Shown: positions 1 to 64,000 of the stretch, in pieces
Layout: every line of letters begins with the position of its first letter
Numbering within the stretch: position 1 is the first letter of the stretch
NCBI GenBank assembly: GCA_963786955.1
Contig: CAWBAT010000006.1
Location: forward strand, 256,001-320,000
From: an uncultured Acidimicrobiia bacterium
GTDB lineage: Bacteria > Acidobacteriota > Terriglobia > Versatilivoradales > Versatilivoraceae
Length of the DNA stretch: 64,000 bases
Direction of reading: 5' to 3'
Made by a program: the position numbers and the translations under genes
Notes under the pieces: generated by a model
What the model saw: the letters and a program-made list of their open reading frames with translations, nothing else
The model's database searches: none
Told to the model about the DNA's origin: nothing

Positions 1-1063
1 GGACCCGCCTGCAAAGCCGCTTGATGCCAACCAATCAAATGGATCCCCGCTATTTGTCCTTCGGAGACTTGCTGTTTAAGCCCATCGCCGATACATCCGT
101 CCAAGCATTACCCGTGGTGCAGGCCATGCCCTTGGATTCCGCTACCGGCCATCATGTTCCCTTTGCAGGATTTGAATCCATCATGGCAGGCGACGCCACG
201 CTGGGCCAGGCCTTGCGCCCAACCCCTCAATATACACAAGAGGGTTCCAATTCCCAAAATCGGCGCTTTTACGAAGGGACGGGGAAGTCGAACTACTACG
301 CATTGCAGGTGAAGCTAGAAAAACGCTTCTCTAAAGACTTGAGTTTTGTGGTCGCCTATACCTGGTCTAAAACGCTCACCGACGCAGAATCCCAGTTCTC
401 TGAGTTCTCGGGTTTCACGCAAGATCCGTACAATCGCAAGGGTGAAAAGAGCTATAGCCTTAACGACTATCCCCAGAACCTGGTCGTCAATTACCTCTAC
501 GAATTGCCCTTTGGCCCGGGCCAGCAATTTGCCAAAGGCAGGAGGAGCGGTCGGCAAGATCGTGGGAGGATGGAAAATCGCCGGGATTCAACAGTATCAG
601 AGCGGTGCTCCCAATATTGTCAGAGGCGAGTTACAACTCCATATGGCCGTTTGAGGGCCCTAACGCTTTCATCACCCGTCCCAATATAGTCCCTGGCGTG
701 CCACAGAAATCCGCCGCAGTCCTCTCGGGTCAATTCGACCCCAACCGGGACAGCATGATCAATCCCGCAGCTTTCCAGGATCCGCCACCCTATACTTTTG
801 GTAACGCTCCACGAACTTTTGGAGGGTTACGAGGCTTTGCCTATCTCAATGAAGATTTCTCGATCATCAAGAGCACGAACGTGAACGAACGGGTGAGTAT
901 CGAGTTCCGGGTAGATTTTCTGAATTTGTTTAATCGGGTGGTTTTTGGCTTAGGGTCTGGCGGAGACCAGTATGGCTCAGTCCTCAGCACGAATAATCTA
1001 TGGGGTGGCAGCCAATCGAATATTCCGCGCGAGATTCAGTTTGGGCTAAAGATCAATTATTGA
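1..1063 (+). CDS. TonB-dependent receptor (Oar-like acidobacterial family), C-terminal part, frameshifted, truncated by the window edge
   Basis: Pieces 21..689, 346..654 and 605..1063 join into a barrel C-terminus (SNYYALQVKLEKRFS, YTWSKTL, YELPFGPG, GGWKIAGI, EFRVDFLNLFNR, PREIQFGLKINY). Confidence 0.85.
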
Positions 1064-1277
1064 GGGTGGGTACGCAGGAGGATTCCCCTCCTAAGTTTAG
1101 GGAGCAATGTAACTTAGTCCCCCGTCGCTATTTCATGGAGCGTGCAACGGAGCGTAACCCTGCTCCACCAAGGTAGGGATAAATTCCAACTTCGGATTTG
1201 GGATTAATTCTTGACACTTCATCTTATCCCTGACCCGGCATTTTCATTTCATAGTCTAGTCTTGTCTTTATCACTGC

Positions 1278-1850
1278 TTATTTCCCTTTCCCAATCTCCC
1301 GGTGCAGCCAAGCTCTAGCCACAGTCCAATCACGCTTTACGGTCTTCGGTGCGATTCCAATCAGTTCGGCAGTTTCTTCCACCGTCAATCCGCCGAAAAA
1401 CCGCAATTCAATAATCCGGCATTGACGCGGCGAAAGTTCGGCTAACTTCGTCAAGGCGTGGTCGAGGGCCAAGAGTTCTTCTGTCTGTTCAGGAGTGAAG
1501 ATAAGAGAGCCAATTTCAAGAGAAACCTTTTGCTCCTGTCCCCATCGTTTCCCGCTCTGCCTGGCCCTGGCGTAATCCACCAGAACACGGCGCATGACCC
1601 GCGCAGCCACTCCAATGAATTGCGCCTGGTTCTGCCAGGTGATCTCTCCATGCTCAACCAGCCGCAGATAGGCCTCATGAACCAGCGCCGTGGTCTGCAA
1701 GGTGTGATCGGGGCGTTCCTGGCGCAGATAGTGCCTGGCCAGCCGTCGTAATTCGTCGTACACGACTGGAATCAATTTTGAGGTTTCTTCAGGCTGGCCT
1801 TTGGTAAGGTCAGCCACCAGGCGAGTCACATCTCCTGGATCTGTGGGCAT
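1278..1850 (-). CDS. ECF sigma-70 factor, TIGR02999-like family
   Basis: Motifs VYDELRRLARHYL, HTLQTTALVHEAYLRL, LRFFGGLTVEETAE, TVKRDWTVARAWL. Confidence 0.9.
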   Translation of the reverse strand: MPTDPGDVTRLVADLTKGQPEETSKLIPVVYDELRRLARHYLRQERPDHTLQTTALVHEAYLRLVEHGEITWQNQAQFIGVAARVMRRVLVDYARARQSGKRWGQEQKVSLEIGSLIFTPEQTEELLALDHALTKLAELSPRQCRIIELRFFGGLTVEETAELIGIAPKTVKRDWTVARAWLHREIGKGK

Positions 1851-2066
1851 GGGAGAGTTCCGTATCGTCAGTTCTTTCTTCTGTAGCGACTATCAGATCA
1901 CTTCCATTCTACCCTCTGGAAAACCCAAAAACACATGGAATTATTTGGGTCCGTCTCCCTCACCAAAAAGAGAATGACCCCATTCTTCACAAATTCTCGC
2001 ATTACCCTATGAGATTCAAAGCGCGAATCCACCTATTCAAAACAAAAAAAACAATGGAGGTTTAAC

Positions 2067-3482
2067 ATGAAGAAGCAATTCCTTTTTGCATTCGGGCTAA
2101 TTTCCGCGTTGTTAACGCTGACAGATCCGAGACCAAACACTACACTCAGAGGTGCAGGAGGTTGTAGTCTGGTCGGACCTGACAATGCATTTACCCAAGT
2201 CTATCCTCCGCTTAATAACGGCTTGTATGCTAACGAACTGGGAAGGGGTGTTGCTGCCCGAAAGGTCAGTGGGCTCTCTGTGGGAGATGTGCTCCTGGTG
2301 GCAGCCACAATGGACGACCGTTCAGTCGTCTTCCAGCTTGATCCGTCCTCGGGTGCCCCTTTCAACTCACCCCTCGCCCCGATCCCTCTGATTATCCCAA
2401 ACGCTGCTCCGTCGCAGTATTACACCACTATCGCAATGGGCGACGTGAACGGTGATTTATTCCCAGACATAGCAGTGGGCTCTCCCACAACTCAAAAAGT
2501 TTACATCTTCCTGAGTCATGTATCAGGCGGGATCTTAACCTACCCGCATCCCCCCAAATACCCCAATATTGCTTACGACTCCTCCTGGGACTGGCAGGTT
2601 TGGACTGTCCATTGCGATTGGAAATCTTGATGGAATCGGGGGTGATGAAGTGCTGGGCGCGCCTTCTGGAGGTACAGGTCAGGTTTTCGTGTACTCTAAT
2701 GGAAACTTCAGTTCGTATTTCCCAATAAACACACAGCCTATTTCCCCACCACTCGTTTCTGGGGGCAGCTTTGGCACACAAGTCTCTATCGGTGACGTAG
2801 CCGGCGACAGCCACCCGGACATTATCGTAGGCGCAAGAGGCAGGGATATTGGGGGATACACTGATGCGGGTGCTGTGTTCGTTTTTGAAGGGCCTGAATT
2901 CTCTAATTTCCTTAACATGCATGTAGATGTTCTGAGGTCTTCCATTCCGACTATCGCGAAGGGTGACGAATTGGAAAAAGGTCTTGCTGTGGCTGATATT
3001 CACGGAGGAACATCGCCAGCAAATTATGCTGATGTTATAGCAGCCACCTCGGGAACTCTCGTGCGCAGGTGTTCACAGGATTAGTCACTAATGGTCAAAT
3101 GGCACCCTCCTCGCAATCAGACTATACGCTATTCCCCGACCCAGTGCTCTCAAAAGGGTGGGCTACTACAGGAATCGATGCCGGCATTACCGGTGACAAT
3201 GTGGCAGATGTCATTATTGGCTCACCTAATGGCTCTTCTTGCCCAGGAAATTCAAGCCAGGGAGCTGTTAACATCTACCTTTCGTCAGACTGCCCGCCGA
3301 GTGGATGTGCAAGCCCACCAACGCCACACATTATCCAATCTTACGGTGGACCTCAGAAAAATTGGCTGGCTTTCGGTTGGTCGGTCTCTATCCCGGGAAC
3401 CCAATTCTTTGTGGTTGGCGAACCAGGCCGCGAGTTTAATGGCGTTCGCAAAGGTCAGGTATATATCTTCAAGGTCAATTGA
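2067..3482 (+). CDS. Secreted FG-GAP (integrin-alpha-like) repeat protein, split by two frameshifts
   Basis: Signal peptide and GGAGG RBS; repeats GDVNGDLFPDIAVGSP, FGLSIAIGNLDG..GAP, GDVAGDSHPDIIVGA, DVIIGSP, FVVGEP across 2067..2630, 2569..3084 and 3069..3482. Confidence 0.8.
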
Positions 3483-3635
3483 GGGTGTCCCTCACGTTTT
3501 TTCGGACGTCACGCGAGAGCGCGCGTCAAGGCAGTGGCTGGTAGTGCGCTCTCGCCGAGACCGCCGTTTCCTCAAGCACTACGAAGAGATAGGACGCTCC
3601 TGACGGAGCTTAAAAGCCTGAGACGGTAATCAGTT

Positions 3636-3928
3636 CTATAGACAGGTCGCCGCTACGCGGCTAACGACGGGCCACTGCCCCCCTTGGAAATTAGACAATT
3701 CATTAACACCTCGATTCATCGAGGGGTCTTGCGGCAGGGTTAATCGGTTAACCGTTTCAACGGTTTCCTGTGGCTACAAAACAAGAGCCACCGTGGCAAG
3801 CGTTTCCTTTGGTTCTCTATTGAAAAACCGCTAAAGCGGTTGTTTGGGGCTGAACCTTCTTGAACTTGAACCCCTCGATAAATCGAGGGGCTAATAGCAT
3901 TCGGTGCTTGCAAGATGTCAAACCTCAC
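3636..3928. repeat. ~290-bp palindrome-rich repeat, copy 1 (direct repeat of 5047..5326)
   Basis: Shared blocks CTATAGACAGG, CCTCGATTCATCGAGGGGTCTTGCGGCA, AACCGTTTCAACGGTTTCCTGTGGCT, CCCCTCGATAAATCGAGGGGCTAATA, TGCTTGCAAGATGTCAAA. Confidence 0.9.
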
Positions 3929-4223
3929 GTAGCAACAGGCCTCCCGGCCTGTTGTCCGGGGCCGGTGTCCCCGGCTACAACGTATCCATTTGAATAACGA
4001 CACGCGTGGACGCCTGTCGCCGCTGGCGGGCAGGATGCCGCAATCGGTTCATTTGTCATCATTCATCATTTTCTATTTATGTTGATCCGCGTTTATCTGC
4101 GGCCAACCTACTTTTGCAGTTAAAGATCCCCATGTCCCCCGCGGTTATCTTTCAATAATTGCGGGCAGGATGCCCGCGCTCCCAGGGCGGCCCTGGCTGC
4201 GCCAACAAGCACGTTTGAATCTT

Positions 4224-4652
4224 TTATTCCAAAGGGAAGGCAACTTTCAGATCTTTGAACCGTGAGAAGTCGCGATCATTGGTATGTAAAGTGGCACCGT
4301 GCTCTGCTGCAAGCGCAGCCAAATGAGCATCCGTGGCCAAGGAACCGATGGCTTGGCCTTCCAGAAGATACCTTCGAAAAATAGCCCAATGCTCATGGCC
4401 AGGAGTGAGGATTACGGCATTAGCCATCTGCAACCACTCATCAATGATTTCGATGGTCTCATCTAGGGACAGCGGATGCTGAAAAACGCGAGGATTAGTG
4501 GCGATCCGGATGAATGCCGTTAGAGTAAACCAGGAGAAGCAAAACGGTTCGGGGCTGGAGAATGCTTCCTCCATCCACGACTTAGCTCTCCGGTGAAAGG
4601 GGCTCAGAGAGTCATAGGCGTATAACAAGAGGTTTGCGTCGACCAGAATCAT
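4224..4652 (-). CDS. vapC: VapC PIN-domain toxin
   Basis: MILVDANLLLYA start; DAHLAALAAEHG and TNDRDFSRF acidic PIN motifs. Confidence 0.92.
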   Translation of the reverse strand: MILVDANLLLYAYDSLSPFHRRAKSWMEEAFSSPEPFCFSWFTLTAFIRIATNPRVFQHPLSLDETIEIIDEWLQMANAVILTPGHEHWAIFRRYLLEGQAIGSLATDAHLAALAAEHGATLHTNDRDFSRFKDLKVAFPLE

Positions 4653-4894
4653 CGATGAGACGGCCCCTCGACCTGCTCTAGGAGTTCACCGATATTGTCG
4701 ATGATAATTCCAGGTTTGAGCCCCAGGGCTCGGGCCTTGACCCTGAAAGGCTTTGGTTTCTGAAACCGTTGGCGAACGGTAAAACCGAGGCGAAGGAACT
4801 CGTTGACTACCTGCTTGAAGGGGCGGCCCGTCCGCCGAGTTTCCTCCTTCAGCTTAGTGGCCACATCTTTGTCAAGGGTGATGGTCGTTCGCAT
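4649..4894 (-). CDS. vapB: VapB antitoxin (ribbon-helix-helix)
   Basis: MRTTITLDKDV RHH start; 4-nt overlap with vapC. Confidence 0.85.
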   Translation of the reverse strand: MRTTITLDKDVATKLKEETRRTGRPFKQVVNEFLRLGFTVRQRFQKPKPFRVKARALGLKPGIIIDNIGELLEQVEGPSHR

Positions 4895-5046
4895 AGCATC
4901 ATGATGCTATCAATAAAACATCCAGATGTCAAATAGCATGCTGCCCACGAAGGATTGGAATTGTGCCCACAGACGAACGCTGATAAACGCGGATGAAAGA
5001 CTGCCTAAAGAGGGGTCAATGCAGTAACTTGAGAGGTTCCACTGTA

Positions 5047-5326
5047 CTATAGACAGGTTGCCGCGATGCAGTTAACCGCTGTCCACTTTGGAGATTGGAG
5101 ATTTCATTAACCCCTCGATTCATCGAGGGGTCTTGCGGCAAGGGTAATCGGTTAACCGTTTCAACGGTTTCCTGTGGCTCTACAAATAAGGGCCACCGTA
5201 GCAAGCGTCTCCGATTGTTCTATGTTGAAAACCGCTGAAGCGGTTGTTTGAGGTTAAACCTACTTCAGCCCCTCGATAAATCGAGGGGCTAATACCATTC
5301 GATGCTTGCAAGATGTCAAATCTCAC
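5047..5326. repeat. ~280-bp palindrome-rich repeat, copy 2
   Basis: Colinear with 3636..3928. Both copies are followed by ACGACA(G/C)GCG.GGACGCCTGTCGC and GCGGGCA.GATGCC REP-like hairpins. Confidence 0.9.
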
Positions 5327-5497
5327 ATAACCGGGATCAACTTTCCCAGCTACCGTCTCATCTATTCCAATAACGACAGGCGAGGACGCCTGTCGCTACA
5401 AGCGGGCAAGATGCCCGCGCTCCCAGGGACATCCCCCTGACGCTCTCTGAAGAGAGCGTCTTCCCCCCTAAAGAGGGGAATTATTCTTCGCTGCAGG

Positions 5498-5737
5498 TCA
5501 CTCTTTTGCCTTCAGAAGATGATCGTTCTCCTGGAGAAATGTTCGGATCTCGTTGGTGAAATCCAGCAGTCTTTTCCACTGCTCTTTGTATAGTGTGACC
5601 GGAAACCGGCCGAGTCCGTAGACCGAGAGCCCTCCTTTTTCACTGACCTTCAGATAAAGTTGACCAGTCCTTCTCTGTTTTAAGGCTTTATTTTCTTCTT
5701 CCAGACGTGCCAGCTTTTGTTCCACTGTTTCTTCCAT
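5498..5737 (-). CDS. Small conserved hypothetical protein (N-terminal coiled coil)
   Basis: GAGGAG RBS; 79 aa with LKVSEKGGLSVYGLGRFPVTLYKEQW, which I recall as a conserved uncharacterised motif. Confidence 0.75.
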   Translation of the reverse strand: MEETVEQKLARLEEENKALKQRRTGQLYLKVSEKGGLSVYGLGRFPVTLYKEQWKRLLDFTNEIRTFLQENDHLLKAKE

Positions 5738-5813
5738 AAGATTCTCCTCACTTGAAAATAATTTGATTTACTTACTTCATCGAGATTTATCCGGGTGCAT
5801 TGGCGGCACCCAG

Positions 5814-7682
5814 CTAGCGGGGAAAACTCTCAACTAAATAGTCTCTCAGCCCAGACCTTCTATCTACCTTTCGCGAAACAGACTGCATAAAAACTTCCTC
5901 ATTCCCCCAAACTTCTAAAGATCTCTTCGCGCGGGTTACCGCTGTATAGACTAACTCTCGTGTCAATAATTCAGACGATTCTGAAGGCAAAATCAGAACC
6001 ACCTGGTCAAATTCGGAGCCCTGCGACTTGTGGACTGTCATGGCAAAAACCGTCTCGTGTTGAGGGAGCCGCGAAGGCAATATATCCCTAAAGTTTCCTC
6101 CCTCTATAGGGAAATAAGCTCGCAGCGATCCCGGTTGTTCTTTAGCACTTTGCCCTTCCGAAAATATCAAACCCACATCGCCGTTAAACAACTTGAGCCG
6201 ATAGTCATTTTGCGTAATTAAAATGGGCTGACCATGGTACCAACGCTCCCTGGGTCGAATCTGTCCCACCCTGGCAAGCTCAGATTCAATGAGATGATTC
6301 ACCGCAATCACACCATAGGGCCCTATGCGCAACGCACAGAGAACGCGCAAATTTGTAAAAGCGGCAAAAGCCTCAACGATGCTGGAGGCTGAAAGATAAG
6401 AAAACAAATCACTCTGAGCCAATCGGCGGATCGATTCCTCGAAATCCGACAAGCCCTTCAAATACTTCCATGACAGTCCTTCCTCCCCAGCCTTTTGCAA
6501 AATATCCAGGGCCCCTGCGCCGTCGCCTTCATTTACGGCGACGCTTAAGCGCCCCAGGCTGCTGGTTTCATCGAAGCGATAGTTTTTCGTGAGCGAGATA
6601 ACCGGTTTCAGCTTTTCCTTTTGTGGGTCACGTGCTCTCCGAGCATCAACCTTGGATAGTTCTTCTCTCCCCACGATTCTCCAAAATTCATCAGGCGGTA
6701 AATCAGCTCCTAACGCAGTACATATGTCCCCGAAAATCGCTCCCGGCTCAACCGAGGCCAATTGATCTTTGTCTCCCAATAAAATGAGTCGACCCTTGCC
6801 AGGCAACGCAGCCACTAATTTCGCCATTAACGGCAGATCGACCATGGATGCTTCATCCACGATGACAACGTGATAGGGTAGGCGGAATTCCTCATGATAG
6901 CGCGGCTGGCCGTCTCCTTGGCGAATTCCGAGCAGTCGATGCAAGGTAAAAGCCTCCTGAGGGAGCCACGCTGCGAGCGGACTGGCTTCTCCCAAAAACT
7001 TTGTTTTGGCCCCATCCACAGCTTCTTTGAGCCGCGCGGCCGCTTTCCCTGTTGGCGCCGCCAGCGCGATTCTGAGCGGTTTGCCTCTTGCCTGCTCCAA
7101 GAGCAGAGCCAGAATTTTCACGACCAGTGAAGTCTTCCCTGTTCCGGGTCCTCCCGTGATTAAGCACAACGAGCTGCATACAGCGATTAACGCTCCAATT
7201 TGTTGCCGATTCATGCCCTCCGATTTTTCAAACCAGCGCTGGATCCCATTCCAAAGAAGATCCATGTCAACAGTTTCAAAGAGCCACTTCCGGTCTGAAA
7301 GATAGCTCGCCACTCTCTTCTCATACATCCAATAACGATAAAGGTAGAGACGGTTGGCCTGATCCAGAATGAGTGGACGGTATTGTCCAGGGAATCCAAC
7401 CATTCGTGAAAGCTTCAAGCGTTCGAGCCACGAGTCACGATCTGGACAAACTAGCCCCCGATCCTCTTCAGTTTCGTCATTTCGAATCTTCTTTCCCGCA
7501 ACCAAGGGAATATCCAGGCACACATGGCCTAGTTGCGTTGCCTGGCTGGCCAAAGCCGCGGCGAGCCATATTTTGTCGTCGTGCCCGCCCTCCTGTTTCT
7601 GTATGAACTCCGCAAAATGACGATCAATTTCAGTAAGTGCTGGCATCAAAAATGGATCCTTAAGATGTATTGAGATCGCCAT
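5814..7682 (-). CDS. recD: Exodeoxyribonuclease V alpha subunit
   Basis: Walker A GGPGTGKT, LAAPTGKAAARL, TLHRLLG, DEASM, GDKDQLASV, AMTVHKSQGSEF, LVYTAVTRAK. Confidence 0.95.
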   Translation of the reverse strand: MAISIHLKDPFLMPALTEIDRHFAEFIQKQEGGHDDKIWLAAALASQATQLGHVCLDIPLVAGKKIRNDETEEDRGLVCPDRDSWLERLKLSRMVGFPGQYRPLILDQANRLYLYRYWMYEKRVASYLSDRKWLFETVDMDLLWNGIQRWFEKSEGMNRQQIGALIAVCSSLCLITGGPGTGKTSLVVKILALLLEQARGKPLRIALAAPTGKAAARLKEAVDGAKTKFLGEASPLAAWLPQEAFTLHRLLGIRQGDGQPRYHEEFRLPYHVVIVDEASMVDLPLMAKLVAALPGKGRLILLGDKDQLASVEPGAIFGDICTALGADLPPDEFWRIVGREELSKVDARRARDPQKEKLKPVISLTKNYRFDETSSLGRLSVAVNEGDGAGALDILQKAGEEGLSWKYLKGLSDFEESIRRLAQSDLFSYLSASSIVEAFAAFTNLRVLCALRIGPYGVIAVNHLIESELARVGQIRPRERWYHGQPILITQNDYRLKLFNGDVGLIFSEGQSAKEQPGSLRAYFPIEGGNFRDILPSRLPQHETVFAMTVHKSQGSEFDQVVLILPSESSELLTRELVYTAVTRAKRSLEVWGNEEVFMQSVSRKVDRRSGLRDYLVESFPR

Positions 7683-7759
7683 GGACTCCGGTCGCTACCC
7701 GATGGGTCGAGCTCCGCAAGACCGGATTCCCGAAATAGTAGGGACAGGCATCCATGACT

Positions 7760-8000
7760 GTTGTAGCCGGCCTCGCTGAGGCCGGCACTGGGCCGGGGTC
7801 AACGACCCCGGCTACAACTGCAGTCGACCATCCATTAACTACTAAGTTTTTGATTTACAACCACCTCTGCCCCTCCTGACTGACCCAGGAGGGGGCTCTC
7901 TCCATTGACATTGGCCTTTTGGTAGCAACAGGCCTCCTGGCGAGTTGTAGCCGGCCTCGCTAAGGCCGGCACTGGGCCGGGGTCAACGACCCCGGCTACA
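7760..8000. repeat. REP-like palindrome cluster between recB and recD
   Basis: Two copies of GTAGCCGGCCTCGCT(G/A)AGGCCGGCACTGGGCCGGGGTCAACGACCCCGGCTACA (~7763 and ~7947); a related copy lies at ~38078. Confidence 0.85.
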
Positions 8001-8034
8001 ACTTTCAACATCAATCGCTACAACGTTGGCCACA

Positions 8035-11000
8035 TTACATCGAAGACAAACCATCACTGAGCGCTCTAACGAGTGATTCATCTGGCAAATCCCGATAAAT
8101 ACCATACTTTGGACCTTCTGCAGGATTGACCCCTCGTAGGAATACATAATAAACACCGCCAAAATGGGAGGAGTATTGATAGTCCTCGATACGAAATCCC
8201 AGGTACCGATCGAGCGCCACGACATAGAGAAGGTACTGCAGGATGTATCCCTCCCGCCACATTGTCTCCGTAACCCTCTCCGTCGCATAGTCTGTAAAAT
8301 CATCGCCCAGAAAAGTGGATTTCCAATCAACCAGGTAATAGCGACCTTGGAAGCAAAAAACCAGATCGATAAAACCTTTCATGAAACCGGATACCGGTGA
8401 AAATTCCAATTGATCCAACAGGTCTGATGTTATTTTGGGAAACCGTTTTCCCAGGTAAGATTGGAGTATGAACCGCAGCTTCCCAGACGTCAAAAGATCT
8501 AAGGGCATGTGGAATTCCATTTCATTCAATCGCTCTTGCGCAGATATCCGAGAGAGCGAAAGGTCCACGGTGGCGCGATCCAAAGAAGTGCTCAAGACGT
8601 TTTGGACCATTCCGGTCACCGCTCCTTCCCAATCCGCATCAAAGCTGAACTCCGCTAACAACTGTCGAACGAGTGTCTGGATTGACAGGGTCGTCGATTG
8701 CTTGAAATCAACGCCTTCGAAAACCTTGTGAAGAAAGGTGCCGGCACGTGTGCCGCGAGGAAATTGGATAAAAGAAGCAGGGCCACTCATTTTCACCCTG
8801 GGACTCCCCACCACTTCGACCCTTTGCTGTATTTCGCTGTCGTGATCAGGCAATTCCACAACTCGGCGCTTTCCTGAAACAAGCGAAGTAAAACTTGCGA
8901 TCCCAAAGTCGCGCCGAATGGCACCGGCAAATTCCCTAAAGCCGACGTTTTCTCTAAGGGCAACCGGAGGTCGGTAGGTCTCATTGCTGAAATCCGGAAG
9001 GCCACTCACCTCTATAGAATTGGACGGACTGCTGCGCGAGGGTGGCCAGCTCTTGTTCAATTTGATCATCATCCATCGCTTCAAATTTCTGCCGCAAAGT
9101 CGCTAGTGGCAAATGGTTTAAATCGAGTTCAGGAGCATGGAGCAAATAGGCCAGGGGCGAGGAACCCGCATCTTTGAACGCTCCCCACACCAATGTGCAG
9201 CGATACTTTGCACGCGTCAAGGCTACGTACAACATGCGCGTATTTTCCGCAAGGACTTCCCTTCGGGCCAGTTCTTGGTGCACTGGAGATTGCTCCGGAT
9301 CAATGTCAAACATGAACCTGGAGGGGTCGTCAGGGTCGTGAAAGGAAACAAAACCTCTTGCCACAGAAGCCGTATTCCAGCTAAAGGGGCAATAAACGAT
9401 GGGGAATTGGAGACCTTTGCTGCGATGAATTGTGATGACCTTCACCGAGCGCTCGTCGGTTTCGAGGCGCAATTGATGTTCTTCAGAGGACATCTCCTCC
9501 TCTTTCAATCTTCGCTCTTTCAACCATTTGAGGATCCCGTCAATCCCTAGATTATTTTCCAGGCTGGCCGCGTGAAGCAGCTCGAGACAGTGCAACACAT
9601 TGGTAAGACGTCTTTCCCCATCCGGAAATTCCAGAAGCCGGCGACGAACAAATTCCCGGTCCAACAGCCTTCGCGCCATCACCATAAATCCGCGGTCCTG
9701 CCACAGCTCACGGTAATCTTCAAATCTCTGAAGGACCTTTTCCAATTGCGATTCGTCTTCATTTAAACGGTTTATGTCAGCTCCCTTGGCTCCCAGGATA
9801 TTCGTCGCCAGCGCCGCTTTGACTTTCCCCGGATTTCCCGGTTCGGCAATTCCCGTAAGGATGCGCTCGATCTCGCTCGCCTCATCCGAATCAAAGACAC
9901 TCTCCTGACTGTAGAGCACACAAGGAACTGTTTTTTTATTGAGCGCATCTTGAATGAGACGGGCTTCCCTGTTCGTTCTCACCAGGATCGCAATATCTTC
10001 CGGCGAGACCGGTCTTTCATTGACCCTACACTCTCCTGCCTGCCCCGCATTCAATACAGAGACGATGTCGCAAGCCACGGCCTCTGGCAATATGTCATCC
10101 GCTTTACCTTTCGGGATTGTGGCTCCTTGTCCCTTCAATTCTCGTTTCACGAACCAGAGCTTCAATGGTGAAGGATCTGGGATTCCGTTCCAAGTAAGAG
10201 CCTGATCAGCCTCCGGTCGGCCCGCTTTCACGGGTAGAAATTGAATCTCTGGGAGCACAAAAGGATGAAGGGCCCGTTCAAACAGCGCGTTAATCGCAGT
10301 GATCAGCGGTTGGCTCGATCTCCAGTTTTCCCCCAAAGTAAATTGATTCAAAACTTTTCGCGCTGCATCCAGATAGGCAAACACATCCGCCCCTCGAAAT
10401 CCGTAGATCGATTGTTTCGGATCACCAATCCGAAAAAAGGAGAAATCTTCTGGGCCATAAAGCGTTTCGAAAATGGCCATCTGGACAGGATCCGTGTCTT
10501 GAAATTCATCGATCAAGACAGCTTTGTACTGTCCTCGGACCCTCGAAACCAGCTCTGTGCAATCTTTTTCCTGAAGTGCCCCGTGGAGGTCGAGCAGCAG
10601 GTCATCAAAAGAACGTACATTCTCTCTTCTCTTTCGCTTCCTCAACTCGCTCCGGGCGAAGGCTACGAGCTCATTCTTAAGGGCAAGCGCATAACTCTTG
10701 TAAAGTGATCCGAGGACATCACTGGAATCGACAAGCTTTTGACAGAATTCAAAGAATTGATGTTCAAGAGGGTGATATCCATTCTTGGTTGCTTCCTTTA
10801 GCTTGGTTAGGCCAAATCTCTCCACGGCAGGTGGAACTGGGTAAGGATTTTCCGAAGAAAAATACTCTGCGATGGACTTCACCCAAGCGGGCACATTACG
10901 TTTGCTATAAATTCCGCGATTTAGGCCTTTGTCCTTCTCCAGCAGAGTCAAGATCGCATCTCTTTCTTCTCCCCATTTCTCCCGGGCAGCCAGATAAGCT

Positions 11001-11659
11001 ATGGACAAAGCTTCTTCCAATTGCTCACGTTCTTTACCTGACGGTTTTTGAGCATTGGGAACGACGACGCGGCTCGGATTGGAGACGAAGGATCTGACAA
11101 ATTTCACCATCGACGGGACATTCAAGTCTTTCACGAAAGTAGATTGAAGAATCATCGGCGATGCGGAGTAGAGTTCTCGCCGGTAGAAATCTTCAACGAT
11201 TTCGCGAAGTAGATGTTCTTGGCTGGTGATTAATTCGGCATCAAACGGAGACCCGCTCTCGAAGGCATTGTCTCGAAGAACTTGCTGACAAAAACCATGG
11301 ATCGTAAAGATGGCCGCTTCATCAAATGTACTGACCGCATTGAGGAGGTTGCCTTTGGCCTCATCGCGATTGGCTATGCTCGAGTAAAGTCCCGCAAGAA
11401 AACGGTCAGTCGTGGAAGCCCCATCCAGGACCTCCAGAGTTTCTCGAATCTTCTCCCGGATCCGCTGCTTCAGCTCTGCCGTGGCCGCTTCGGTAAATGT
11501 GACCACCAGGATTTCTCTGACCGGCAGAGCCAATTCAATCAGCAGTCTGATATAGAGGCAGGTAATCGCGTGGGTTTTCCCCGTGCCGGCGCTCGATTCG
11601 ATGAGCTGCTGTCCAAAAAGTGCGTTAGTTAGAGGGTTGAACGATCTTTCGAGTGCCAT
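8035..11659 (-). CDS. recB: Exodeoxyribonuclease V beta subunit, frameshift near 9000
   Basis: IESSAGTGKT, VVTFTEAATAEL, DEFQDTD, GDPKQSIYGFRGAD, YVALTRAK; nuclease motifs GFIDLVF..DWKS in 8035..9084. Confidence 0.93.
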
Positions 11660-11727
11660 TTCAATTGACGATCACATAAAAAGAACAACGATGCCGATAA
11701 AGAGGGTCCTCATTGGATCATCTGGAG

Positions 11728-14700
11728 TCAATTCCCTTGGACTCTCTCACACTCGATCAGCGGCCCAAAAATATCCATTGAAAGCGACTCAAATTCTTCA
11801 TCCAGAGGATTGATATCGCGGAATCCCAGCCAGTGGTAAGGGTCCTGACACTCCACCATTCCTTTGATAAAATCATTTCCATTCCACTTTGATTGCGCCA
11901 CTTGTAGAGCCTCTTCCGGGCTTTTCCCTTTGTGACGAGCCTCCGCATAACTCCAGGATGCACTCGGGAAGAAATGCAAGGGGAGACACAGCCCTCTCCA
12001 GTAAAGGTCTAGCAGCTTTTCCAAAATCTTCCCCGGTTCTTTAACTGGCTGATAGATCCTGACCCCATCCTGACCAACGAGGACACTCTCCAAGGGATAT
12101 CCTTCAACCATTAAATGATTGAGGACTAAATGTTCAACCCAGATGGCGAGCCGGTCTTTTGGTTTCAGATCAGCACAGCGAAACCTTAGGAGGTGTCTAG
12201 AGTAAACATCCCGCAGCATCCCTCTGAGCTGGAAGCCCGCGCATAAACAATCGATATCAAGGTCATCTTCTTTGGGCCCCGACAAATAAGGCAACAGGCT
12301 TTCGGTGTACGTTTCCACTTCACGAACCAATTGCCGAAACCTGACCTCCCCCGGAACTTGGGGAGGTAAGACTCCTTTCGCCCGAACATACGGAAGCAAC
12401 TCTTTGAGCTTAATTCCATGCAAGCCTTTTTCCAGCATATCTTGCTTGAGAGTGTAGTCATCCAATGAATCGAGGGAAAACGGCTCGGCATCTTGCAAGA
12501 TTTCCGTATTCTTCTGGAGGAGCAGGCCCAGCCGGCGGTGTAGCAAAAACTCGGTAGGTTTTTGCAGAAACTTCTGCAGATCTTTAATATCAACCATCCT
12601 CCATTCTTTCCCTGGTTCGCTAATCGGTTCGGAAACAAATGCACTAGCCTTCCAGTTTGAGGACTCGCGAGCCGCCAATCCTTCACAATTTTCTTTGGAA
12701 TAGCTAAACCATCTCGAATCACGTGAAAAGTAAGAAGGGCTGTATGCCTGGAGGGGGTGACGCATCACAATTGATCCGATGCCTTGCGGAAGGTCGAATC
12801 CTTGCTCGATGACGTCCTGTAAATCACTGATCACAACCGAAGGCGGCAACTCTGAATTATCCACCGTGCTCTGCCCAACGTAGCTGATGTGTAAGGCGTC
12901 GCGGGCAGATAGAACGGCTTCCAGAAAGAGGTAACGATCTTCCTCTCGCAGGGAGCGGTCTCCGCGACGACGGTTCGTGCCGATGAGGTCAAAACCGACC
13001 TGCGAGTCATGTCTGGGAAAGCTGTCATGATTCATGCCCACCATGGCAATCATGCGAAACGGAATGCTCCGCATCGGAAGCATGGCGCAAAAGGTGACTC
13101 TCCCGGTGAGGAAGTTCAGCGCCGAACCTTTCTGGTCTAGAAGCCTTTCCACATGATAGCGAAGAGACTCAATTCGAATGGGCCGGTCATATTGGCTCCG
13201 TTCCTGAATTTTTCTTAATTGTCGGAGAGTACTGCGGATGAGCTGAAAGTCCAGCGTGCTGTCTTCATCCTCTTTAAAGAGCGTCGTCAGCATCTCGAGA
13301 AGAGCCTCACTCCAACTGGTCAGAGAATGCGGCGCCTCGAGCCGGCGAAGCGTTTCAAAGAGGCTATTGAGCAAGTCCAGAAATTGTCCCAAGAGCTGGC
13401 CTTGCTTCCCTTCAATCCCGCCAAAGGCGAGGATCCCCTCAAGAAGCTGGGCCCCCTCTGGCGGTAGGGCATACCCCAGAATCAATCGATCCAAACCGGC
13501 TTTCCATGTGTTCTCAGGAAAATCAGCTAGCCCTTGGGCGAGACGTGAAATCGAATCCATTCCCCAATGGATTCGGGTTTCTTCTAGCCAATGGTGAATC
13601 CGGACCATTTCCTCAGCCGAGATTCCAAAATGCTGATGGATGCAGGGTGAATCTAAAAGATCGACGACTTCAGTAACCTTGAGTCGACTTCCCACCAGGT
13701 GCAAGATTTTCAAAAAGGCTTGAATCACCGGACTGGCGGATTTGGCGCCCCGATCCGCAATCGCAAAAGGAATTCGCTTGGTTTCATTGGATTCACTTTC
13801 AAAGACTGCTTCAATGAAGGGCGCATACTTTTCAATATCGGGGGTCATGACCAAAATATGGTGTGGTTGGAGATCCGGATGTTTCTCGAAAAGAGACAAG
13901 AGATAATCGTAGAGCACTTCCATTTCCCGCATCGGACCATGACAGGAATGAATTCGAATGGAGTGATCTTGGGATGAAAATCTTTTCTTGCCAAGATCCT
14001 TGCCCCTCGTTCGCAAATGGAGGATATCCGATTGAACGCAGTGGAGCAGACTTCCCTCTCCAGGATCATCAAACTGCTCTTCTTGTTCTTCAGACTGACG
14101 GTCGAGAAGTAATCCAAAATACTCCTTACCGAGATTGCCGAAGGAGGCCAGCAGTGGATTGCCTGTTTCAAAATGATCCTCTGCGTCGACTCCGTGAATC
14201 GCCTGCTGGCGTCGTTTAATCTTGGCCTGTTGTTTTTCGGACAAAATCTCCCCCCAATATTCCATCGTTGGGTTCATGAAAAACACGTGAACTTTGGAAA
14301 ATTGAGAACAGGCGGTCAGTACATCCAAATGGAAAGGGGGAGCTGGGGAATTCCAAACACAGAGATTCGGGGAGGAAGTGTTTTCACTTCGAAATTTCCC
14401 GATTGGAGCTTATCCAGCGACTTCCTTCTCCGATCCGCGCGATGCGTTCCTGGACCTTGACGGACGAGAAACCGCCATAAGAAGGCTTGCCAATGGGTCT
14501 CCTTCCCTCTTTCCCAATCGAAAAGGAGATCGGACCGGTAGATTGTGTAGTGATCAAAAACGTTTGCAATCTGTCCGGCCAACTGCAATTCCTTCAACCC
14601 AGTCCCATCATTGCTGAGATAAGACTGTAAATTCGAAAACTCCGGCCTTTCTAAGCACTGGGGCAGAATCCCTAAAATTCTCCACTGCAGAATTTCCGGT

Positions 14701-14963
14701 GAGAAAAAGTCTTCCTCCAAATCTTCGCCGATGAGCGCGTTGAAAATCTCAGACACGATCGCATTGGGAAAAAGGAACCGGCAATTTGCCCAAATTCCAT
14801 GGCGCAGCGCAAGTTGTTGAGAGAGCCATCGAGCCATCCCCTGGCTCTGGACGACGATCACCTCACTCGTGAGGGGATTATCTAACGGCTCGGCCACCAA
14901 ACTGGCCAATTCGTCGACCAGGAGTTCGGTTCGATTGCTAAAGTGGAGAATAAGTCCTGGCAT
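11728..14963 (-). CDS. recC: Exodeoxyribonuclease V gamma subunit, frameshift near 14325
   Basis: Starts MPGLILHFSNRTELL..VVQSQGMARWL; CHGPMREMEVL, PMRSIPF, DRYLFLEAVLSAR, HPLQAY. Confidence 0.93.
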
Positions 14964-14989
14964 AATGAAGACGGAAGGAAGAAAACGCG

Positions 14990-15127
14990 AGTAACAACAG
15001 GCCTCCCGGCCTGTTGTCCGGGGTTTGGACATTTGTGCAAGTTTGTAGTCCCGCTTTAGCCGGTCCGGAACATCACCGCCTGAAGGCTGTACTACAAACT
15101 TGTCCCGGGCCAACGGCCCCGGCTACA
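14990..15127. repeat. REP-like palindrome cluster
   Basis: AACAGGCCTCCCGGCCTGTTGTCCGGG and GTCCCGGGCCAACGGCCCCGGCTACA; the family recurs at ~3930, ~37995, ~47548 and ~57566. Confidence 0.8.
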
Positions 15128-15683
15128 ACGATTTTGCCAAAATTTCTCGACCTTCACGAAGAACCTCAAGAAAAAGTTGTTCTAGCGCCCCATTCACCCC
15201 TCGACAGCCCGTTACGACACGCTCCGTCCAATCAAAGTATTCCCGGCGTCTGGAGATTTCCCAATGTGTTGGAGGTGAATGCGATACGTCGCGGACATTG
15301 CAGATCTTGTCCGCAATCCGGATCATTTTTGCGCTTGGAGACAATCCGGTTACTTTTCTGACCTGCAGTTCTTTTCGGATGGATTTTTCGAGAGTCTTAT
15401 CGTCAGTGACCTCTTCCACGAGGCGGCAAACCTCTGGACCGAATAATTGTTCCAGCTCTGATCGGGTTGTTTCCGTGTCCTCCAAAGTGTCGTGGAGGAC
15501 GGCCGCAATCAGGATTTGGGGGTCTACGACCTGCCCGACTTCAGCCAGGATCCGGGCTACCTCGATGGGATGATTGATGTATGGAGAGCCCTCGGGGTCT
15601 TTACGCCTCTGACAACGGTGTTTCTGAGCAGAAAACGAAAGGGCGGACAGAAGTCGGACTGTATCGCTGTCTGGTGGGCGCAT
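15123..15683 (-). CDS. Stand-alone HD-domain (p)ppGpp/NADPH hydrolase (Mesh1/SAH-like)
   Basis: KHRCQRRKD..PYINHP, AAVLHDTLEDT, VEEVTDDK, IADKICNVRD; no synthetase domain. Confidence 0.85.
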   Translation of the reverse strand: MRPPDSDTVRLLSALSFSAQKHRCQRRKDPEGSPYINHPIEVARILAEVGQVVDPQILIAAVLHDTLEDTETTRSELEQLFGPEVCRLVEEVTDDKTLEKSIRKELQVRKVTGLSPSAKMIRIADKICNVRDVSHSPPTHWEISRRREYFDWTERVVTGCRGVNGALEQLFLEVLREGREILAKSL

Positions 15684-15715
15684 CGATATCATTTGGAAGG
15701 CAAAAGTAAGTTGAC

Positions 15716-16123
15716 TTATTTTTTCACTTCGGATTTGACGAATCTCAACGAAGCCGAATTCGTGCAATAACGTAGGCCGGTCGGTTCCGGACCGTCTTCA
15801 AAGACGTGCCCAAGATGAGCGCCACAATGACTGCACTGAATTTCAACTCTCCTCATGCCCAAACTATCGTCGACTTCGGTCGAGACGTTCTCACCGGCGA
15901 CGGGCTGCCAAAAGCTTGGCCAACCGGTGCCGGAATCATACTTTCTATCTGAGGCGAATATCGGATTGTTACAACAGACGCAATGGTAGATGCCTGCTTC
16001 GTGGTGATCCCAATATTCGCCTGTAAATGCCGGTTCGGTTCCTTTCTTACGGGCTACGTAAAACTGAAGTGGGGTTAACTGACTCAACCAATCCTTATCC
16101 GACTTGTGTAACTTATTACTCAC
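15716..16123 (-). CDS. msrB: Peptide methionine-(R)-sulfoxide reductase
   Basis: GTEPAFTG, KYDSGTGWPSF, HLGHVFEDGPEPTGLRYCTNS. Confidence 0.97.
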   Translation of the reverse strand: MSNKLHKSDKDWLSQLTPLQFYVARKKGTEPAFTGEYWDHHEAGIYHCVCCNNPIFASDRKYDSGTGWPSFWQPVAGENVSTEVDDSLGMRRVEIQCSHCGAHLGHVFEDGPEPTGLRYCTNSASLRFVKSEVKK

Positions 16124-16324
16124 AGGAATCCTTTCTACTTTGGTAAATTCCGAGCTATTATTCTAACGTAGTTCAAGTTTTCGGGGTAGTCTCGTCTGCC
16201 GCCATCCCTGAGTATATAGAGCTGCACTGGGAAACTTCTGTTTCTTCGCGGAATAAACCTCCTGAACTTACGGGTTGCTGGATTAACCTGGCTGAGGACC
16301 ATGTTCGATTCGCTAGGAAAAGCA

Positions 16325-16975
16325 ATGAGTCAGTCAAAACTACAGCCCTCCGCAATTCCAAGCCCACACAATTTGCCTCGAGAGGTCATTATCAGTCCTG
16401 ACACACTCCGCGAGCAACGAATTCCCCCCCGGCAAGCAAGGACCTTGAAATGGCCCGTGTTGGACGCAGGAGGCCCGCCTACCGTCGATTTGAATCGCTG
16501 GAAGTTTATTGCCAAGGGGCTTGTGGAAAATCCAAAGTCATGGACTTGGGAGGAGTTCCGCACCCTTCCCCGCTCAAAGGTTTTCTCTGATTTCCATTGT
16601 GTAACCCGTTGGTCCCGATTGGGAAATCTCTGGGAAGGAGTCCGCACGGTAGATTTGCTGAAGCACATTACTATCCTAAGCGAAGTCCGGTTTGTCCTCG
16701 TTCATGCTTATGACAGTGGTTGGACAACCAACATGCCCCTGAATACCTTTCTGGCCGAAGATTCGATCCTCGCTGACACACACGACGGAGAGCCTATTCC
16801 GTTGGAGCACGGAGGGCCCTTGCGATTAGTGATCCCTCGGCTCTATGCCTGGAAGAGCGCAAAATGGGTTCGTGCTTTGGAATTTCTTGCCCAAGACAAA
16901 CCGGGTTACTGGGAGCAAGGGGGATATCACATGAATGGGGACCCTTGGAAAGAAGAACGATTCCGGTCGCGATAG
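16325..16975 (+). CDS. Sulfite-oxidase-like molybdopterin oxidoreductase (YuiH type)
   Basis: DFHCVTRWS, EHGGPLRLVIPRLYAWKSAKW, GYWEQGGYH..GDPW. Confidence 0.9.
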   Translation: MSQSKLQPSAIPSPHNLPREVIISPDTLREQRIPPRQARTLKWPVLDAGGPPTVDLNRWKFIAKGLVENPKSWTWEEFRTLPRSKVFSDFHCVTRWSRLGNLWEGVRTVDLLKHITILSEVRFVLVHAYDSGWTTNMPLNTFLAEDSILADTHDGEPIPLEHGGPLRLVIPRLYAWKSAKWVRALEFLAQDKPGYWEQGGYHMNGDPWKEERFRSR

Positions 16976-17233
16976 ATGCTGACCGGGCAGAACCAGGAGG
17001 CACCTTATTTCGATGATAAAGAAGGAGGTAGCCTATTCCATAGGGTAGTGTACGAGGGTACCTGTTTGAACCGTTACAGGTAAGTCATCGTGAGCAACCT
17101 GTGACTTTTTCCTAACCGGGTAGCCATCAAATGATGATAAGTCGTATATCGTTGACCAGCCTGGGCTAATAGGACAATGGCACCATGTTCAGCAGCGACA
17201 AAGTGAAACCCATGTACTTTTCCAGACTACTCA

Positions 17234-17264
17234 TGATACAAAAAGTGAATCCCAGCTGCATACT
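17234..17264 (+). promoter_or_regulatory. Putative ECF sigma promoter, copy 1
   Basis: TGATACAAAA-N10-AGCTGCATACT directly upstream of the ECF gene; same motif and spacing at 19340..19370. Confidence 0.7.
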
Positions 17265-17266
17265 AT

Positions 17267-17935
17267 ATGCAGAGCTTTTCTAACTGGGCACAATTGCGGC
17301 AAATGGATGGGGGTTTCCCCTTCCCTTATAAAGTTCCAGTGAACCTGCAGAAATTACAAAAGAGCTCTGACGAAGAATTGATGGAGTATCTCCGACTTGG
17401 CCAAAATGATGCCTTGTCGATTCTCTTCGATCGGTATTATCGGCTAGTTTTTAGTGTGGCTATTCGCATTCTTCGGGATCATGGCGAAGCAGAGGATCTA
17501 ATGCAAGATGTTTTTCTCGATGTCTTTCATAAGGTTGACCAGTACGATGCCGCCAAAGGAAGCGCCAAGACTTGGATCCTTCAATATGCTTATCATCGCA
17601 GCTTGAATCGCCAGAAGTATTTAACGATAAGAAACTTCTATGACGGCCAAGAACTGCCCATTCCGATCGAGTGGGACCCGTCCCAATCATCAAACTCCTG
17701 GAACGGCTTGACCTTTTCAGACTGGGCTGCCGTTATAGAAAAGGGAATGGCTTCCTTGACAGAAAAGGAGAGAACGACGATCAACAAGGCCTACTACCAG
17801 GGGATGGAATTGAAAGAGATTGCGGATCAATTGCATGAACCGCTTGCGAACGTCCGCAACCACTATTATCGCGGTTTGAAGAAGCTCCGGGATTTCTTGC
17901 AGGAGCAGTCGTGCTTTAGGCGGAAGAGAGCATGA
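17267..17935 (+). CDS. ECF sigma-70 factor (SigK-like)
   Basis: Region 2 (LFDRYYRLVFSVAIRIL..AEDLMQDVF..KTWI) and region 4 (ELKEIADQL..VRNHYYRGLKKLR). True start may be 17303. Confidence 0.9.
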   Translation: MQSFSNWAQLRQMDGGFPFPYKVPVNLQKLQKSSDEELMEYLRLGQNDALSILFDRYYRLVFSVAIRILRDHGEAEDLMQDVFLDVFHKVDQYDAAKGSAKTWILQYAYHRSLNRQKYLTIRNFYDGQELPIPIEWDPSQSSNSWNGLTFSDWAAVIEKGMASLTEKERTTINKAYYQGMELKEIADQLHEPLANVRNHYYRGLKKLRDFLQEQSCFRRKRA

Positions 17936-17953
17936 GATGCCAGGAGAATCAGT

Positions 17954-19321
17954 ATGTTAAATCCCAATGAGTTAACTCATGAGTATTTCGAAGAACTCTG
18001 CTCTTTGGCAGTCATTGGTCGCATTACAGCCGGAGAATTTGAGCTTCTCAAGACTCATTTGCAGACCTGTCTAAGCTGCCGGTCCTGCCTGACGGATTTT
18101 AATGAGATTGCGCACGAACATTTACCCTTGCTGGACGCAGGTGAGGAAGTCTACTCCGAATCTGGAAATGTAACATTCCATGATGCCAGTTACAAACATC
18201 GGTTCGTACAGAGAGCCGCCGCGGAGGGAATCATCTTTTTGGATGGGTTCGAGAGAAGAGTTAATGACTTGAAAGGGAGGCAGCCGCATTATTTGCCGTC
18301 TTATCCTTGGTCGTGGAAAAGCATCTCTGCAGCAGTCGCGGCGTTGTTTTTATTTGGAGTCCCTTTCTTCTTAATGAGAAGTCAGATGCAGGAATTGCGA
18401 AAAGAGAATGACGTTGCCAGGCAGGAGATATCGAGGCTCAAAGGTGGGATGACTTCCACATGGCAGATCAGCCAATCCCGCTTGGGGCAACCTTCTGTTG
18501 AAGCCGGGCCAATTCAGCAACTTCAGGAAACGAGAATCCAGTCATCGAACGAAGATGGCGGCCTCAAGGTTTCCACGCTTCAGCAAGAGCTTCGCAAAAC
18601 TCAAGTGGATTATGAGGCAGCTCTACTGAAATCCAAATCTCTTGAAGAACAATTGCAGAAAGCCTCCGGTGAGTTGAATTCATTGCGAAACGAAGTGATA
18701 ACGGTTCAGAACAGCTCGAGTGCCAATGACAAATTAAAGGAAACTGAAACGGCTCTTCAGCAGGTCACGGGGGAATTAGATCGTTTGCGACGAGAGAAAA
18801 ATCAAACAACAAGCTTGATTGCGTCCCAACAAAACCAGCTACGCGAATTTAACGACAAATTGACCCAGCAAACTGAAAAACTAGAAAGTGAAAGAGAGCT
18901 ATGTTTCCACAAGCCGTGAAATCCGCAATTTAATGGGATCTCGGAACTTGCACATCATCGATGTGACCGATGTAGACAGTCGGGGAACCCAGCGACCCTT
19001 TTGGCCGGGTGTTTTACACCGAGGGAAAATCACTATTATTTTATGCTTACGATCTCGACAGGAAGAAGAAATCCCTCGAGAGATTTTCATTCCAGGCCTG
19101 GGGACAGGTTGGGTACAAAGTCCGGGCCGGTCCAGAGTTTGGGTCTTTTCCAAGCTGACGATCAAGCCCAAAACAGGTGGGTTTTGCGCTGCGACGATCC
19201 TACCCTTCTTGCACAAATAGACTCCGTTTTTGTGACCATCGAACCCACAGGTGGAAGCTCCCGACCCCAAGGCCAGCAACTCATCTATGCCTTCCTTAAG
19301 GCAAATCCGAATCATCCTTGA
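17954..19321 (+). CDS. Anti-sigma factor (ZAS HxxxCxxC, TM helix, coiled coil, RskA-like C-terminus), frameshifted
   Basis: HLQTCLSC; hydrophobic segment AAVAALFLFGVPFFL; C-terminal DSVFVTIEPTGGSSRPQG. Confidence 0.82.
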
Positions 19322-19339
19322 TAATTTTGGCCGTCACCT

Positions 19340-19370
19340 TGATACAAAACAGCTTCCCGAGCTGCATACT
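19340..19370 (+). promoter_or_regulatory. Putative ECF sigma promoter, copy 2
   Basis: TGATACAAAA-N10-AGCTGCATACT, 3 nt before the TBDR ATG. Confidence 0.7.
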
Positions 19371-19373
19371 TAA

Positions 19374-22300
19374 ATGACGTATTCAAAAGAGAAGACAGCC
19401 AGGATTCTAGTGTCGTCAGCGAGAATCCTTGTTTTTTTCCTTTTGTTCATAGTTGTGCCGGCGCGAGTCTTGATTTGGGCAAGCCCAACAGCAACTTTGA
19501 CCGGGCGAGTCACCGATTCTCTGGGTGGGGTTCTTGAGAAAGCTCAAATTGAAGCCACTAACCTCGAAACGAATACTGTTTTCCAGGCAAAGACCAGTAA
19601 AGATGGGCTCTATCGAATCCCGAACCTGCCTCCAGGGCCTTATCGAATCATCGTCCGGATGTTTGGTTTCCGAACCATCGTTAAGCCCGGCGTCAAACTC
19701 CACGTTCAAGACATTATTGCGCTAAATTTTTCGATGCAGGTGGGTTCCACCATTTCTAGCGTGACTGAAGCAGGAAGGGGTTCCATTGATCCAGGCTGAA
19801 ACTGCGATGCAGAGTACTACCGTCAATCAATTGACTTTAGGTGAGCTTCCCTCGTTGACTCGAAATCCGTACGATTTTGTCTCTCTCACGCCGGGCGCCA
19901 TTCAGGTGAATGCCAAACGAGGCATCGGCTTTTCACTGAACGGCCAACGGCTGGAAAGTGGGAGTTTTCTGCTGGATGGAAGCGACAATAATGAACCCTA
20001 CGAATCAGGACCTGGCCAGATTGTCCCACTTGATTCCGTGCAGGAATACCGGCTCATGACCAATAGTTATACCGCCGAATATGGGCGCAATGTGGGCTAT
20101 ATAGCCAACGTGGTAACTAAAAGCGGCGACCAATGATTTGCAGGGCGTACTCTATTATTTTAATCGCAATTCTAGTCTTGCCTCCAATACTTACGAGAAC
20201 AATGCCAGGGGTAACCCTAAAGCCAGTCTTCAATCGGAACCAGTTCGGCGGCGCTATTGGTGGCGCAATTGTCCGCGATAAGCTTTTTTACTTTGTGGCG
20301 GTCGAACCGATCATCGTTCGCAGTTCCGCTGCCATCAGTTACTACGTCCCTACACCGCAACTCCTCGCTATCAGTTCGCCTGGAACGAATGCCATTTTCC
20401 AAGGATTCCCACTTCCCTGAACGCTATCCACAACCGACGTGAGCACTCGTACGGTGTGCCCTTTTGGGCGGGGATGTGGTTCGAAGATCAGTAGCGGATA
20501 TGTCACTATTCCGGCATTTGCAGCGACTTCAAGAACCGGACCTATCGATGCCGGCGCCGGCGCCCCCCAGGACACGACTCTTTGGACGGCGCGAATGGAT
20601 TACAATATCAATGACCGCACGACCCTCAACGCCCGCTACGCGTTTCAGAATTCTGATTTCTTTCCTACCGTTAGTCAGCCCTATTCAGTTTCTCTGGACC
20701 AAAGTTCGCTAGTCAGAAATCAAAATGTCACTTTGAACCTGACCCGATTTTGGACCGGTAATTTCTTTACTGAATCACGGCTGGTATATTACCGGCTTGA
20801 TTACGAAAGCACGTCGGCACCTCTGGCTGGCTATCCGTCCTATAATATTACCGGGGATGCAATCAGCGGTTCAGCCGGAACACTCTCTCTCCCGTCCGGT
20901 AAAAACCCCTTCGGAGGACCTCAGAATAACTATCAGTTTTACCAGGGTGCCAGTTGGATTCGAGGGAAGCATAATTTAAAAATCGGTGGGCAATTTTTTC
21001 AGTTGCGTGACAATCGTTTGCCTTCCGAAGTTTCCATCAGTCGAAATAATCAAGGCGAATTTCGCGACTTGCAGGATTTTGTAAACGGATTCCTCTCGTC
21101 CTATCAGATCCTGCTCGACCCCAAGGGTCACGTTCCTGGGGAAACCATCAATCCCCCTTATGGCCCTCCAGGACTTCGTCGCCATCTCCGATTCAATGAT
21201 TTCGCGGTATTCTTTCAAGACACTTGGAAGCTTTCCCCTCGGCTGACACTATCTCCGGGACTCCGCTATGAATATTTTGGACAAGGGCACAGAACCGGCC
21301 AAGAAGCCCCGTTGGATACGAGTTTTTACACCAGCGCCGATTCGAATCCTTATTCTCGGATTGCCAACGGCAAACTCCTCCGAACAATTGATGCTCCTGG
21401 AGAATACAACGGGCATTATTCCCGTCCGGACCGATCGAATTTGGGTCCGCGGATGGGACTCGCCTACGACCTGAATGGCAATGGCAAGACTGTATTGCGC
21501 ATGGGAGGCGGACTGTTTTTTGATCGATTGAATGGATTTGCTTATGACAATTTTAATCCGCCAACATTCAGTTTGACACGGCTTCAAAACTTTTATCTGA
21601 ATCCAACCTCCATCGGGAACCCCTATGCCGTGTTCCCTTCGGGCCCGATGCAGGTTCCCCAGAGCGCTATCATTAACTTAGATCAAAACCTCCAGACAGC
21701 CACAACTTACCAATGGAATGCGACAATCGAGCATGAATTCTATCGGAATTTTCTTGTGGGCGCATCCTACCTGGGCTCCACAGGAAATCAGTTGTATCGA
21801 TTCGTCAACACCAACCGGATCGGCAGCGGAGAATTTCTGGGCCGCCCGGGAGAGCGACTTTTTAATACAGCTTCGGGAATCGCCACGATTACCAATGATG
21901 GATTTTCCAGCTACCATGGCTTTCAATTGCGGCTGGAGAGCATTACGTTCCAAACCCTGGGTCTTCATCTCGGCGCGAACTACACTTATAGCCATTCTCT
22001 CGATAATGTCAGCTCGCTGGCGGGAGACACGCTTACCGGGGGAGGCCCCTTTCCGCTCGATGCCTTTAATTCTCGCCTGGATAAAGCTTCTTCGGATTTC
22101 GATGTCCGGCAGCGGTTTGTCAGCTACTTCATTTGGCAAATTCCATCTCCCGTGAACACCAGCGGATTTAGACGACACCTTTTTGGAGGATGGGAAATTG
22201 GCGGGATTTTTTCTTTTCAAACCGGACAGCCGTTCAGCCTCTCTGACAACCTGGTTGTTGATCGAGACCTTGGTGAGAACACTCGGCCTCGCGTGTCTGG

Positions 22301-22772
22301 ACTATTGCCACAGGTTCTTGAGGGAAGTGCCCGCATTAAGGACGCGCGGACACCGAATGCCTTTTTGATTCTGCCAGTGAATTCAATTCGAAACTTTGAT
22401 GGGAGCTGCGACCCTCTGGCAGCGCCGCTGTCTTGCCAGATGTCCGTGAATGGACCCTTCGACGGCTCCCTGGGAAGGAACACCTTTACGCAGCCCGGAA
22501 CGCATTACGAGAACTTTGCTTTCATGAAGAACTTCAGCCTCAGCGGCTTGACGGGCAGGGAGAACATGAATCTTCAGTGCCGGGTGGAAGTCTACAATCT
22601 CTTAAACCATTCGAATCTTTATTTACGGGTGGATACAGGAAACGTGGCCGCTCCTTCGTTTAATGTCAATCCCGTATTGACCGTTCCAGGTGTCGTTGCG
22701 TCCTTTGGGACGCCTACTGGATTGCCACAAGAGGCCCGACAAATCGTGCTGGGGATGAAGCTAATCTTCTAA
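19374..22772 (+). CDS. TonB-dependent receptor with carboxypeptidase-like regulatory N-domain, three frameshifts
   Basis: TGRVTD..GLYRIPNLPPGPY, LLDGSDNN, SVQEYRLMTNSYTAEYG, FNRNQFGG, FQDTWK..GLRYEYF, RQIVLGMKLIF. Confidence 0.88.
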
Positions 22773-22841
22773 TGTCCCCGAATCGGAAGCGTTAGAATTT
22801 TTGGGAGTATTGAATCGTAAGAGTGCGAATGAAATGGAGCC

Positions 22842-25800
22842 ATGAGACCCTCTGAACTCTACAAAAGAATTTGGGTGTTCGAGATTGCCGTGTGGATCCT
22901 CGGTATTCTCGGGGCCACACTGGCCGGCCTCGCGATGGCTCAATCGCATCTTAAAGAGCACCCGATCAATCCATCCCACGGTCTCGTCAAGGGGGGCCGC
23001 TCGTCATTCACAAGCGGAGAACAGTTCTCAAATGAACTTGAGGACGCTGCGAGAGTCAGAGGGCAGGCGACCATCAGTCGCCTGCCTCTGGCATTTGAAC
23101 CCAATCGTGGTCAAGCACCGCGAGATGTGAAATTTCTCTCTCGTTCTCAGGATGCGGTTGTCATTTTAACTGCAACGGATGCCATCATCCGGCGGCCGGA
23201 TTTAGAATTTGGACCCGCAGCCCCGAGCCAAGTTGCAAGTCATCACAAATCGATTCGCCAAGCCGCTCACTTCTCAGATCTCAGAATGCATCTGGTGGAG
23301 GGTAATCCTGCCTCCACGGCTTCTGGCGAATCTCCTTTGACCAGCAAGTCGAATTACCTGAAAGGGGGAGACTCCAGAAATTGGGTCACTAACTTGCCAA
23401 ACTTCTCGCGAGTCAGATTTCAAGATGTCTATCCTGGAATCGGTCTCACTTATTATGGTAGCCGTCAGCAACTGGAGTACGACTTTGTGGTCGAGCCTGG
23501 TGCCAATCCCGATCGAATTGAAATAGACTTCGCAGAAGGTAATGGAACCAGCCAACATCCGGCCATCAGCCTGGATGAGACTGGAAACCTCTTACTGCAA
23601 GCATCATCAGGAGAGATTCGACTGGCGAAACCTGTGGCATATCAGACCCTATCCGGTGCCCGTCAGGAAGTGACTTGTAACTTTCGCCTTACCGCGGAGC
23701 GGACACTCAAATTCATTCTCGGAAACTATGACACCGCTCACACCCTGATTATTGACCCGGTTATATCTTATTCGGTAGTAGGGATCGGTGGCTCTGCAAT
23801 TGCGGTAGATCGCCAGGGGTATGCCTACGTGACGGGAATTGCAAACCCCGCCTTTTTGCCTTCTGCCGGCGCATTTCAGAAGAGCCCTGGAGGAGGCACC
23901 TGTTTCAGTGGCCCAAATATCGTCCCCTGCCCTGATATTCTTGTTGCCAAGTTGAACCCCTCTGGTACCGAGCTCGTATACTCTACTTTCCTGGGCGGCA
24001 GTGGTTCGGATTATAGCTATGGAATTGCCGTAGATGATGCTGGAAATGCCTATATAACGGGTTCAACGAATTCCTTGGATTTCTCTACGACTCCTTCCGC
24101 TTATCAAACCCAGCACAGCGGAGAAATCTGCGGCCAGGCACAGCTGAATATTCCTTGTAACAATGCCTATGTCACCAAGCTCAATGCAGATGGGACTGGA
24201 TTGGTTTATTCCACTTATCTTCAAGGCAGTCAAGGGGGACAAGTCGGCAACGGGATTGCCATTATTCCGTCTGGAGAAGCCTTTGTGACCGGAGACCGCG
24301 AGGAGGGTGGATTTGTCGCAGAACTGGGTCCAACTGGCTCGACACTCAAATTCAGTGTATCCGGGGTTGGGGGTTCGGCAATTGCAGTGGACGGCAAAGG
24401 AAACACGTATGTTACTGGACGCAAAGGACGAGATTCCTTCGTGACCAAATTATCCGCCCAAACTAGCCTTATCGATTACTCATTTAGGCTGGGTGGCACT
24501 TTTGTTCCTTATTCGGCTCCTCCCGAAGAAGTTGAAGCGCTCACAGGCATTGCTCTTGACAAGTCTGGGAATGCCTATGTGACCGGATACACCGCTTATC
24601 AGGATTTCCCGACGACATCCAATGCCGCGTTTCCCAAAGCCCCTGGCGCCGGCCCTTGCGGCAACTCCTTGTGCCGCGACGCATTCATTTCCAAACTGAA
24701 CGCTTCCGGATCAGCTTTAGTCTATTCCACGTATTTGGGAGGCAGTTCTGTCGATTACGCCAACGGAATTGCCATTGACTCATCGGGGAGTGCCTACGTG
24801 ACGGGGGTCACCCGTTCCAGCTGATTTTCCGGTCACCTCCAGTCAGACACCCCCAAAAAGTGGGGGGATCTTTATCTCTAAATTAAACGCAGCCGGGGCG
24901 GGCCTGGAATATTCAATTACTCTGGGGGACATCAACTCGAGTGACAGTGGGAACTCCATTGCTCTCGATTCGTTAAAGAATGCTTTCGTGACCGGAAATG
25001 CGAGTGCCTTCCCAACCTCTCCCGGAGCCTATACACCCCCGGTTGGGCGCAATGATTCGTTTGTTGCGAAAATTTTCGATAGCCTTACCCTCTTCGTACC
25101 CATCGTCATCTCAGCCAACGGATTAAATAATTCCTTTTTCACTTCGGAACTAACAATGGCTAACCGTTCGGCTCATGATGTGACTCTGGAATTTACCTAC
25201 ACGGCCGCGATTGGTGGAGGAAGTGGCCGAGCAACGGATAAGATCCAGGCAGGTCATCAGGAAATTTTTCCAGATGCTATTTCCTACTTGAAATCGATGG
25301 GAATCCCCATCCCCGATTCAGGCAGCAGGGGCGGGACTTTAGCCGTCAAGTTTAACGGGTTGTCTTCTGCTAGTGAAGGAGCGGTGAGTGTACGCACGTC
25401 AACAGCCGTCAGCAACGGTCGGGCCGGCCTTGCTTATTCCGGAGTTCCCGCGGGATTTAGCAGCCCTGTTTATTTGTGTGGTTTGCGCCAAAATGCCTTC
25501 GATCGAACGAACTTGGCGATTCAGAATGCTGGTAAAGAGTCCGATGGTGACATCGCCTTGCGTTTGAGCGTTTTTCCTTCGGCACCAGACCCTCAAGCTC
25601 CATATGTTCTGCCTGAAGAAACCTTGGCTCCCGGGAACTTTAAGCAACTGAGCGGAATTTTACAGTCAAACGGTCTGAACCTTGAAAGCGGATATGTTCG
25701 TGTTGAACGAATACGGGGCAATGCACCCTTCTATACGTACGCCGTCATTAATGACCAAGCCAGTTCCGATGGTTCATTTGTCGCACCTGTAGACGAAAAC

Positions 25801-26544
25801 CTGATGTCCGGACGAAATGGCCTGACCTTGCCTGTTGTCGTTGAGACGAAAACTTTCACAACCGAGTTGAACCTCACCAACTTTTCGAAAACTGAAAAGA
25901 CTCTTCTATTGAGCTATGCGCCGGAAGGTCTTGAACCGCCTGGATCGACCGCAGACCTGGTCCTTATATTGCAGGCCCAATCACAGATAATCATTCCCAA
26001 TTTTGTGCAATGGATGAGGCAGGTCGGCGTCGTTTCACTATTGCCATTGAAAGATTCAAATTCCGGCCCTCTATTCGTGACAGTCCGCGGAAATGACGCC
26101 AGCGGTATCTTTGTCGGGGGACGGACCTCAAGCGTCGGAGGGGGCGGACGTTATGGAGTTTTTTACGCCGCAGTCCCATTTGGTGCTGCCACTGCAACCG
26201 AAACTTGGATTTATGCCTTACAGCAAAATGTTGAGAATCGTTCAAATCTCGGCATAGTTAACACAGGCGAAATCAATCAGGATCCCAGCCTGTTTCAAAT
26301 TGATGTTTTTGATGGAAAATCCGGTACCGTAGCCGCAACCATTAACAACATTTCTGTCGGATCAAAGAAATTATTCCAAATAAGTTCGATTCTCCAAGTT
26401 TATGCCCCCCAGCTCACACAAGGATATCTCCATATCAAAAAGCTCAAAGGAGCTAATCCATTCATTGCCTTTTCTGTAATCAACGATGGCGGTCAGCCCG
26501 GCGAACGCACCGGGGACGGGGCCTTCATCACGAGTTCACCTTGA
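22842..26544 (+). CDS. Secreted SBBP beta-propeller repeat protein with duplicated C-terminal domain, frameshift near 24820
   Basis: LPLAFEPNRGQ, YPGI..LEYDFVV.PGA, repeated GIAVD..GNAYVTG and YSTFLGG; C-terminal twin RTNLAI.N...INDQ / RSNLGI.N...INDG. Confidence 0.82.
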
Positions 26545-27083
26545 AACCCACGCCAGTCAAGACTTTCCATATCCTATTTTTCCAAAGGCCTTTGCTACCT
26601 TGAAGATTCCGGCCAGAGGAGCCTGAAAAGCCCACAGGTCCTAATTTTGGAGTTTGGTCCTGTGGAAATTCGAGGTCCAGTCAAGTTTTCCGCCGAGCGG
26701 TGGCCCGAATCCCGCGTCATTTTCACTATTTGGTATTTAATTCTTGTATTTACAATAATTTATGCGAGTCACAATTTTGTGTGCAATTTGCTCTTGGTTC
26801 AATAAAGACAATAATTTACATCCTTAACAGCCCACATTTTCACAGTTTTTTCCACAGAAGTTGTGGATTTTTGGGGAAGGAACTGGACTATGGAAAGCAG
26901 GATATTGAAACCATTTTTCTGTTTACCTGGGGAAAAGTACTCCAGCCTATGGTCGAATGGGTTTAGGCATTGGTTCTTGACTTAGAAATTGCCTGAAGGT
27001 AAATAATCAGAAGATTCCCTGAAAGCTCAGTGGAGCTAATTTGAAGCTCCCTCTGAAATTGCGGAGAAGAATCGGTAAGTTCA

Positions 27084-28941
27084 ATGAATCGTTCAAGTTT
27101 AATTCTGGGTGTTTCCGCTTATTACCATGATAGTGCTGCTTGCTTATTGCGAGACGGGCAGATTGTGGCAGCAGCCCAGGAAGAGCGCTTTAGCCGTAAA
27201 AAGCACGACCCACGCTTCCCGCGACATGCCGTGCAGTACTGTCTTCAAGAAGGGAATATAAGAATCGCGGACCTTGAATATATTGTTTTTTATGACAAGC
27301 CTCTCGTTAAGTTTGAACGCCTCTTGGAAACCTATTTGGCCTTTGCACCCCACGGAATACGGTCTTTCACTGCGGCGATGCCCATTTGGCTAAAGGAAAA
27401 GCTTTTCCTTAAGAAGCTACTCAGAACAGAACTCCTCGAGATTGATAAAGGCTTGAGCGAATCGACTCTTCCCCCACTGTTATTTACGGAGCATCATGAG
27501 TCGCATGCAGCCTCAGCGTTCTACCCTTCGCCATTCGAGAAGGCTGCAATACTTTGCGTTGATGGGGTAGGAGAATGGGCGACGACGACGGCTTGGGTGG
27601 GCGATGGGCAGAAGATCAAACCCTTATGGGACATCCATTTCCCTCATTCCTTAGGGCTTTTGTATTCTGCCTTTACTTATTTCACTGGCTTTAAAGTCAA
27701 TTCAGGTGAGTATAAATTGATGGGGCTTGCTCCTTATGGGGAACCCAAGTATGTGAAGGAAATTTACGAACACTTGATCGACCTTAAGCCGGATGGCACT
27801 TTTTGGCTCAACATGGATTTTTTTAATTATTGCACTGGTTTGACCATGACCAATGGCAGGTTTGACCGACTTTTTGGAGGCCCACCCCGGAAACCCGAAG
27901 CTTTGCTGACACAACGTGAAATGGATTTGGCCCGCTCCATTCAAGATGTCACTGAAGAGGTCATGCTCCGGTTGGCCCGAACTCTGCAGAACGAGACCGG
28001 GATGGAAAACCTGTGCATGGCTGGAGGGGTGGCCTTGAATTGTGTGGCCAACGGGAGAATCCTGCGGGAATCCCCTTACAAGAAGATCTGGATTCAGCCG
28101 GCTGCCGGAGACGCTGGAGGCGCTTTAGGAGCTGCGTTGGCTGCCTGGCATCAATATAAGAATGAGCCTAGGACCATACGTCCATCCCTGGACGGCATGC
28201 AGGGAAGTTACCTCGGACCGTCATTCTCTAATCAAGAGATTGAAGAGTTCCTAAACGAAGTCCAAGCTCCTTTTCTTCGGTTGAGCGAGGAGTCTATTTA
28301 CGATCAGATCACCAATGATCTGGCTGCTGAAAAAGTGGTGGGTTGGTTTCAAGGACGAATGGAATTCGGTCCGCGGGCCCTGGGGGCAAGGAGCATTATT
28401 GGAGATGCGCGGAGTTCCAAGATGCAGTCTGTCATGAACCTGAAGATCAAATTCCGAGAATCCTTTAGGCCCTTTGCCCCTTCGGTATTGCGAGAAAGAG
28501 TCTCGGACTATTTCGACTTGGACAGTGACAGCCCCTATATGATGTTGGTTGCTCCAATAGTCATGAACCGACGCACTCAGTTATCCGAGACAGAGAGAGC
28601 TCTTTGGGGAATTGATTTGCTCAATGTTCCCAAATCAGACTTACCCGCCGTAACCCACGTTGACTATTCCGCCCGCATTCAGACGGTGCATGCAGAGACA
28701 AATCCCCGCTATCACAAATTGATCAAGGCCTTCGAAGCCAAAACGGGTTGTGGTGTCATCGTGAATACGTCTTTTAATGTGCGGGGAGAACCCATGGTCT
28801 GCACGCCCTCAGGACGCTTATCGGTGCTTTATGCGGACGGAAATGGATGTTCTGGTTCTCGAAAACTGTGTGTTGAAGAAAGCCGATCAAAAGCCCCTCG
28901 CGAATGACACGAATTGGCAGAAGGAATTTGACTTGGATTGA
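27084..28941 (+). CDS. O-carbamoyltransferase, NodU/CmcH (SxtI-like), frameshift near 28810
   Basis: YYHDSAA, AQEERF, EHHESHAASA, DGVGEW, GEYKLMGLAPYG, GPRALGARS, KFRESFRPFAP, NTSFNVRGEP; the shifted frame continues DAYRCFMRTEMD..EFDLD*. Confidence 0.93.
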
Positions 28942-28942
28942 G

Positions 28943-29351
28943 ATGGAGAATCGAGTGCGGCAAGATACAAAACTCAAACCATTGCGTTCTTTCGGATTGT
29001 TAGTCGGTGGTGTTTTCGGCGCTCATGGCGGCCTGGCCCGTTTTGTTCCGTGGACAACCGCCTAGAACGTGGGCTATGGTTGCAGCAGCAGGTTTAGTTG
29101 TCCCGGCTCTGGTTCTGCCCAAAATCCTAGACCCGGTCTATCGAGTCTGGATGACTTTCGGGCATATCTTGGGTTCGATCAATACCCGAATTGTTTTGGG
29201 ATTGGTCTTTTTTCTTATTTTTACACCAGCAGGAATCTTGATGCGCCTCTGCGGCATGGACCCAATGCGCCTTCGTTTGAAAGGAAGTTCCAAAACGTAC
29301 CGAATTCCTCGAACGTCACGACCTGAATCCCACATGAAACAGCAATTTTGA
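28943..29351 (+). CDS. SxtJ-family membrane protein, frameshift near 29015
   Basis: LRSFGLLVGGVF start; WMTFGHILGSINTRIVLGLVFFLIFTP, DPMRL, HMKQQF. Confidence 0.85.
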
Positions 29352-29371
29352 GAGAGTCAGGAGGTCATCGG

Positions 29372-29524
29372 GTGTTTGAATTTGCCTTAGAGCTGTGGGC
29401 TTTCCTTAAAGAGCGAAAGAAATTTTGGCTGTTGCCCATTGTCGTCGTCCTCGTTCTATTCGGGACGCTTATGGTGCTCACTCAGGGCTCAGCTCTAGCC
29501 CCTTTTATCTATACATTGTTTTAG
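29372..29524 (+). CDS. SxtK/DUF5989-family 50-aa membrane peptide (not in the ORF track)
   Basis: Manual translation MFEFALELWAFLKERKKFWLLPIVVVLVLFGTLMVLTQGSALAPFIYTLF*; GGAGG RBS. Confidence 0.9.
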   Translation: MFEFALELWAFLKERKKFWLLPIVVVLVLFGTLMVLTQGSALAPFIYTLF

Positions 29525-29669
29525 ATTCCCCTGGGACCAAGCCCGCTGGGTGGCGCACATGTGGTTTTTGCATGTCTGCGTAAAATCTCATTAAATGGAC
29601 AGACCGTCTATAACAAGAAGACTCTAATCCCGCAAACTGGAGAATTCCCGACGTGACAACCCCTGACTT

Positions 29670-29822
29670 CTTAGTACTGTTTTTCATAAATACGGTGACA
29701 TTAACGCCGGGTCGGTGACCCGGCCTACAACTTTGTAGGCCGTTGAGACTTTCTCAAAGCCTCACCCCCACGCGGCGCCTATCCTAAGATTCGTCACCGT
29801 AATTACGAATAGCAGTACTAAG
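29670..29822. mobile_element. MITE-like element with 30-bp terminal inverted repeats enclosing a REP-like doublet
   Basis: Left CTTAGTACTGTTTTTCATAAATACGGTGAC matches the reverse complement of the right end at 26/30; internal GCCGGGTCGGTGACCCGGCCTACA. Confidence 0.7.
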
Positions 29823-30042
29823 CCTTCGGCTCGCGGACTCTTCCCAGGCATGCCAATGACACAGGTCTGTGCCTGCCGCCAAATGCAAAATACTGCACCC
29901 TCAACTTCTTACCTCGGAATGCATGCCTCATGTCAGTTTCAATTTCTTATGATAAAATGATTTTCGAATTGGGTTTATTGAGAACGAGATATAATAACTG
30001 CTTTGCGCCCGTAAGCTTTGATTGAAAAAGGGGAGATGGACC

Positions 30043-30615
30043 ATGAAGCGAATCCTATTGCTTGCTTTCTTGTTGCTCGGTGTCATCCATTTAAACTCAG
30101 TCTCGGGACAGGTCAAGAATCCTGTCCCCGGTCCGGATCAGCAGAGCATTGAAAAGATCGAAAAGGCAGGCGGGCACGTCATCGCGATTGCCCAGAATGA
30201 TAATCGTCTCGAGGTTGATTTTCACCTGCAGAGTTCCGACGTGACGGATCAGAGCCTGGTAAGCTTGGAAGGTCTCAAGAACATCTATTCTTTGAATCTC
30301 GGAAAAACTAAAATTACCGACGCAGGGCTCGCCCATATTGCAGGGTTAACTACCCTGAATCGACTGTATCTCCAAGAAACCAAGATTACTGATAAGGGTC
30401 TCGTCCACCTCAAAGGACTTCGGGATCTGGTCTACTTAAACCTCTACGGAACCGCAGTCACTGACCAGGGGCTGGTAAATCTGGCGGGTCTTTCAAACCT
30501 CAAGAATTTGTACGTCTGGCAAACCAAGGTCACGGAAGCCGGGATCGATAAACTCAAGAAATCACTTCCTGGTGTCAACGTCATTATAGGAACTGAACCC
30601 GAGCCTAAGAAGTAA
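30043..30615 (+). CDS. Secreted leucine-rich repeat protein
   Basis: Signal peptide; 24-aa repeats LNL..TKITD.GL.HL.GL..L. Confidence 0.88.
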   Translation: MKRILLLAFLLLGVIHLNSVSGQVKNPVPGPDQQSIEKIEKAGGHVIAIAQNDNRLEVDFHLQSSDVTDQSLVSLEGLKNIYSLNLGKTKITDAGLAHIAGLTTLNRLYLQETKITDKGLVHLKGLRDLVYLNLYGTAVTDQGLVNLAGLSNLKNLYVWQTKVTEAGIDKLKKSLPGVNVIIGTEPEPKK

Positions 30616-30650
30616 TCTCCCCCAGCCGGATTCATTGCGCCTCTCCCCCC

Positions 30651-30793
30651 GTGTGAAGAAATTCTGAATCCCTTGTAGGGAACGCTCGCCGTAGCGTTTC
30701 CCGTTATCATTAGGCACTGATTTCAAATGGCGTGGCGACTCAACGAGGAACGGAACGGCGTCCGTTCTCTACAAAGCAGCAATTTTTTCACAC
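30651..30793. mobile_element. MITE-like element with GTGTGAA termini enclosing a REP-like doublet
   Basis: GTGTGAAGAAATT ... AATTTTTTCACAC (12/13); inner TGTAGGGAACG ... CGTTCTCTACA. Confidence 0.6.
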
Positions 30794-30907
30794 TTTCGCT
30801 ATTAAAAACTTCGAAATCCGTAACCCGATCTTTCAATCTCTACCCTACAAATATCTGGAAAGTAGGCAGGGAAATGGAGTAAAAGAGAAGTTTTGCAAGG
30901 AGCCGTG

Positions 30908-33091
30908 ATGCAGAAACTGGATCGACGACATTTTCTGATCGGAATGAGCAGCGGGATAGCGGCATCACGAATGGTTGGCCTGGGAAGCTCTTCGTCCCCC
31001 ATCCTGTTCGCCGGACCCGAGTTGAAGGGCCCCTGGTATCAAAGGTCCTATCGGCGCAATGTGATCGACATGCACATCGCCGATTGGGATCAGAAATTCC
31101 TGTCGGAGTTTGATGCGAAAACATATGTTGATTTACTTCGCCTCGCGGGAGTCCAGTCTGCCGTCGTCTATGCCCATTCCCATGTCGGGCATTGTAACTT
31201 CCCGACCAAGGTAGGACATACCCACAACGGGATGCAGGGGAAGACGCACCTCCAAGATGTAATTACGCTGTGCCATCGAAACGGGATTGCTGTCCAGCTT
31301 TACTATAGCGTGATCTTCGATCGGTGGGCCTATGACAATCATCCTGACTGGCGGATCATTCTTGTAAACGGGAAACCAGCCGGAGAGACCGTGCGCCACG
31401 GTTTAAACTGCCCCAACTCTCCCTATCGAGATTATGTCGTGTCTTTGACGGAAGAAATGTGCCAGCAGTTGGACTTTGATGGGATTCGCTACGATATGAC
31501 GTTTTGGCCGAACGTCTGTTATTGCACGCACTGCCAAAAGCGATTTGCCGCCGAGGTGGGCGGAGAATTGCCGAAAATCATCCAGTGGGAAGATCCGCAC
31601 TGGGTCAGTTTTCAGCGTAAAAGGGAGGAATGGCTGCTGGATTTCGCACACCTGCTCACCCAGAAGGTTCGCAGCCTCAAACCCCAGGCCACCGTCGAAC
31701 ACCAGGCTTCGACATACCCCCAGAGCTGGCGGTTGGGGGTCACGTATGGTCTCACTAAGCAATGTGACTTCTTGCAGGGAGACTTCTATGGGGATGCCCT
31801 GCAAGGTTCCTTTGTGCGGAAGTTATTTTACAACCTCAGCGAAAATCAGCCTTATGGATTTGAAACCAGCGTCATGGTCAGTTTGCGGAATCATACGGCC
31901 AAGAAATCGAAAGACCTCCTGCGGACCAAGGCCTATGCTTGCCTGGCGGATGCCGGCGCCTTTGTCTTCATTGATGCCATCGATCCGGTCGGAACCCTGA
32001 ACCGCTCGGTTTATCAACGAATGGGGGAAATTTTTGGGGAGACCCGCGTCTATGAACAATACCTTGGGGGAGGAAAACTTTGTGAAGACGTTGCGGTTTA
32101 CTTAAGCACGGAATCCAAATTCGATTTTGCCGACAACGGAAAAGCGCCTGATGACCCCAAACTCTCCCCACGTTTACCCCACGTGGATGCAGCGCTCGGC
32201 GCCGTAAGAGCTCTGATCGACCAGCACATCCCTTATGGGGTGATCACGAAAAAGAATTTAGGAAGTCTGGCCCGTTACAAGATTCTCATTCTACCCAATG
32301 TCTTGATGATGGATCTCGAGGAAGTGGAGGCGATTCGCAACTACGTAAGATCCGGGGGGAGCCTTTACGCCAGCAAGTATACTTCTCTCACGACTAAAGA
32401 CGGCAGGAGACAAAAAGATTTTCTCTTGGCAGACGTGTTTGGATGTTCTTTTGTCGGAGAAACAGAAGAGAGCAAAACCTTCATCTCGCCATCGCCGGGG
32501 AAAGCGGCCGATTTGTTTGGTGGCTATACGTCCAAATATCCCGCCATGCTGGACGATGCCCAGCTCATTGTGAAAAGCACTGGGACGAGCCAGGTTCTCG
32601 CCACGTTGGTCCTCCCTTACACCAATCCCTCGGATACTTCGAAATTCGCCTCGATTCATAGCAACCCTCCTGGTATCCCGACCCACCACCCTGCAGTCCT
32701 CATGAACCAGTTCGGTAAAGGAAAAGTGATTTATGCGACAGGGGACATCGAAAACAACGAGATTGCCAGGGAAATTTTTATCCAATTACTGAAGCAGCTC
32801 TTCGATCGCTTTAAAGTTGAGGCAAATGCACCGGTCTCGGTCGAGGTGACTACTTTTGATCAGCCCGACAAGAAACGCTATCTGATCAGTTTGATCAATT
32901 TCCAGAAAGATTTGCCCAATATTCCGGTCGACAATATTAAACTGCGCGTCCGACTTGACGGCAAAGTGGCCAAACGCCTATTGCTTCTGCCCGAAGAGAA
33001 ACCTTTACCTTATGAGAAAAATCTCGACGTCGTGGAATTATCAGTGCCCCGATTGGAAACATTTCATATGCTTTCTCTCGAATACATGTGA
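30908..33091 (+). CDS. Tat-exported putative glycoside hydrolase (GH-like TIM barrel plus beta-galactosidase trimerisation-type domain)
   Basis: DRRHFL Tat motif; IDMHI, YAHSH.G, CPNSPY, DGIRYDM, CYCTHC, LILPNV..YVRSGG. Confidence 0.75.
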   Translation: MQKLDRRHFLIGMSSGIAASRMVGLGSSSSPILFAGPELKGPWYQRSYRRNVIDMHIADWDQKFLSEFDAKTYVDLLRLAGVQSAVVYAHSHVGHCNFPTKVGHTHNGMQGKTHLQDVITLCHRNGIAVQLYYSVIFDRWAYDNHPDWRIILVNGKPAGETVRHGLNCPNSPYRDYVVSLTEEMCQQLDFDGIRYDMTFWPNVCYCTHCQKRFAAEVGGELPKIIQWEDPHWVSFQRKREEWLLDFAHLLTQKVRSLKPQATVEHQASTYPQSWRLGVTYGLTKQCDFLQGDFYGDALQGSFVRKLFYNLSENQPYGFETSVMVSLRNHTAKKSKDLLRTKAYACLADAGAFVFIDAIDPVGTLNRSVYQRMGEIFGETRVYEQYLGGGKLCEDVAVYLSTESKFDFADNGKAPDDPKLSPRLPHVDAALGAVRALIDQHIPYGVITKKNLGSLARYKILILPNVLMMDLEEVEAIRNYVRSGGSLYASKYTSLTTKDGRRQKDFLLADVFGCSFVGETEESKTFISPSPGKAADLFGGYTSKYPAMLDDAQLIVKSTGTSQVLATLVLPYTNPSDTSKFASIHSNPPGIPTHHPAVLMNQFGKGKVIYATGDIENNEIAREIFIQLLKQLFDRFKVEANAPVSVEVTTFDQPDKKRYLISLINFQKDLPNIPVDNIKLRVRLDGKVAKRLLLLPEEKPLPYEKNLDVVELSVPRLETFHMLSLEYM

Positions 33092-33236
33092 ACATCCCAA
33101 TACCGACCTCCACGAGCCTAAGTCCCGGAGGCACTGAAGGGAACTTACTCTACCCTGCCAAAGCACGGAACTCGTTTTGCTGCAAAAACATTCAAACATA
33201 AAGACTTGACACCTCACTCTTTGGAAAGGATCTTCA

Positions 33237-33983
33237 ATGCCAAAACCGCTTCTCACAAAAGAACAACTCAGCATCCTGCAGCAAGTGGATTCACCCACGA
33301 TTGCCAACGTGATTGAACTCTTTGACATTCGATCCCGAGTCGCAGGGTATGCAAATCAATCGATCAAAGCCGTCTATCCTGAGCTTCCGCCTGCCGTGGG
33401 TTACGCCGTCACAGCGACATTTCGCTCTGCTTACCCGGCTGAAGGGGGTGATTCCTATGGGGGCCTGCCCCAGCTCGTTGAGGACTCCATGCGAATTGCG
33501 GAACCACGAATTGTTGTTTTCCAGGATTTGGATGAACCTCCGAGTGCTGCTACCTATGGCGAGGTGATGGCCACCACCTTTCAGAGTTTCGGCTTTGCGG
33601 GACTGATTACGAGCGGAGCAGCCCGAGATATTGAACAAGTGAGAAAAATGCGCTTCCCCTGCTGGGCTTCGTCCGTCAATGTTTCCCATGGATACTGTCA
33701 TTTCCTCTCCAGCAATGTACCGGTCATCGTCGGTGGGTTGCAAATTAAACCCGGTGATCTTTTGCATGCTGACGCAAATGGGATTGTGAATATTCCGCAT
33801 TCTATAGCGGAAGTAGTTGTCGAACTCTGTCATCCTTTCATGGAAGCTGAGCAGGTCGTAATCGATTACCTCCGCTCAGGCAACGCAACCCCAAAAGGAT
33901 TTCGTCAATTAATTGATTCCATGTCTAAGAGCTTCGGCGAATTGAGGGAGAGAGCCCAGCGAGTTAAGAAAGCCACGTCGTAA
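33237..33983 (+). CDS. RraA / HMG-aldolase family protein
   Basis: DSPTIANVIE, VGYAVTA, GEVM, GLITSGAARD, PGDLLHADANG. Confidence 0.85.
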   Translation: MPKPLLTKEQLSILQQVDSPTIANVIELFDIRSRVAGYANQSIKAVYPELPPAVGYAVTATFRSAYPAEGGDSYGGLPQLVEDSMRIAEPRIVVFQDLDEPPSAATYGEVMATTFQSFGFAGLITSGAARDIEQVRKMRFPCWASSVNVSHGYCHFLSSNVPVIVGGLQIKPGDLLHADANGIVNIPHSIAEVVVELCHPFMEAEQVVIDYLRSGNATPKGFRQLIDSMSKSFGELRERAQRVKKATS

Positions 33984-34097
33984 GACAATCAACAGGGGAA
34001 AACTATGGGAAGTCATTTTCTATGGGGTCGTGGAAAAGGTATTCCACTACCCGGCAACCGAGATCAATGTTGACAACATAAGAGGTTGATTTCCCGG

Positions 34098-36653
34098 ATG
34101 AAGAAATTTAATGGATGGCTATGTTTTGCTGCTATTATCCTTGCCACCTCGTGGACATACTTTCTTCCACTCTTGTTAAAGGCTGATTTTCGAGCCCCGG
34201 TTGTGTTTTTTTTCGTTAATAAGCTCCTCCCTTTATTATTATTTCATATCGCTGTACTCCTTTTCCTAAATCTGCTGTTAAAGGCAAAAGCCAAGGCAAG
34301 TTTCCTCTTTTGGGGATTATCCCTTGTTGCTCTACTTGCCGCAGGAGGAGCACTGCGCTTGTCTGCATTTTTGGCAGTCACGCTGCTTGCCCTGACCTTT
34401 ATTATCTTGGGGCGGGTGGTCGCGACTAAGATCCTCCCAGAAGAAGCTCAAGGATGGGGACCTTCTTTAGGAATAGGGATTCTCATCGTCTCGATTCTTT
34501 CCTCGTTCTTGGCTTCCTTTCATCTTTTCAAAGGCTGGGTCCTGGGACCCGTGTTGCTCTTATTCCTGTTATTGATTTTCGCATTTCGACTACAGCCTCT
34601 TTCCCTCGCAACTTTCCGAGCCGGATGGAAAAACCTCTCCCAAAGTTGGACTCTCGCAACGGCATTGGCCCTTGAGGGAGCATTTCTGTTGGCCTCATTC
34701 ATTTATGTAACTGCAGCAGCACCTGAAATGACTTACGACGGAATTCGATTTTACGTCGCTTATATCAACCTCCTGAAGGCAAACTCTGGTTTTTTTAGTA
34801 TTCCTGAGCAGTGGTACTACATTGTCCCTCGGGCTGGACTCAGTTATGCCGGAACATTGATGATTCTGGGTGGGCAAATGGCCGCACGTTGGTCCATGTT
34901 TCTCGCCTGGCTGGCTCTGATTGGTATCGCCTGTCGAGGGCAAGTGAATGCACTGGGAAGCAATTTGGCCTTGGTTCTGGTGATGTCCTCTTGTCCAATA
35001 TATATTTGGTTCACTTCTTCACTGATGCAAGATACCTTTGTTTGTCTTGTCGTCGTTGGGCTCGCCCTTATCTGCATTGAAGGGAAAGATCCCGGTTCCA
35101 ATGGTTTTTGGGCTGCAGTGGGGGGCTCAATGGGCCTGGCCTGGTCTACGAAATATTCCATTTTGGCTTACGCTGCTCCGCTGGGCATCATCGCCCTAGT
35201 TAGAGCCGCGAAGCGATCGCGCTTGAAGCAGATGCTCATTGGAATGTCGGTCGCCCTAGCCAGCGCTCTCCTGGTCGCCGTCCCGTGGCTTTACAATACT
35301 TTTCGTAGCAGTGGTAATCCTTTCTTCCCTTATTTGGGCAAGTATTTTTCTTCCCCGCTGTGGCCAAATGCATCGCCGGATATTCTGGGGGACTTCACCA
35401 AATACCAGTTGCCAGGGGGATCTTGGCAGTTCCTGCGCTGGCCGATTGATTTTACTTACGGAGGCGATTTTGGTGTTTACTTTGGCGGCCTTGGATTATG
35501 CCTGGTCGTTTTGCTTGTTTTCGCCATTCCTGCCTTGCAGAACAGTAGCAGCGCCACCAAGGCATTTGCAATTTCTGGAATTCTGGGAACATTGTTGATT
35601 TGGAGGGTCACGGCCTATATCCGTTATTGGATTCCCGGTCTATGGCTATTCACCATGGCTTTGGTCCCTGGAATGGAAAGGATCGCTCGAACACGCCGTG
35701 AACAAGTCGGGGTCTGCTTGGTTGCACTCTTGCTGACTATTTCTCATCTACCTTTTCGGATGATTATCGCTTGGCATGAGCCCAAAGGATTTCCTTGGGA
35801 CTTGTACACAGGAAAGATAACGGAAGCTGCTTATGTTAGCCGGGAGTACCCTGCATTTTCAAAGATTCACAAGTTGCAGGAGTTCCGGGAGGACCTACCC
35901 AGGGTCTGGTTCACAGGTTATGAAGCAACTGGCCTTCTTCCCGTTGTCCCGCTGGAAGCCAGTATCTGGGAATTTAGGATGCATGGAGTTGAAGATACCC
36001 GCTCGATCATCAACTACCTGGGTTCGGTTGGTGCAAAGTACTGGATCATTAATCATAATTGGATTGAGACCCGATGGTTCAAGGATACATTCATTCCAAA
36101 GATTTACTGGTCCGAACAGCAACTTGTTGCATCCCAAGGCCCCATTGCGATTTATCGGATGAAGACAGCCTCTGAAGCTCTTTCGGAATTTGACAAGAGA
36201 AGCTTCCCCGGAACAGACCTTTTGTTTAATACAGGATTTGAAAAGGGCACAGCCAAAGCTCTCGCCGAATGGCGAACCATGGGAACTCCTCAATGGAAAT
36301 TCGGTGTGAAGGATGCACATTCGGGAGAAGGCTATATCCAGGTCAACTTTAAATCTTTTTTCTGGCAGAGGACATCCGTCCCGGTTGGCGTAAAGAATCT
36401 TGAGCTGACCCAATGGGTGAAAGCCACACAACCCGGCATTCCAGTTCTGGTGCGGCTACATCTGAGCTGGGAAGATCAGAAATGGAGGCCACTTTCAAGT
36501 CAGATTGAAGTCGTTCCAGCAGAAGATTCTTGGACTGAATATCGAATGAAAGCTGCAGTGCCTTCAGGAGCTGCGTATGCGGTTGTCTATTTATGCAGCC
36601 ACATTTGTTGTAATGATTTGGATTTCGATGAGGTACATCTCTACTCTCGTTAG
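34098..36653 (+). CDS. Polytopic membrane protein, probable GT-C glycosyltransferase with C-terminal CBM-like domain
   Basis: Many TM helices; YDGIRFY, KY, PW..N...GNPFFPY, RY motifs; C-terminal LFNTGFE..AHSG..DFDEV. Confidence 0.65.
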   Translation: MKKFNGWLCFAAIILATSWTYFLPLLLKADFRAPVVFFFVNKLLPLLLFHIAVLLFLNLLLKAKAKASFLFWGLSLVALLAAGGALRLSAFLAVTLLALTFIILGRVVATKILPEEAQGWGPSLGIGILIVSILSSFLASFHLFKGWVLGPVLLLFLLLIFAFRLQPLSLATFRAGWKNLSQSWTLATALALEGAFLLASFIYVTAAAPEMTYDGIRFYVAYINLLKANSGFFSIPEQWYYIVPRAGLSYAGTLMILGGQMAARWSMFLAWLALIGIACRGQVNALGSNLALVLVMSSCPIYIWFTSSLMQDTFVCLVVVGLALICIEGKDPGSNGFWAAVGGSMGLAWSTKYSILAYAAPLGIIALVRAAKRSRLKQMLIGMSVALASALLVAVPWLYNTFRSSGNPFFPYLGKYFSSPLWPNASPDILGDFTKYQLPGGSWQFLRWPIDFTYGGDFGVYFGGLGLCLVVLLVFAIPALQNSSSATKAFAISGILGTLLIWRVTAYIRYWIPGLWLFTMALVPGMERIARTRREQVGVCLVALLLTISHLPFRMIIAWHEPKGFPWDLYTGKITEAAYVSREYPAFSKIHKLQEFREDLPRVWFTGYEATGLLPVVPLEASIWEFRMHGVEDTRSIINYLGSVGAKYWIINHNWIETRWFKDTFIPKIYWSEQQLVASQGPIAIYRMKTASEALSEFDKRSFPGTDLLFNTGFEKGTAKALAEWRTMGTPQWKFGVKDAHSGEGYIQVNFKSFFWQRTSVPVGVKNLELTQWVKATQPGIPVLVRLHLSWEDQKWRPLSSQIEVVPAEDSWTEYRMKAAVPSGAAYAVVYLCSHICCNDLDFDEVHLYSR

Positions 36654-36679
36654 CTGATTTGATTTCCGAATCCATAAGT

Positions 36680-37940
36680 TTAAGACTTATGGGAAATTTT
36701 CAACTCATTGGTTTTTTTGATCAATGCACGTCTGGCTTCGACCCCATTGCGGTACCCAATCTGTTCTAGTCTCTTGAGGCTCACGTGGGCGCCTTCGTTC
36801 ATCGTTCCACAACCAAACCACCAGACTCCGTCTGGCTGAAATTGGAGAATATCCTCCAAGTCATACTGCCAGCTCTGTTCTAAAGTGATGGGGAGGGGCC
36901 AGGGCATCCCCCAGGTCATCACACCGCGCGGCAGATAATAGACCTTTAATCCCTTCTTTCTTGGGCTGATCGAGACAAAAATCCATCATGGCATAACGAT
37001 GATCCCACTTTTCGTACTCGTAGGTAACTCCCGCCCAAGCGGGAAATTGCGCGTGAAATTGTTTGAGATCCACTTCCTGACCGGCTGCATAGGTTTTTCT
37101 GCCCGTCTCACAGATCATTGCCAATTCACCCCGAAATCCTTTCGCTCGGGTCGCTTCTTCAACAACTCGAAGGATTCGCAATCGAGAATAGTCGTATACT
37201 CGCGCCAAAACGAAACATCGAATGTTCTCGGATCAAAAGGATGACCCAACTGCCTAAAAGGTGGATACCCTTTTTCTTTTGCCCACGCTTCATAAAGTGG
37301 AATCCGCTGTTCGACCTCCACTCCGGCGCCTTCCAGTTCAACACAAATCCCGCCAATACCAGGAAACTGCTCGACCATTTCCTCAAACATCTGCACGATG
37401 CGCTCGAGTAGTTCTGGCGTATCTGTATCGAAGATCCCCACTTGAAACGGCAATGAAAAACCACTCATCCGAGTGATAGTGCGGTATGGTTTCGACTGGA
37501 ACTTCCTGACATCGAAATATGTCGCAACAGCCCCCAGCCAGACCTTGATGCTCCGCTTGTTTGCTTCCTCAATGACAAAGCGAACGAGTTCATTATCCGA
37601 TGCAATGTTCAGATTCTCAGGGGTCTGGTCGAGAAAATCCAAGTCGAGAGCGATAACCTGTCGTGAGCCACTTCACGAAGATCATCAGAGAATTCATCCC
37701 CGCCTGAGCCATATCGTCAAGAAGCGACAAGTAATCACTCTTCTCAAAGGCCTCCATTCCACCTGTCCCGGGCGTGGTGTAATCCCAAAAACCCAATTCC
37801 TTGAGAAAGGGTTTCCCCACGCGTTCATCCTCTCTCGTTTCAGCGGAGAGTGGGAATAGGTTGACTGCTGCACCGACTGTCGAGGCAGCAAGTAACTGGC
37901 GGCGCGTCAGACGATTCGTAGAACCCCAAAATGATGCCAC
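36680..37940 (-). CDS. Tat-exported hypothetical protein (putative glycoside hydrolase-like TIM barrel), split by about three frameshifts
   Basis: TRRQLL Tat motif; LLDDMAQAGMNSL, EEANKRSIKVWLG; consecutive pieces 37617..37940, 37115..37642, 36861..37208, 36680..36922. Confidence 0.6.
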
Positions 37941-37959
37941 TTAGTTCTCCTTAAAATAC

Positions 37960-38131
37960 ACGACAGGCGTGGACGCCTGTCGCCACACAAGGCAGTAGCA
38001 ACAGGCCTCCTGGCCTGTTGTCCGGGGCCAGCGGCCCCGGCTAGAACCGATCTTTACAATACTGCACGACCGGCTCTGTAGCTGGCCTCGCTGAGGCCGG
38101 CACATGTCCGGGGCCAACGGCCCCGGCTACA
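37960..38131. repeat. REP-like palindrome cluster
   Basis: ACGACAGGCGTGGACGCCTGTCG, GTAGCAACAGGCCTCCTGGCCTGTTG, CCGGGGCCAGCGGCCCCGG, GGCCTCGCTGAGGCC. Confidence 0.85.
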
Positions 38132-38158
38132 ACATAATCACTCCACAGGAGTCCACAC

Positions 38159-38828
38159 TCACCGCACCATGAAGACCAGAAAATACTGATAGGGCAGGAA
38201 GGTATGCTCCTGGACGAGGCGAAAGCCGGAAGACTCCATCTGTTGAATGAGATCTTCGCGAGCAATCTTCATATCCACCGGTGGACCTACGGGAAGTTCC
38301 CTCTTCTGAAAATCGATCATGATGATTTGCCCACCTGCTCGCAGCGCTTTTCTCAATCGCGCAAGATATTGAGGGCGATTTTCGATATGATGCCAGGTAT
38401 CGCAGATAAAGATCCGATCCACAGAGGCGTCCGGCAGGCGAGGATCGTCCGCAGCTGCTTAGGACGGTCGTCACATTCCTGGCGTTTGTTTCCTGGAACC
38501 GTCGATTCATGTAGTCGATCATGTCCTGACTCACATCTACTGCGTAGACTTTTCCAGACTCCTTTAATGCATTCGAGAAACGGATGGTAAAATAGCCCGA
38601 GCCTGCCCCGATATCCGCAACCACTTCCCCTGGCTTTAAGGCAAGAGCATCCAGTACATCGTTTGGTTTCTGATAATTTTCCCGATTGGGGTCCTCCAGC
38701 GCAGCAATGTAGGCCTTGGGATCATCATGCAGGGCATGCATCGCATGCTGGTCGGGCTTGACCGGGTTCTGTGCAAAAACCCCAAAAGGAATAAGCAATA
38801 GAAATAGGGTTTTTCGCAAAAAGTGCAT
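38159..38828 (-). CDS. Class I SAM-dependent methyltransferase with N-terminal signal-like peptide, frameshift near 38455
   Basis: VADIGAGSGYF, VYAVDV, DRIFICDTWHHI, GGQIIMIDF. Confidence 0.85.
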
Positions 38829-38910
38829 TGATCAATCTCCTTTTAAATATGATTCCTTTTATCGAATTCAACAAGTATCCGCACTCAGACCGTAAAATGA
38901 AGGAACCAAT

Positions 38911-39015
38911 ACTAATGCATTAAATTGGCGTCGCCATCTCGCTTGGGTAGCCACGCTGAGTCCGCGGCGGCGAACGAGGCGTGGGTGAGTCGTAACAATA
39001 CATCATGCGTTTGTA
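38911..39015. repeat. ~100-bp element, inverted copy of 55961..56056
   Basis: GCATTAAATTGGCGT..CGCTTGGGTAGCCACGCTGAG..CGAGGCGTGGGT..CGTAACAATACAT.ATGCGTTTGTA matches the reverse complement of 55961..56056. Confidence 0.85.
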
Positions 39016-39036
39016 TTAGAGTATCTTCCATCCCGG

Positions 39037-40056
39037 CTAGGCCGTCGTTCCGCCGCAACTGCTACCCGAACCAGCCGTACAACCAAAACAATGAGAGGCA
39101 AACCGGATCTTACGCTTGAGGAGAGCGTTCAAATTAAAATTAAACACCGTCATCGGTTCCCCATTGAAAACCTGCATTTCCAGCATCTGGTTGAAATCGC
39201 AATCATAGAGCTTCCCGTCATGGCCAACACTGATGAGCGAACGACACATGAGGCCCTCTGCGGCGTGAGGATTGAAGGCATTGACAAGTTTAGTCATGTA
39301 ATCATCAAATGCTCCCAACTGATCGAGTTGCGTTGCAAAGCGATTGATCGGCATATTCGTGATGGTATAAAGGTGATTAAAAAATAGCCCATAGTCCGCA
39401 TAAAGCCTCCGCTTGAAATCAGCTTCCAGGCCAGGTTGAGAGGCCGGTAAAAAAGCTCCCACCGGGTTATACACCAGGTTCAAGACACGGGAATTCCCTT
39501 CCCTGCCGTAGCCTTCGGCGTTCAAGAGCCGTATGGACTCGATACTTTTTTGGAAGACTCCGGTCCCCCGTTGTTTATCCGTGAAATACGAGTCATAGTA
39601 AGGCAATGAGGCGATGACCTCCACTTCGTTGTCCGCAAAAAACCTTGGAAGATAAGCTTTGGATTCTCCGGTCACCGGATTGCCATCCAACGAAACAGTG
39701 AGGTTATGCCTTACGATCACGTGCTTGTTCAACTTGTGCGCAGCCGCAACAAAGGAATCAAAATAGGGATTCAGTTCGGGAGCACCTCCCGTAATATCAA
39801 GGTTTTCGATCTCATCCAACTCAAGAATTCTTAAACAGCGCTCCATGACAGGCCAATTCATTTGCTCGGTTCGTTGGGGAGAGGCATCCACATGGCAATG
39901 ACGGCAGGCCTGATTGCACAGCTTCGTGATATTGGCCTGCAGAGTCCCGAGGGACAAGGGCTGGAGAGTGAGCGCGTGCTCCTGCAAAACCTGCTGGAAA
40001 CTGTATTTTCCATGATTGTCCGTCTCGAAAACCTGAAATTGGACTGAATTCTTCAT
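39037..40056 (-). CDS. arsS: Arsenosugar biosynthesis radical SAM protein
   Basis: CNQACRHC, DITGGAPELNP, LNLVYNPVG, ITNMPINRF, LMCR, YDCDFNQM, HCFGCTAGSGSSCGG. Confidence 0.92.
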   Translation of the reverse strand: MKNSVQFQVFETDNHGKYSFQQVLQEHALTLQPLSLGTLQANITKLCNQACRHCHVDASPQRTEQMNWPVMERCLRILELDEIENLDITGGAPELNPYFDSFVAAAHKLNKHVIVRHNLTVSLDGNPVTGESKAYLPRFFADNEVEVIASLPYYDSYFTDKQRGTGVFQKSIESIRLLNAEGYGREGNSRVLNLVYNPVGAFLPASQPGLEADFKRRLYADYGLFFNHLYTITNMPINRFATQLDQLGAFDDYMTKLVNAFNPHAAEGLMCRSLISVGHDGKLYDCDFNQMLEMQVFNGEPMTVFNFNLNALLKRKIRFASHCFGCTAGSGSSCGGTTA

Positions 40057-40058
40057 CC

Positions 40059-40391
40059 CTATCCGCCCAAACGCTCAAGAGTATTATGCATCTGAACACC
40101 ATGGACTAGAGTCATCCCCGCCTCCATCGCAGCAGCCACGTGAACGGCTTCCGTCATTTGTTCCGGACTAGCTCCAGATTCAAGGCATTGTATGGTATAG
40201 GCATCAATACAATAAGGGCACTGCCGCGAATGGGCGACGGCAAGAGCGATTAAAGATTTCTCTCGTCGGCTGAGGCTGCCATCTTCACCGGTCACTTTGT
40301 TGTAGTAAGAAAAGAATGCGTCCATGAGCTCTTTCCGAAACTTCCCGAATTCAGAAAATCGTTTGAGATCATCGGACTCGTAATAATGCAT
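40059..40391 (-). CDS. Arsenosugar-associated AhpD/CMD peroxidase-like protein
   Basis: REKSLIALAVAH..QCPYCIDAY, EAVHVAAA; lies 2 nt upstream of arsS. Confidence 0.9.
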   Translation of the reverse strand: MHYYESDDLKRFSEFGKFRKELMDAFFSYYNKVTGEDGSLSRREKSLIALAVAHSRQCPYCIDAYTIQCLESGASPEQMTEAVHVAAAMEAGMTLVHGVQMHNTLERLGG

Positions 40392-40506
40392 GATTTCTCC
40401 TTTATTCGTTAAGTCTCGAATCTTCGACTGACCGGAAACTGAACTGGTCTGCGAAGAAAAGTCAAAAAACGATTCTCTTAATAAAACACTAGAAAACTAT
40501 GGCCTA

Positions 40507-40678
40507 CCGTAATGCGTTAGTTACGGGGGGAAATCTGTAAGGGCAAGGCCTTCGGTGACGATTTGAGATTGTCGCTTCTGTAGTGGCTGAGTGGGTAGGG
40601 ACGGACCGCCGGGCCGTCCGCGGCGCGCTCGGCGAGCGCGCCCTACCAGAAATTCCCCCGATAACTAACGCATAACGG
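40507..40678. mobile_element. MITE-like element with ~38-bp imperfect TIRs enclosing REP-like hairpins
   Basis: CCGTAATGCGTTAGTTACGGGGGGAAAT ... ATTCCCCCGATAACTAACGCATAACGG; inner GGACGGACCGCCGGGCCGTCC and GCGCGCTCGGCGAGCGCGC. Confidence 0.7.
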
Positions 40679-40919
40679 CCTACCTTCAACGCTCATCTTA
40701 GCGCAGAACCCCTTCTCACCGCTAGAAGCTGTTCCCGGAGAATTAGCAATGGGCTTGACAATATCGTTCCTCGGCAGATCTTTCAATTGGATAGGATATC
40801 CTTTCATTTGTAGTTGTCCAAGACTCCCTTTCCGCCGCCGGTGCAGGAGCTAAACAAGCGCTAGACAGCGGCAATCATTCGAGACGGGAAAATGGGAATC
40901 CCTGACGCCTAGGGAAGGC

Positions 40920-41013
40920 GTGAAGAAATTGTAGCGGCGCTCTACGAGCGCCGACCAAGCCGCTGATATGAAAGAAATCCGGCGGTCACAGACCGCAGCT
41001 ACAATTATTTCAC
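40920..41013. mobile_element. MITE-like element with GTGAA termini enclosing a REP-like doublet
   Basis: GTGAAGAAATTGTAGC ... GCTACAATTATTTCAC (14/16). Confidence 0.6.
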
Positions 41014-41261
41014 CTTTAGGGCTTTGGGGGTTGTTTTCGATTGTTCATTTTCCTCAGAAGTGGTACTTATTGGGCTGCAATCCCTGGGTTATCAGTCAAC
41101 AATCGCTTCATTCCCGATTGGCAATTCTAAGCAACGACGAAACCGTTGTCGGCTGCAGCTATTGACTTTGTCTTGGAGCTGAGCGGGCCGTTGTTTCCGA
41201 AACGCTACCGGCAGCACTCAGTCAACTAACAAACCAACTCAATTCAATTAAGGAGAAATAG

Positions 41262-41888
41262 ATGAACAAATACATCATGGAATTGATCGGGACTTTTTTT
41301 CTGGTCCTTACAATCGGACTAACGGTTATTGGAGGCGGGGGTGGAGTTATCCCGCCCCTGGCGATTGGCTCGGTACTTATGGCAATGGTCTTTGCGGGTG
41401 GCCACATCTCGGGAGGCCACTACAACCCTGCTGTAACATTGGCGGTATGGATTCGTGGGAGATGTGCAACTAAAGATGTCGTGCCATACTGGGCGGTTCA
41501 AATTATTGGAGCAGCGGCCGCTGCCGGAGTCGTCAAAATGCTCAGAGCTGGAGTTGCCGTCACACCGATGAACCCCGACGTGGCCCCGGCATTGATTGCG
41601 GAGTTTATCTTTACTTTTGCTCTGGCTTTCGTCGTGGTGAGTACCGCCACTGCCAAAGGCAATGCGGGAAATTCATTCTATGGACTGGCCATTGGCTTCA
41701 TCGTGCTCGCCGGCGCTTTTTCGGTCGGCAACATATCAGGCGGGGCCTTTAATCCGGCAGTGGCGATTGGTATTATAGCCATGGGCATCGTCGGCGGGGG
41801 AAGCCTCTGGATCTATCTGGTTGCGAATCTACTCGGCGGTGCCGCTGCGGGACTCGTTTTTAAATCACTCTGCCCCGATGACAAGTAA
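41262..41888 (+). CDS. Aquaporin / MIP channel
   Basis: ELIGTF, SGGHYNPAVT and SGGAFNPAVA NPA motifs; AAGGAG RBS. Confidence 0.95.
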   Translation: MNKYIMELIGTFFLVLTIGLTVIGGGGGVIPPLAIGSVLMAMVFAGGHISGGHYNPAVTLAVWIRGRCATKDVVPYWAVQIIGAAAAAGVVKMLRAGVAVTPMNPDVAPALIAEFIFTFALAFVVVSTATAKGNAGNSFYGLAIGFIVLAGAFSVGNISGGAFNPAVAIGIIAMGIVGGGSLWIYLVANLLGGAAAGLVFKSLCPDDK

Positions 41889-42021
41889 ATAATTATCCAA
41901 CGAGAGAAAACCACGGAGAACAAAGGAATAGGATTTCCGGTCTGTAATTTGCGGTCCGCGCTTCGGACCTTTGAAGGCTGGAGAGAATACTCTTGGGCTC
42001 CGTGGTTCCATGTCTTGACTC

Positions 42022-43158
42022 TCACCTCCCATGGAAGAGCATCAACAACAGCTTACCTGAAGAATCTTCAGTAGAATAACTCCCTCCATTCAAGTTCCTT
42101 TTCCGCAACAGACGAACCAGCTGCCGCGTGCGGTTGCATATCGAACAGACCGAAAGCATAACCGGTACCTCGATCAGAACTCCAACAACGGTAGCCAGAG
42201 CTGCTCCCGAGCTTGGTCCAAAGAGAGCGATTGCCGTGGCCACGGCCAGCTCAAAGAAATTGCTGGCCCCAATCAAGGCACCAGGGGCCGCCACGGAGTA
42301 CGGGACCCGCAGCAGTCGCATGAGTCCGTAAGTCAACGATGAGTTGAAATAGACCTGGATTGTAATTGGAATTGCAATCAACAGGACGTGAAGGGTCTTG
42401 CCGGTGATGTTATCCGCTTGGAAGCCGAAGATCAGAACCAACGTTGCCAGCAGAGCCAGCATGCTCACGGGTGCAAACCGGGGCAGCAGTAGCTCTTCAA
42501 ACCACCTAGCCCCGCGCCTCCGAATGAACCAGAATCTCAAGCCAGTACCGAGCGCCAGGGGAATAACGATGAAAACAGCCACCGAGTAGAGCAATACCTG
42601 AAATGGCACTTCCAGTGAGGAGGCGCCACTCACCAGGAACCGGACGATGGGTGCAAAAAGAAAAAGCATGATCAAGTCATTGACGGACACCTGCACCAAA
42701 GTATAGGCAGGATCCCCATCCGTCAGATAGCTCCACACAAACACCATGGCAGTGCAAGGTGCGGCAGCCAGGATGATCGTCCCCGCGATGTATTGATCCG
42801 CGTCAGCGGAGCCGATCCAGGAGGCAAAGACGTAACGGAAAAACAGCCAGGCGAAGAGAGCCATCGAAAAGGGCTTCACCAGCCAGTTCACAAACAGGGT
42901 GACGATTAAGCCACGAGGCCGTTTGCCCACGTTGCGGATCGAGGCAAAGTCCACCTTCATCATCATCGGGGTGATCATCAGCCAAATCAGGACGGCAATG
43001 GGTACGTTGATCTGGCTGCCCTCACCAAATTCCAGGCGTCTCATACCATCAATGAAGCCAGGAAGCAATTTGCCAAGGAGGACTCCCGCTAACATGCAGG
43101 CCCCAACCCAGAAGCTCAAATAGCGTTCAAACGTGTTCAGTCGTTTCGTTGTTTCCAT
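42022..43158 (-). CDS. acr3: Acr3 arsenite efflux transporter (C-terminus probably frameshifted, true stop near 42090)
   Basis: FERYLSFWV, NWLVKPF, AAAPCTAMVFVWS, GASNFFELAVA, VGVLIEVPVML. Confidence 0.95.
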   Translation of the reverse strand: METTKRLNTFERYLSFWVGACMLAGVLLGKLLPGFIDGMRRLEFGEGSQINVPIAVLIWLMITPMMMKVDFASIRNVGKRPRGLIVTLFVNWLVKPFSMALFAWLFFRYVFASWIGSADADQYIAGTIILAAAPCTAMVFVWSYLTDGDPAYTLVQVSVNDLIMLFLFAPIVRFLVSGASSLEVPFQVLLYSVAVFIVIPLALGTGLRFWFIRRRGARWFEELLLPRFAPVSMLALLATLVLIFGFQADNITGKTLHVLLIAIPITIQVYFNSSLTYGLMRLLRVPYSVAAPGALIGASNFFELAVATAIALFGPSSGAALATVVGVLIEVPVMLSVCSICNRTRQLVRLLRKRNLNGGSYSTEDSSGKLLLMLFHGR

Positions 43159-43231
43159 AGGTTCTTAGATTTGTATCGCTTCTCAATCTCTGGAAATAAT
43201 TGATCAAGACTCGTTACATGGCCGAACATTC

Positions 43232-43723
43232 TCATTTCTGACCGATTTGATCGATTTCCTTCTTGATGGCCAGCTTGCCTAGGGTAGCGAGCGGCAGGCA
43301 CAAAAAAAGATTGATTCGCCGATCCAGAATCGTGAAGGCGTCGAGAAAGGCGCGGTCGATCTGCTCCTGCGAGCCTTCGACCGCAGCGGGATCGGGGATA
43401 CCCCAGTGCGCCGTCATAGGCTGGCCGGGCCATATCGGACATACTTCCTTCGCAGCGTTGTCACAGACCGTGAATACGAAGTCTAAGTGTGGGGCTTCAG
43501 GCTTCGCGAATTCTTCCCAGCTTTTGCTGTGCAAACCGGTGGTCGGGAGCTTCGCGTTCTCAATCTGCCGAAGCGCTGCGGGATGGATTTCGCCCTTGGG
43601 ATGGCTGCCAGCGCTATAACCGGCAAAGTTCGGGGGGCCTTTCCGGTTGAGAATCGCCTCGGCCATAATAGAGCGTGCAGAGTTTCCGGTACACAGGAAC
43701 AGAACGTTATAGCGGCGTTGCAT
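43232..43723 (-). CDS. arsC: Arsenate reductase (LMW-PTP, thioredoxin-coupled type)
   Basis: LFLCTGNSARS, FTVCDNAA.EVCP.WPG, HWGIPDP. Confidence 0.95.
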   Translation of the reverse strand: MQRRYNVLFLCTGNSARSIMAEAILNRKGPPNFAGYSAGSHPKGEIHPAALRQIENAKLPTTGLHSKSWEEFAKPEAPHLDFVFTVCDNAAKEVCPIWPGQPMTAHWGIPDPAAVEGSQEQIDRAFLDAFTILDRRINLFLCLPLATLGKLAIKKEIDQIGQK

Positions 43724-43747
43724 GTCAATCCCCTTTCACGGGAGGGA

Positions 43748-43863
43748 AGGTGTGAAAAGATTCCGCCGGGTCGGGGGACCCGGCCTACAACATAATGGTA
43801 AGCCCTTTGAAATAATTGTAGGCCGCGTGACCTCACGCGGCGTTTTCCAATCCTTTCACACCT
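43748..43863. mobile_element. MITE-like element with GTGTGAA termini between arsR and arsC
   Basis: AGGTGTGAAAAGATT ... AATCCTTTCACACCT (14/15); inner GCCGGGTCGGGGGACCCGGCCTACA, the same REP family as at ~29706. Confidence 0.65.
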
Positions 43864-43920
43864 CCAGGGTGCTGGTGGTTTTCGTTTCGATTCCAAAGTC
43901 TTTCGAGCGACAGTACACTG

Positions 43921-43942
43921 CATCTGCGTAGGCGAATATATA
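43921..43942 (-). promoter_or_regulatory. Putative second ArsR operator upstream of arsC
   Basis: Minus strand carries TATATTCGCCTA, a 12-nt match to the palindrome arm at 44316..44327. Confidence 0.55.
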
Positions 43943-43957
43943 AGAGCAAAAAAAAGC

Positions 43958-44315
43958 TTACGGCGGGCAGCACCCACCCTTTTTGCGGAGCTGTTTCACT
44001 CGCTTTTCATCGGCCGCAAGTTCGGGCACGTCCAGAAAGCAACTCTGAAGACACCGGATCAGATCCCGCTGAAACTTGGTTGGCGGCAGGGGCCAGCCGA
44101 TAGTAGTTCCAAAGACCGTTCTTCCGTGTTTGAACTAAACCGGCCTTACGAAGATAGGCGAGATGCCGCGATGCAGTCGGTTGCGGAACCTGAATCGCGG
44201 CTACAATGTCTCCCACACAAAGCTCGCCACCGAGTAAGAGACGCAGAATTCGTAAGCGCGTCCCATCTGAAAACGCCCGGAACATCAAGTTGGCTTCAGT
44301 CCCCACTCTCTTCAT
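43958..44315 (-). CDS. arsR: ArsR/SmtB repressor, frameshift near 44070, C-terminal GGCCPP
   Basis: FRAFSDGTRLRIL..ELCVGDI..SRHLAYLRKAGLV; the shifted frame continues LQSCFLDVPELAADEKRVKQLRKKGGCCPP*. Confidence 0.9.
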
Positions 44316-44340
44316 TATATTCGCCTAAGCGATTATAATG
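44313..44340. promoter_or_regulatory. Putative ArsR operator overlapping the arsR start codon
   Basis: 12-4-12 inverted repeat CATTATATTCGC-CTAA-GCGATTATAATG, one mismatch. Confidence 0.75.
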
Positions 44341-44543
44341 AGATTGTGTTTCCCCAGTAAAGGGTGAATTTGAATGGACACGTTTTGGGTACGTAATACA
44401 GTCTTCAAATTATTCGGGACAGCTCTGCTCCCGACCTTATAGTCAGATTTGGAATGAAGGGGAACATCTCTCTAGTAGGGCCACTGGACTTGCACTTCTT
44501 CCGCTTCTTGCATTCTTCAGGAACTCGCGCTATTATTTTCAAG

Positions 44544-44997
44544 ATGCGCGTTCTGCGAAAACTGATTGCGACCACTGTCATGCTGGTGATGGGTCTTTCC
44601 AGCATGAGTGTGGCGATGGTCGCGCAACGACGGATGCCTCAAGCGTCTAAGCCGATGGCTCCGATGTGCCCGAAACACGCGACATATTGTTGCTGTCCCG
44701 AGCTTTGTAATCCTCCTAAAGTTTCTAAAGTTGCGCCGGGATGCCATCATTCAGATAAGAAGCCGAATAATCCTGGCTTGACACCCGCCTCACAAACCTT
44801 CTCATGCTTTCTGAAAGCGGGATGTGGGAAGAACAATGACACCAGTAGCACAATGCCCTTCTTAAAAGATTTCGTTCCAGAACCGCTCGAAGAATTTGGA
44901 GCAAGATTAACAATCGCTTCATTTGTTTCTGCACTAGAATCAACTCAGCCCCTGGAATTCCCTTCCGCGCTCTTTTCACCCTCCCAAAGCCTCCTGA
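44544..44997 (+). CDS. Cys/His-rich exported leader protein (DUF2946-like), probable +1 indel near 44975
   Basis: Signal-like N-terminus; CPKH..YCCCPELC, GCHH, SC....GC; removing one T from a T run gives the C-terminus LFHPPKAS*. Confidence 0.6.
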
Positions 44998-45185
44998 TCG
45001 ACGACTTCTTACTCAAAACACTTAACCAACGGTTCCTCACCCGTTACTGCCTAGCGGACAGGTCTCGTTGAGAGACTGATCGGATTCTCCACAAAGAGAC
45101 GATTTTCTGAGGGCAAAGACTCACTGGCATGCCCAACAGTGTTTCTCTTGGGTCGAGCTAACCGTGTCCTAAGTGTATTTCAACC

Positions 45186-47516
45186 ATGCGAGAACACTTT
45201 CAAGTACGGAAAGGAATCTTTAATGAGAGGGAAACCAAAATCGACGCACAATCAAGAAGGCGTGCGATTATTGCCGGGCTCTCCACCCGTGGTCTTATTT
45301 TATGTCTCTTAGAGATCACTCCTGCAGTTTTGGCCCAGCAGAGAATTAATGGCAAGGTTGTCAACAAAAGTACGGCATCCCCCGTGGTGAACGTTACCGT
45401 GACTATTGAAAGTAGTTTACTCCCCACGACTAGAACGGCAACGACCGACAACAACGGATATTTCTCCTTCTCTTCTTTGAATCCGGGCCGCTACACCCTG
45501 AAAACTTCGCCAGACGGGTACTATGGAGAACAAATCACCTTGCTGCTAGCACCGCGTGCAACCCAGCAGGTTGAGTTTGAACTCAATCCCAAGGAATCCG
45601 TGCAGGAAGAAGTCACCGTCACCGCCAAGCCCAAATTACTGGATGAATCCCAAGCGGCTACCATGATTACCTTGGACCCTGACCAGTTCCTCGCATTGCC
45701 TACTGCCCGCCGAACACAGTTGACAGATATCATTACACCTTACGTTGCCAGTGCCGTGGGTAGTCACGACAATCTCGTCCATTTGCGCGGGAACGAGTTA
45801 TCACTCAATACCTTTATTAATGGGGTCTCTTTTTTCGATAATCCACACCAGTTGTTCACCCCTGGACTTTCCCCGGAAATCATCCAGTCCATGAACATTA
45901 TTACGGGGGGATTTCCCGCTGAGTTTGGCAATCGCTTTGGAGGAATACTGGACATTGTGACGCGTTCCGGCTTCGACGCCAATAACCACGGCAGCGTGTC
46001 GATAGGCGCGGGAGACTACCTGCGAAATAACCTCAGCTTCGACTATGGAGGCCATACCGAACGCTTTGGATACATCTTCTATGCCCAAGGATTTGAGAAC
46101 GACCGGTTCCTCAATACGCCGCAACCACTGCTCCTTCACGACTTCGGCACAGGCCTGCGGAGCTTTGTTCAACTCGACTACCGCTCCGGAAATAACGACT
46201 TCTTCAAGCTCGCATTGACCGGCGACGGAACGAACTTCGAATTGCCAAATACCAATGAAGATGAAGAACGTGGCCGGGACTATTTTCAGCGCAACCGTGA
46301 ACAAACAGCCATCCTATCTTGGGACCATACCTTTTCCGCCACTTCCGCTTTGGCGACTTCTGTCTATGAACGGCAGGTTAGCTCACGGCTAGTGCCGACC
46401 ACCGATCCCTATTCGATCGAAGCAGGCGGATTGCGCATTGACACCACTTTAGGCGTCAAGACTGACTATTCCCTTTATCTGGGTTCTCGCCACAACATTA
46501 AGGCGGGGATCGATTTAATGCACCTCAACTTGCGGGAGGATTTTTCTTTAGACCCGCGCGAGAATGATCTGGAAATTGAACCTATTGCCTTTCGCGGGCG
46601 GAATAGTGGCGGGGAAGCCAGCGTCTACTTTCAGGATCAAATCAAGTTGTTTAAGAATTTTACAGCGAACCTCGGCATTCGTTATGATCAATACAGTCTC
46701 GTCACGAGTGCGCACGCGCTCAGCCCTCGCGTGAACCTTGCTTATGCAATCCCAAGCAGTCACAGCGTCGTGCATTTCGCTTACAATCGATTTTTTGCTC
46801 CGCCTCCCATCGAAAATCTACTCCTCTCATCCGCTCTTGGGTTTGAGGGACGTCCGCCAGGGATCTCCTCCAGTAATCATTTCGAAACCGGCGTGACTCA
46901 TTCCATCAAAGATAAGCTTCTTTTGCGAATGACGGCGTACTGGCGAGGGGACATTAATGCCTTTGAGACTACAGAGCTCGCCAACGTGCGGATTTTCGTG
47001 CCAACCACCTATGCAAAAGGAAAAGCTTATGGCTTGGAGCTTTCAGCCCAATTACCCGAGATTAAACCGATCGGATTATCCGGCTACTTTGGCTTTACGG
47101 CCCAGCGAGCTTTCCTGACAGGTCCGGTTTCTGGTGGTTTCACGGTTGAAGAGATTGCACCGGGAGACATATCACCGGCGGCCTTTGATCAGATCTATAC
47201 GGGGGTCACAGGACTCACTTGGAGAGAACACCGCACTGGAATCTGGGTGAGTGGGGCTTTAGAGTATGGGAGTGGTACGCCGGCAGCGCTACTTACTCCT
47301 GAAGGAGAGAAGTCCGTGCGACTGGATCAACACCTGGTTGCCAATCTTTCTGTTGGCGTTGATTTACTCCAAAAAGAATCGCGTCGAGTGAGCCTTCAAT
47401 TCAATGCAGAGAACTGCACTAACCGGGTGTTTGCCATCGCTAAAGAAAGCGAGTTTACCCCCATCCAATTTTCGAACCCACGCTTCCTATCCGGGTCTGT
47501 GAAATTCTATTTTTGA
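45186..47516 (+). CDS. TonB-dependent receptor, probable metal uptake
   Basis: Carboxypeptidase-like N-domain; plug SHDNLVHLRG, ITGGFPAEFGNRFGG; YFQDQ, LGIRYD, LSPRVN; terminal SVKFYF. Start codon uncertain. Confidence 0.9.
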   Translation: MREHFQVRKGIFNERETKIDAQSRRRAIIAGLSTRGLILCLLEITPAVLAQQRINGKVVNKSTASPVVNVTVTIESSLLPTTRTATTDNNGYFSFSSLNPGRYTLKTSPDGYYGEQITLLLAPRATQQVEFELNPKESVQEEVTVTAKPKLLDESQAATMITLDPDQFLALPTARRTQLTDIITPYVASAVGSHDNLVHLRGNELSLNTFINGVSFFDNPHQLFTPGLSPEIIQSMNIITGGFPAEFGNRFGGILDIVTRSGFDANNHGSVSIGAGDYLRNNLSFDYGGHTERFGYIFYAQGFENDRFLNTPQPLLLHDFGTGLRSFVQLDYRSGNNDFFKLALTGDGTNFELPNTNEDEERGRDYFQRNREQTAILSWDHTFSATSALATSVYERQVSSRLVPTTDPYSIEAGGLRIDTTLGVKTDYSLYLGSRHNIKAGIDLMHLNLREDFSLDPRENDLEIEPIAFRGRNSGGEASVYFQDQIKLFKNFTANLGIRYDQYSLVTSAHALSPRVNLAYAIPSSHSVVHFAYNRFFAPPPIENLLLSSALGFEGRPPGISSSNHFETGVTHSIKDKLLLRMTAYWRGDINAFETTELANVRIFVPTTYAKGKAYGLELSAQLPEIKPIGLSGYFGFTAQRAFLTGPVSGGFTVEEIAPGDISPAAFDQIYTGVTGLTWREHRTGIWVSGALEYGSGTPAALLTPEGEKSVRLDQHLVANLSVGVDLLQKESRRVSLQFNAENCTNRVFAIAKESEFTPIQFSNPRFLSGSVKFYF

Positions 47517-47546
47517 GGCCTGTACTTCGCCAGAAACGACAAGCCC

Positions 47547-48365
47547 AGTAGCAACAGGCCTCCTGGCCTGTTGTCTGGGACAAGCATTCCCAGCTTTTGA
47601 GGGTAAAACTCTGCGAGAACAAATCACAAGAGATGCCCACTCCCACGACAGGCGTGGACGCCTGTCGCTACATAATACAGGGCAACCTTTTCAGCTCTGT
47701 AGGAGCGACCTCTTTGTAGCTCCCACCCACAAACAACGGATTTAGCTCCAGCGGAGCGACCCGTGGGCTGGTTATACAGAACTGCTTTTCATTGAGCATT
47801 CGCCAATCTATTCCCCCTTAACAAAGGGGGCGCGGGAGAGGTCCCAATCGGTTTCAATGCGCGTTTATTTGCGTTCATTCGCGGCCTATTTTTCTTTGCG
47901 TCTTTGCGTCTTTTTGCGGCTATCTAGTCTTCGCCTCGTGGTCCATACTCTATGTTTTCCGCCTTGAATTTAATACCAAGTTGCAATCAATTGGATACAT
48001 AAAGTCGAGCTTGTCTCTCCGGCGGAGGGGAATCGAAACAAGTCCCCTCTGTGGGAGGGGAAGAGGGCTTTAGCCCTCAGGGGTGGGTATGATTATTAGT
48101 GCGAGCTCGAGCATCCTGCCCGCTTTTTGTCACTAACAAACCCACCCCTACACCCCTCCAGCGGAGGGGAATTCAGATTGTCACCGTTTGAATGCAACTT
48201 GGTATAAGGGGGACATGAGGGGGGTCCGTGACGAATTGAAAAAATTCTTATTGCGTCTGATTCAGACCGAAGTTCCAGAGCTCCGTAGGAGCAACCTGTT
48301 TGTAGCTCCCACCCAAAGACAAAGCATTTAGCTCCAGCGGAGCGACCCGTGGGGCGGTTACACAG
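47547..48365. repeat. Mosaic of REP-like palindromes, an ~85-bp direct repeat and a TIR-bounded element
   Basis: Direct repeat ~47693..47779 / ~48279..48365 (AGCTC.GTAGGAGC.ACC..TTTGTAGCTCCCACCCA..TTTAGCTCCAGCGGAGCGACCCGTGGG); TIRs ATACCAAGTTGCAATCAA (47973) and TTGAATGCAACTTGGTAT (48205). Confidence 0.85.
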
Positions 48366-48581
48366 CGCTACATAGATAGGACAATGCGATTCCGCCGAAA
48401 CCGTCGCTCGTACCCAGAAAGATGTGCCGACGCAGAACACTCTGAACTTGATAAGGATTTTTGGGCTTTGTTCTTGATTCTGCATGGTTATGTTCTCTAT
48501 TAAGGTATAATGTGTTGATTTTGGCATCGCGCAATACCCTGTTTCATTCCCCCGCCACACCCATACATAAGGAGATGCCCT

Positions 48582-48953
48582 TTGCTTCAGATCAAACCGC
48601 TTGACCCAAGCGTTCCAATCTTTCAGCAACTCAACACCGATGTCTCACCTGTGGTCTTGGTGAATGTGTTCCAAGTCGCGGAAGCAGACATTCCAGCCCT
48701 TCTTAAGGCTTGGGAAGCGGACGCAAATTGGATGAAGCAGCAGCCCGGCTATATCTCAACGCAGTTGCATCAAGGCATCGCGGGCAGCACCGTGTTCATG
48801 AACTACGCGGTGTGGGAGTCCGTCGCCCATTTTCGGGCGGCGTTCAGCCATCCAGAATTCAAGAAGGCCTTAGAGCACTACCCGCCTTCAGTCGTGGCAT
48901 CGCCCCATCTTTTCACGCGACTCACGGTTCCGAATCTGTGTGTTGGTCCATAG
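48582..48953 (+). CDS. Antibiotic biosynthesis monooxygenase (ABM) family protein
   Basis: VVLVNVF, MKQQPGYISTQLH.G, NYAVWES; AAGGAG RBS before a TTG start. Confidence 0.85.
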   Translation: MLQIKPLDPSVPIFQQLNTDVSPVVLVNVFQVAEADIPALLKAWEADANWMKQQPGYISTQLHQGIAGSTVFMNYAVWESVAHFRAAFSHPEFKKALEHYPPSVVASPHLFTRLTVPNLCVGP

Positions 48954-49000
48954 GCCGTTTGAACAGGAGAGAGGAATACCAACCTTTAGAGGTGAAGATT

Positions 49001-49210
49001 ATGAAAACGTACACGGCTGTGGTCGAGCGTTGTCCTGACACAGGAATGTACGTGGGGTATGTGCCGGGTTTTCCCGGAGCCCACACCCAGGCGGAGAGCT
49101 TGGACGAATTGAATACCAACCTTCGAGAAGTGATTGGGCTGTTGCTCGAAGACAGAGAGCCTGGTTTGGAAGCGGAATTTGTAGGCACCGAGACCGTCAT
49201 CGTGGGTTGA
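49001..49210 (+). CDS. hicB: HicB-family antitoxin
   Basis: MKTYTAVVERC..YVGYVPGFPGAHTQAESLDEL..NLREVI.LLLE; GAGGTG RBS. Confidence 0.85.
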   Translation: MKTYTAVVERCPDTGMYVGYVPGFPGAHTQAESLDELNTNLREVIGLLLEDREPGLEAEFVGTETVIVG

Positions 49211-49323
49211 CGATGGGAAAAAATCTCATCCTTATCGAAGAATTCCTGAAACACGGTAGGTCGGCCTAACCCATTCACAGCCGTTAGCCGTGTTCTAATT
49301 CAGAGCGTTTCGAGGAAGTGCAC

Positions 49324-49707
49324 ATGTCATCAAAGAAGACACCAGCAGATAGCGACGGGCAGGACGGGATTGTTGCCGAGGCGCGGCGCTACCAGGCTCA
49401 GCGGGAGCAGACCTATCGGGAGCAAGCGCTCAAGCTCTATCCCGGCATCTGTGCACGCTGCGGCCGCGAATTCAGCGGCAAAAGACTGCGCGAGCTCACA
49501 GTCCATCACAAGGACCACAACCACGACAACAATCCACCCGACGGGAGCAACTGGGAGTTGCTGTGTCTCTACTGTCACGACAATGAGCACGAGCGGTATA
49601 AGGTTGCTGATGCGTATGGTGCGGCGACACCGGGCGGGGAGCGAGAGCCCCCTTCTACCTACAGGCCGTTCGCCGATCTCGATGCCTTATTGAAGCGCAA
49701 GAAGTAG
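49324..49707 (+). CDS. yajD: YajD-family HNH nuclease
   Basis: YREQALKLYP.ICARCGREF, LTVHHKDHNHDNNPPDGSNWELLCLYCHDNEH, PFADL. Confidence 0.9.
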   Translation: MSSKKTPADSDGQDGIVAEARRYQAQREQTYREQALKLYPGICARCGREFSGKRLRELTVHHKDHNHDNNPPDGSNWELLCLYCHDNEHERYKVADAYGAATPGGEREPPSTYRPFADLDALLKRKK

Positions 49708-49954
49708 CCGTCCCAGTGCACTATCGACAAAAACGCATGATCGAGAGCTGGGTGGGAAAGAAAAGGAGCCAGAAACCGTTTGCCCAGGCAGCCTGCACGG
49801 GGGGGCTCCCTAGAAACTTCTTCCAGGAACGGACAGTTAGGCAACCTAAAAATATTTGGCAGTACCTTTCTATTGCACGGCCATGAAACGGCATAACTAG
49901 CCAGAGGCGAAGGCCTCCAGCCGGGCCTGATGCACGACGTTGGGCAAACTTTCT

Positions 49955-50503
49955 ATGGAAAATAATCGAATCCAAATGATACTTGTCTCCGCTGCGGCTC
50001 TGTCGTTTTGCTGCCTCAGCTATTCGGAACCTCAACTCAACAACAAGAAAGAAACCACGATGGAACCTAGGATTAGTGTCATTACATTAGGCGTATCCGA
50101 TCTGGAAAGGTCTTTTGCCTTTTATAAGAAAGGCCTTGGATTCCCAACCAAAATGACGCCTGACGGAGGGATTGTAGTTTTTGCTACTTCAGGAACACGG
50201 TTGACTTTGTATTCTTATAAGAAATTGGCAGAAGACGCTGAGCTGACGGCGCCGACAATTGAGAAGGAAAAGAATAAGTTTCCTGGATTTACGTTAGGCC
50301 ATTGTGCTCGAAAAAAAGAAGATGTTGATGCGATATTGTTGCAAGCGGAGAAGGCGGGAGGCAAGATTGTGAAATCCGCTAGAGATGTCTTCTGGGGAGG
50401 ATACAGCGGGTATTTTTCTGATCCAGATGGATACTTGTGGGAGGTTGCCTATTCAGACCAATGGAAATTTAACCCGGATGGTAGCATAGTCATGGAAGAA
50501 TAG
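49955..50503 (+). CDS. VOC/glyoxalase family protein inside an integron-type cassette
   Basis: RISVITLGVSDLERS..FY, FWGGYSGYFSDPDGYLWEVA; alternative start at 50060. Confidence 0.9.
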   Translation: MENNRIQMILVSAAALSFCCLSYSEPQLNNKKETTMEPRISVITLGVSDLERSFAFYKKGLGFPTKMTPDGGIVVFATSGTRLTLYSYKKLAEDAELTAPTIEKEKNKFPGFTLGHCARKKEDVDAILLQAEKAGGKIVKSARDVFWGGYSGYFSDPDGYLWEVAYSDQWKFNPDGSIVMEE

Positions 50504-50511
50504 CAGTGAAA

Positions 50512-50572
50512 GCCCAACCAATCGCTGGAGGAACGGCGGACAAGCCGCCGTCCCTCAGCTCTAACGTTTGGC
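50512..50572 (+). mobile_element. Integron attC-like recombination site
   Basis: R'' GCCCAAC 8 nt after the stop; L'' GCTG(G)AG pairs with L' CTCAGC leaving one extra base; inner stem ACGGCGG/CCGCCGT; R' GTTTGGC; GTTGGGC at 49939 complements R''. Confidence 0.75.
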
Positions 50573-50631
50573 GCCTGCACCACCCACCGATCCGCTGCAT
50601 GACGCGATAAGGGATTCCATGGCAATGACGA

Positions 50632-50670
50632 ACGGCAAGAACACTCTCGGCCGCGTGTACGAGTACTTCG
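50632..50670 (+). pseudogene. Possible tiny remnant of type I R-M methyltransferase hsdM
   Basis: Encodes KNTLGRVYEYF, resembling the HsdM motif D.LGRVYEYF; very short match. Confidence 0.4.
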
Positions 50671-50727
50671 TCGCGGCCAGTGGCGGTCCCGGCGCACGGA
50701 CCACAACGCGCGGATCCAGCAGCACAC

Positions 50728-50969
50728 CGGCAGCGCTTTTCACTCTTGAAGGAGAGAAGATGATCCTGCTGGAACAACACCTAGTTGCCAAACTTTCTGT
50801 TGGCGTCGATCTTTTCCAGAAGGAATCCCATCAGGTGAATCAGCAATTTTATGCAGAAAACATCACTAACCGTGAGTTTGCCATCGCTAAAGAGAGCGAG
50901 TTTACCCCCGTCCAGTTTTCGTCCCTATGCTTCCTATCCGGGTTCGGGAAATTTTATTTTTGAGGCCTG
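50728..50969 (+). repeat. Diverged duplicate of the TBDR 3' end (47281..47522)
   Basis: Ungapped 242-bp alignment with about 46 mismatches by manual count (~81%), ending TTTTGAGGCCTG in both copies. Confidence 0.92.
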
Positions 50970-51146
50970 CCTCGCTAGTGGTGACAGGTTAGACAGAGAG
51001 AGGGGGAGCAGATGAGGCTCTTCCTCCCCCTATCAATCTCTTAGTGCATGCATTCGCCGCATTTAGGGTAACCGCTTTCTTTCAGGCCTCTCCACATCTC
51101 TCTTTTGGATGACCGCATTATCACCATAACATTTCGAAAAGATTCG

Positions 51147-52796
51147 CTAACGGTAAAGTGAGGCTGCAGAGCGAGCAACCCTATTCAAACTAGACCGAAC
51201 TTCATAAAGCAGATCATCCCCAGGTATACTTGGGTCCTGTTGAAGCACGTGATGCCCAAGTGCCATCGCATACTCACTAAATGCAATCTCAAAACACAAC
51301 CGGCGAAAAGCAACGTCTTCAGGTCCACTCGTTTCTAGTGCAGCCTTAACAACAGGGTGATCAAGATTAATTAATATTGTTAGTATAGCCGGATCGTATC
51401 TGGAACGGTCTTCTGTAGAACCCAAGTGCTGATGCTTTACTCGAAAACCGCCCCGCGGCATGCTCTGTTTTGATGATCCCGAGCCAGCACGGTCGACGGT
51501 CCTGTTGCCTTTATCATCTCTTGTAGCAGGTCTGACAAGGCGTGGATCGCTGCGCCCCCCTGAATTGCCAACAACTTTTAACTTATTCCTATTGTCAAAA
51601 CGGCCTGGTTCAGTTCCGCCTTCTATCCACGATTCCTCGCTACCCCCTCCAACCTGAGCACGGCCAGATCGTTGTGCTGCTGCACCCGGCGCAATGGCTG
51701 TCGCCCTTATGTCGGTCAACCGGTCCAGAAGACTTGTAAAATCTTCGTTGAGAACCTCCGCGATTCGGTTAGCCTCAGCGTCAAGCCTTCTGGCCTCCTC
51801 GGTTTTGCGAGCCTCTTTGGCACGCCGAACCAAATCGCTCCTAACCAGTTCTAATTTTGAACCGATGAACCCCAGCAGAACAGCTGCAACAGGATGCTGG
51901 GGATTCAACTGTAGTGACCTAGTAGGATCGAAAGGCTGCAATGGACTGTCAGATCTCTCTAACTCTGGAACGTCTATTTCTCCGAAGAGGTAAGTTCCAA
52001 ACTCTTTGTTCTCGACACCTGCACGCTCTACGGACAAGAGATTTCCGCCACCCGCTGTGATCGTAATACCTTGGTCCGCCTCCCTCAGTGGGGCACGTGC
52101 CACTTTGATAAGCAGCTCAACATCACCGATTACTCGAGCTTGAGATTCGGTTGGCCGGAAAGAGTGGATTGTGTCAATCTCGGGTTCCCGGTAACAGCAA
52201 ACATGGTTATTTACTGCTACCTCCGGCATTAATGCACGGAAAACTTGAAGATGACGCTCGATGTACTCAACGATTGGTTGTGTCCTTATGCGTTCCAGAG
52301 CTATGTCTTCTATAGAGATCATCGTTCCATTAGGTGTACCTACTCTCTCGTTTCGAATTTCCCATACGAGCGGGATGTCCTCTCCATTGGAATTTTCTAT
52401 TTTTTCACGCGTGAGGATAATGACGTTCCTTAGCCCCTTCCGAACTGTGTCGACTCTCAAACATCGAGCGATCCCGAAGGCAGCTGACTTCCCAGTACCG
52501 AACTTGCCTCTTCCTGGTCGACCCCGAAGACGATCAAGGTTCTCGGCATGCATTTTGAAGAAATGTTCCAGGTCCGGTTCATCCATACCGCGACCATTAT
52601 CACTTATTCTAATTATTCGTTGCTGGGGTAAAACGTCCACGACGACTCGAGGGGCAACGTTCCTGTCTACGAATTGAAGACTGTTAACTACGTACTCCCA
52701 CACAGCAGCAGCTTCAGTTTTAAAAGAAGTAGCCGACGCAAGTAGATCGCGACCGACGTGGGATGTGACTTTGATTTCTGCCAAACGCTTTTTCAT
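51147..52796 (-). CDS. GHKL ATPase of prokaryotic MORC/MutL-like type
   Basis: Bergerat motifs WEYVVNS, ISDNGRGM, GRGKFGTGKSA, NGT; then a central domain, coiled coil, Gly-rich linker and C-terminal ILINLDHP. Confidence 0.85.
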   Translation of the reverse strand: MKKRLAEIKVTSHVGRDLLASATSFKTEAAAVWEYVVNSLQFVDRNVAPRVVVDVLPQQRIIRISDNGRGMDEPDLEHFFKMHAENLDRLRGRPGRGKFGTGKSAAFGIARCLRVDTVRKGLRNVIILTREKIENSNGEDIPLVWEIRNERVGTPNGTMISIEDIALERIRTQPIVEYIERHLQVFRALMPEVAVNNHVCCYREPEIDTIHSFRPTESQARVIGDVELLIKVARAPLREADQGITITAGGGNLLSVERAGVENKEFGTYLFGEIDVPELERSDSPLQPFDPTRSLQLNPQHPVAAVLLGFIGSKLELVRSDLVRRAKEARKTEEARRLDAEANRIAEVLNEDFTSLLDRLTDIRATAIAPGAAAQRSGRAQVGGGSEESWIEGGTEPGRFDNRNKLKVVGNSGGRSDPRLVRPATRDDKGNRTVDRAGSGSSKQSMPRGGFRVKHQHLGSTEDRSRYDPAILTILINLDHPVVKAALETSGPEDVAFRRLCFEIAFSEYAMALGHHVLQQDPSIPGDDLLYEVRSSLNRVARSAASLYR

Positions 52797-53407
52797 TTCT
52801 GTCCCTCATTCACACCAAGAAATTTCGCAGCAACATCAAGAAACTCTGCAATGTCAGGATCCTCAATAAATAATCCATGCAACCTTGTGACCTTTGATTG
52901 CCGCAGTGTCTCGTCTGAATAGCTGTCTACGCGGAACAATTCGCGTGCCTCTGCAGGCGTTATCCTCCTGTTGCCAGAAGTCCAGCGTGCCCATGCTGAG
53001 GATGCAAGCAACCTTTCTCTCTCGCGGGTTCTCCTAGTTGAGTCGATTGATTTGAGCATTGACTCCGATCTATGCCTGTCAATCTGAAGGTTTGGCATCT
53101 TGGCCTTCATTGATGTAGCCCATTTCAGCCCCCGAACTGTGAGAGACCAGCCCGTTCGGCCCGAACCAGATATCAAAGCTCCCTTCATCGGCTTTTTTGC
53201 ATCCGAGAGAAATACTCGTACGAGTTCAAGATTGATCTGGTCCGGATACTTTCTCCAAACAAACCGCCCAGGGGCTAGTTCATGTGCTTTAACCGCTATA
53301 TCCTCGGTATCTAGCCGATGCTGGTCCCCACCCAAGACATAAACTGCCCACACTACAGCATCTCTCTGCGATATACTTGTCAAGGATTTTTTCTTGTTTT
53401 TTTTCAT
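52793..53407 (-). CDS. Uncharacterised protein with probable winged-HTH N-terminus, coupled to the GHKL ATPase
   Basis: AVYVLGG..DTEDIAVKAHELAPGRF.WRKYPD..VRVFLSDAKK..GWSLT..G; ATGA overlap with the ATPase start. Confidence 0.7.
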   Translation of the reverse strand: MKKNKKKSLTSISQRDAVVWAVYVLGGDQHRLDTEDIAVKAHELAPGRFVWRKYPDQINLELVRVFLSDAKKPMKGALISGSGRTGWSLTVRGLKWATSMKAKMPNLQIDRHRSESMLKSIDSTRRTRERERLLASSAWARWTSGNRRITPAEARELFRVDSYSDETLRQSKVTRLHGLFIEDPDIAEFLDVAAKFLGVNEGQK

Positions 53408-53446
53408 TGACCGAGTAATATTAATGACGGATTAACCGATAGTCAA
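53407..53446. promoter_or_regulatory. Compact divergent promoter region
   Basis: Minus strand TTGACT-N17-TAATAT, 10 nt before the ATG; opposed TTGAC on the plus strand at 53407. Confidence 0.55.
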
Positions 53447-53459
53447 GGAATTTTTGTAT

Positions 53460-55606
53460 ATGAAAGGTATTGCTCAATGGGGCTTTCGACCAACGCCCCT
53501 TCTCCCAGAGATCCTTAGAGATCGCTGGACAGGAGAACTGCCAAAATGGGTCATATCCGAGCTCAACCTGTTACCTGGATCGTCATTCGGTTCATTAGGA
53601 TCCGGTGTCTGGAAGAATTTTTCTGAAGCCGGAGTATCTGGAAGGATCCGCTCATTTCTGATTAGCGCCATAAGGAACCGCCTTGCGGAAGTAAGCGATC
53701 TCTGCCTCATAAATGAAGTATGGCCGAAGAGTTTGCTGCCCCGAGATGTTCCTTGGTCGGCACGTACAAGGAACTGCTTAGAAAAAGAAGGACTTCTCGA
53801 CGACCCAGCGAGACTCGTGAAGCTTAGGGTAAAAGACCTCTTGCGAATTCATGCTTTTGGGGCAGCATCCGTTTTGGATTTGTCTTGCGTAGCTGAAGCG
53901 GTTCTAACAGCAGGGCGGTCTCGTCCTCCTGAGCCTTCTAATGTGGTGGCCGATATTCTCTATTTGATTGAGCATGATTGGGCTGAACAGATCAGTTCTG
54001 ATGACCCGAGATTTGCAGACATAATTCCGGTTGGAAGTGGGAACTCTATGAACGGGTCGATCGGCTGACTGTTGAACCCCAGGATCCGCCATTGGAGGAG
54101 AATGAGCTTGCTGAGGCAATTCCTGCAATTATTAACCGAATTGATCAGATAAGCTCTTTGAGATTGGAAATCGCTATCATTGAATTAGTAAAAAGCATCT
54201 CACATCTTGAAGGCAAGCGCCTCCATGCGCTGGCAAGACGGCTTGGTGTCGATGGGAAGCCACCCGCAACACTTGAGCACGCGGCAAGTTCAATTGGGTT
54301 AACAAGAGAGAGGATGCGCCAGTTGCAGCAAAAATTTGAAGAGCGGCTCCCGAGACACAATCTTTTTCTGCCTCAACTTGACAAAGCAATAAAGCTCATA
54401 GAAGAAAAAGCTCCTTGTTCAAAGAAACATGTTGAAGAGGTAATACAATCGGTAGGGATAACCAATATCAAGTTTGACGTCGAAAGTATTATTGCTGCTG
54501 CTGAATTAATGAAGAGGCCCATTGCATTCGAGCTGGATGGTTCCCTCAGTCGTGTAAGACGACGAGATTCAGCTAAACTAGAACAATCTATTCGATACGT
54601 TTCTCATCGTCAGGCAAGCGCTTCCGGAGTGAGTAATGCCCATGAAGTTGTTGCTGAAATTGAATCATTAGGACTCTCTGTTACTGAGGCAGACGTCCAC
54701 GAATTCCTTCAGTCGTCACATGAGTTCGAATTTCTCGACTCAAACTGGTACTGGTATCCACCAGCCCCGCCTGATAGAAATAGGCTAAGAAACGTATCCA
54801 GGAAAATGCTCTCCGTTTCAGCTGTGATTCCTTTACCCGATCTCAGAGAAGGAATTAGGCGCCATTATCGAGTACGCACCTCTAGAGGACTTGGGACGTG
54901 GCCTCTCATAGTACCTCCGAAGGCTGTTTTGTTGAATTTCTATAAGTCTCATCCAGAGTTCTCTGTTGACTCTGAGGAGACTGTATCTTCTATTGTACCT
55001 TTGGACTATCGCAGGGAACTTAATTCTACTGAACAAATTCTTGTTGATGCTATTCGATCAACTCCAAGCCAGGTCTTAGACAGGGAAAATCTTGCGAGAC
55101 AATGCATTAACCAGCACGGGATGAACGGAAATACTTTCTCGCAATATTTGTACTCAAGCCCTGTGATAAATCATCTCGGCACGGACCTTTGGTCTTTGCG
55201 TGGTATTCGGATAGATCCGGCTTCTGTGGAAGCAGTTCGTCAAGCTAACGCTCTCAGAACCAGAGAAAAACGCATTGTCGACCACGGCTGGACGGAGGAA
55301 GGTGATCTTTGGATTGTCGCGAGGATTCCCCATGAACCGGCCAGGTTCGTACTTGGAATACCTGCACCAATTCGACATATTCTCGGAGAACAAGAATTCG
55401 TTGCAGTTGAGAACACAGGAGTCCCTTCGGGAATTATTCGGACAAACTCCGAAGGAGTTTCTTATGGATATGGGACCTTCCTAATACGTAGGGGCGCTGA
55501 TGAGAATGACTTACTTCTCGCAAAGTTTCGGCTCTCGCAAAAACAGGTCGAGCTTCAGCTTATCGATGACGATGAATTAGAAGAGATGAGTCCAACTCCC
55601 GACTAA
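53460..55606 (+). CDS. RNA polymerase alpha-CTD-like plus sigma70 region-4-like fusion protein (~715 aa), frameshift near 54040
   Basis: WSARTRNCLEKEG..VKDLLRIHAFGAASVLDL (alpha-CTD HhH) and RRLGVDGKPPATLEHAASSIGLTRERMRQL (region 4.2); no sigma region 2. Confidence 0.75.
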
Positions 55607-55731
55607 CATTTAGTGGCCAAAATATATAGACGACCAGTCCTCCAGGAACGATCATCCTGGCCAACTAGGGCAGTGGCCACCTAACCATTACAACCGTGGC
55701 CGCAGTCTATAGTTACGTTTCCAACGTGACC

Positions 55732-55850
55732 GATCTATTCTAGATCGTGATCGTACGAGACATGTGGCTCACGGGCTTTGACGCGCCGAGCTTGTACACG
55801 ATTTACGCGGAAAAGCCGATGCGCGAACACTGGTTGATGCAATCTGTTGG
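55732..55850 (+). pseudogene. hsdR: Type I restriction subunit HsdR fragment
   Basis: [36 protein letters not shown] matches the HsdR helicase motif V-VI region; in-frame TAG at 55741 and no flanking homology. Confidence 0.8.
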
Positions 55851-55960
55851 CATTGTAAATGATCAAGTCGTTACTTGCCTCCGCCTTGATAAAGTGAAAA
55901 TCAGCCCCAGCGCAGGGAACATACTCAGCGACCCAGCCGCCACCTCGATGCTCAAGCTCG

Positions 55961-56056
55961 TACAAACGCATTATGTATTGTTACGAATTACCCACGCCTC
56001 GCTTTGCTCAGCGTGGCTACCCAAGCGGGATTGTAACGCCAATTTAATGCGTTTGT
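55961..56056. mobile_element. MITE-like ~96-bp element
   Basis: TIRs ACAAACGCATTA ... TAATGCGTTTGT; second, inverted copy at 38911..39015. Confidence 0.75.
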
Positions 56057-56101
56057 TTTAGTTCATCGGGCAATCCAACGAAACAGCAAAGGAGAATCTT
56101 C

Positions 56102-57286
56102 ATGCAATCCCACCACACCAACCGTTACAGGGCCGGTCTTATCGCAGCTCTGACATTGCTGTTCTCCTCCCCGGCTATGGCCGCCGATGGCAAGACGGAA
56201 GGGGGCAACGCTGCGGTGGACCCCTTCGTCGGCCTCCAGCCGGGTCTGGGCAGCTTGCCGCTCCTCGGCCGGGGACGCACCCGGTCGATCTCGGCCGAGA
56301 ACCCGACCGGCGAGAAAGGGAAAGGGCGGCATGGCAATCCCCAATCCGACCGAGCCCAAGCCGGCGGCGAGCGCCCGGGCTGCGGACGACCTCGGCCAGG
56401 GTTGGAAAGTCCGGCCTTTCATCCGAGTCAACGCCGGGAAACGGCGGTACTCATGGATGTGGCCGGCCCGGGGATCATCCAGCACATCTGGATGGTCGAA
56501 GGATCTAAACCGCGGCCTTGTCATCCGGTTCTACTGGGATGGCGAAGAGACTCCATCGGTGGAGTCGCCCGTCCCGGACTTCTTCGCCGTGGGCCACGGC
56601 CGGTTCGCGCCGGTGAATTCCCTGGCGGTCGTGGTCAACCCCGCCAACGCCCTGAATTGTTTCTGGCCGATGCCGTTTCGGACGCGCGCCCGGATCACTC
56701 TGACCAATGAAACCGACGAGGATGTTAGTTGGTGGCCTACCAGATCACCTACGTGGAGACCGAGGTCCCTGCCGCGGCTGGCACCTTCCACGCCCAATAT
56801 CGCCGGGCAACGACGGGAGAGCAGAATCCGTACATAATCCTCGATGGCGTGAAGGGACGGGGTCGCTACGTCGGCACATTCCTGGCCTGGACCCAGATGG
56901 AGAAGGGCTGGTTCGGCGAGGGAGAGATCAAGTTCTACATGGACGGTGACGACCGGTTCCCGACGATCTGTGGCACCGGAACCGAGGATTATTCCTGGGC
57001 AGCTACGGCTTCCCCAACCGTTTACGACGGCCTACTCCGGGACGGTCCTGCCAGCTAACGAGAACAACCCACCGCCCAACTTCTGGAGCCTTTACCGTTG
57101 GCACATTCAGGATCCGATCAATTCGAGCAGGATTTGCGGGTAACGATTCAGGCTCTGGGATGGGGCGGACCCCAATACCGAAAGCTCGGGAAAGACGACA
57201 TCTCCTCGGTCGCTTACTGGTACCAGGTTGAGCCCCATGCACCCTTCCCGAAACTCCCAGCTCTCGCCGAGCGGCTCAGGCCATGA
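56102..57286 (+). CDS. DUF2961 / GH172-like secreted protein, multiple frameshifts
   Basis: TRSISAENPTGEKG, GPGIIQHIW, RFYWDGEETPSVE.P..DFF, NCFWPMPF, WFGEGEIKFYMDGD..PTICGTGTEDY, YRWHIQDP, DDISSVAYWYQ. Confidence 0.88.
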
Positions 57287-57289
57287 TTG

Positions 57290-57692
57290 GCGGGGGAAAT
57301 GAGTCGCCTCCCCCCATCGGGAGAGCGTTTCACCGAATCCGAAGACTCCGAGGCGGGGGGATTTCACGCCTGTGAATAGGACATCCCCCGCAGCCTTGCA
57401 TGAAGGCTTCTCAAGCCTTCATCCCCCTTCCAAGGGGGACTTTTTCAATTCCCCAGGGCGGCGCGCTCAAGCGCTGGCCCTGGGCTACAATCGGTGGCCC
57501 TTACAGGGCCGAAAAGTGGCTCAGCGTCAGGCGTTCTGGTAACCCCTGTGTCATCCACACAAGACAGTAGCAACAGGCCTCCTGGCCTGTTGTCCGGGGC
57601 CAACGGCCCCGGCTACAACAGCAAAACCCCACGACAGGCGTGGACGCCTGTCGCTACAAAAGACTTTCCGGGGCCAGCGGCCCCGGCTACAA
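57290..57692. repeat. REP-like palindrome cluster
   Basis: GTAGCAACAGGCCTCCTGGCCTGTTGTCCGGGGCCAACGGCCCCGGCTACA, ACGACAGGCGTGGACGCCTGTCGCTACA, CCCCCTTCCAAGGGGG. Confidence 0.8.
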
Positions 57693-57705
57693 AAAGCGGT
57701 TGTCG

Positions 57706-58986
57706 CTACTTCAGTAAGAGTCCAGCCTGCTTGCGAAGGTTGAGCTGGTTCTTTTCTTCTTCCAATTTAACATCCAAATATTGTAACCAACGACCGCTCT
57801 CTTCCCGCCGTACTTCTTCCAGCTTGGCAAGTGGAATTTTCCCTTCATCGTAACTGGCTTGGGCAACCTGCAAATTTTCACGAGCAAGCTGAGCCTCCAG
57901 AGCCGCAACCTCTGCTCTGGCTTTAAGAACCTGCAGATTTGCCAATTCGCTTTGCGTCTCCATTCGAATCTGATCGGAGCGTAATTTGATCTTTAGTCTT
58001 GCTTCATCCTGAAGGGCTTGAAGCCGGCGTTTCTCAGGATTCAAGGTCGGGTTAATCAAAGGTACTTGAATCGAGAATCCAATAGTGACGTTATTTCGTT
58101 GAAAGTTGTTAAAGTACTTGTCGTAATTATTAAACGTGCTAAAGAGATCATAGCGTCCGACCAAGTTCACAACCGGACGGAACCAGCCGTTCAAGCCTTC
58201 CTCCGCAACTTGAGACGATTTCTCTTGAAGGCGCAATTGCATGAGGGCTGGATCTCTGTCCAAGGCCGCCAACAGCAATGTCTCTTCTGACCATTCCGCG
58301 GCACTCCCCCCTGGATCCTCCGCTTTCAAGTGTTAAGGAGACGCCCGGCGCCACGCCAGTCGCTTGCCTGAGTTGCTCTTCCAGAAGTTGCAGATTCTTT
58401 TCATTGGTTGTGAGAGTCACTTTAGTCTTTGCCAATTCCAGCTTTGCCCTGGTCAGCTCGCGAGGCTGTGCAACGCCTGCCTCAACCCGGGCTGCGATGA
58501 TTTCGCGCGTTTTTCCAAGGCTTTCCAGTTGAGTTTGGTAATACTGGTGCCGCTCTCGCTGATTCCGTAAATCCAGGAAGATCCGACCGGCTTCCAGCGC
58601 TGCTTTCTGTTGCACGGATTCCACTTCAGCCTGAGAACCTTCTTCCTGAAGTTCAGCAGCATCTGCTTGTTTACGCTGATTACGATCGTAAAGCGTTTGA
58701 ATGTAATTCACATTAAACAAAGAAGGGGCCGCCCCTTCAATACTCAAGGGGAATCCGTAAGTCCCTGCGATACCCGTTCCTACGCTCAAATGGGGACCAA
58801 AAGGCGCTTTTTCCAGATCCCTTCCGGGCAGCGGCAGTCTCATGTGCCTGTTTTGGCTATTTGAACCTGCTGACTCAATTCAGAAGCACGCTCGAGAGTC
58901 CCTTCCAGAGTGAGATTCAAGGACTCAGCTAAACCCAGGCTGGGCAAACTTATCACCATCAACATGAAACCAATGTTCCTATTCAT
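57706..58986 (-). CDS. TolC-family outer membrane protein, frameshifted
   Basis: Signal peptide MNRNIGFMLMVISLPSLGLA; helical repeats ARVEAG..RAKLE and QLARENL..AQASYDEG; beta strands IGFSIQVPL. Confidence 0.78.
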
Positions 58987-60190
58987 ATCTGAGAGCCTCC
59001 ACGGGATTCAGTCGTGAAGCCCGAACCGCAGGCACCATCCCAAAAGTTAATCCCACCCCAAGGGTGACCCCCAAGCCGAGCACAATTGCCAAAGCGGGAA
59101 TCTCGATCCTAACACTGGGGGCAAAAAGTCTTACCAAGTGGGGGACTGTAATTCCCAAAAGGATCCCCACGAGACCTCCACCACCACTCAGAATCAAGGC
59201 TTCAACCAGGAACTCAATGAGCAATACCCTCCGCCTGGCTCCCGCTGCCATTTTGATTCCAATCTCCCTGGTTCTTTCTGTCACCGTAATCAGCATCACG
59301 TTCATGATCCCAATCCCACTCGCCAAGAGAGAGATGCAGGCAATGACTAAGAGAACGAGAGACAGCCCAAGGCTAATCTTATTGGCTGCTTTCAAAATTT
59401 CCGTCAAATTGTCGACTTTGTAAGAAGATTGTTTTCGGTGGCGGAGAGTGAGGAGTTGACGGATTTCCGTGGTTAAAGGGGGCACCCATTCGAGACTTTC
59501 TGCCGAGACATAGATTGCATCCACCGTATCGTTTTGTTTGAAATAGCGGATGACCGACACAGGAATAATCACACTGTGATCTGAAACTTCAGATTCCCCA
59601 AAGGTACTGACCCGCTCACGGAAAACGCCAATGATTGAAAAATTGATTCCATGCAGGGTCAGCGAGCCCTTATAAAAAGGGTCGAGCTGCAATTTGCGAA
59701 AAAGCTGTTCCGTAGCCAGACAGACTTTGCTTCGAGACCGCTCATCCTCCGAATCGATAAATCGACCTTCAAGAACTTGAATACTGCGGACTATCTGGTA
59801 ATCGGGCGTGGTTCCGATCAAGGTAATCATGCGAGGGTTCCCTTTGATTATGACTGAATCATAATCCAGGACCACCGGCGCAGCCTTCCGAACTCCCTCA
59901 TGAATGCCCTGAATGGCCCGGACATCCTCAAAGTTCAGTTTGTCGGAAAGTGTCGTGATGCCGCTCGCCGCTTCAGAAGCCTCATAATAGACATAGATGA
60001 GGTTGGATCCAATGCCTCGAATTTGATCCAGCGTATACTCCCTGCCACTTATCCCGGCGACCACAACCAGAACGAGGGAGGCCGTTCCCATGACCATACT
60101 CAAAGAGGTTAAGGCTGCTCGCCCCCAGTTGCGGCCCAATGCATTAACAGCCGATCGCAGGATTTCAAGAATTGAGAATTTGGGAGTCAC
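58979..60190 (-). CDS. ABC transporter permease, MacB/FtsX family
   Basis: RAALTSL, EGRFI, GIGIMNVMLITVTERTREIGIKMAAGA, PAVRASRLNPVEALRYE. Confidence 0.93.
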   Translation of the reverse strand: MTPKFSILEILRSAVNALGRNWGRAALTSLSMVMGTASLVLVVVAGISGREYTLDQIRGIGSNLIYVYYEASEAASGITTLSDKLNFEDVRAIQGIHEGVRKAAPVVLDYDSVIIKGNPRMITLIGTTPDYQIVRSIQVLEGRFIDSEDERSRSKVCLATEQLFRKLQLDPFYKGSLTLHGINFSIIGVFRERVSTFGESEVSDHSVIIPVSVIRYFKQNDTVDAIYVSAESLEWVPPLTTEIRQLLTLRHRKQSSYKVDNLTEILKAANKISLGLSLVLLVIACISLLASGIGIMNVMLITVTERTREIGIKMAAGARRRVLLIEFLVEALILSGGGGLVGILLGITVPHLVRLFAPSVRIEIPALAIVLGLGVTLGVGLTFGMVPAVRASRLNPVEALRYE

Positions 60191-60192
60191 CG

Positions 60193-61196
60193 TTACTTCC
60201 TTTGATTTTTCATTTGTTGCCTGGCTTCCGCCAAGCCTTTTTGCGAAGGAGAATGGGCAGCGAAAAGGTTGAGAGACTTTTCGAATTTGCCGATCGCTTC
60301 CGCCGGTTGATTGAGCTTAAGATAAAGCTCCCCCAGCCAATAGTAAGCCTCAAACGGATAGGGATTTCCCGAAGAATATAATTTCAGGAAAGCCTCCATC
60401 TCACGGCGTCCGCTCTCCAGATTTCCGCCCGACTCGATTTCAAAACGACCGAATTCAAAGTGAGCGACAGCCGATTCTGGAAATACTTGCACGGCTTTTA
60501 ACCATATTTCCCGCGCCCGGTTTACGTTTTTCTTGTCCTGATAGAACTCAGCCAACGCCAATAATCCTGCGCTGCACGGGGGGGTCAGTGCTGCAGCCTT
60601 TTGAAGCGTTGTCTCCGCCTGTTCGAAGGACTTCTCCTGTTCGCGGATCTGGGCCAATTGCACAAGGTAGTAGCAAGGATGCCGATCCTTGATCTCGTCG
60701 ACGAGGGCTGCGGCCTTCTCTTTTCCTCCACCCAGAAATCCGGGGGCTTCTAGATAATAACTGAGGAGGTCGTCACGGGCATCCAGGTCGTTTGGGTCAA
60801 GATCAACGGCAGTCCGGAAGGCATTGTGCGCCTGTCTCGCCAGAAAGGGCGCCCTAAAGGGGATCGCCTGCTCTGCTTTCCTGCCGAGTGCGCGTCCCAG
60901 CCAGAGGAAATACTGGGAGCTGTCCGGCTTGCCTTTCGAAGCTTTTTCCAGCAAATCTGCAGCCTTGTCGATCTCTCCCGACAAATAAGCGAGCTTGCCT
61001 AATAAAAACCACCCTTCAATTCCCTGCCCGTCAGCCGAAAGAGGTTCTAACAAGCGCGGGCCCGGTTAAAGTCGCCATGATTGAACAACGCCTTGGCCTC
61101 ATCAATGCGGTCGGGCAGTGACAAAGTCGTGGCAAGAGCCGGGAATATCAACAGAACTATGCTCAAGGTGAGCACCGCAGTCTTTGGGCTGTTCAT
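60193..61196 (-). CDS. Exported TPR protein, frameshift near 61060
   Basis: Signal peptide from 61196; TPR repeats (LWLGRALG, AVDLDP, YYWLGELY); YLEAPGFLGGG. Confidence 0.8.
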
Positions 61197-62402
61197 GGGG
61201 CAGGCATTTCTCCGGGGTTGATCACGATGCGGTTGCCTTCTTCCAATCCCTGCAGAATCTCGACTTCCTGCGGAGTGACCATCCCGAGGACGACACGTTT
61301 CAAGACGGTATGGCCCCCAACATCCAGCGACACCGTTGATTGACCCTCGTGGTTAAAGACGGCAGCCCGCGGCACGACAAGCGCACCCGGTTTCCTGCTC
61401 GTCACAATCTGGAGCTTAAGATTGATGTTGGGGATGAGTTCCACCGGGTTGCCTTCCACAGAGCAGAAAACATATCCGACCGATCGATTTCCCAAAGGGA
61501 GCACCTGCTGGGCCGGTTGCTCCACTTTGCCCGGCCAGCGCTTATCGGGCAGGCCGTCCCACTCAATTTCGATCGGCTGCCCCTTCGCTATTCTTCCCAA
61601 GTCTGGCTCGTCAACATAGGCCTTCACGCGAATGTGACCTGGCTCGTAAATCTGAGCTAACAGTTGCCCCTTGCTGACATAGGCCCCCGTGCGGATGTTG
61701 AGACCATAAATCCGCCCGCTCCGGGGGGAAAGAACTGACCCTGACGCCATCTGCATGGTGAGAAGCTCTACTTCTTCACGCAACTCCTTGACTTTGTTTC
61801 CTTCCCATTCCTTTTCCTCGGGAGAGAAGCGGTTTATAAGATGTTGTTTTTTTGCCTGAGAGCCTCAAGGCGAACTTCCAGCAGATTGACCTGGCCGCGA
61901 AGATTCTCGACATCGACACGGGTCGTGGCATCCCGCTTCAGCAGATTTTCTTCCCGCTGAAGATCTTGCCTCTTCTTCCTCAATTCCCACTCCGTCTCTG
62001 AAACAGCCGATTCGATTCCTGCCATTTCATCCTTCGGCGGACCCGCTAAGACGGGCTGAGCCTGGCGTTGCGCCTGCAGCAGAGCGGCCTTTGCGCTGGC
62101 CAGTGACATTGCCAATTGGTCTGATTCCACCTGCAGGAGTCGCTCGCCTTTCACGACAAGATCGCCTTCCTGATGGGACAAAAGCCTGACAATGCCGTCA
62201 AAAGGCGCCAGCACATCGGATCTTTCGATTGGCTCGACTACCCCATTGGTGCTGATGACCGATTTGAGTTCGCGCCGGCTCACGTTGGCTGTCATCAAAT
62301 TCGAGTCGCTCCCATTTCTCCTATAAAAATGAATACCCTCCCCAAAGGGAAAGAAGAATGAGCGCGAGCAAGCCAACGAAGAAGAATTTTCTTACGTGTC
62401 AT
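61193..62402 (-). CDS. Efflux periplasmic adaptor (membrane fusion protein), frameshifted
   Basis: Lipoyl halves VLAPFDG..EGDLVVKGERL and SPRSG..GAYVSKGQLL; coiled coil; VDEPDLG, VVPRAAV, EILQGLEEG. Confidence 0.85.
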
Positions 62403-62600
62403 GAGTTATGAAAAGTCCGAGTCATCCTGCAAGTCAAAGGCGACTGTCTAAAATTCCAACTCGTCATAGGAACGCTCAAGAGATGGTAATTATCCCGACT
62501 CGAGCGCGAGACAATCTCAGGCTGAAGCTTTTTGAGCAATGAATTTCTGCATCCGATTTCATTGGGAAAAGGATGCGGAAGAGAGATCACAGGATCGTTA

Positions 62601-64000
62601 TCACGGGACATTCGTGAAGACAAACTTACCCCCACTGGAAGCGAAAACGGTGAGATTTCCAAGGAACTGCTCCAGCCGGGGGCGCGATGTTGCGGGGGCC
62701 ACGAGATAGAGTCGTTGTGGCCCCTTCCACAATTGAGCCAACTCAGGATCCTCAATAAATACAGGAGGGGCGAGCGGCGCCGCAGATCCATAGACGAGAT
62801 TATCAGCCCTTCCATTGAGAAGCAAGGCTGGAAGACCCGTATAAAAACCTACGGAAGACGCCGGATAATAATGCCCCTCGAGAATCAGCTTCCCTTCCGG
62901 GCCAGAAGTAATGGCTTCCGCCAGCGGGCGCGAAGACAGATAGGGGTCAAATACCGCCATCGCCCATCTGGCTGCATGAAAAAAAAGAATCATCATCGCC
63001 GCCAGGCACAACGGCCCCAACCAATGGCGCCGAGAAAACCAGGCGCCTAGAGTGCCGCCTACGAATGCGAGAGCGGCCAGCAGGAGTGGACCGCGCAGAT
63101 AGGCAAAAGAAGCAATGGTCAAATCGTGCAGATGTCCCATTGACAAAGTGTAAGTTTCGGGATGTTGGGTGAGAGCCGTCGAAATATCGCCTACCACAAC
63201 GACTCCACGGCTCATCGAATAGGAGGATACAGGACACCACTCCGAAAAGGACTCCGACAAAGACCAGTACTCCGTAGCCGATCGGAACCCATCGGTTGGC
63301 TCCGATGGCCAGTGCCGCCCCGACGAGAATGGCAAAGGCCGGATAACAGGGCATGCTGTAATACTCTTGGGTTGTCGAAAAACTCAGAAAGGTGAGCAAA
63401 AACACAATCCAGACGATCACGAGCAGTCGAAGGCTTTTTGTACGGACAGTCCTTTCATCTCGGGAAGAAAATAAGGCCGCTGGCAGAAATACACTCCATG
63501 GAAAGATCCACACCAAGTGCAAGAGCAGGAAAGCAAGCCGCGGAACGGTATTGTAGTCTCGCGGATAGCGCAAATTCAGGAATCGTAAGATATGTTCGTT
63601 GATGAAATAAAACCATAGGAACCCGTGGTACACACCCGGTTCGCTCCGGAATGTGAAATCAAAAATCGGAGGGTTTCGCCAGGCCGCCAGGATCACCCAT
63701 GGCAAGTAGATCGCCAGCATGAGTCCGATTCCCGATACTGGACGGAGCAGAGCCCAAGTCCGGCGAATGAAGAATCTTCTCTGGATGAGAAGAAATACCG
63801 TTGCGGTGGCCACCGGGACGAGCACCGCCAGCAATCCCTTGAGCAACAAACCCGCCCCCAGGGATACCCAGAATCCATAGGCCCAAGCTTTCTTTTCATC
63901 GATGACGGTTCGAAGGAAACAATACAACGCAACGGTGATCGCCAGGGTGAGCAGTACGTCCGGGATCATGAATCGCGTGAACAGAGAATAATCCCACACT
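62601..64000 (-). CDS. ArnT/GT39-like membrane glycosyltransferase, frameshifted, truncated by the window edge
   Basis: PDVLLT, GLLLKG, LPW, FINEHILRF, FPWS, QEYYSMPCYPAFA. Confidence 0.82.

Follow-up and report, generated by a model that had tools for sequence, protein, structure and literature searches.

We describe a three-gene module, found in a stretch of bacterial DNA of 64,000 nucleotides (the window), that looks like an undescribed defence or gene-silencing system. The module combines a GHKL ATPase with intact ATP-binding motifs (gene A), a small protein that is probably its DNA-binding adaptor (gene B) and a fusion protein of about 720 aa (gene C), in which an RNA polymerase (RNAP) alpha-CTD-like domain and sigma-70 region 4 are joined to some 400 aa of no recognised fold. 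It recurs in many environmental bacteria, is widespread and moves horizontally, and a candidate role in conflict or defence is likely.

Table 1. Features of the three-gene locus, in window coordinates
Feature	Position	Strand	Basis
Gene A, GHKL (Bergerat-fold) ATPase, 549 aa	51147..52796	-	ORF and Pfam HATPase_c_3
Gene B, 204 aa, unannotated family	52793..53407	-	ORF
ATGA, overlap of B stop and A start (translational coupling)	52793..52796	-	
Short divergent control region between B and C	53408..53459	.	
Gene C, N-terminal piece: conserved N-terminal domain and RNAP alpha-CTD-like helix-hairpin-helix domain	53460..54068	+	
Frameshift splitting gene C, one base missing relative to the frame of homologues	54035..54044	+	
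Gene C, C-terminal piece: sigma-70 region 4, then ~400 aa of no known family	54092..55606	+	

The ORF listing places the three genes (Table 1) where the initial annotation had them. The AT-richness it had seen is real and small: the GC content of the locus is 0.479 compared to a window mean of 0.506, and equally low values occur in 5 of 298 sliding windows of the same size. Its account of the surroundings (restriction-modification remnants, a cassette and a duplicated gene end) is only partly confirmed, by a type I REase fragment (55747-56061), an HNH gene (49318-49707) and a duplicated TonB-receptor 3′ end (47277-47522 and 50724-50969, 81% identity).

A, B and C are inherited together as a self-contained unit. 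Among 67 non-redundant metagenome loci found via B, A is directly downstream of B in all 57 that could be tested, and C is divergently upstream in 55 of 58 under a strict rule; C is nonetheless part of the locus in 57 of these 58, since L109 also has it and L117 has it in rearranged form. Of the 50 loci testable on both sides, 47 have the complete set. They are likewise adjacent in each of five genomes with a close B match (G396, G569, G687, G541 and G588), in three kinds of gene order (C/B-A, C-B-A and B-A-C), so that the co-occurrence of the three families, which the initial annotation had put up for checking, holds in both sets. In 24 complete loci the pairwise distances of the three genes are correlated (r 0.92-0.96; 0 of 999 permutations as high). 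C evolves fastest, with a mean distance of 0.54 between pairs compared to 0.40 for A. We found no fourth conserved gene, and no flank family is common to more than two or three independent loci.

The module is patchily distributed and occurs in roughly 1% of the genomes sampled, or fewer. A search of 40 relatives, from genus to class level, found no C. At E<=1e-15, B is detected in five genomes out of 401 from the phylum to which the window belongs; G000 is one of the five, and the complete module occurs in just two of them, G000 and G396. For the phyla of a Streptomyces and a Massilia genome, the B counts are 4 of 401 and 0 of 401, respectively. In a sister species synteny is kept on both sides, but a different 3.2 kb replaces window positions 50644-56040; the module sits in a variable hotspot among gene remnants.

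Gene A matches Pfam HATPase_c_3 with an E value of 1.1e-14, and this domain is present in all 25 family members. The ATP-binding core spans residues ~30-144 (nt ~52365-52709), and E34, N38, D66, G70, G97, G100, T101, G102, G157 and T158 are invariant in the family. The C-terminal ~350 aa belong to no recognisable family, and the PDB matches of A stop at the N-terminal fold. As the initial annotation had it, neither a nuclease nor a kinase-dimerisation domain is found in A by Pfam and PDB comparison.

Gene B has no match in Pfam, NCBIfam, PADLOC or the PDB, and the description 'wHTH-like' is therefore a putative one, read from the pattern of its sequence. The family has 535 clusters in one search and 869 representative clusters at E<=0.001 (166 at E<=1e-30). 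A and B are co-translated partners: the TGA of B overlaps the ATG of A, confirming the coupling proposed earlier, and a Shine-Dalgarno-like stretch (GAGGGA) lies 8 nt upstream of the A ATG. Such an overlap of the two genes is seen in 51 of 65 loci and is exactly 4 nt long in 25 of them. One natural B-A fusion protein is known (P0213, 745 aa).

Gene C had been described as a ~715-aa protein. This length stands for the family, whose best homologues are single proteins of 715, 721, 717 and 716 aa and in which 32 of 33 complete loci encode C in one ORF, and fails for the window copy, which consists of two ORFs in different frames. The first begins at TTG 53454 in the ORF listing, and an ATG start lies at 53460. 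Three-frame reading and the family HMM locate a one-base frameshift: the match to HMM positions 4-199 runs as far as 54044, and the match to positions 199-718 starts in a different frame at 54041. The initial annotation gave this frameshift little weight. Unless an assembly error has produced it, the window copy of the system may not be active.

The two pieces of the window's C fall below Pfam cut-offs (alpha-CTD, E 0.014; Sigma70_r4, E 0.075). At the family level the proposed fusion is borne out: compared with the PDB, the C profile matches RpoS/RpoD sigma-4 structures (RpoS, E 2.2e-10) and the CTD of the RNAP alpha subunit (E 7.5e-5, with alpha subunits the sole matches), and the C-terminal piece itself matches the RpoS model over residues 33-87 (E 2.5e-9). 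Pfam finds Sigma70_r4 in 24 of 24 family members, and RNA_pol_A_CTD in only 8 of 24 at E<=0.05. The alpha-CTD-like domain lies at nt ~53757-53879 and sigma-70 region 4 at nt ~54188-54352 (~residues 245-303 of 720). The five families listed for the 24 members include neither sigma region 2 or 3 nor the N-terminal domain of alpha. For the last 408 positions of the profile, no PDB structure matches with E <0.08.

Both RNAP-derived domains keep their recognition motifs. The sigma-4 recognition helix reads TRERxRQ, the same as in RpoS. In the alpha-CTD-like part, R102, G134 and S137 are invariant and N105 occurs in at least 90% of members; the motif R-x-x-N-C-L ... G-x-x-S is invariant or almost so. 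These positions match residues which we take to be the DNA contacts of E. coli alpha (R265, N268, G296, S299) and sigma-70 (R584, E585, R588, Q589).

The best explanation, which we hold tentatively and with somewhat less than even confidence, is that the module is a DNA-directed conflict system with C as recognition subunit, B as tether and A as ATP-dependent clamp. It would act as an anti-phage or anti-mobile-element defence, or in the silencing of foreign DNA. Since the residues with which RNAP binds UP-element and -35 DNA are retained in its two domains, we propose that C would dock on promoter-like DNA, or that factors directed at these RNAP surfaces would dock on C. B would tether A to DNA or to C. 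A would dimerise on ATP, as other GHKL clamps do, and then block or compact the bound DNA or pass it on to nucleases or helicases from other loci. Pfam and PDB comparison reveals neither a nuclease nor any other effector domain in the three genes.

A different use of the same surfaces, the leading idea of the initial annotation that C is a decoy and sensor, appears unlikely to us. C would display alpha-CTD and sigma region 4, which phage takeover proteins attack, and a phage protein binding or modifying C would switch on the B-A ATPase and stop the infection. C joins exactly these two RNAP modules, and its rapid divergence is expected of a sensor in an arms race. Moreover, the arginine equivalent to alpha R265 is invariant in C, and R265 is the residue ADP-ribosylated by T4 Alt/ModA. 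However, the conserved residues are also those of DNA contact, so our data fit both a decoy and a reader of promoter DNA and do not separate the two. The lack of a recognisable downstream effector argues against the decoy, which also leaves the C-terminal ~400 aa of C without a function.

In G396 the module has an HmaA-like SNF2 helicase with a NOV_C domain (PADLOC E 1e-190) on one side and an HmaB-like DUF1156 methylase (E 4e-131) on the other, all on one strand. The 26 flank ORFs of six loci include SIR2_2 (adjoining A in L180), Eco57I/N6 methylases, SNF2, PLD, Mrr_N, Fic and a Pycsar-effector domain. In addition, among curated families the A N-terminus is closest to the BbrUII/HgiDII restriction enzymes, P0216 joins a B-like domain to an Eco57I-type methylase, and MORCs and paraMORCs are linked to SF2 helicases, methylases and REases in the available text of their survey (Iyer, Abhiman and Aravind 2008, PMC2292703). 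Together with the Hma setting and the Eco57I/N6, SNF2 and PLD neighbours, these would suit an accessory or loader of restriction-modification-like systems without killing activity of its own, in which DNA recognition and ATP-driven looping or licensing, as proposed for paraMORCs, serve helicase-nuclease and methylase genes (Hma-, DISARM-, type I/II-like), nearby or unlinked. We give this reading a low probability: no helicase, nuclease or methylase is conserved beside the module, which stays intact in very different contexts. N6_N4_Mtase is found in 2 of 141 metagenome flank ORFs, and Hma embedding is seen in 1 of 5 genome loci and 0 of 80 metagenome loci, a weak helicase match in L118 aside.

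The B-C divergent region invites a third reading. The gap measures 46-52 nt, depending on the choice of C start codon, in agreement with the ~50 bp first noted, and the modal spacer across loci is ~52 nt. A sigma-70-like site (TTGACT-17-TAATAT) lies on the minus strand at 53446..53418, with its -10 hexamer ending 10 nt before the B ATG; consensus-type promoter sites are found in 13 of 64 loci compared to 3.7 +/- 1.9 in shuffles. A tight, length-conserved region with a promoter-like site suggests autoregulation. Accordingly, C could be a non-defence transcriptional switch, acting as sigma-4-type transcription factor, competitor or anti-activator for host or island genes, with B-A as its ATP-dependent regulator, like the small GHKL anti-sigma kinases that act on sigma factors. 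The ATPase aside, all recognisable domains are DNA-binding domains of the transcription type, and many flanks hold ordinary metabolic genes. Yet a host regulator fits poorly with the patchy distribution, the absence in close relatives and the replacement in the sister species; no target genes are conserved nearby, and A is of the HATPase_c_3 (MutL/MORC-like) type and, at 549 aa, not a SpoIIAB-like kinase. This makes the switch improbable.

It is very improbable that the cassette instead works for an integrative element, in its maintenance, exclusion or transfer control: the hotspot setting and the Phage_integrase domains in 4 of 141 flank ORFs would agree with it, but C was not found on 72,556 plasmids or in 50,697 phage records, B was not found in IMG/VR, and the module has no conserved neighbour of integrase, relaxase or replication type.

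The defence role put forward in the initial annotation has circumstantial support, from the patchiness, the variable hotspot, the Hma embedding in G396 and the SIR2, PLD, R-M, Mrr and Pycsar neighbours in a few genomes. The methylase fusion P0216 also speaks for the conflict reading. Against it stand the negative plasmid, phage and IMG/VR searches and the 141 metagenome flank ORFs, which are mostly unrelated to defence and include many housekeeping genes; the families that stand out, in raw counts, are Phage_integrase 4, N6_N4_Mtase 2, TIR_2 2, SLFN_AlbA_2 2 and NYN 2.

The initial annotation could not match the module to a named system, and neither can we. It has no family-level match in PADLOC v2, NCBIfam r20 or Pfam and no system-level match in PADLOC v2, and the literature that we searched contains no description of the three genes together. 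The lack of a PADLOC v2 match supports novelty and gives no support for a defence role.

Mza, as we understand it, is a multigene defence locus that likewise combines a GHKL-type ATPase with a large protein bearing a sigma-70 region-4-type HTH. In NCBIfam, MzaA (NF041931) is a 'sigma-70 family' protein and MzaB (NF041932) an ATPase. C matches MzaA only in the sigma-4 stretch and A matches MzaB only in the ATP-binding core, with scores of ~20 bits compared to cut-offs of 800 and 850. Sigma-4 is C-terminal in MzaA (model positions 642-696 of 726), unlike its place in C, and neither B nor the alpha-CTD-like domain of C matches any PADLOC v2 model, Mza included. Mza comprises five genes, MzaABCDE, in the available part of its description (PMC11551731); since no further gene is conserved beside our module, the three other Mza genes have no counterpart.

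With MORCs and paraMORCs, gene A shares an N-terminal GHKL domain with intact ATP motifs followed by a family-specific C-terminal extension. The module also shares their sporadic, laterally mobile distribution and, in G396, their association with an SF2 helicase and a methylase. It differs in having no conserved helicase, nuclease or methylase partner, and the accessible portion of PMC2292703 describes no sigma- or alpha-CTD-type partner for them.

Hma is a candidate system of helicase, methylase and ATPase, according to the available text of Payne et al. 2021 (PMC8565338). In G396 our module lies roughly at the expected position of the ATPase gene, but A has no HmaC match in PADLOC v2 at E<=1, and neither the other 4 genome loci nor the 80 metagenome loci have HmaA or HmaB; L180 and L118 show no more than distant helicase similarity (~26-28% identity).

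Tiamat and the GHKL-Shedu VcSduA are single-gene GHKL anti-phage defences, for which a dimeric clamp is proposed to control action on DNA (bioRxiv 10.64898/2026.09.30.754977; PMC12137116). In the sections of these sources open to us, both have a nuclease of their own (DUF4263 in VcSduA, DNase activity in Tiamat), in contrast to A, and neither has a B or C partner; A also has no TmtA match in PADLOC.

Finally, C resembles sigma-70 factors and RNAP alpha in the conserved recognition motifs of its sigma region 4 and alpha-CTD-like HhH. It differs from them in lacking sigma regions 2 and 3 as well as the N-terminal domain of alpha, in carrying both modules on one polypeptide together with ~400 aa of unrecognised sequence, and in being accessory where they are universal.

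The GHKL ATPase gene (gene A), its partner gene (gene B) and the gene for a protein with alpha-CTD-like and sigma-4 domains (gene C) form a self-contained, laterally moving three-gene unit, hereafter the module (51147-55606). The observation made in the initial annotation, namely the three genes, their layout and, at family level, their domains, holds as a whole.

The B/A junction, read on the minus strand, is ...GAGGGACAGAAATGAAAAAG..., in which A's ATG overlaps B's TGA (ATGA) and GAGGGA lies 8 nt upstream of the ATG. This combination is the usual signature of translational coupling, in agreement with the coupling proposed for the two genes. The spacer from B's ATG (53407) to the start of C measures 46 nt if C starts at TTG 53454 or 52 nt if it starts at ATG 53460, which is preceded by AAGGAA, and the divergent arrangement across about 50 bp therefore stands. 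The AT-richness of the three genes relative to their flanks is real but modest: the module has a GC content of 0.479 compared to 0.506 for the window, and 5 of 298 sliding windows of module size are equally low. The segment right of the module (55607-57500) is much higher, at 0.593. An Rfam scan of 50500-56500 found no family.

Coordinates of the module genes and of flanking features in the window
Feature	Coordinates	Strand	Remarks
Gene A	51147-52796	-	549 aa, ORF listing
Gene B	52793-53407	-	204 aa, ORF listing
Gene C, N-terminal piece	53454-54068	+	204 aa, ORF listing; frame differs from the other piece
Gene C, C-terminal piece	54092-55606	+	504 aa, ORF listing; frame differs from the other piece
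HicB-like antitoxin-type ORF	48710-49210		left of module
HNH endonuclease	49318-49707		left of module; HNH and glyoxalase part 94% identical in G002
Glyoxalase/bleomycin-resistance-family gene	49940-50503		left of module
TonB-receptor 3'-end copy	50724-50969		81% identical to 47277-47522; 131-aa ORF remnant left of module
Type I REase fragment (HsdR remnant)	55747-56061		PADLOC REase_I, E 1e-14, positions 629-667 of 1029; directly right of module
DUF2961 fragment	within 56100-57300		E 4.5e-26, model positions 2-74 of 235

Scanning metagenomes with an alignment of B yielded 80 loci, corresponding to 67 groups at 95% DNA identity, in which A and C were sought by tblastn with the window proteins. 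Gene A lies directly downstream of B in all 57 loci whose downstream sequence reaches 300 nt or more, and C is found divergently upstream of B in 55 of the 58 loci that extend 500 nt or further on that side. This rule fails in three loci: L109 has C with overlapping coordinates, in L117 C follows A on the same strand, and L152 shows nothing in its 599 nt. Of the 50 loci where both sides could be tested, 47 contain A, B and C. The B and A genes overlap in 51/65 loci, by exactly 4 nt in 25 of them, with start codons chosen by a heuristic. Clustering of the flanking ORFs of the metagenome loci (67 groups) revealed no family common to more than 2-3 independent loci and no conserved fourth gene.

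The three genes are also side by side in all five genomes with a close match to B (tblastn and hmmsearch), in the order C|B-A in L179, C-B-A in L180 and L182, and B-A-C in L170 and L181. Since the gene content is kept through changes of order, a functional unit is strongly supported. Co-occurrence of the three families elsewhere, on which the initial annotation had staked its proposal beforehand, is thus seen in metagenomes and genomes alike.

Furthermore, the pairwise distances of A, B and C in 24 complete loci correlate with r of 0.92-0.96, a value reached by none of 999 permutations, which indicates that the genes travel together. By mean distance, divergence is fastest in C (0.54) and slowest in A (0.40). 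One 745-aa protein (P0213) combines a stretch aligned to B (residues 4-173) with one aligned to A at 55% identity (residues 202-744). This apparent fusion supports a physical cooperation of B and A, with the reservation that it is one sequence and could be read-through.

The estimated spacer between B and C is strikingly constant across loci: its mode is 52 nt, and most estimates fall at 47-55. In the window it carries TTGACT-17-TAATAT on B's strand, with 10 nt separating the end of the -10 hexamer from B's ATG. Such promoter-like sites are not in excess over the whole 5-kb region (4 found compared to 4.6 expected). Within 70 nt upstream of B, a consensus-type site is found in 13 of 64 loci compared to 3.7 +/- 1.9 in shuffles (maximum 9, 200 shuffles), and in 7 of these 13 loci the -10 hexamer is equidistant from the start of B. 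From this arrangement we infer that the B-A transcript would be almost leaderless and that the promoter of C must overlap the same region, suggesting a tightly autoregulated divergent pair.

Gene C had been described as a fusion of about 715 aa joining an alpha-CTD and sigma region 4. This is true of the family, whose best homologues of the 504-aa piece (92 clusters) measure 715, 721, 717 and 716 aa and whose complete members mostly range from 700 to 735 aa, but the copy in the window is split by a frameshift, which may be genuine or an assembly error. The family HMM needs two frames of the window, one for positions 4-199, which reaches 54044, and another for positions 199-718, which begins at 54041, and a three-frame reading places the loss of one base near 54035-54037, at the codon after G-S-G. 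By comparison, C is a single ORF in 32 of 33 non-redundant metagenome loci spanning the whole gene.

Judging from the reading frames, the window copy of the module may be broken. Among the 22 public sequencing runs listed as matching the window, 20 hold at most 0.30 of its words, and contigs from four runs placed on 53300-54800 leave 53708-54064, including the frameshift site, uncovered. A second frameshift occurs within 5 kb of that of gene C: the OEP (outer-membrane efflux) gene beside macB, about 4 kb from C, is split by a one-base indel at about 58320 into ORFs 57706-58329 and 58148-58843. Its orthologue in the sister species (G002) is intact, with an open 417-aa ORF (L183 7745-8998). This second indel fits either local decay or assembly indels.

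Domain assignment in C is clearest at the level of the family. In the window pieces alone, Pfam gives sub-threshold matches to RNA_pol_A_CTD (E 0.014) and Sigma70_r4 (E 0.075), and the NCBIfam RpoS model reaches E 2.5e-9. Across the family, Sigma70_r4 is found in 24/24 members and RNA_pol_A_CTD in 8/24 (best E 7.7e-6). Searched against the PDB, the whole-family profile retrieves the sigma-4 structures of RpoS/RpoD (E 2.2e-10, profile positions 244-303), and a profile of the N-terminal ~195 residues retrieves RNAP alpha subunits only (19 sequences, best E 7.5e-5, positions 84-142). The C-terminal ~400 aa (a profile of 408 positions) has no credible match in the PDB (best E 0.084). In the ESM Atlas, a C homologue finds clusters that are unnamed or carry Sigma70_r4, alpha-CTD or HARE-HTH, with TM below 0.45 by query.

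The residues expected to touch DNA are kept in both parts. The recognition helix of the sigma-4 part is TRERxRQ, the same as in RpoS, and we take its positions to be the -35 contacts R584, E585, R588 and Q589 of sigma-70. The alpha-CTD-like stretch keeps R-x-x-N-C-L ... G-x-x-S, with R102, G134 and S137 invariant and N105 in at least 90% of members; R102, N105, G134 and S137 presumably correspond to the UP-element contacts R265, N268, G296 and S299 of alpha. C is not a true sigma-70 family factor, which would combine region 2 with region 4: Sigma70_r4 is the only such region found, and sigma regions 2 and 3 are absent among the five Pfam families in its members (n=24). In the C homologue of genome G569 (L179 7390-10698), read from a stop-to-stop frame in GC-rich DNA, the N-terminal alpha-CTD-containing domain seemingly occurs twice, profile positions about 6-156 being matched two times.

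Gene A carries the N-terminal fold and the motifs of the GHKL (Bergerat-fold) ATPase superfamily. Pfam HATPase_c_3 is found at residues 30-144 (E 1.1e-14) and in 25/25 homologues. E34, N38, D66, G70, G97, G100, T101, G102, G157 and T158 are invariant in an alignment of 25 A proteins, and we take them to be the E/N box, the DxGxG motif, the G-rich lid and the GT of the GHKL ATP-binding boxes. Given this correspondence, A is probably an active ATPase. Past residue ~200, no credible match in the PDB is obtained with the full profile of A or with a profile of its C-terminal 355 positions (best E 0.55 for the latter). The Pfam and PDB profile searches found no effector domain in A, which bears out the earlier remark that it has no recognisable nuclease.

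The curated family closest to A is that of the BbrUII/HgiDII restriction enzymes (NF050001), at 39.8 bits compared to a cut-off of 550. The alignment is limited to residues 10-196 of A, model positions 9-199 of 659, and a partial match so far below the equivalog cut-off rules out a restriction enzyme of this type. The MzaB and MutL models give about 21-23 bits, and the sole match of A in PADLOC-DB v2.0.0 (2023) is a weak one to REase_II; for C that database gave no match beyond the sigma-4 similarity to MzaA described below.

Gene B has no match in Pfam, NCBIfam, PADLOC v2.0.0 or the PDB. In the family alignment the N-terminal half of B resembles a winged helix, according to our reading of the residue pattern rather than to any tool result. 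A B homologue without an Atlas model of its own falls among unnamed clusters in the ESM Atlas, with no common Pfam family among the 30 nearest. The family is large: a word-indexed search gives 535 clusters at 90% identity, and an exhaustive search gives 869 representative clusters (50% identity) at E<=0.001, 537 at E<=1e-10 and 166 at E<=1e-30.

B-like sequences also occur in other protein contexts. A B-like N-terminus is joined to an Eco57I/N6-type DNA methylase in P0216 (680 aa), and B-like domains are fused to a DUF3102 protein in P0215 (504 aa) and carry an unannotated N-terminal extension in P0214 (455 aa). Distant B-like genes (E about 1e-20 to 1e-25) at L171 3905-6789, L172 7546-10447, L173 7520-10502 and L174 7308-10254 are followed by ORFs of 732-857 aa without a Pfam family, and tblastn did not find A or C at these four loci. 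One 745-aa neighbour of these genes has a marginal match to the A profile (E 7e-4), and they may represent a sister system with a very divergent ATPase.

Within the window's own phylum, a search with the B profile found matches in 5 of 401 genomes, including the window's own, and the only other close match is in G396. C was not found in 40 relatives ranging from genus to class. Two further phyla were chosen via a scan of genome contigs with the C alignment, whose patterns include a generic sigma-4 motif: that of a Streptomyces genome gave 4 of 401 genomes in the B profile search and that of a Massilia genome 0 of 401. Among the matches listed from the C scan, 80 loci (L002-L081) match in the sigma-4 stretch only (query residues about 190-340), with no full-length C. 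DNA searches of plasmids and E. coli genomes and protein searches of plasmids and phages did not find the module, and a search of IMG/VR with B gave no match.

The sister species is syntenic on both sides of the module, at 94% identity over 49284-50643 and 91-92% over 56041-57302 and 57697-62000. Window 50644-56040 is replaced in G002 by a different 3.2 kb (L183, G002:C15, 2421-5605), which marks the site of the module as a variable spot. The replacement encodes three unrelated ORFs of 146, 256 and 193 aa, two of which were searched against the PDB and have no relatives there. As reported initially, the module sits among R-M remnants and a duplicated gene end, represented by the type I REase fragment and the TonB-receptor copy. 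The latter probably represents a piece of a paralogous receptor gene; the TonB-dependent receptor gene whose 3' end it repeats lies at 45186-47516. The stretch 56100-57300 (GC 0.60-0.63, overlapping ORFs in several frames) is 92% identical in G002 and, being conserved there, is older than the arrival or loss of the module. Direct repeats at 47546-47678 and 57565-57664 were considered as att sites bracketing a 10-kb island and rejected, as they are REP-like with at least 50 matches in the genome on several contigs. Hairpin-containing REP-like intergenic repeats are also present at 47693-47779 and 48279-48365.

In G396 an HmaA-like helicase gene (1516-aa SNF2/ResIII with a NOV_C domain, PADLOC HmaA E 1e-190) and an HmaB-like methylase gene (988-aa DUF1156, PADLOC HmaB E 4e-131) flank the module, all on one strand. 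Pfam families among 26 flanking ORFs of six loci (L179-L182, L117 and L118) include SIR2_2 (the ORF adjoining A in L180), Eco57I/N6 methylases, SNF2 with Helicase_C, PLDc_2, Fic, Mrr_N and a Pycsar-effector domain, together with respiratory and tRNA-synthetase genes. The 141 metagenome flanking ORFs give a weaker signal and contain Phage_integrase (4), N6_N4_Mtase, TIR_2, SLFN_AlbA_2 and NYN (2 each) and many housekeeping families. These flank-domain counts, which carry no background control, suggest an enrichment of the module in defence islands.

We lean slightly towards the view that the module is a conflict system. The fuller statement, that DNA is its target in conflicts with phages or mobile elements, is held more tentatively, at a little under an even chance. 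According to this proposal, C would be the recognition subunit, B an adaptor, and A a clamp or switch driven by ATP, like MutL, MORC, topoisomerases and paraMORCs; the last have been proposed for R-M systems (PMC2292703). No effector domain is recognisable in the module, and the output could be steric, with DNA blocked or compacted, or handed to partners, as the Hma-flanked case of G396 hints. C could bind promoter-like DNA or act as a decoy mimicking the RNAP surfaces hit by phage takeover proteins. The two are not separable, because the conserved residues of C are DNA contacts and phage-takeover targets alike.

A more specific version, which we consider unlikely, is a nuclease-free immune or silencing system that recognises foreign DNA by its promoters and loads a MORC-like clamp that stops transcription. 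C would find the strong promoters of an invader with heads borrowed from RNAP, the alpha-CTD reading UP-like A/T tracts and sigma-4 reading -35 hexamers, and A, a MORC-like GHKL clamp loaded through B, would shut transcription down. If true, this would be a prokaryotic counterpart of eukaryotic MORC-mediated silencing.

In plants and animals, GHKL/MORC ATPases serve to silence transposons and viruses, but the way in which the bacterial relatives act is, to our knowledge, largely unknown. As a compact set of three genes with hundreds of variants in nature, the module lends itself to the study of such an ATPase, here strictly coupled to a protein built from the two promoter-recognition modules of RNAP. 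If the conflict-system reading is correct and the module is defensive, it would represent a new sensing principle, either promoter reading or baiting of RNAP-hijacking factors, and possibly an effector mode needing no nuclease. Pfam, NCBIfam and PADLOC v2 have no model for any of the three families and B alone comprises 869 clusters, so naming them would improve the annotation of many soil and wetland genomes.

Among named systems the nearest is Mza, reportedly from Gao et al. 2020, in which NCBIfam describes MzaA as a sigma-70-family protein and MzaB as an ATPase. The likeness does not go beyond the sigma-4 helix-turn-helix and the ATP-binding core: C scores 20.2 bits with the MzaA model (cut-off 800) and A 22.2 bits with the MzaB model (cut-off 850), and the PADLOC MzaA model matches a C homologue in the sigma-4 stretch only (E 2.6e-5). 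Mza has five genes, whereas the module has no counterparts of the other three and is compact in three gene orders. With scores far below the cut-offs and no fourth gene conserved, identity with Mza is excluded.

The module is not Hma either, since HmaA/HmaB-like flanking genes occur in G396 only and A has no HmaC match in PADLOC v2.0.0; the 80 metagenome loci contain no HmaA- or HmaB-like gene except for one weak helicase match (L118). A shares its GHKL core with MORC/paraMORC proteins (Iyer et al. 2008), in which an S5-fold domain follows that core and, in MORC proper, a family-specific motif is present. The MORC/paraMORC neighbourhood of SF2 helicase, restriction-fold nuclease and methylase is not conserved around the module, being found in one of five genome loci (G396), with scattered matches elsewhere and no flanking family kept throughout the 67 metagenome loci. 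A GHKL-Shedu of the VcSduA type is rejected for A, as no C-terminal DUF4263 PD-(D/E)xK is present in A or in 25 members and PADLOC gives no Shedu match. Tiamat was ruled out by family-model tests.

In the literature found, as far as the sources were accessible, there is no description of a triad of GHKL ATPase, B and alpha-CTD/sigma-4 protein. The initial annotation could not match the locus to a named system, and with PADLOC-DB v2.0.0 (2023), NCBIfam and Pfam neither could we. Relative to these resources and that literature, we confirm an undescribed, conserved three-gene system, which we rate as belonging with the GHKL-ATPase-centred conflict modules and as having, like Mza, a sigma-4-type partner.
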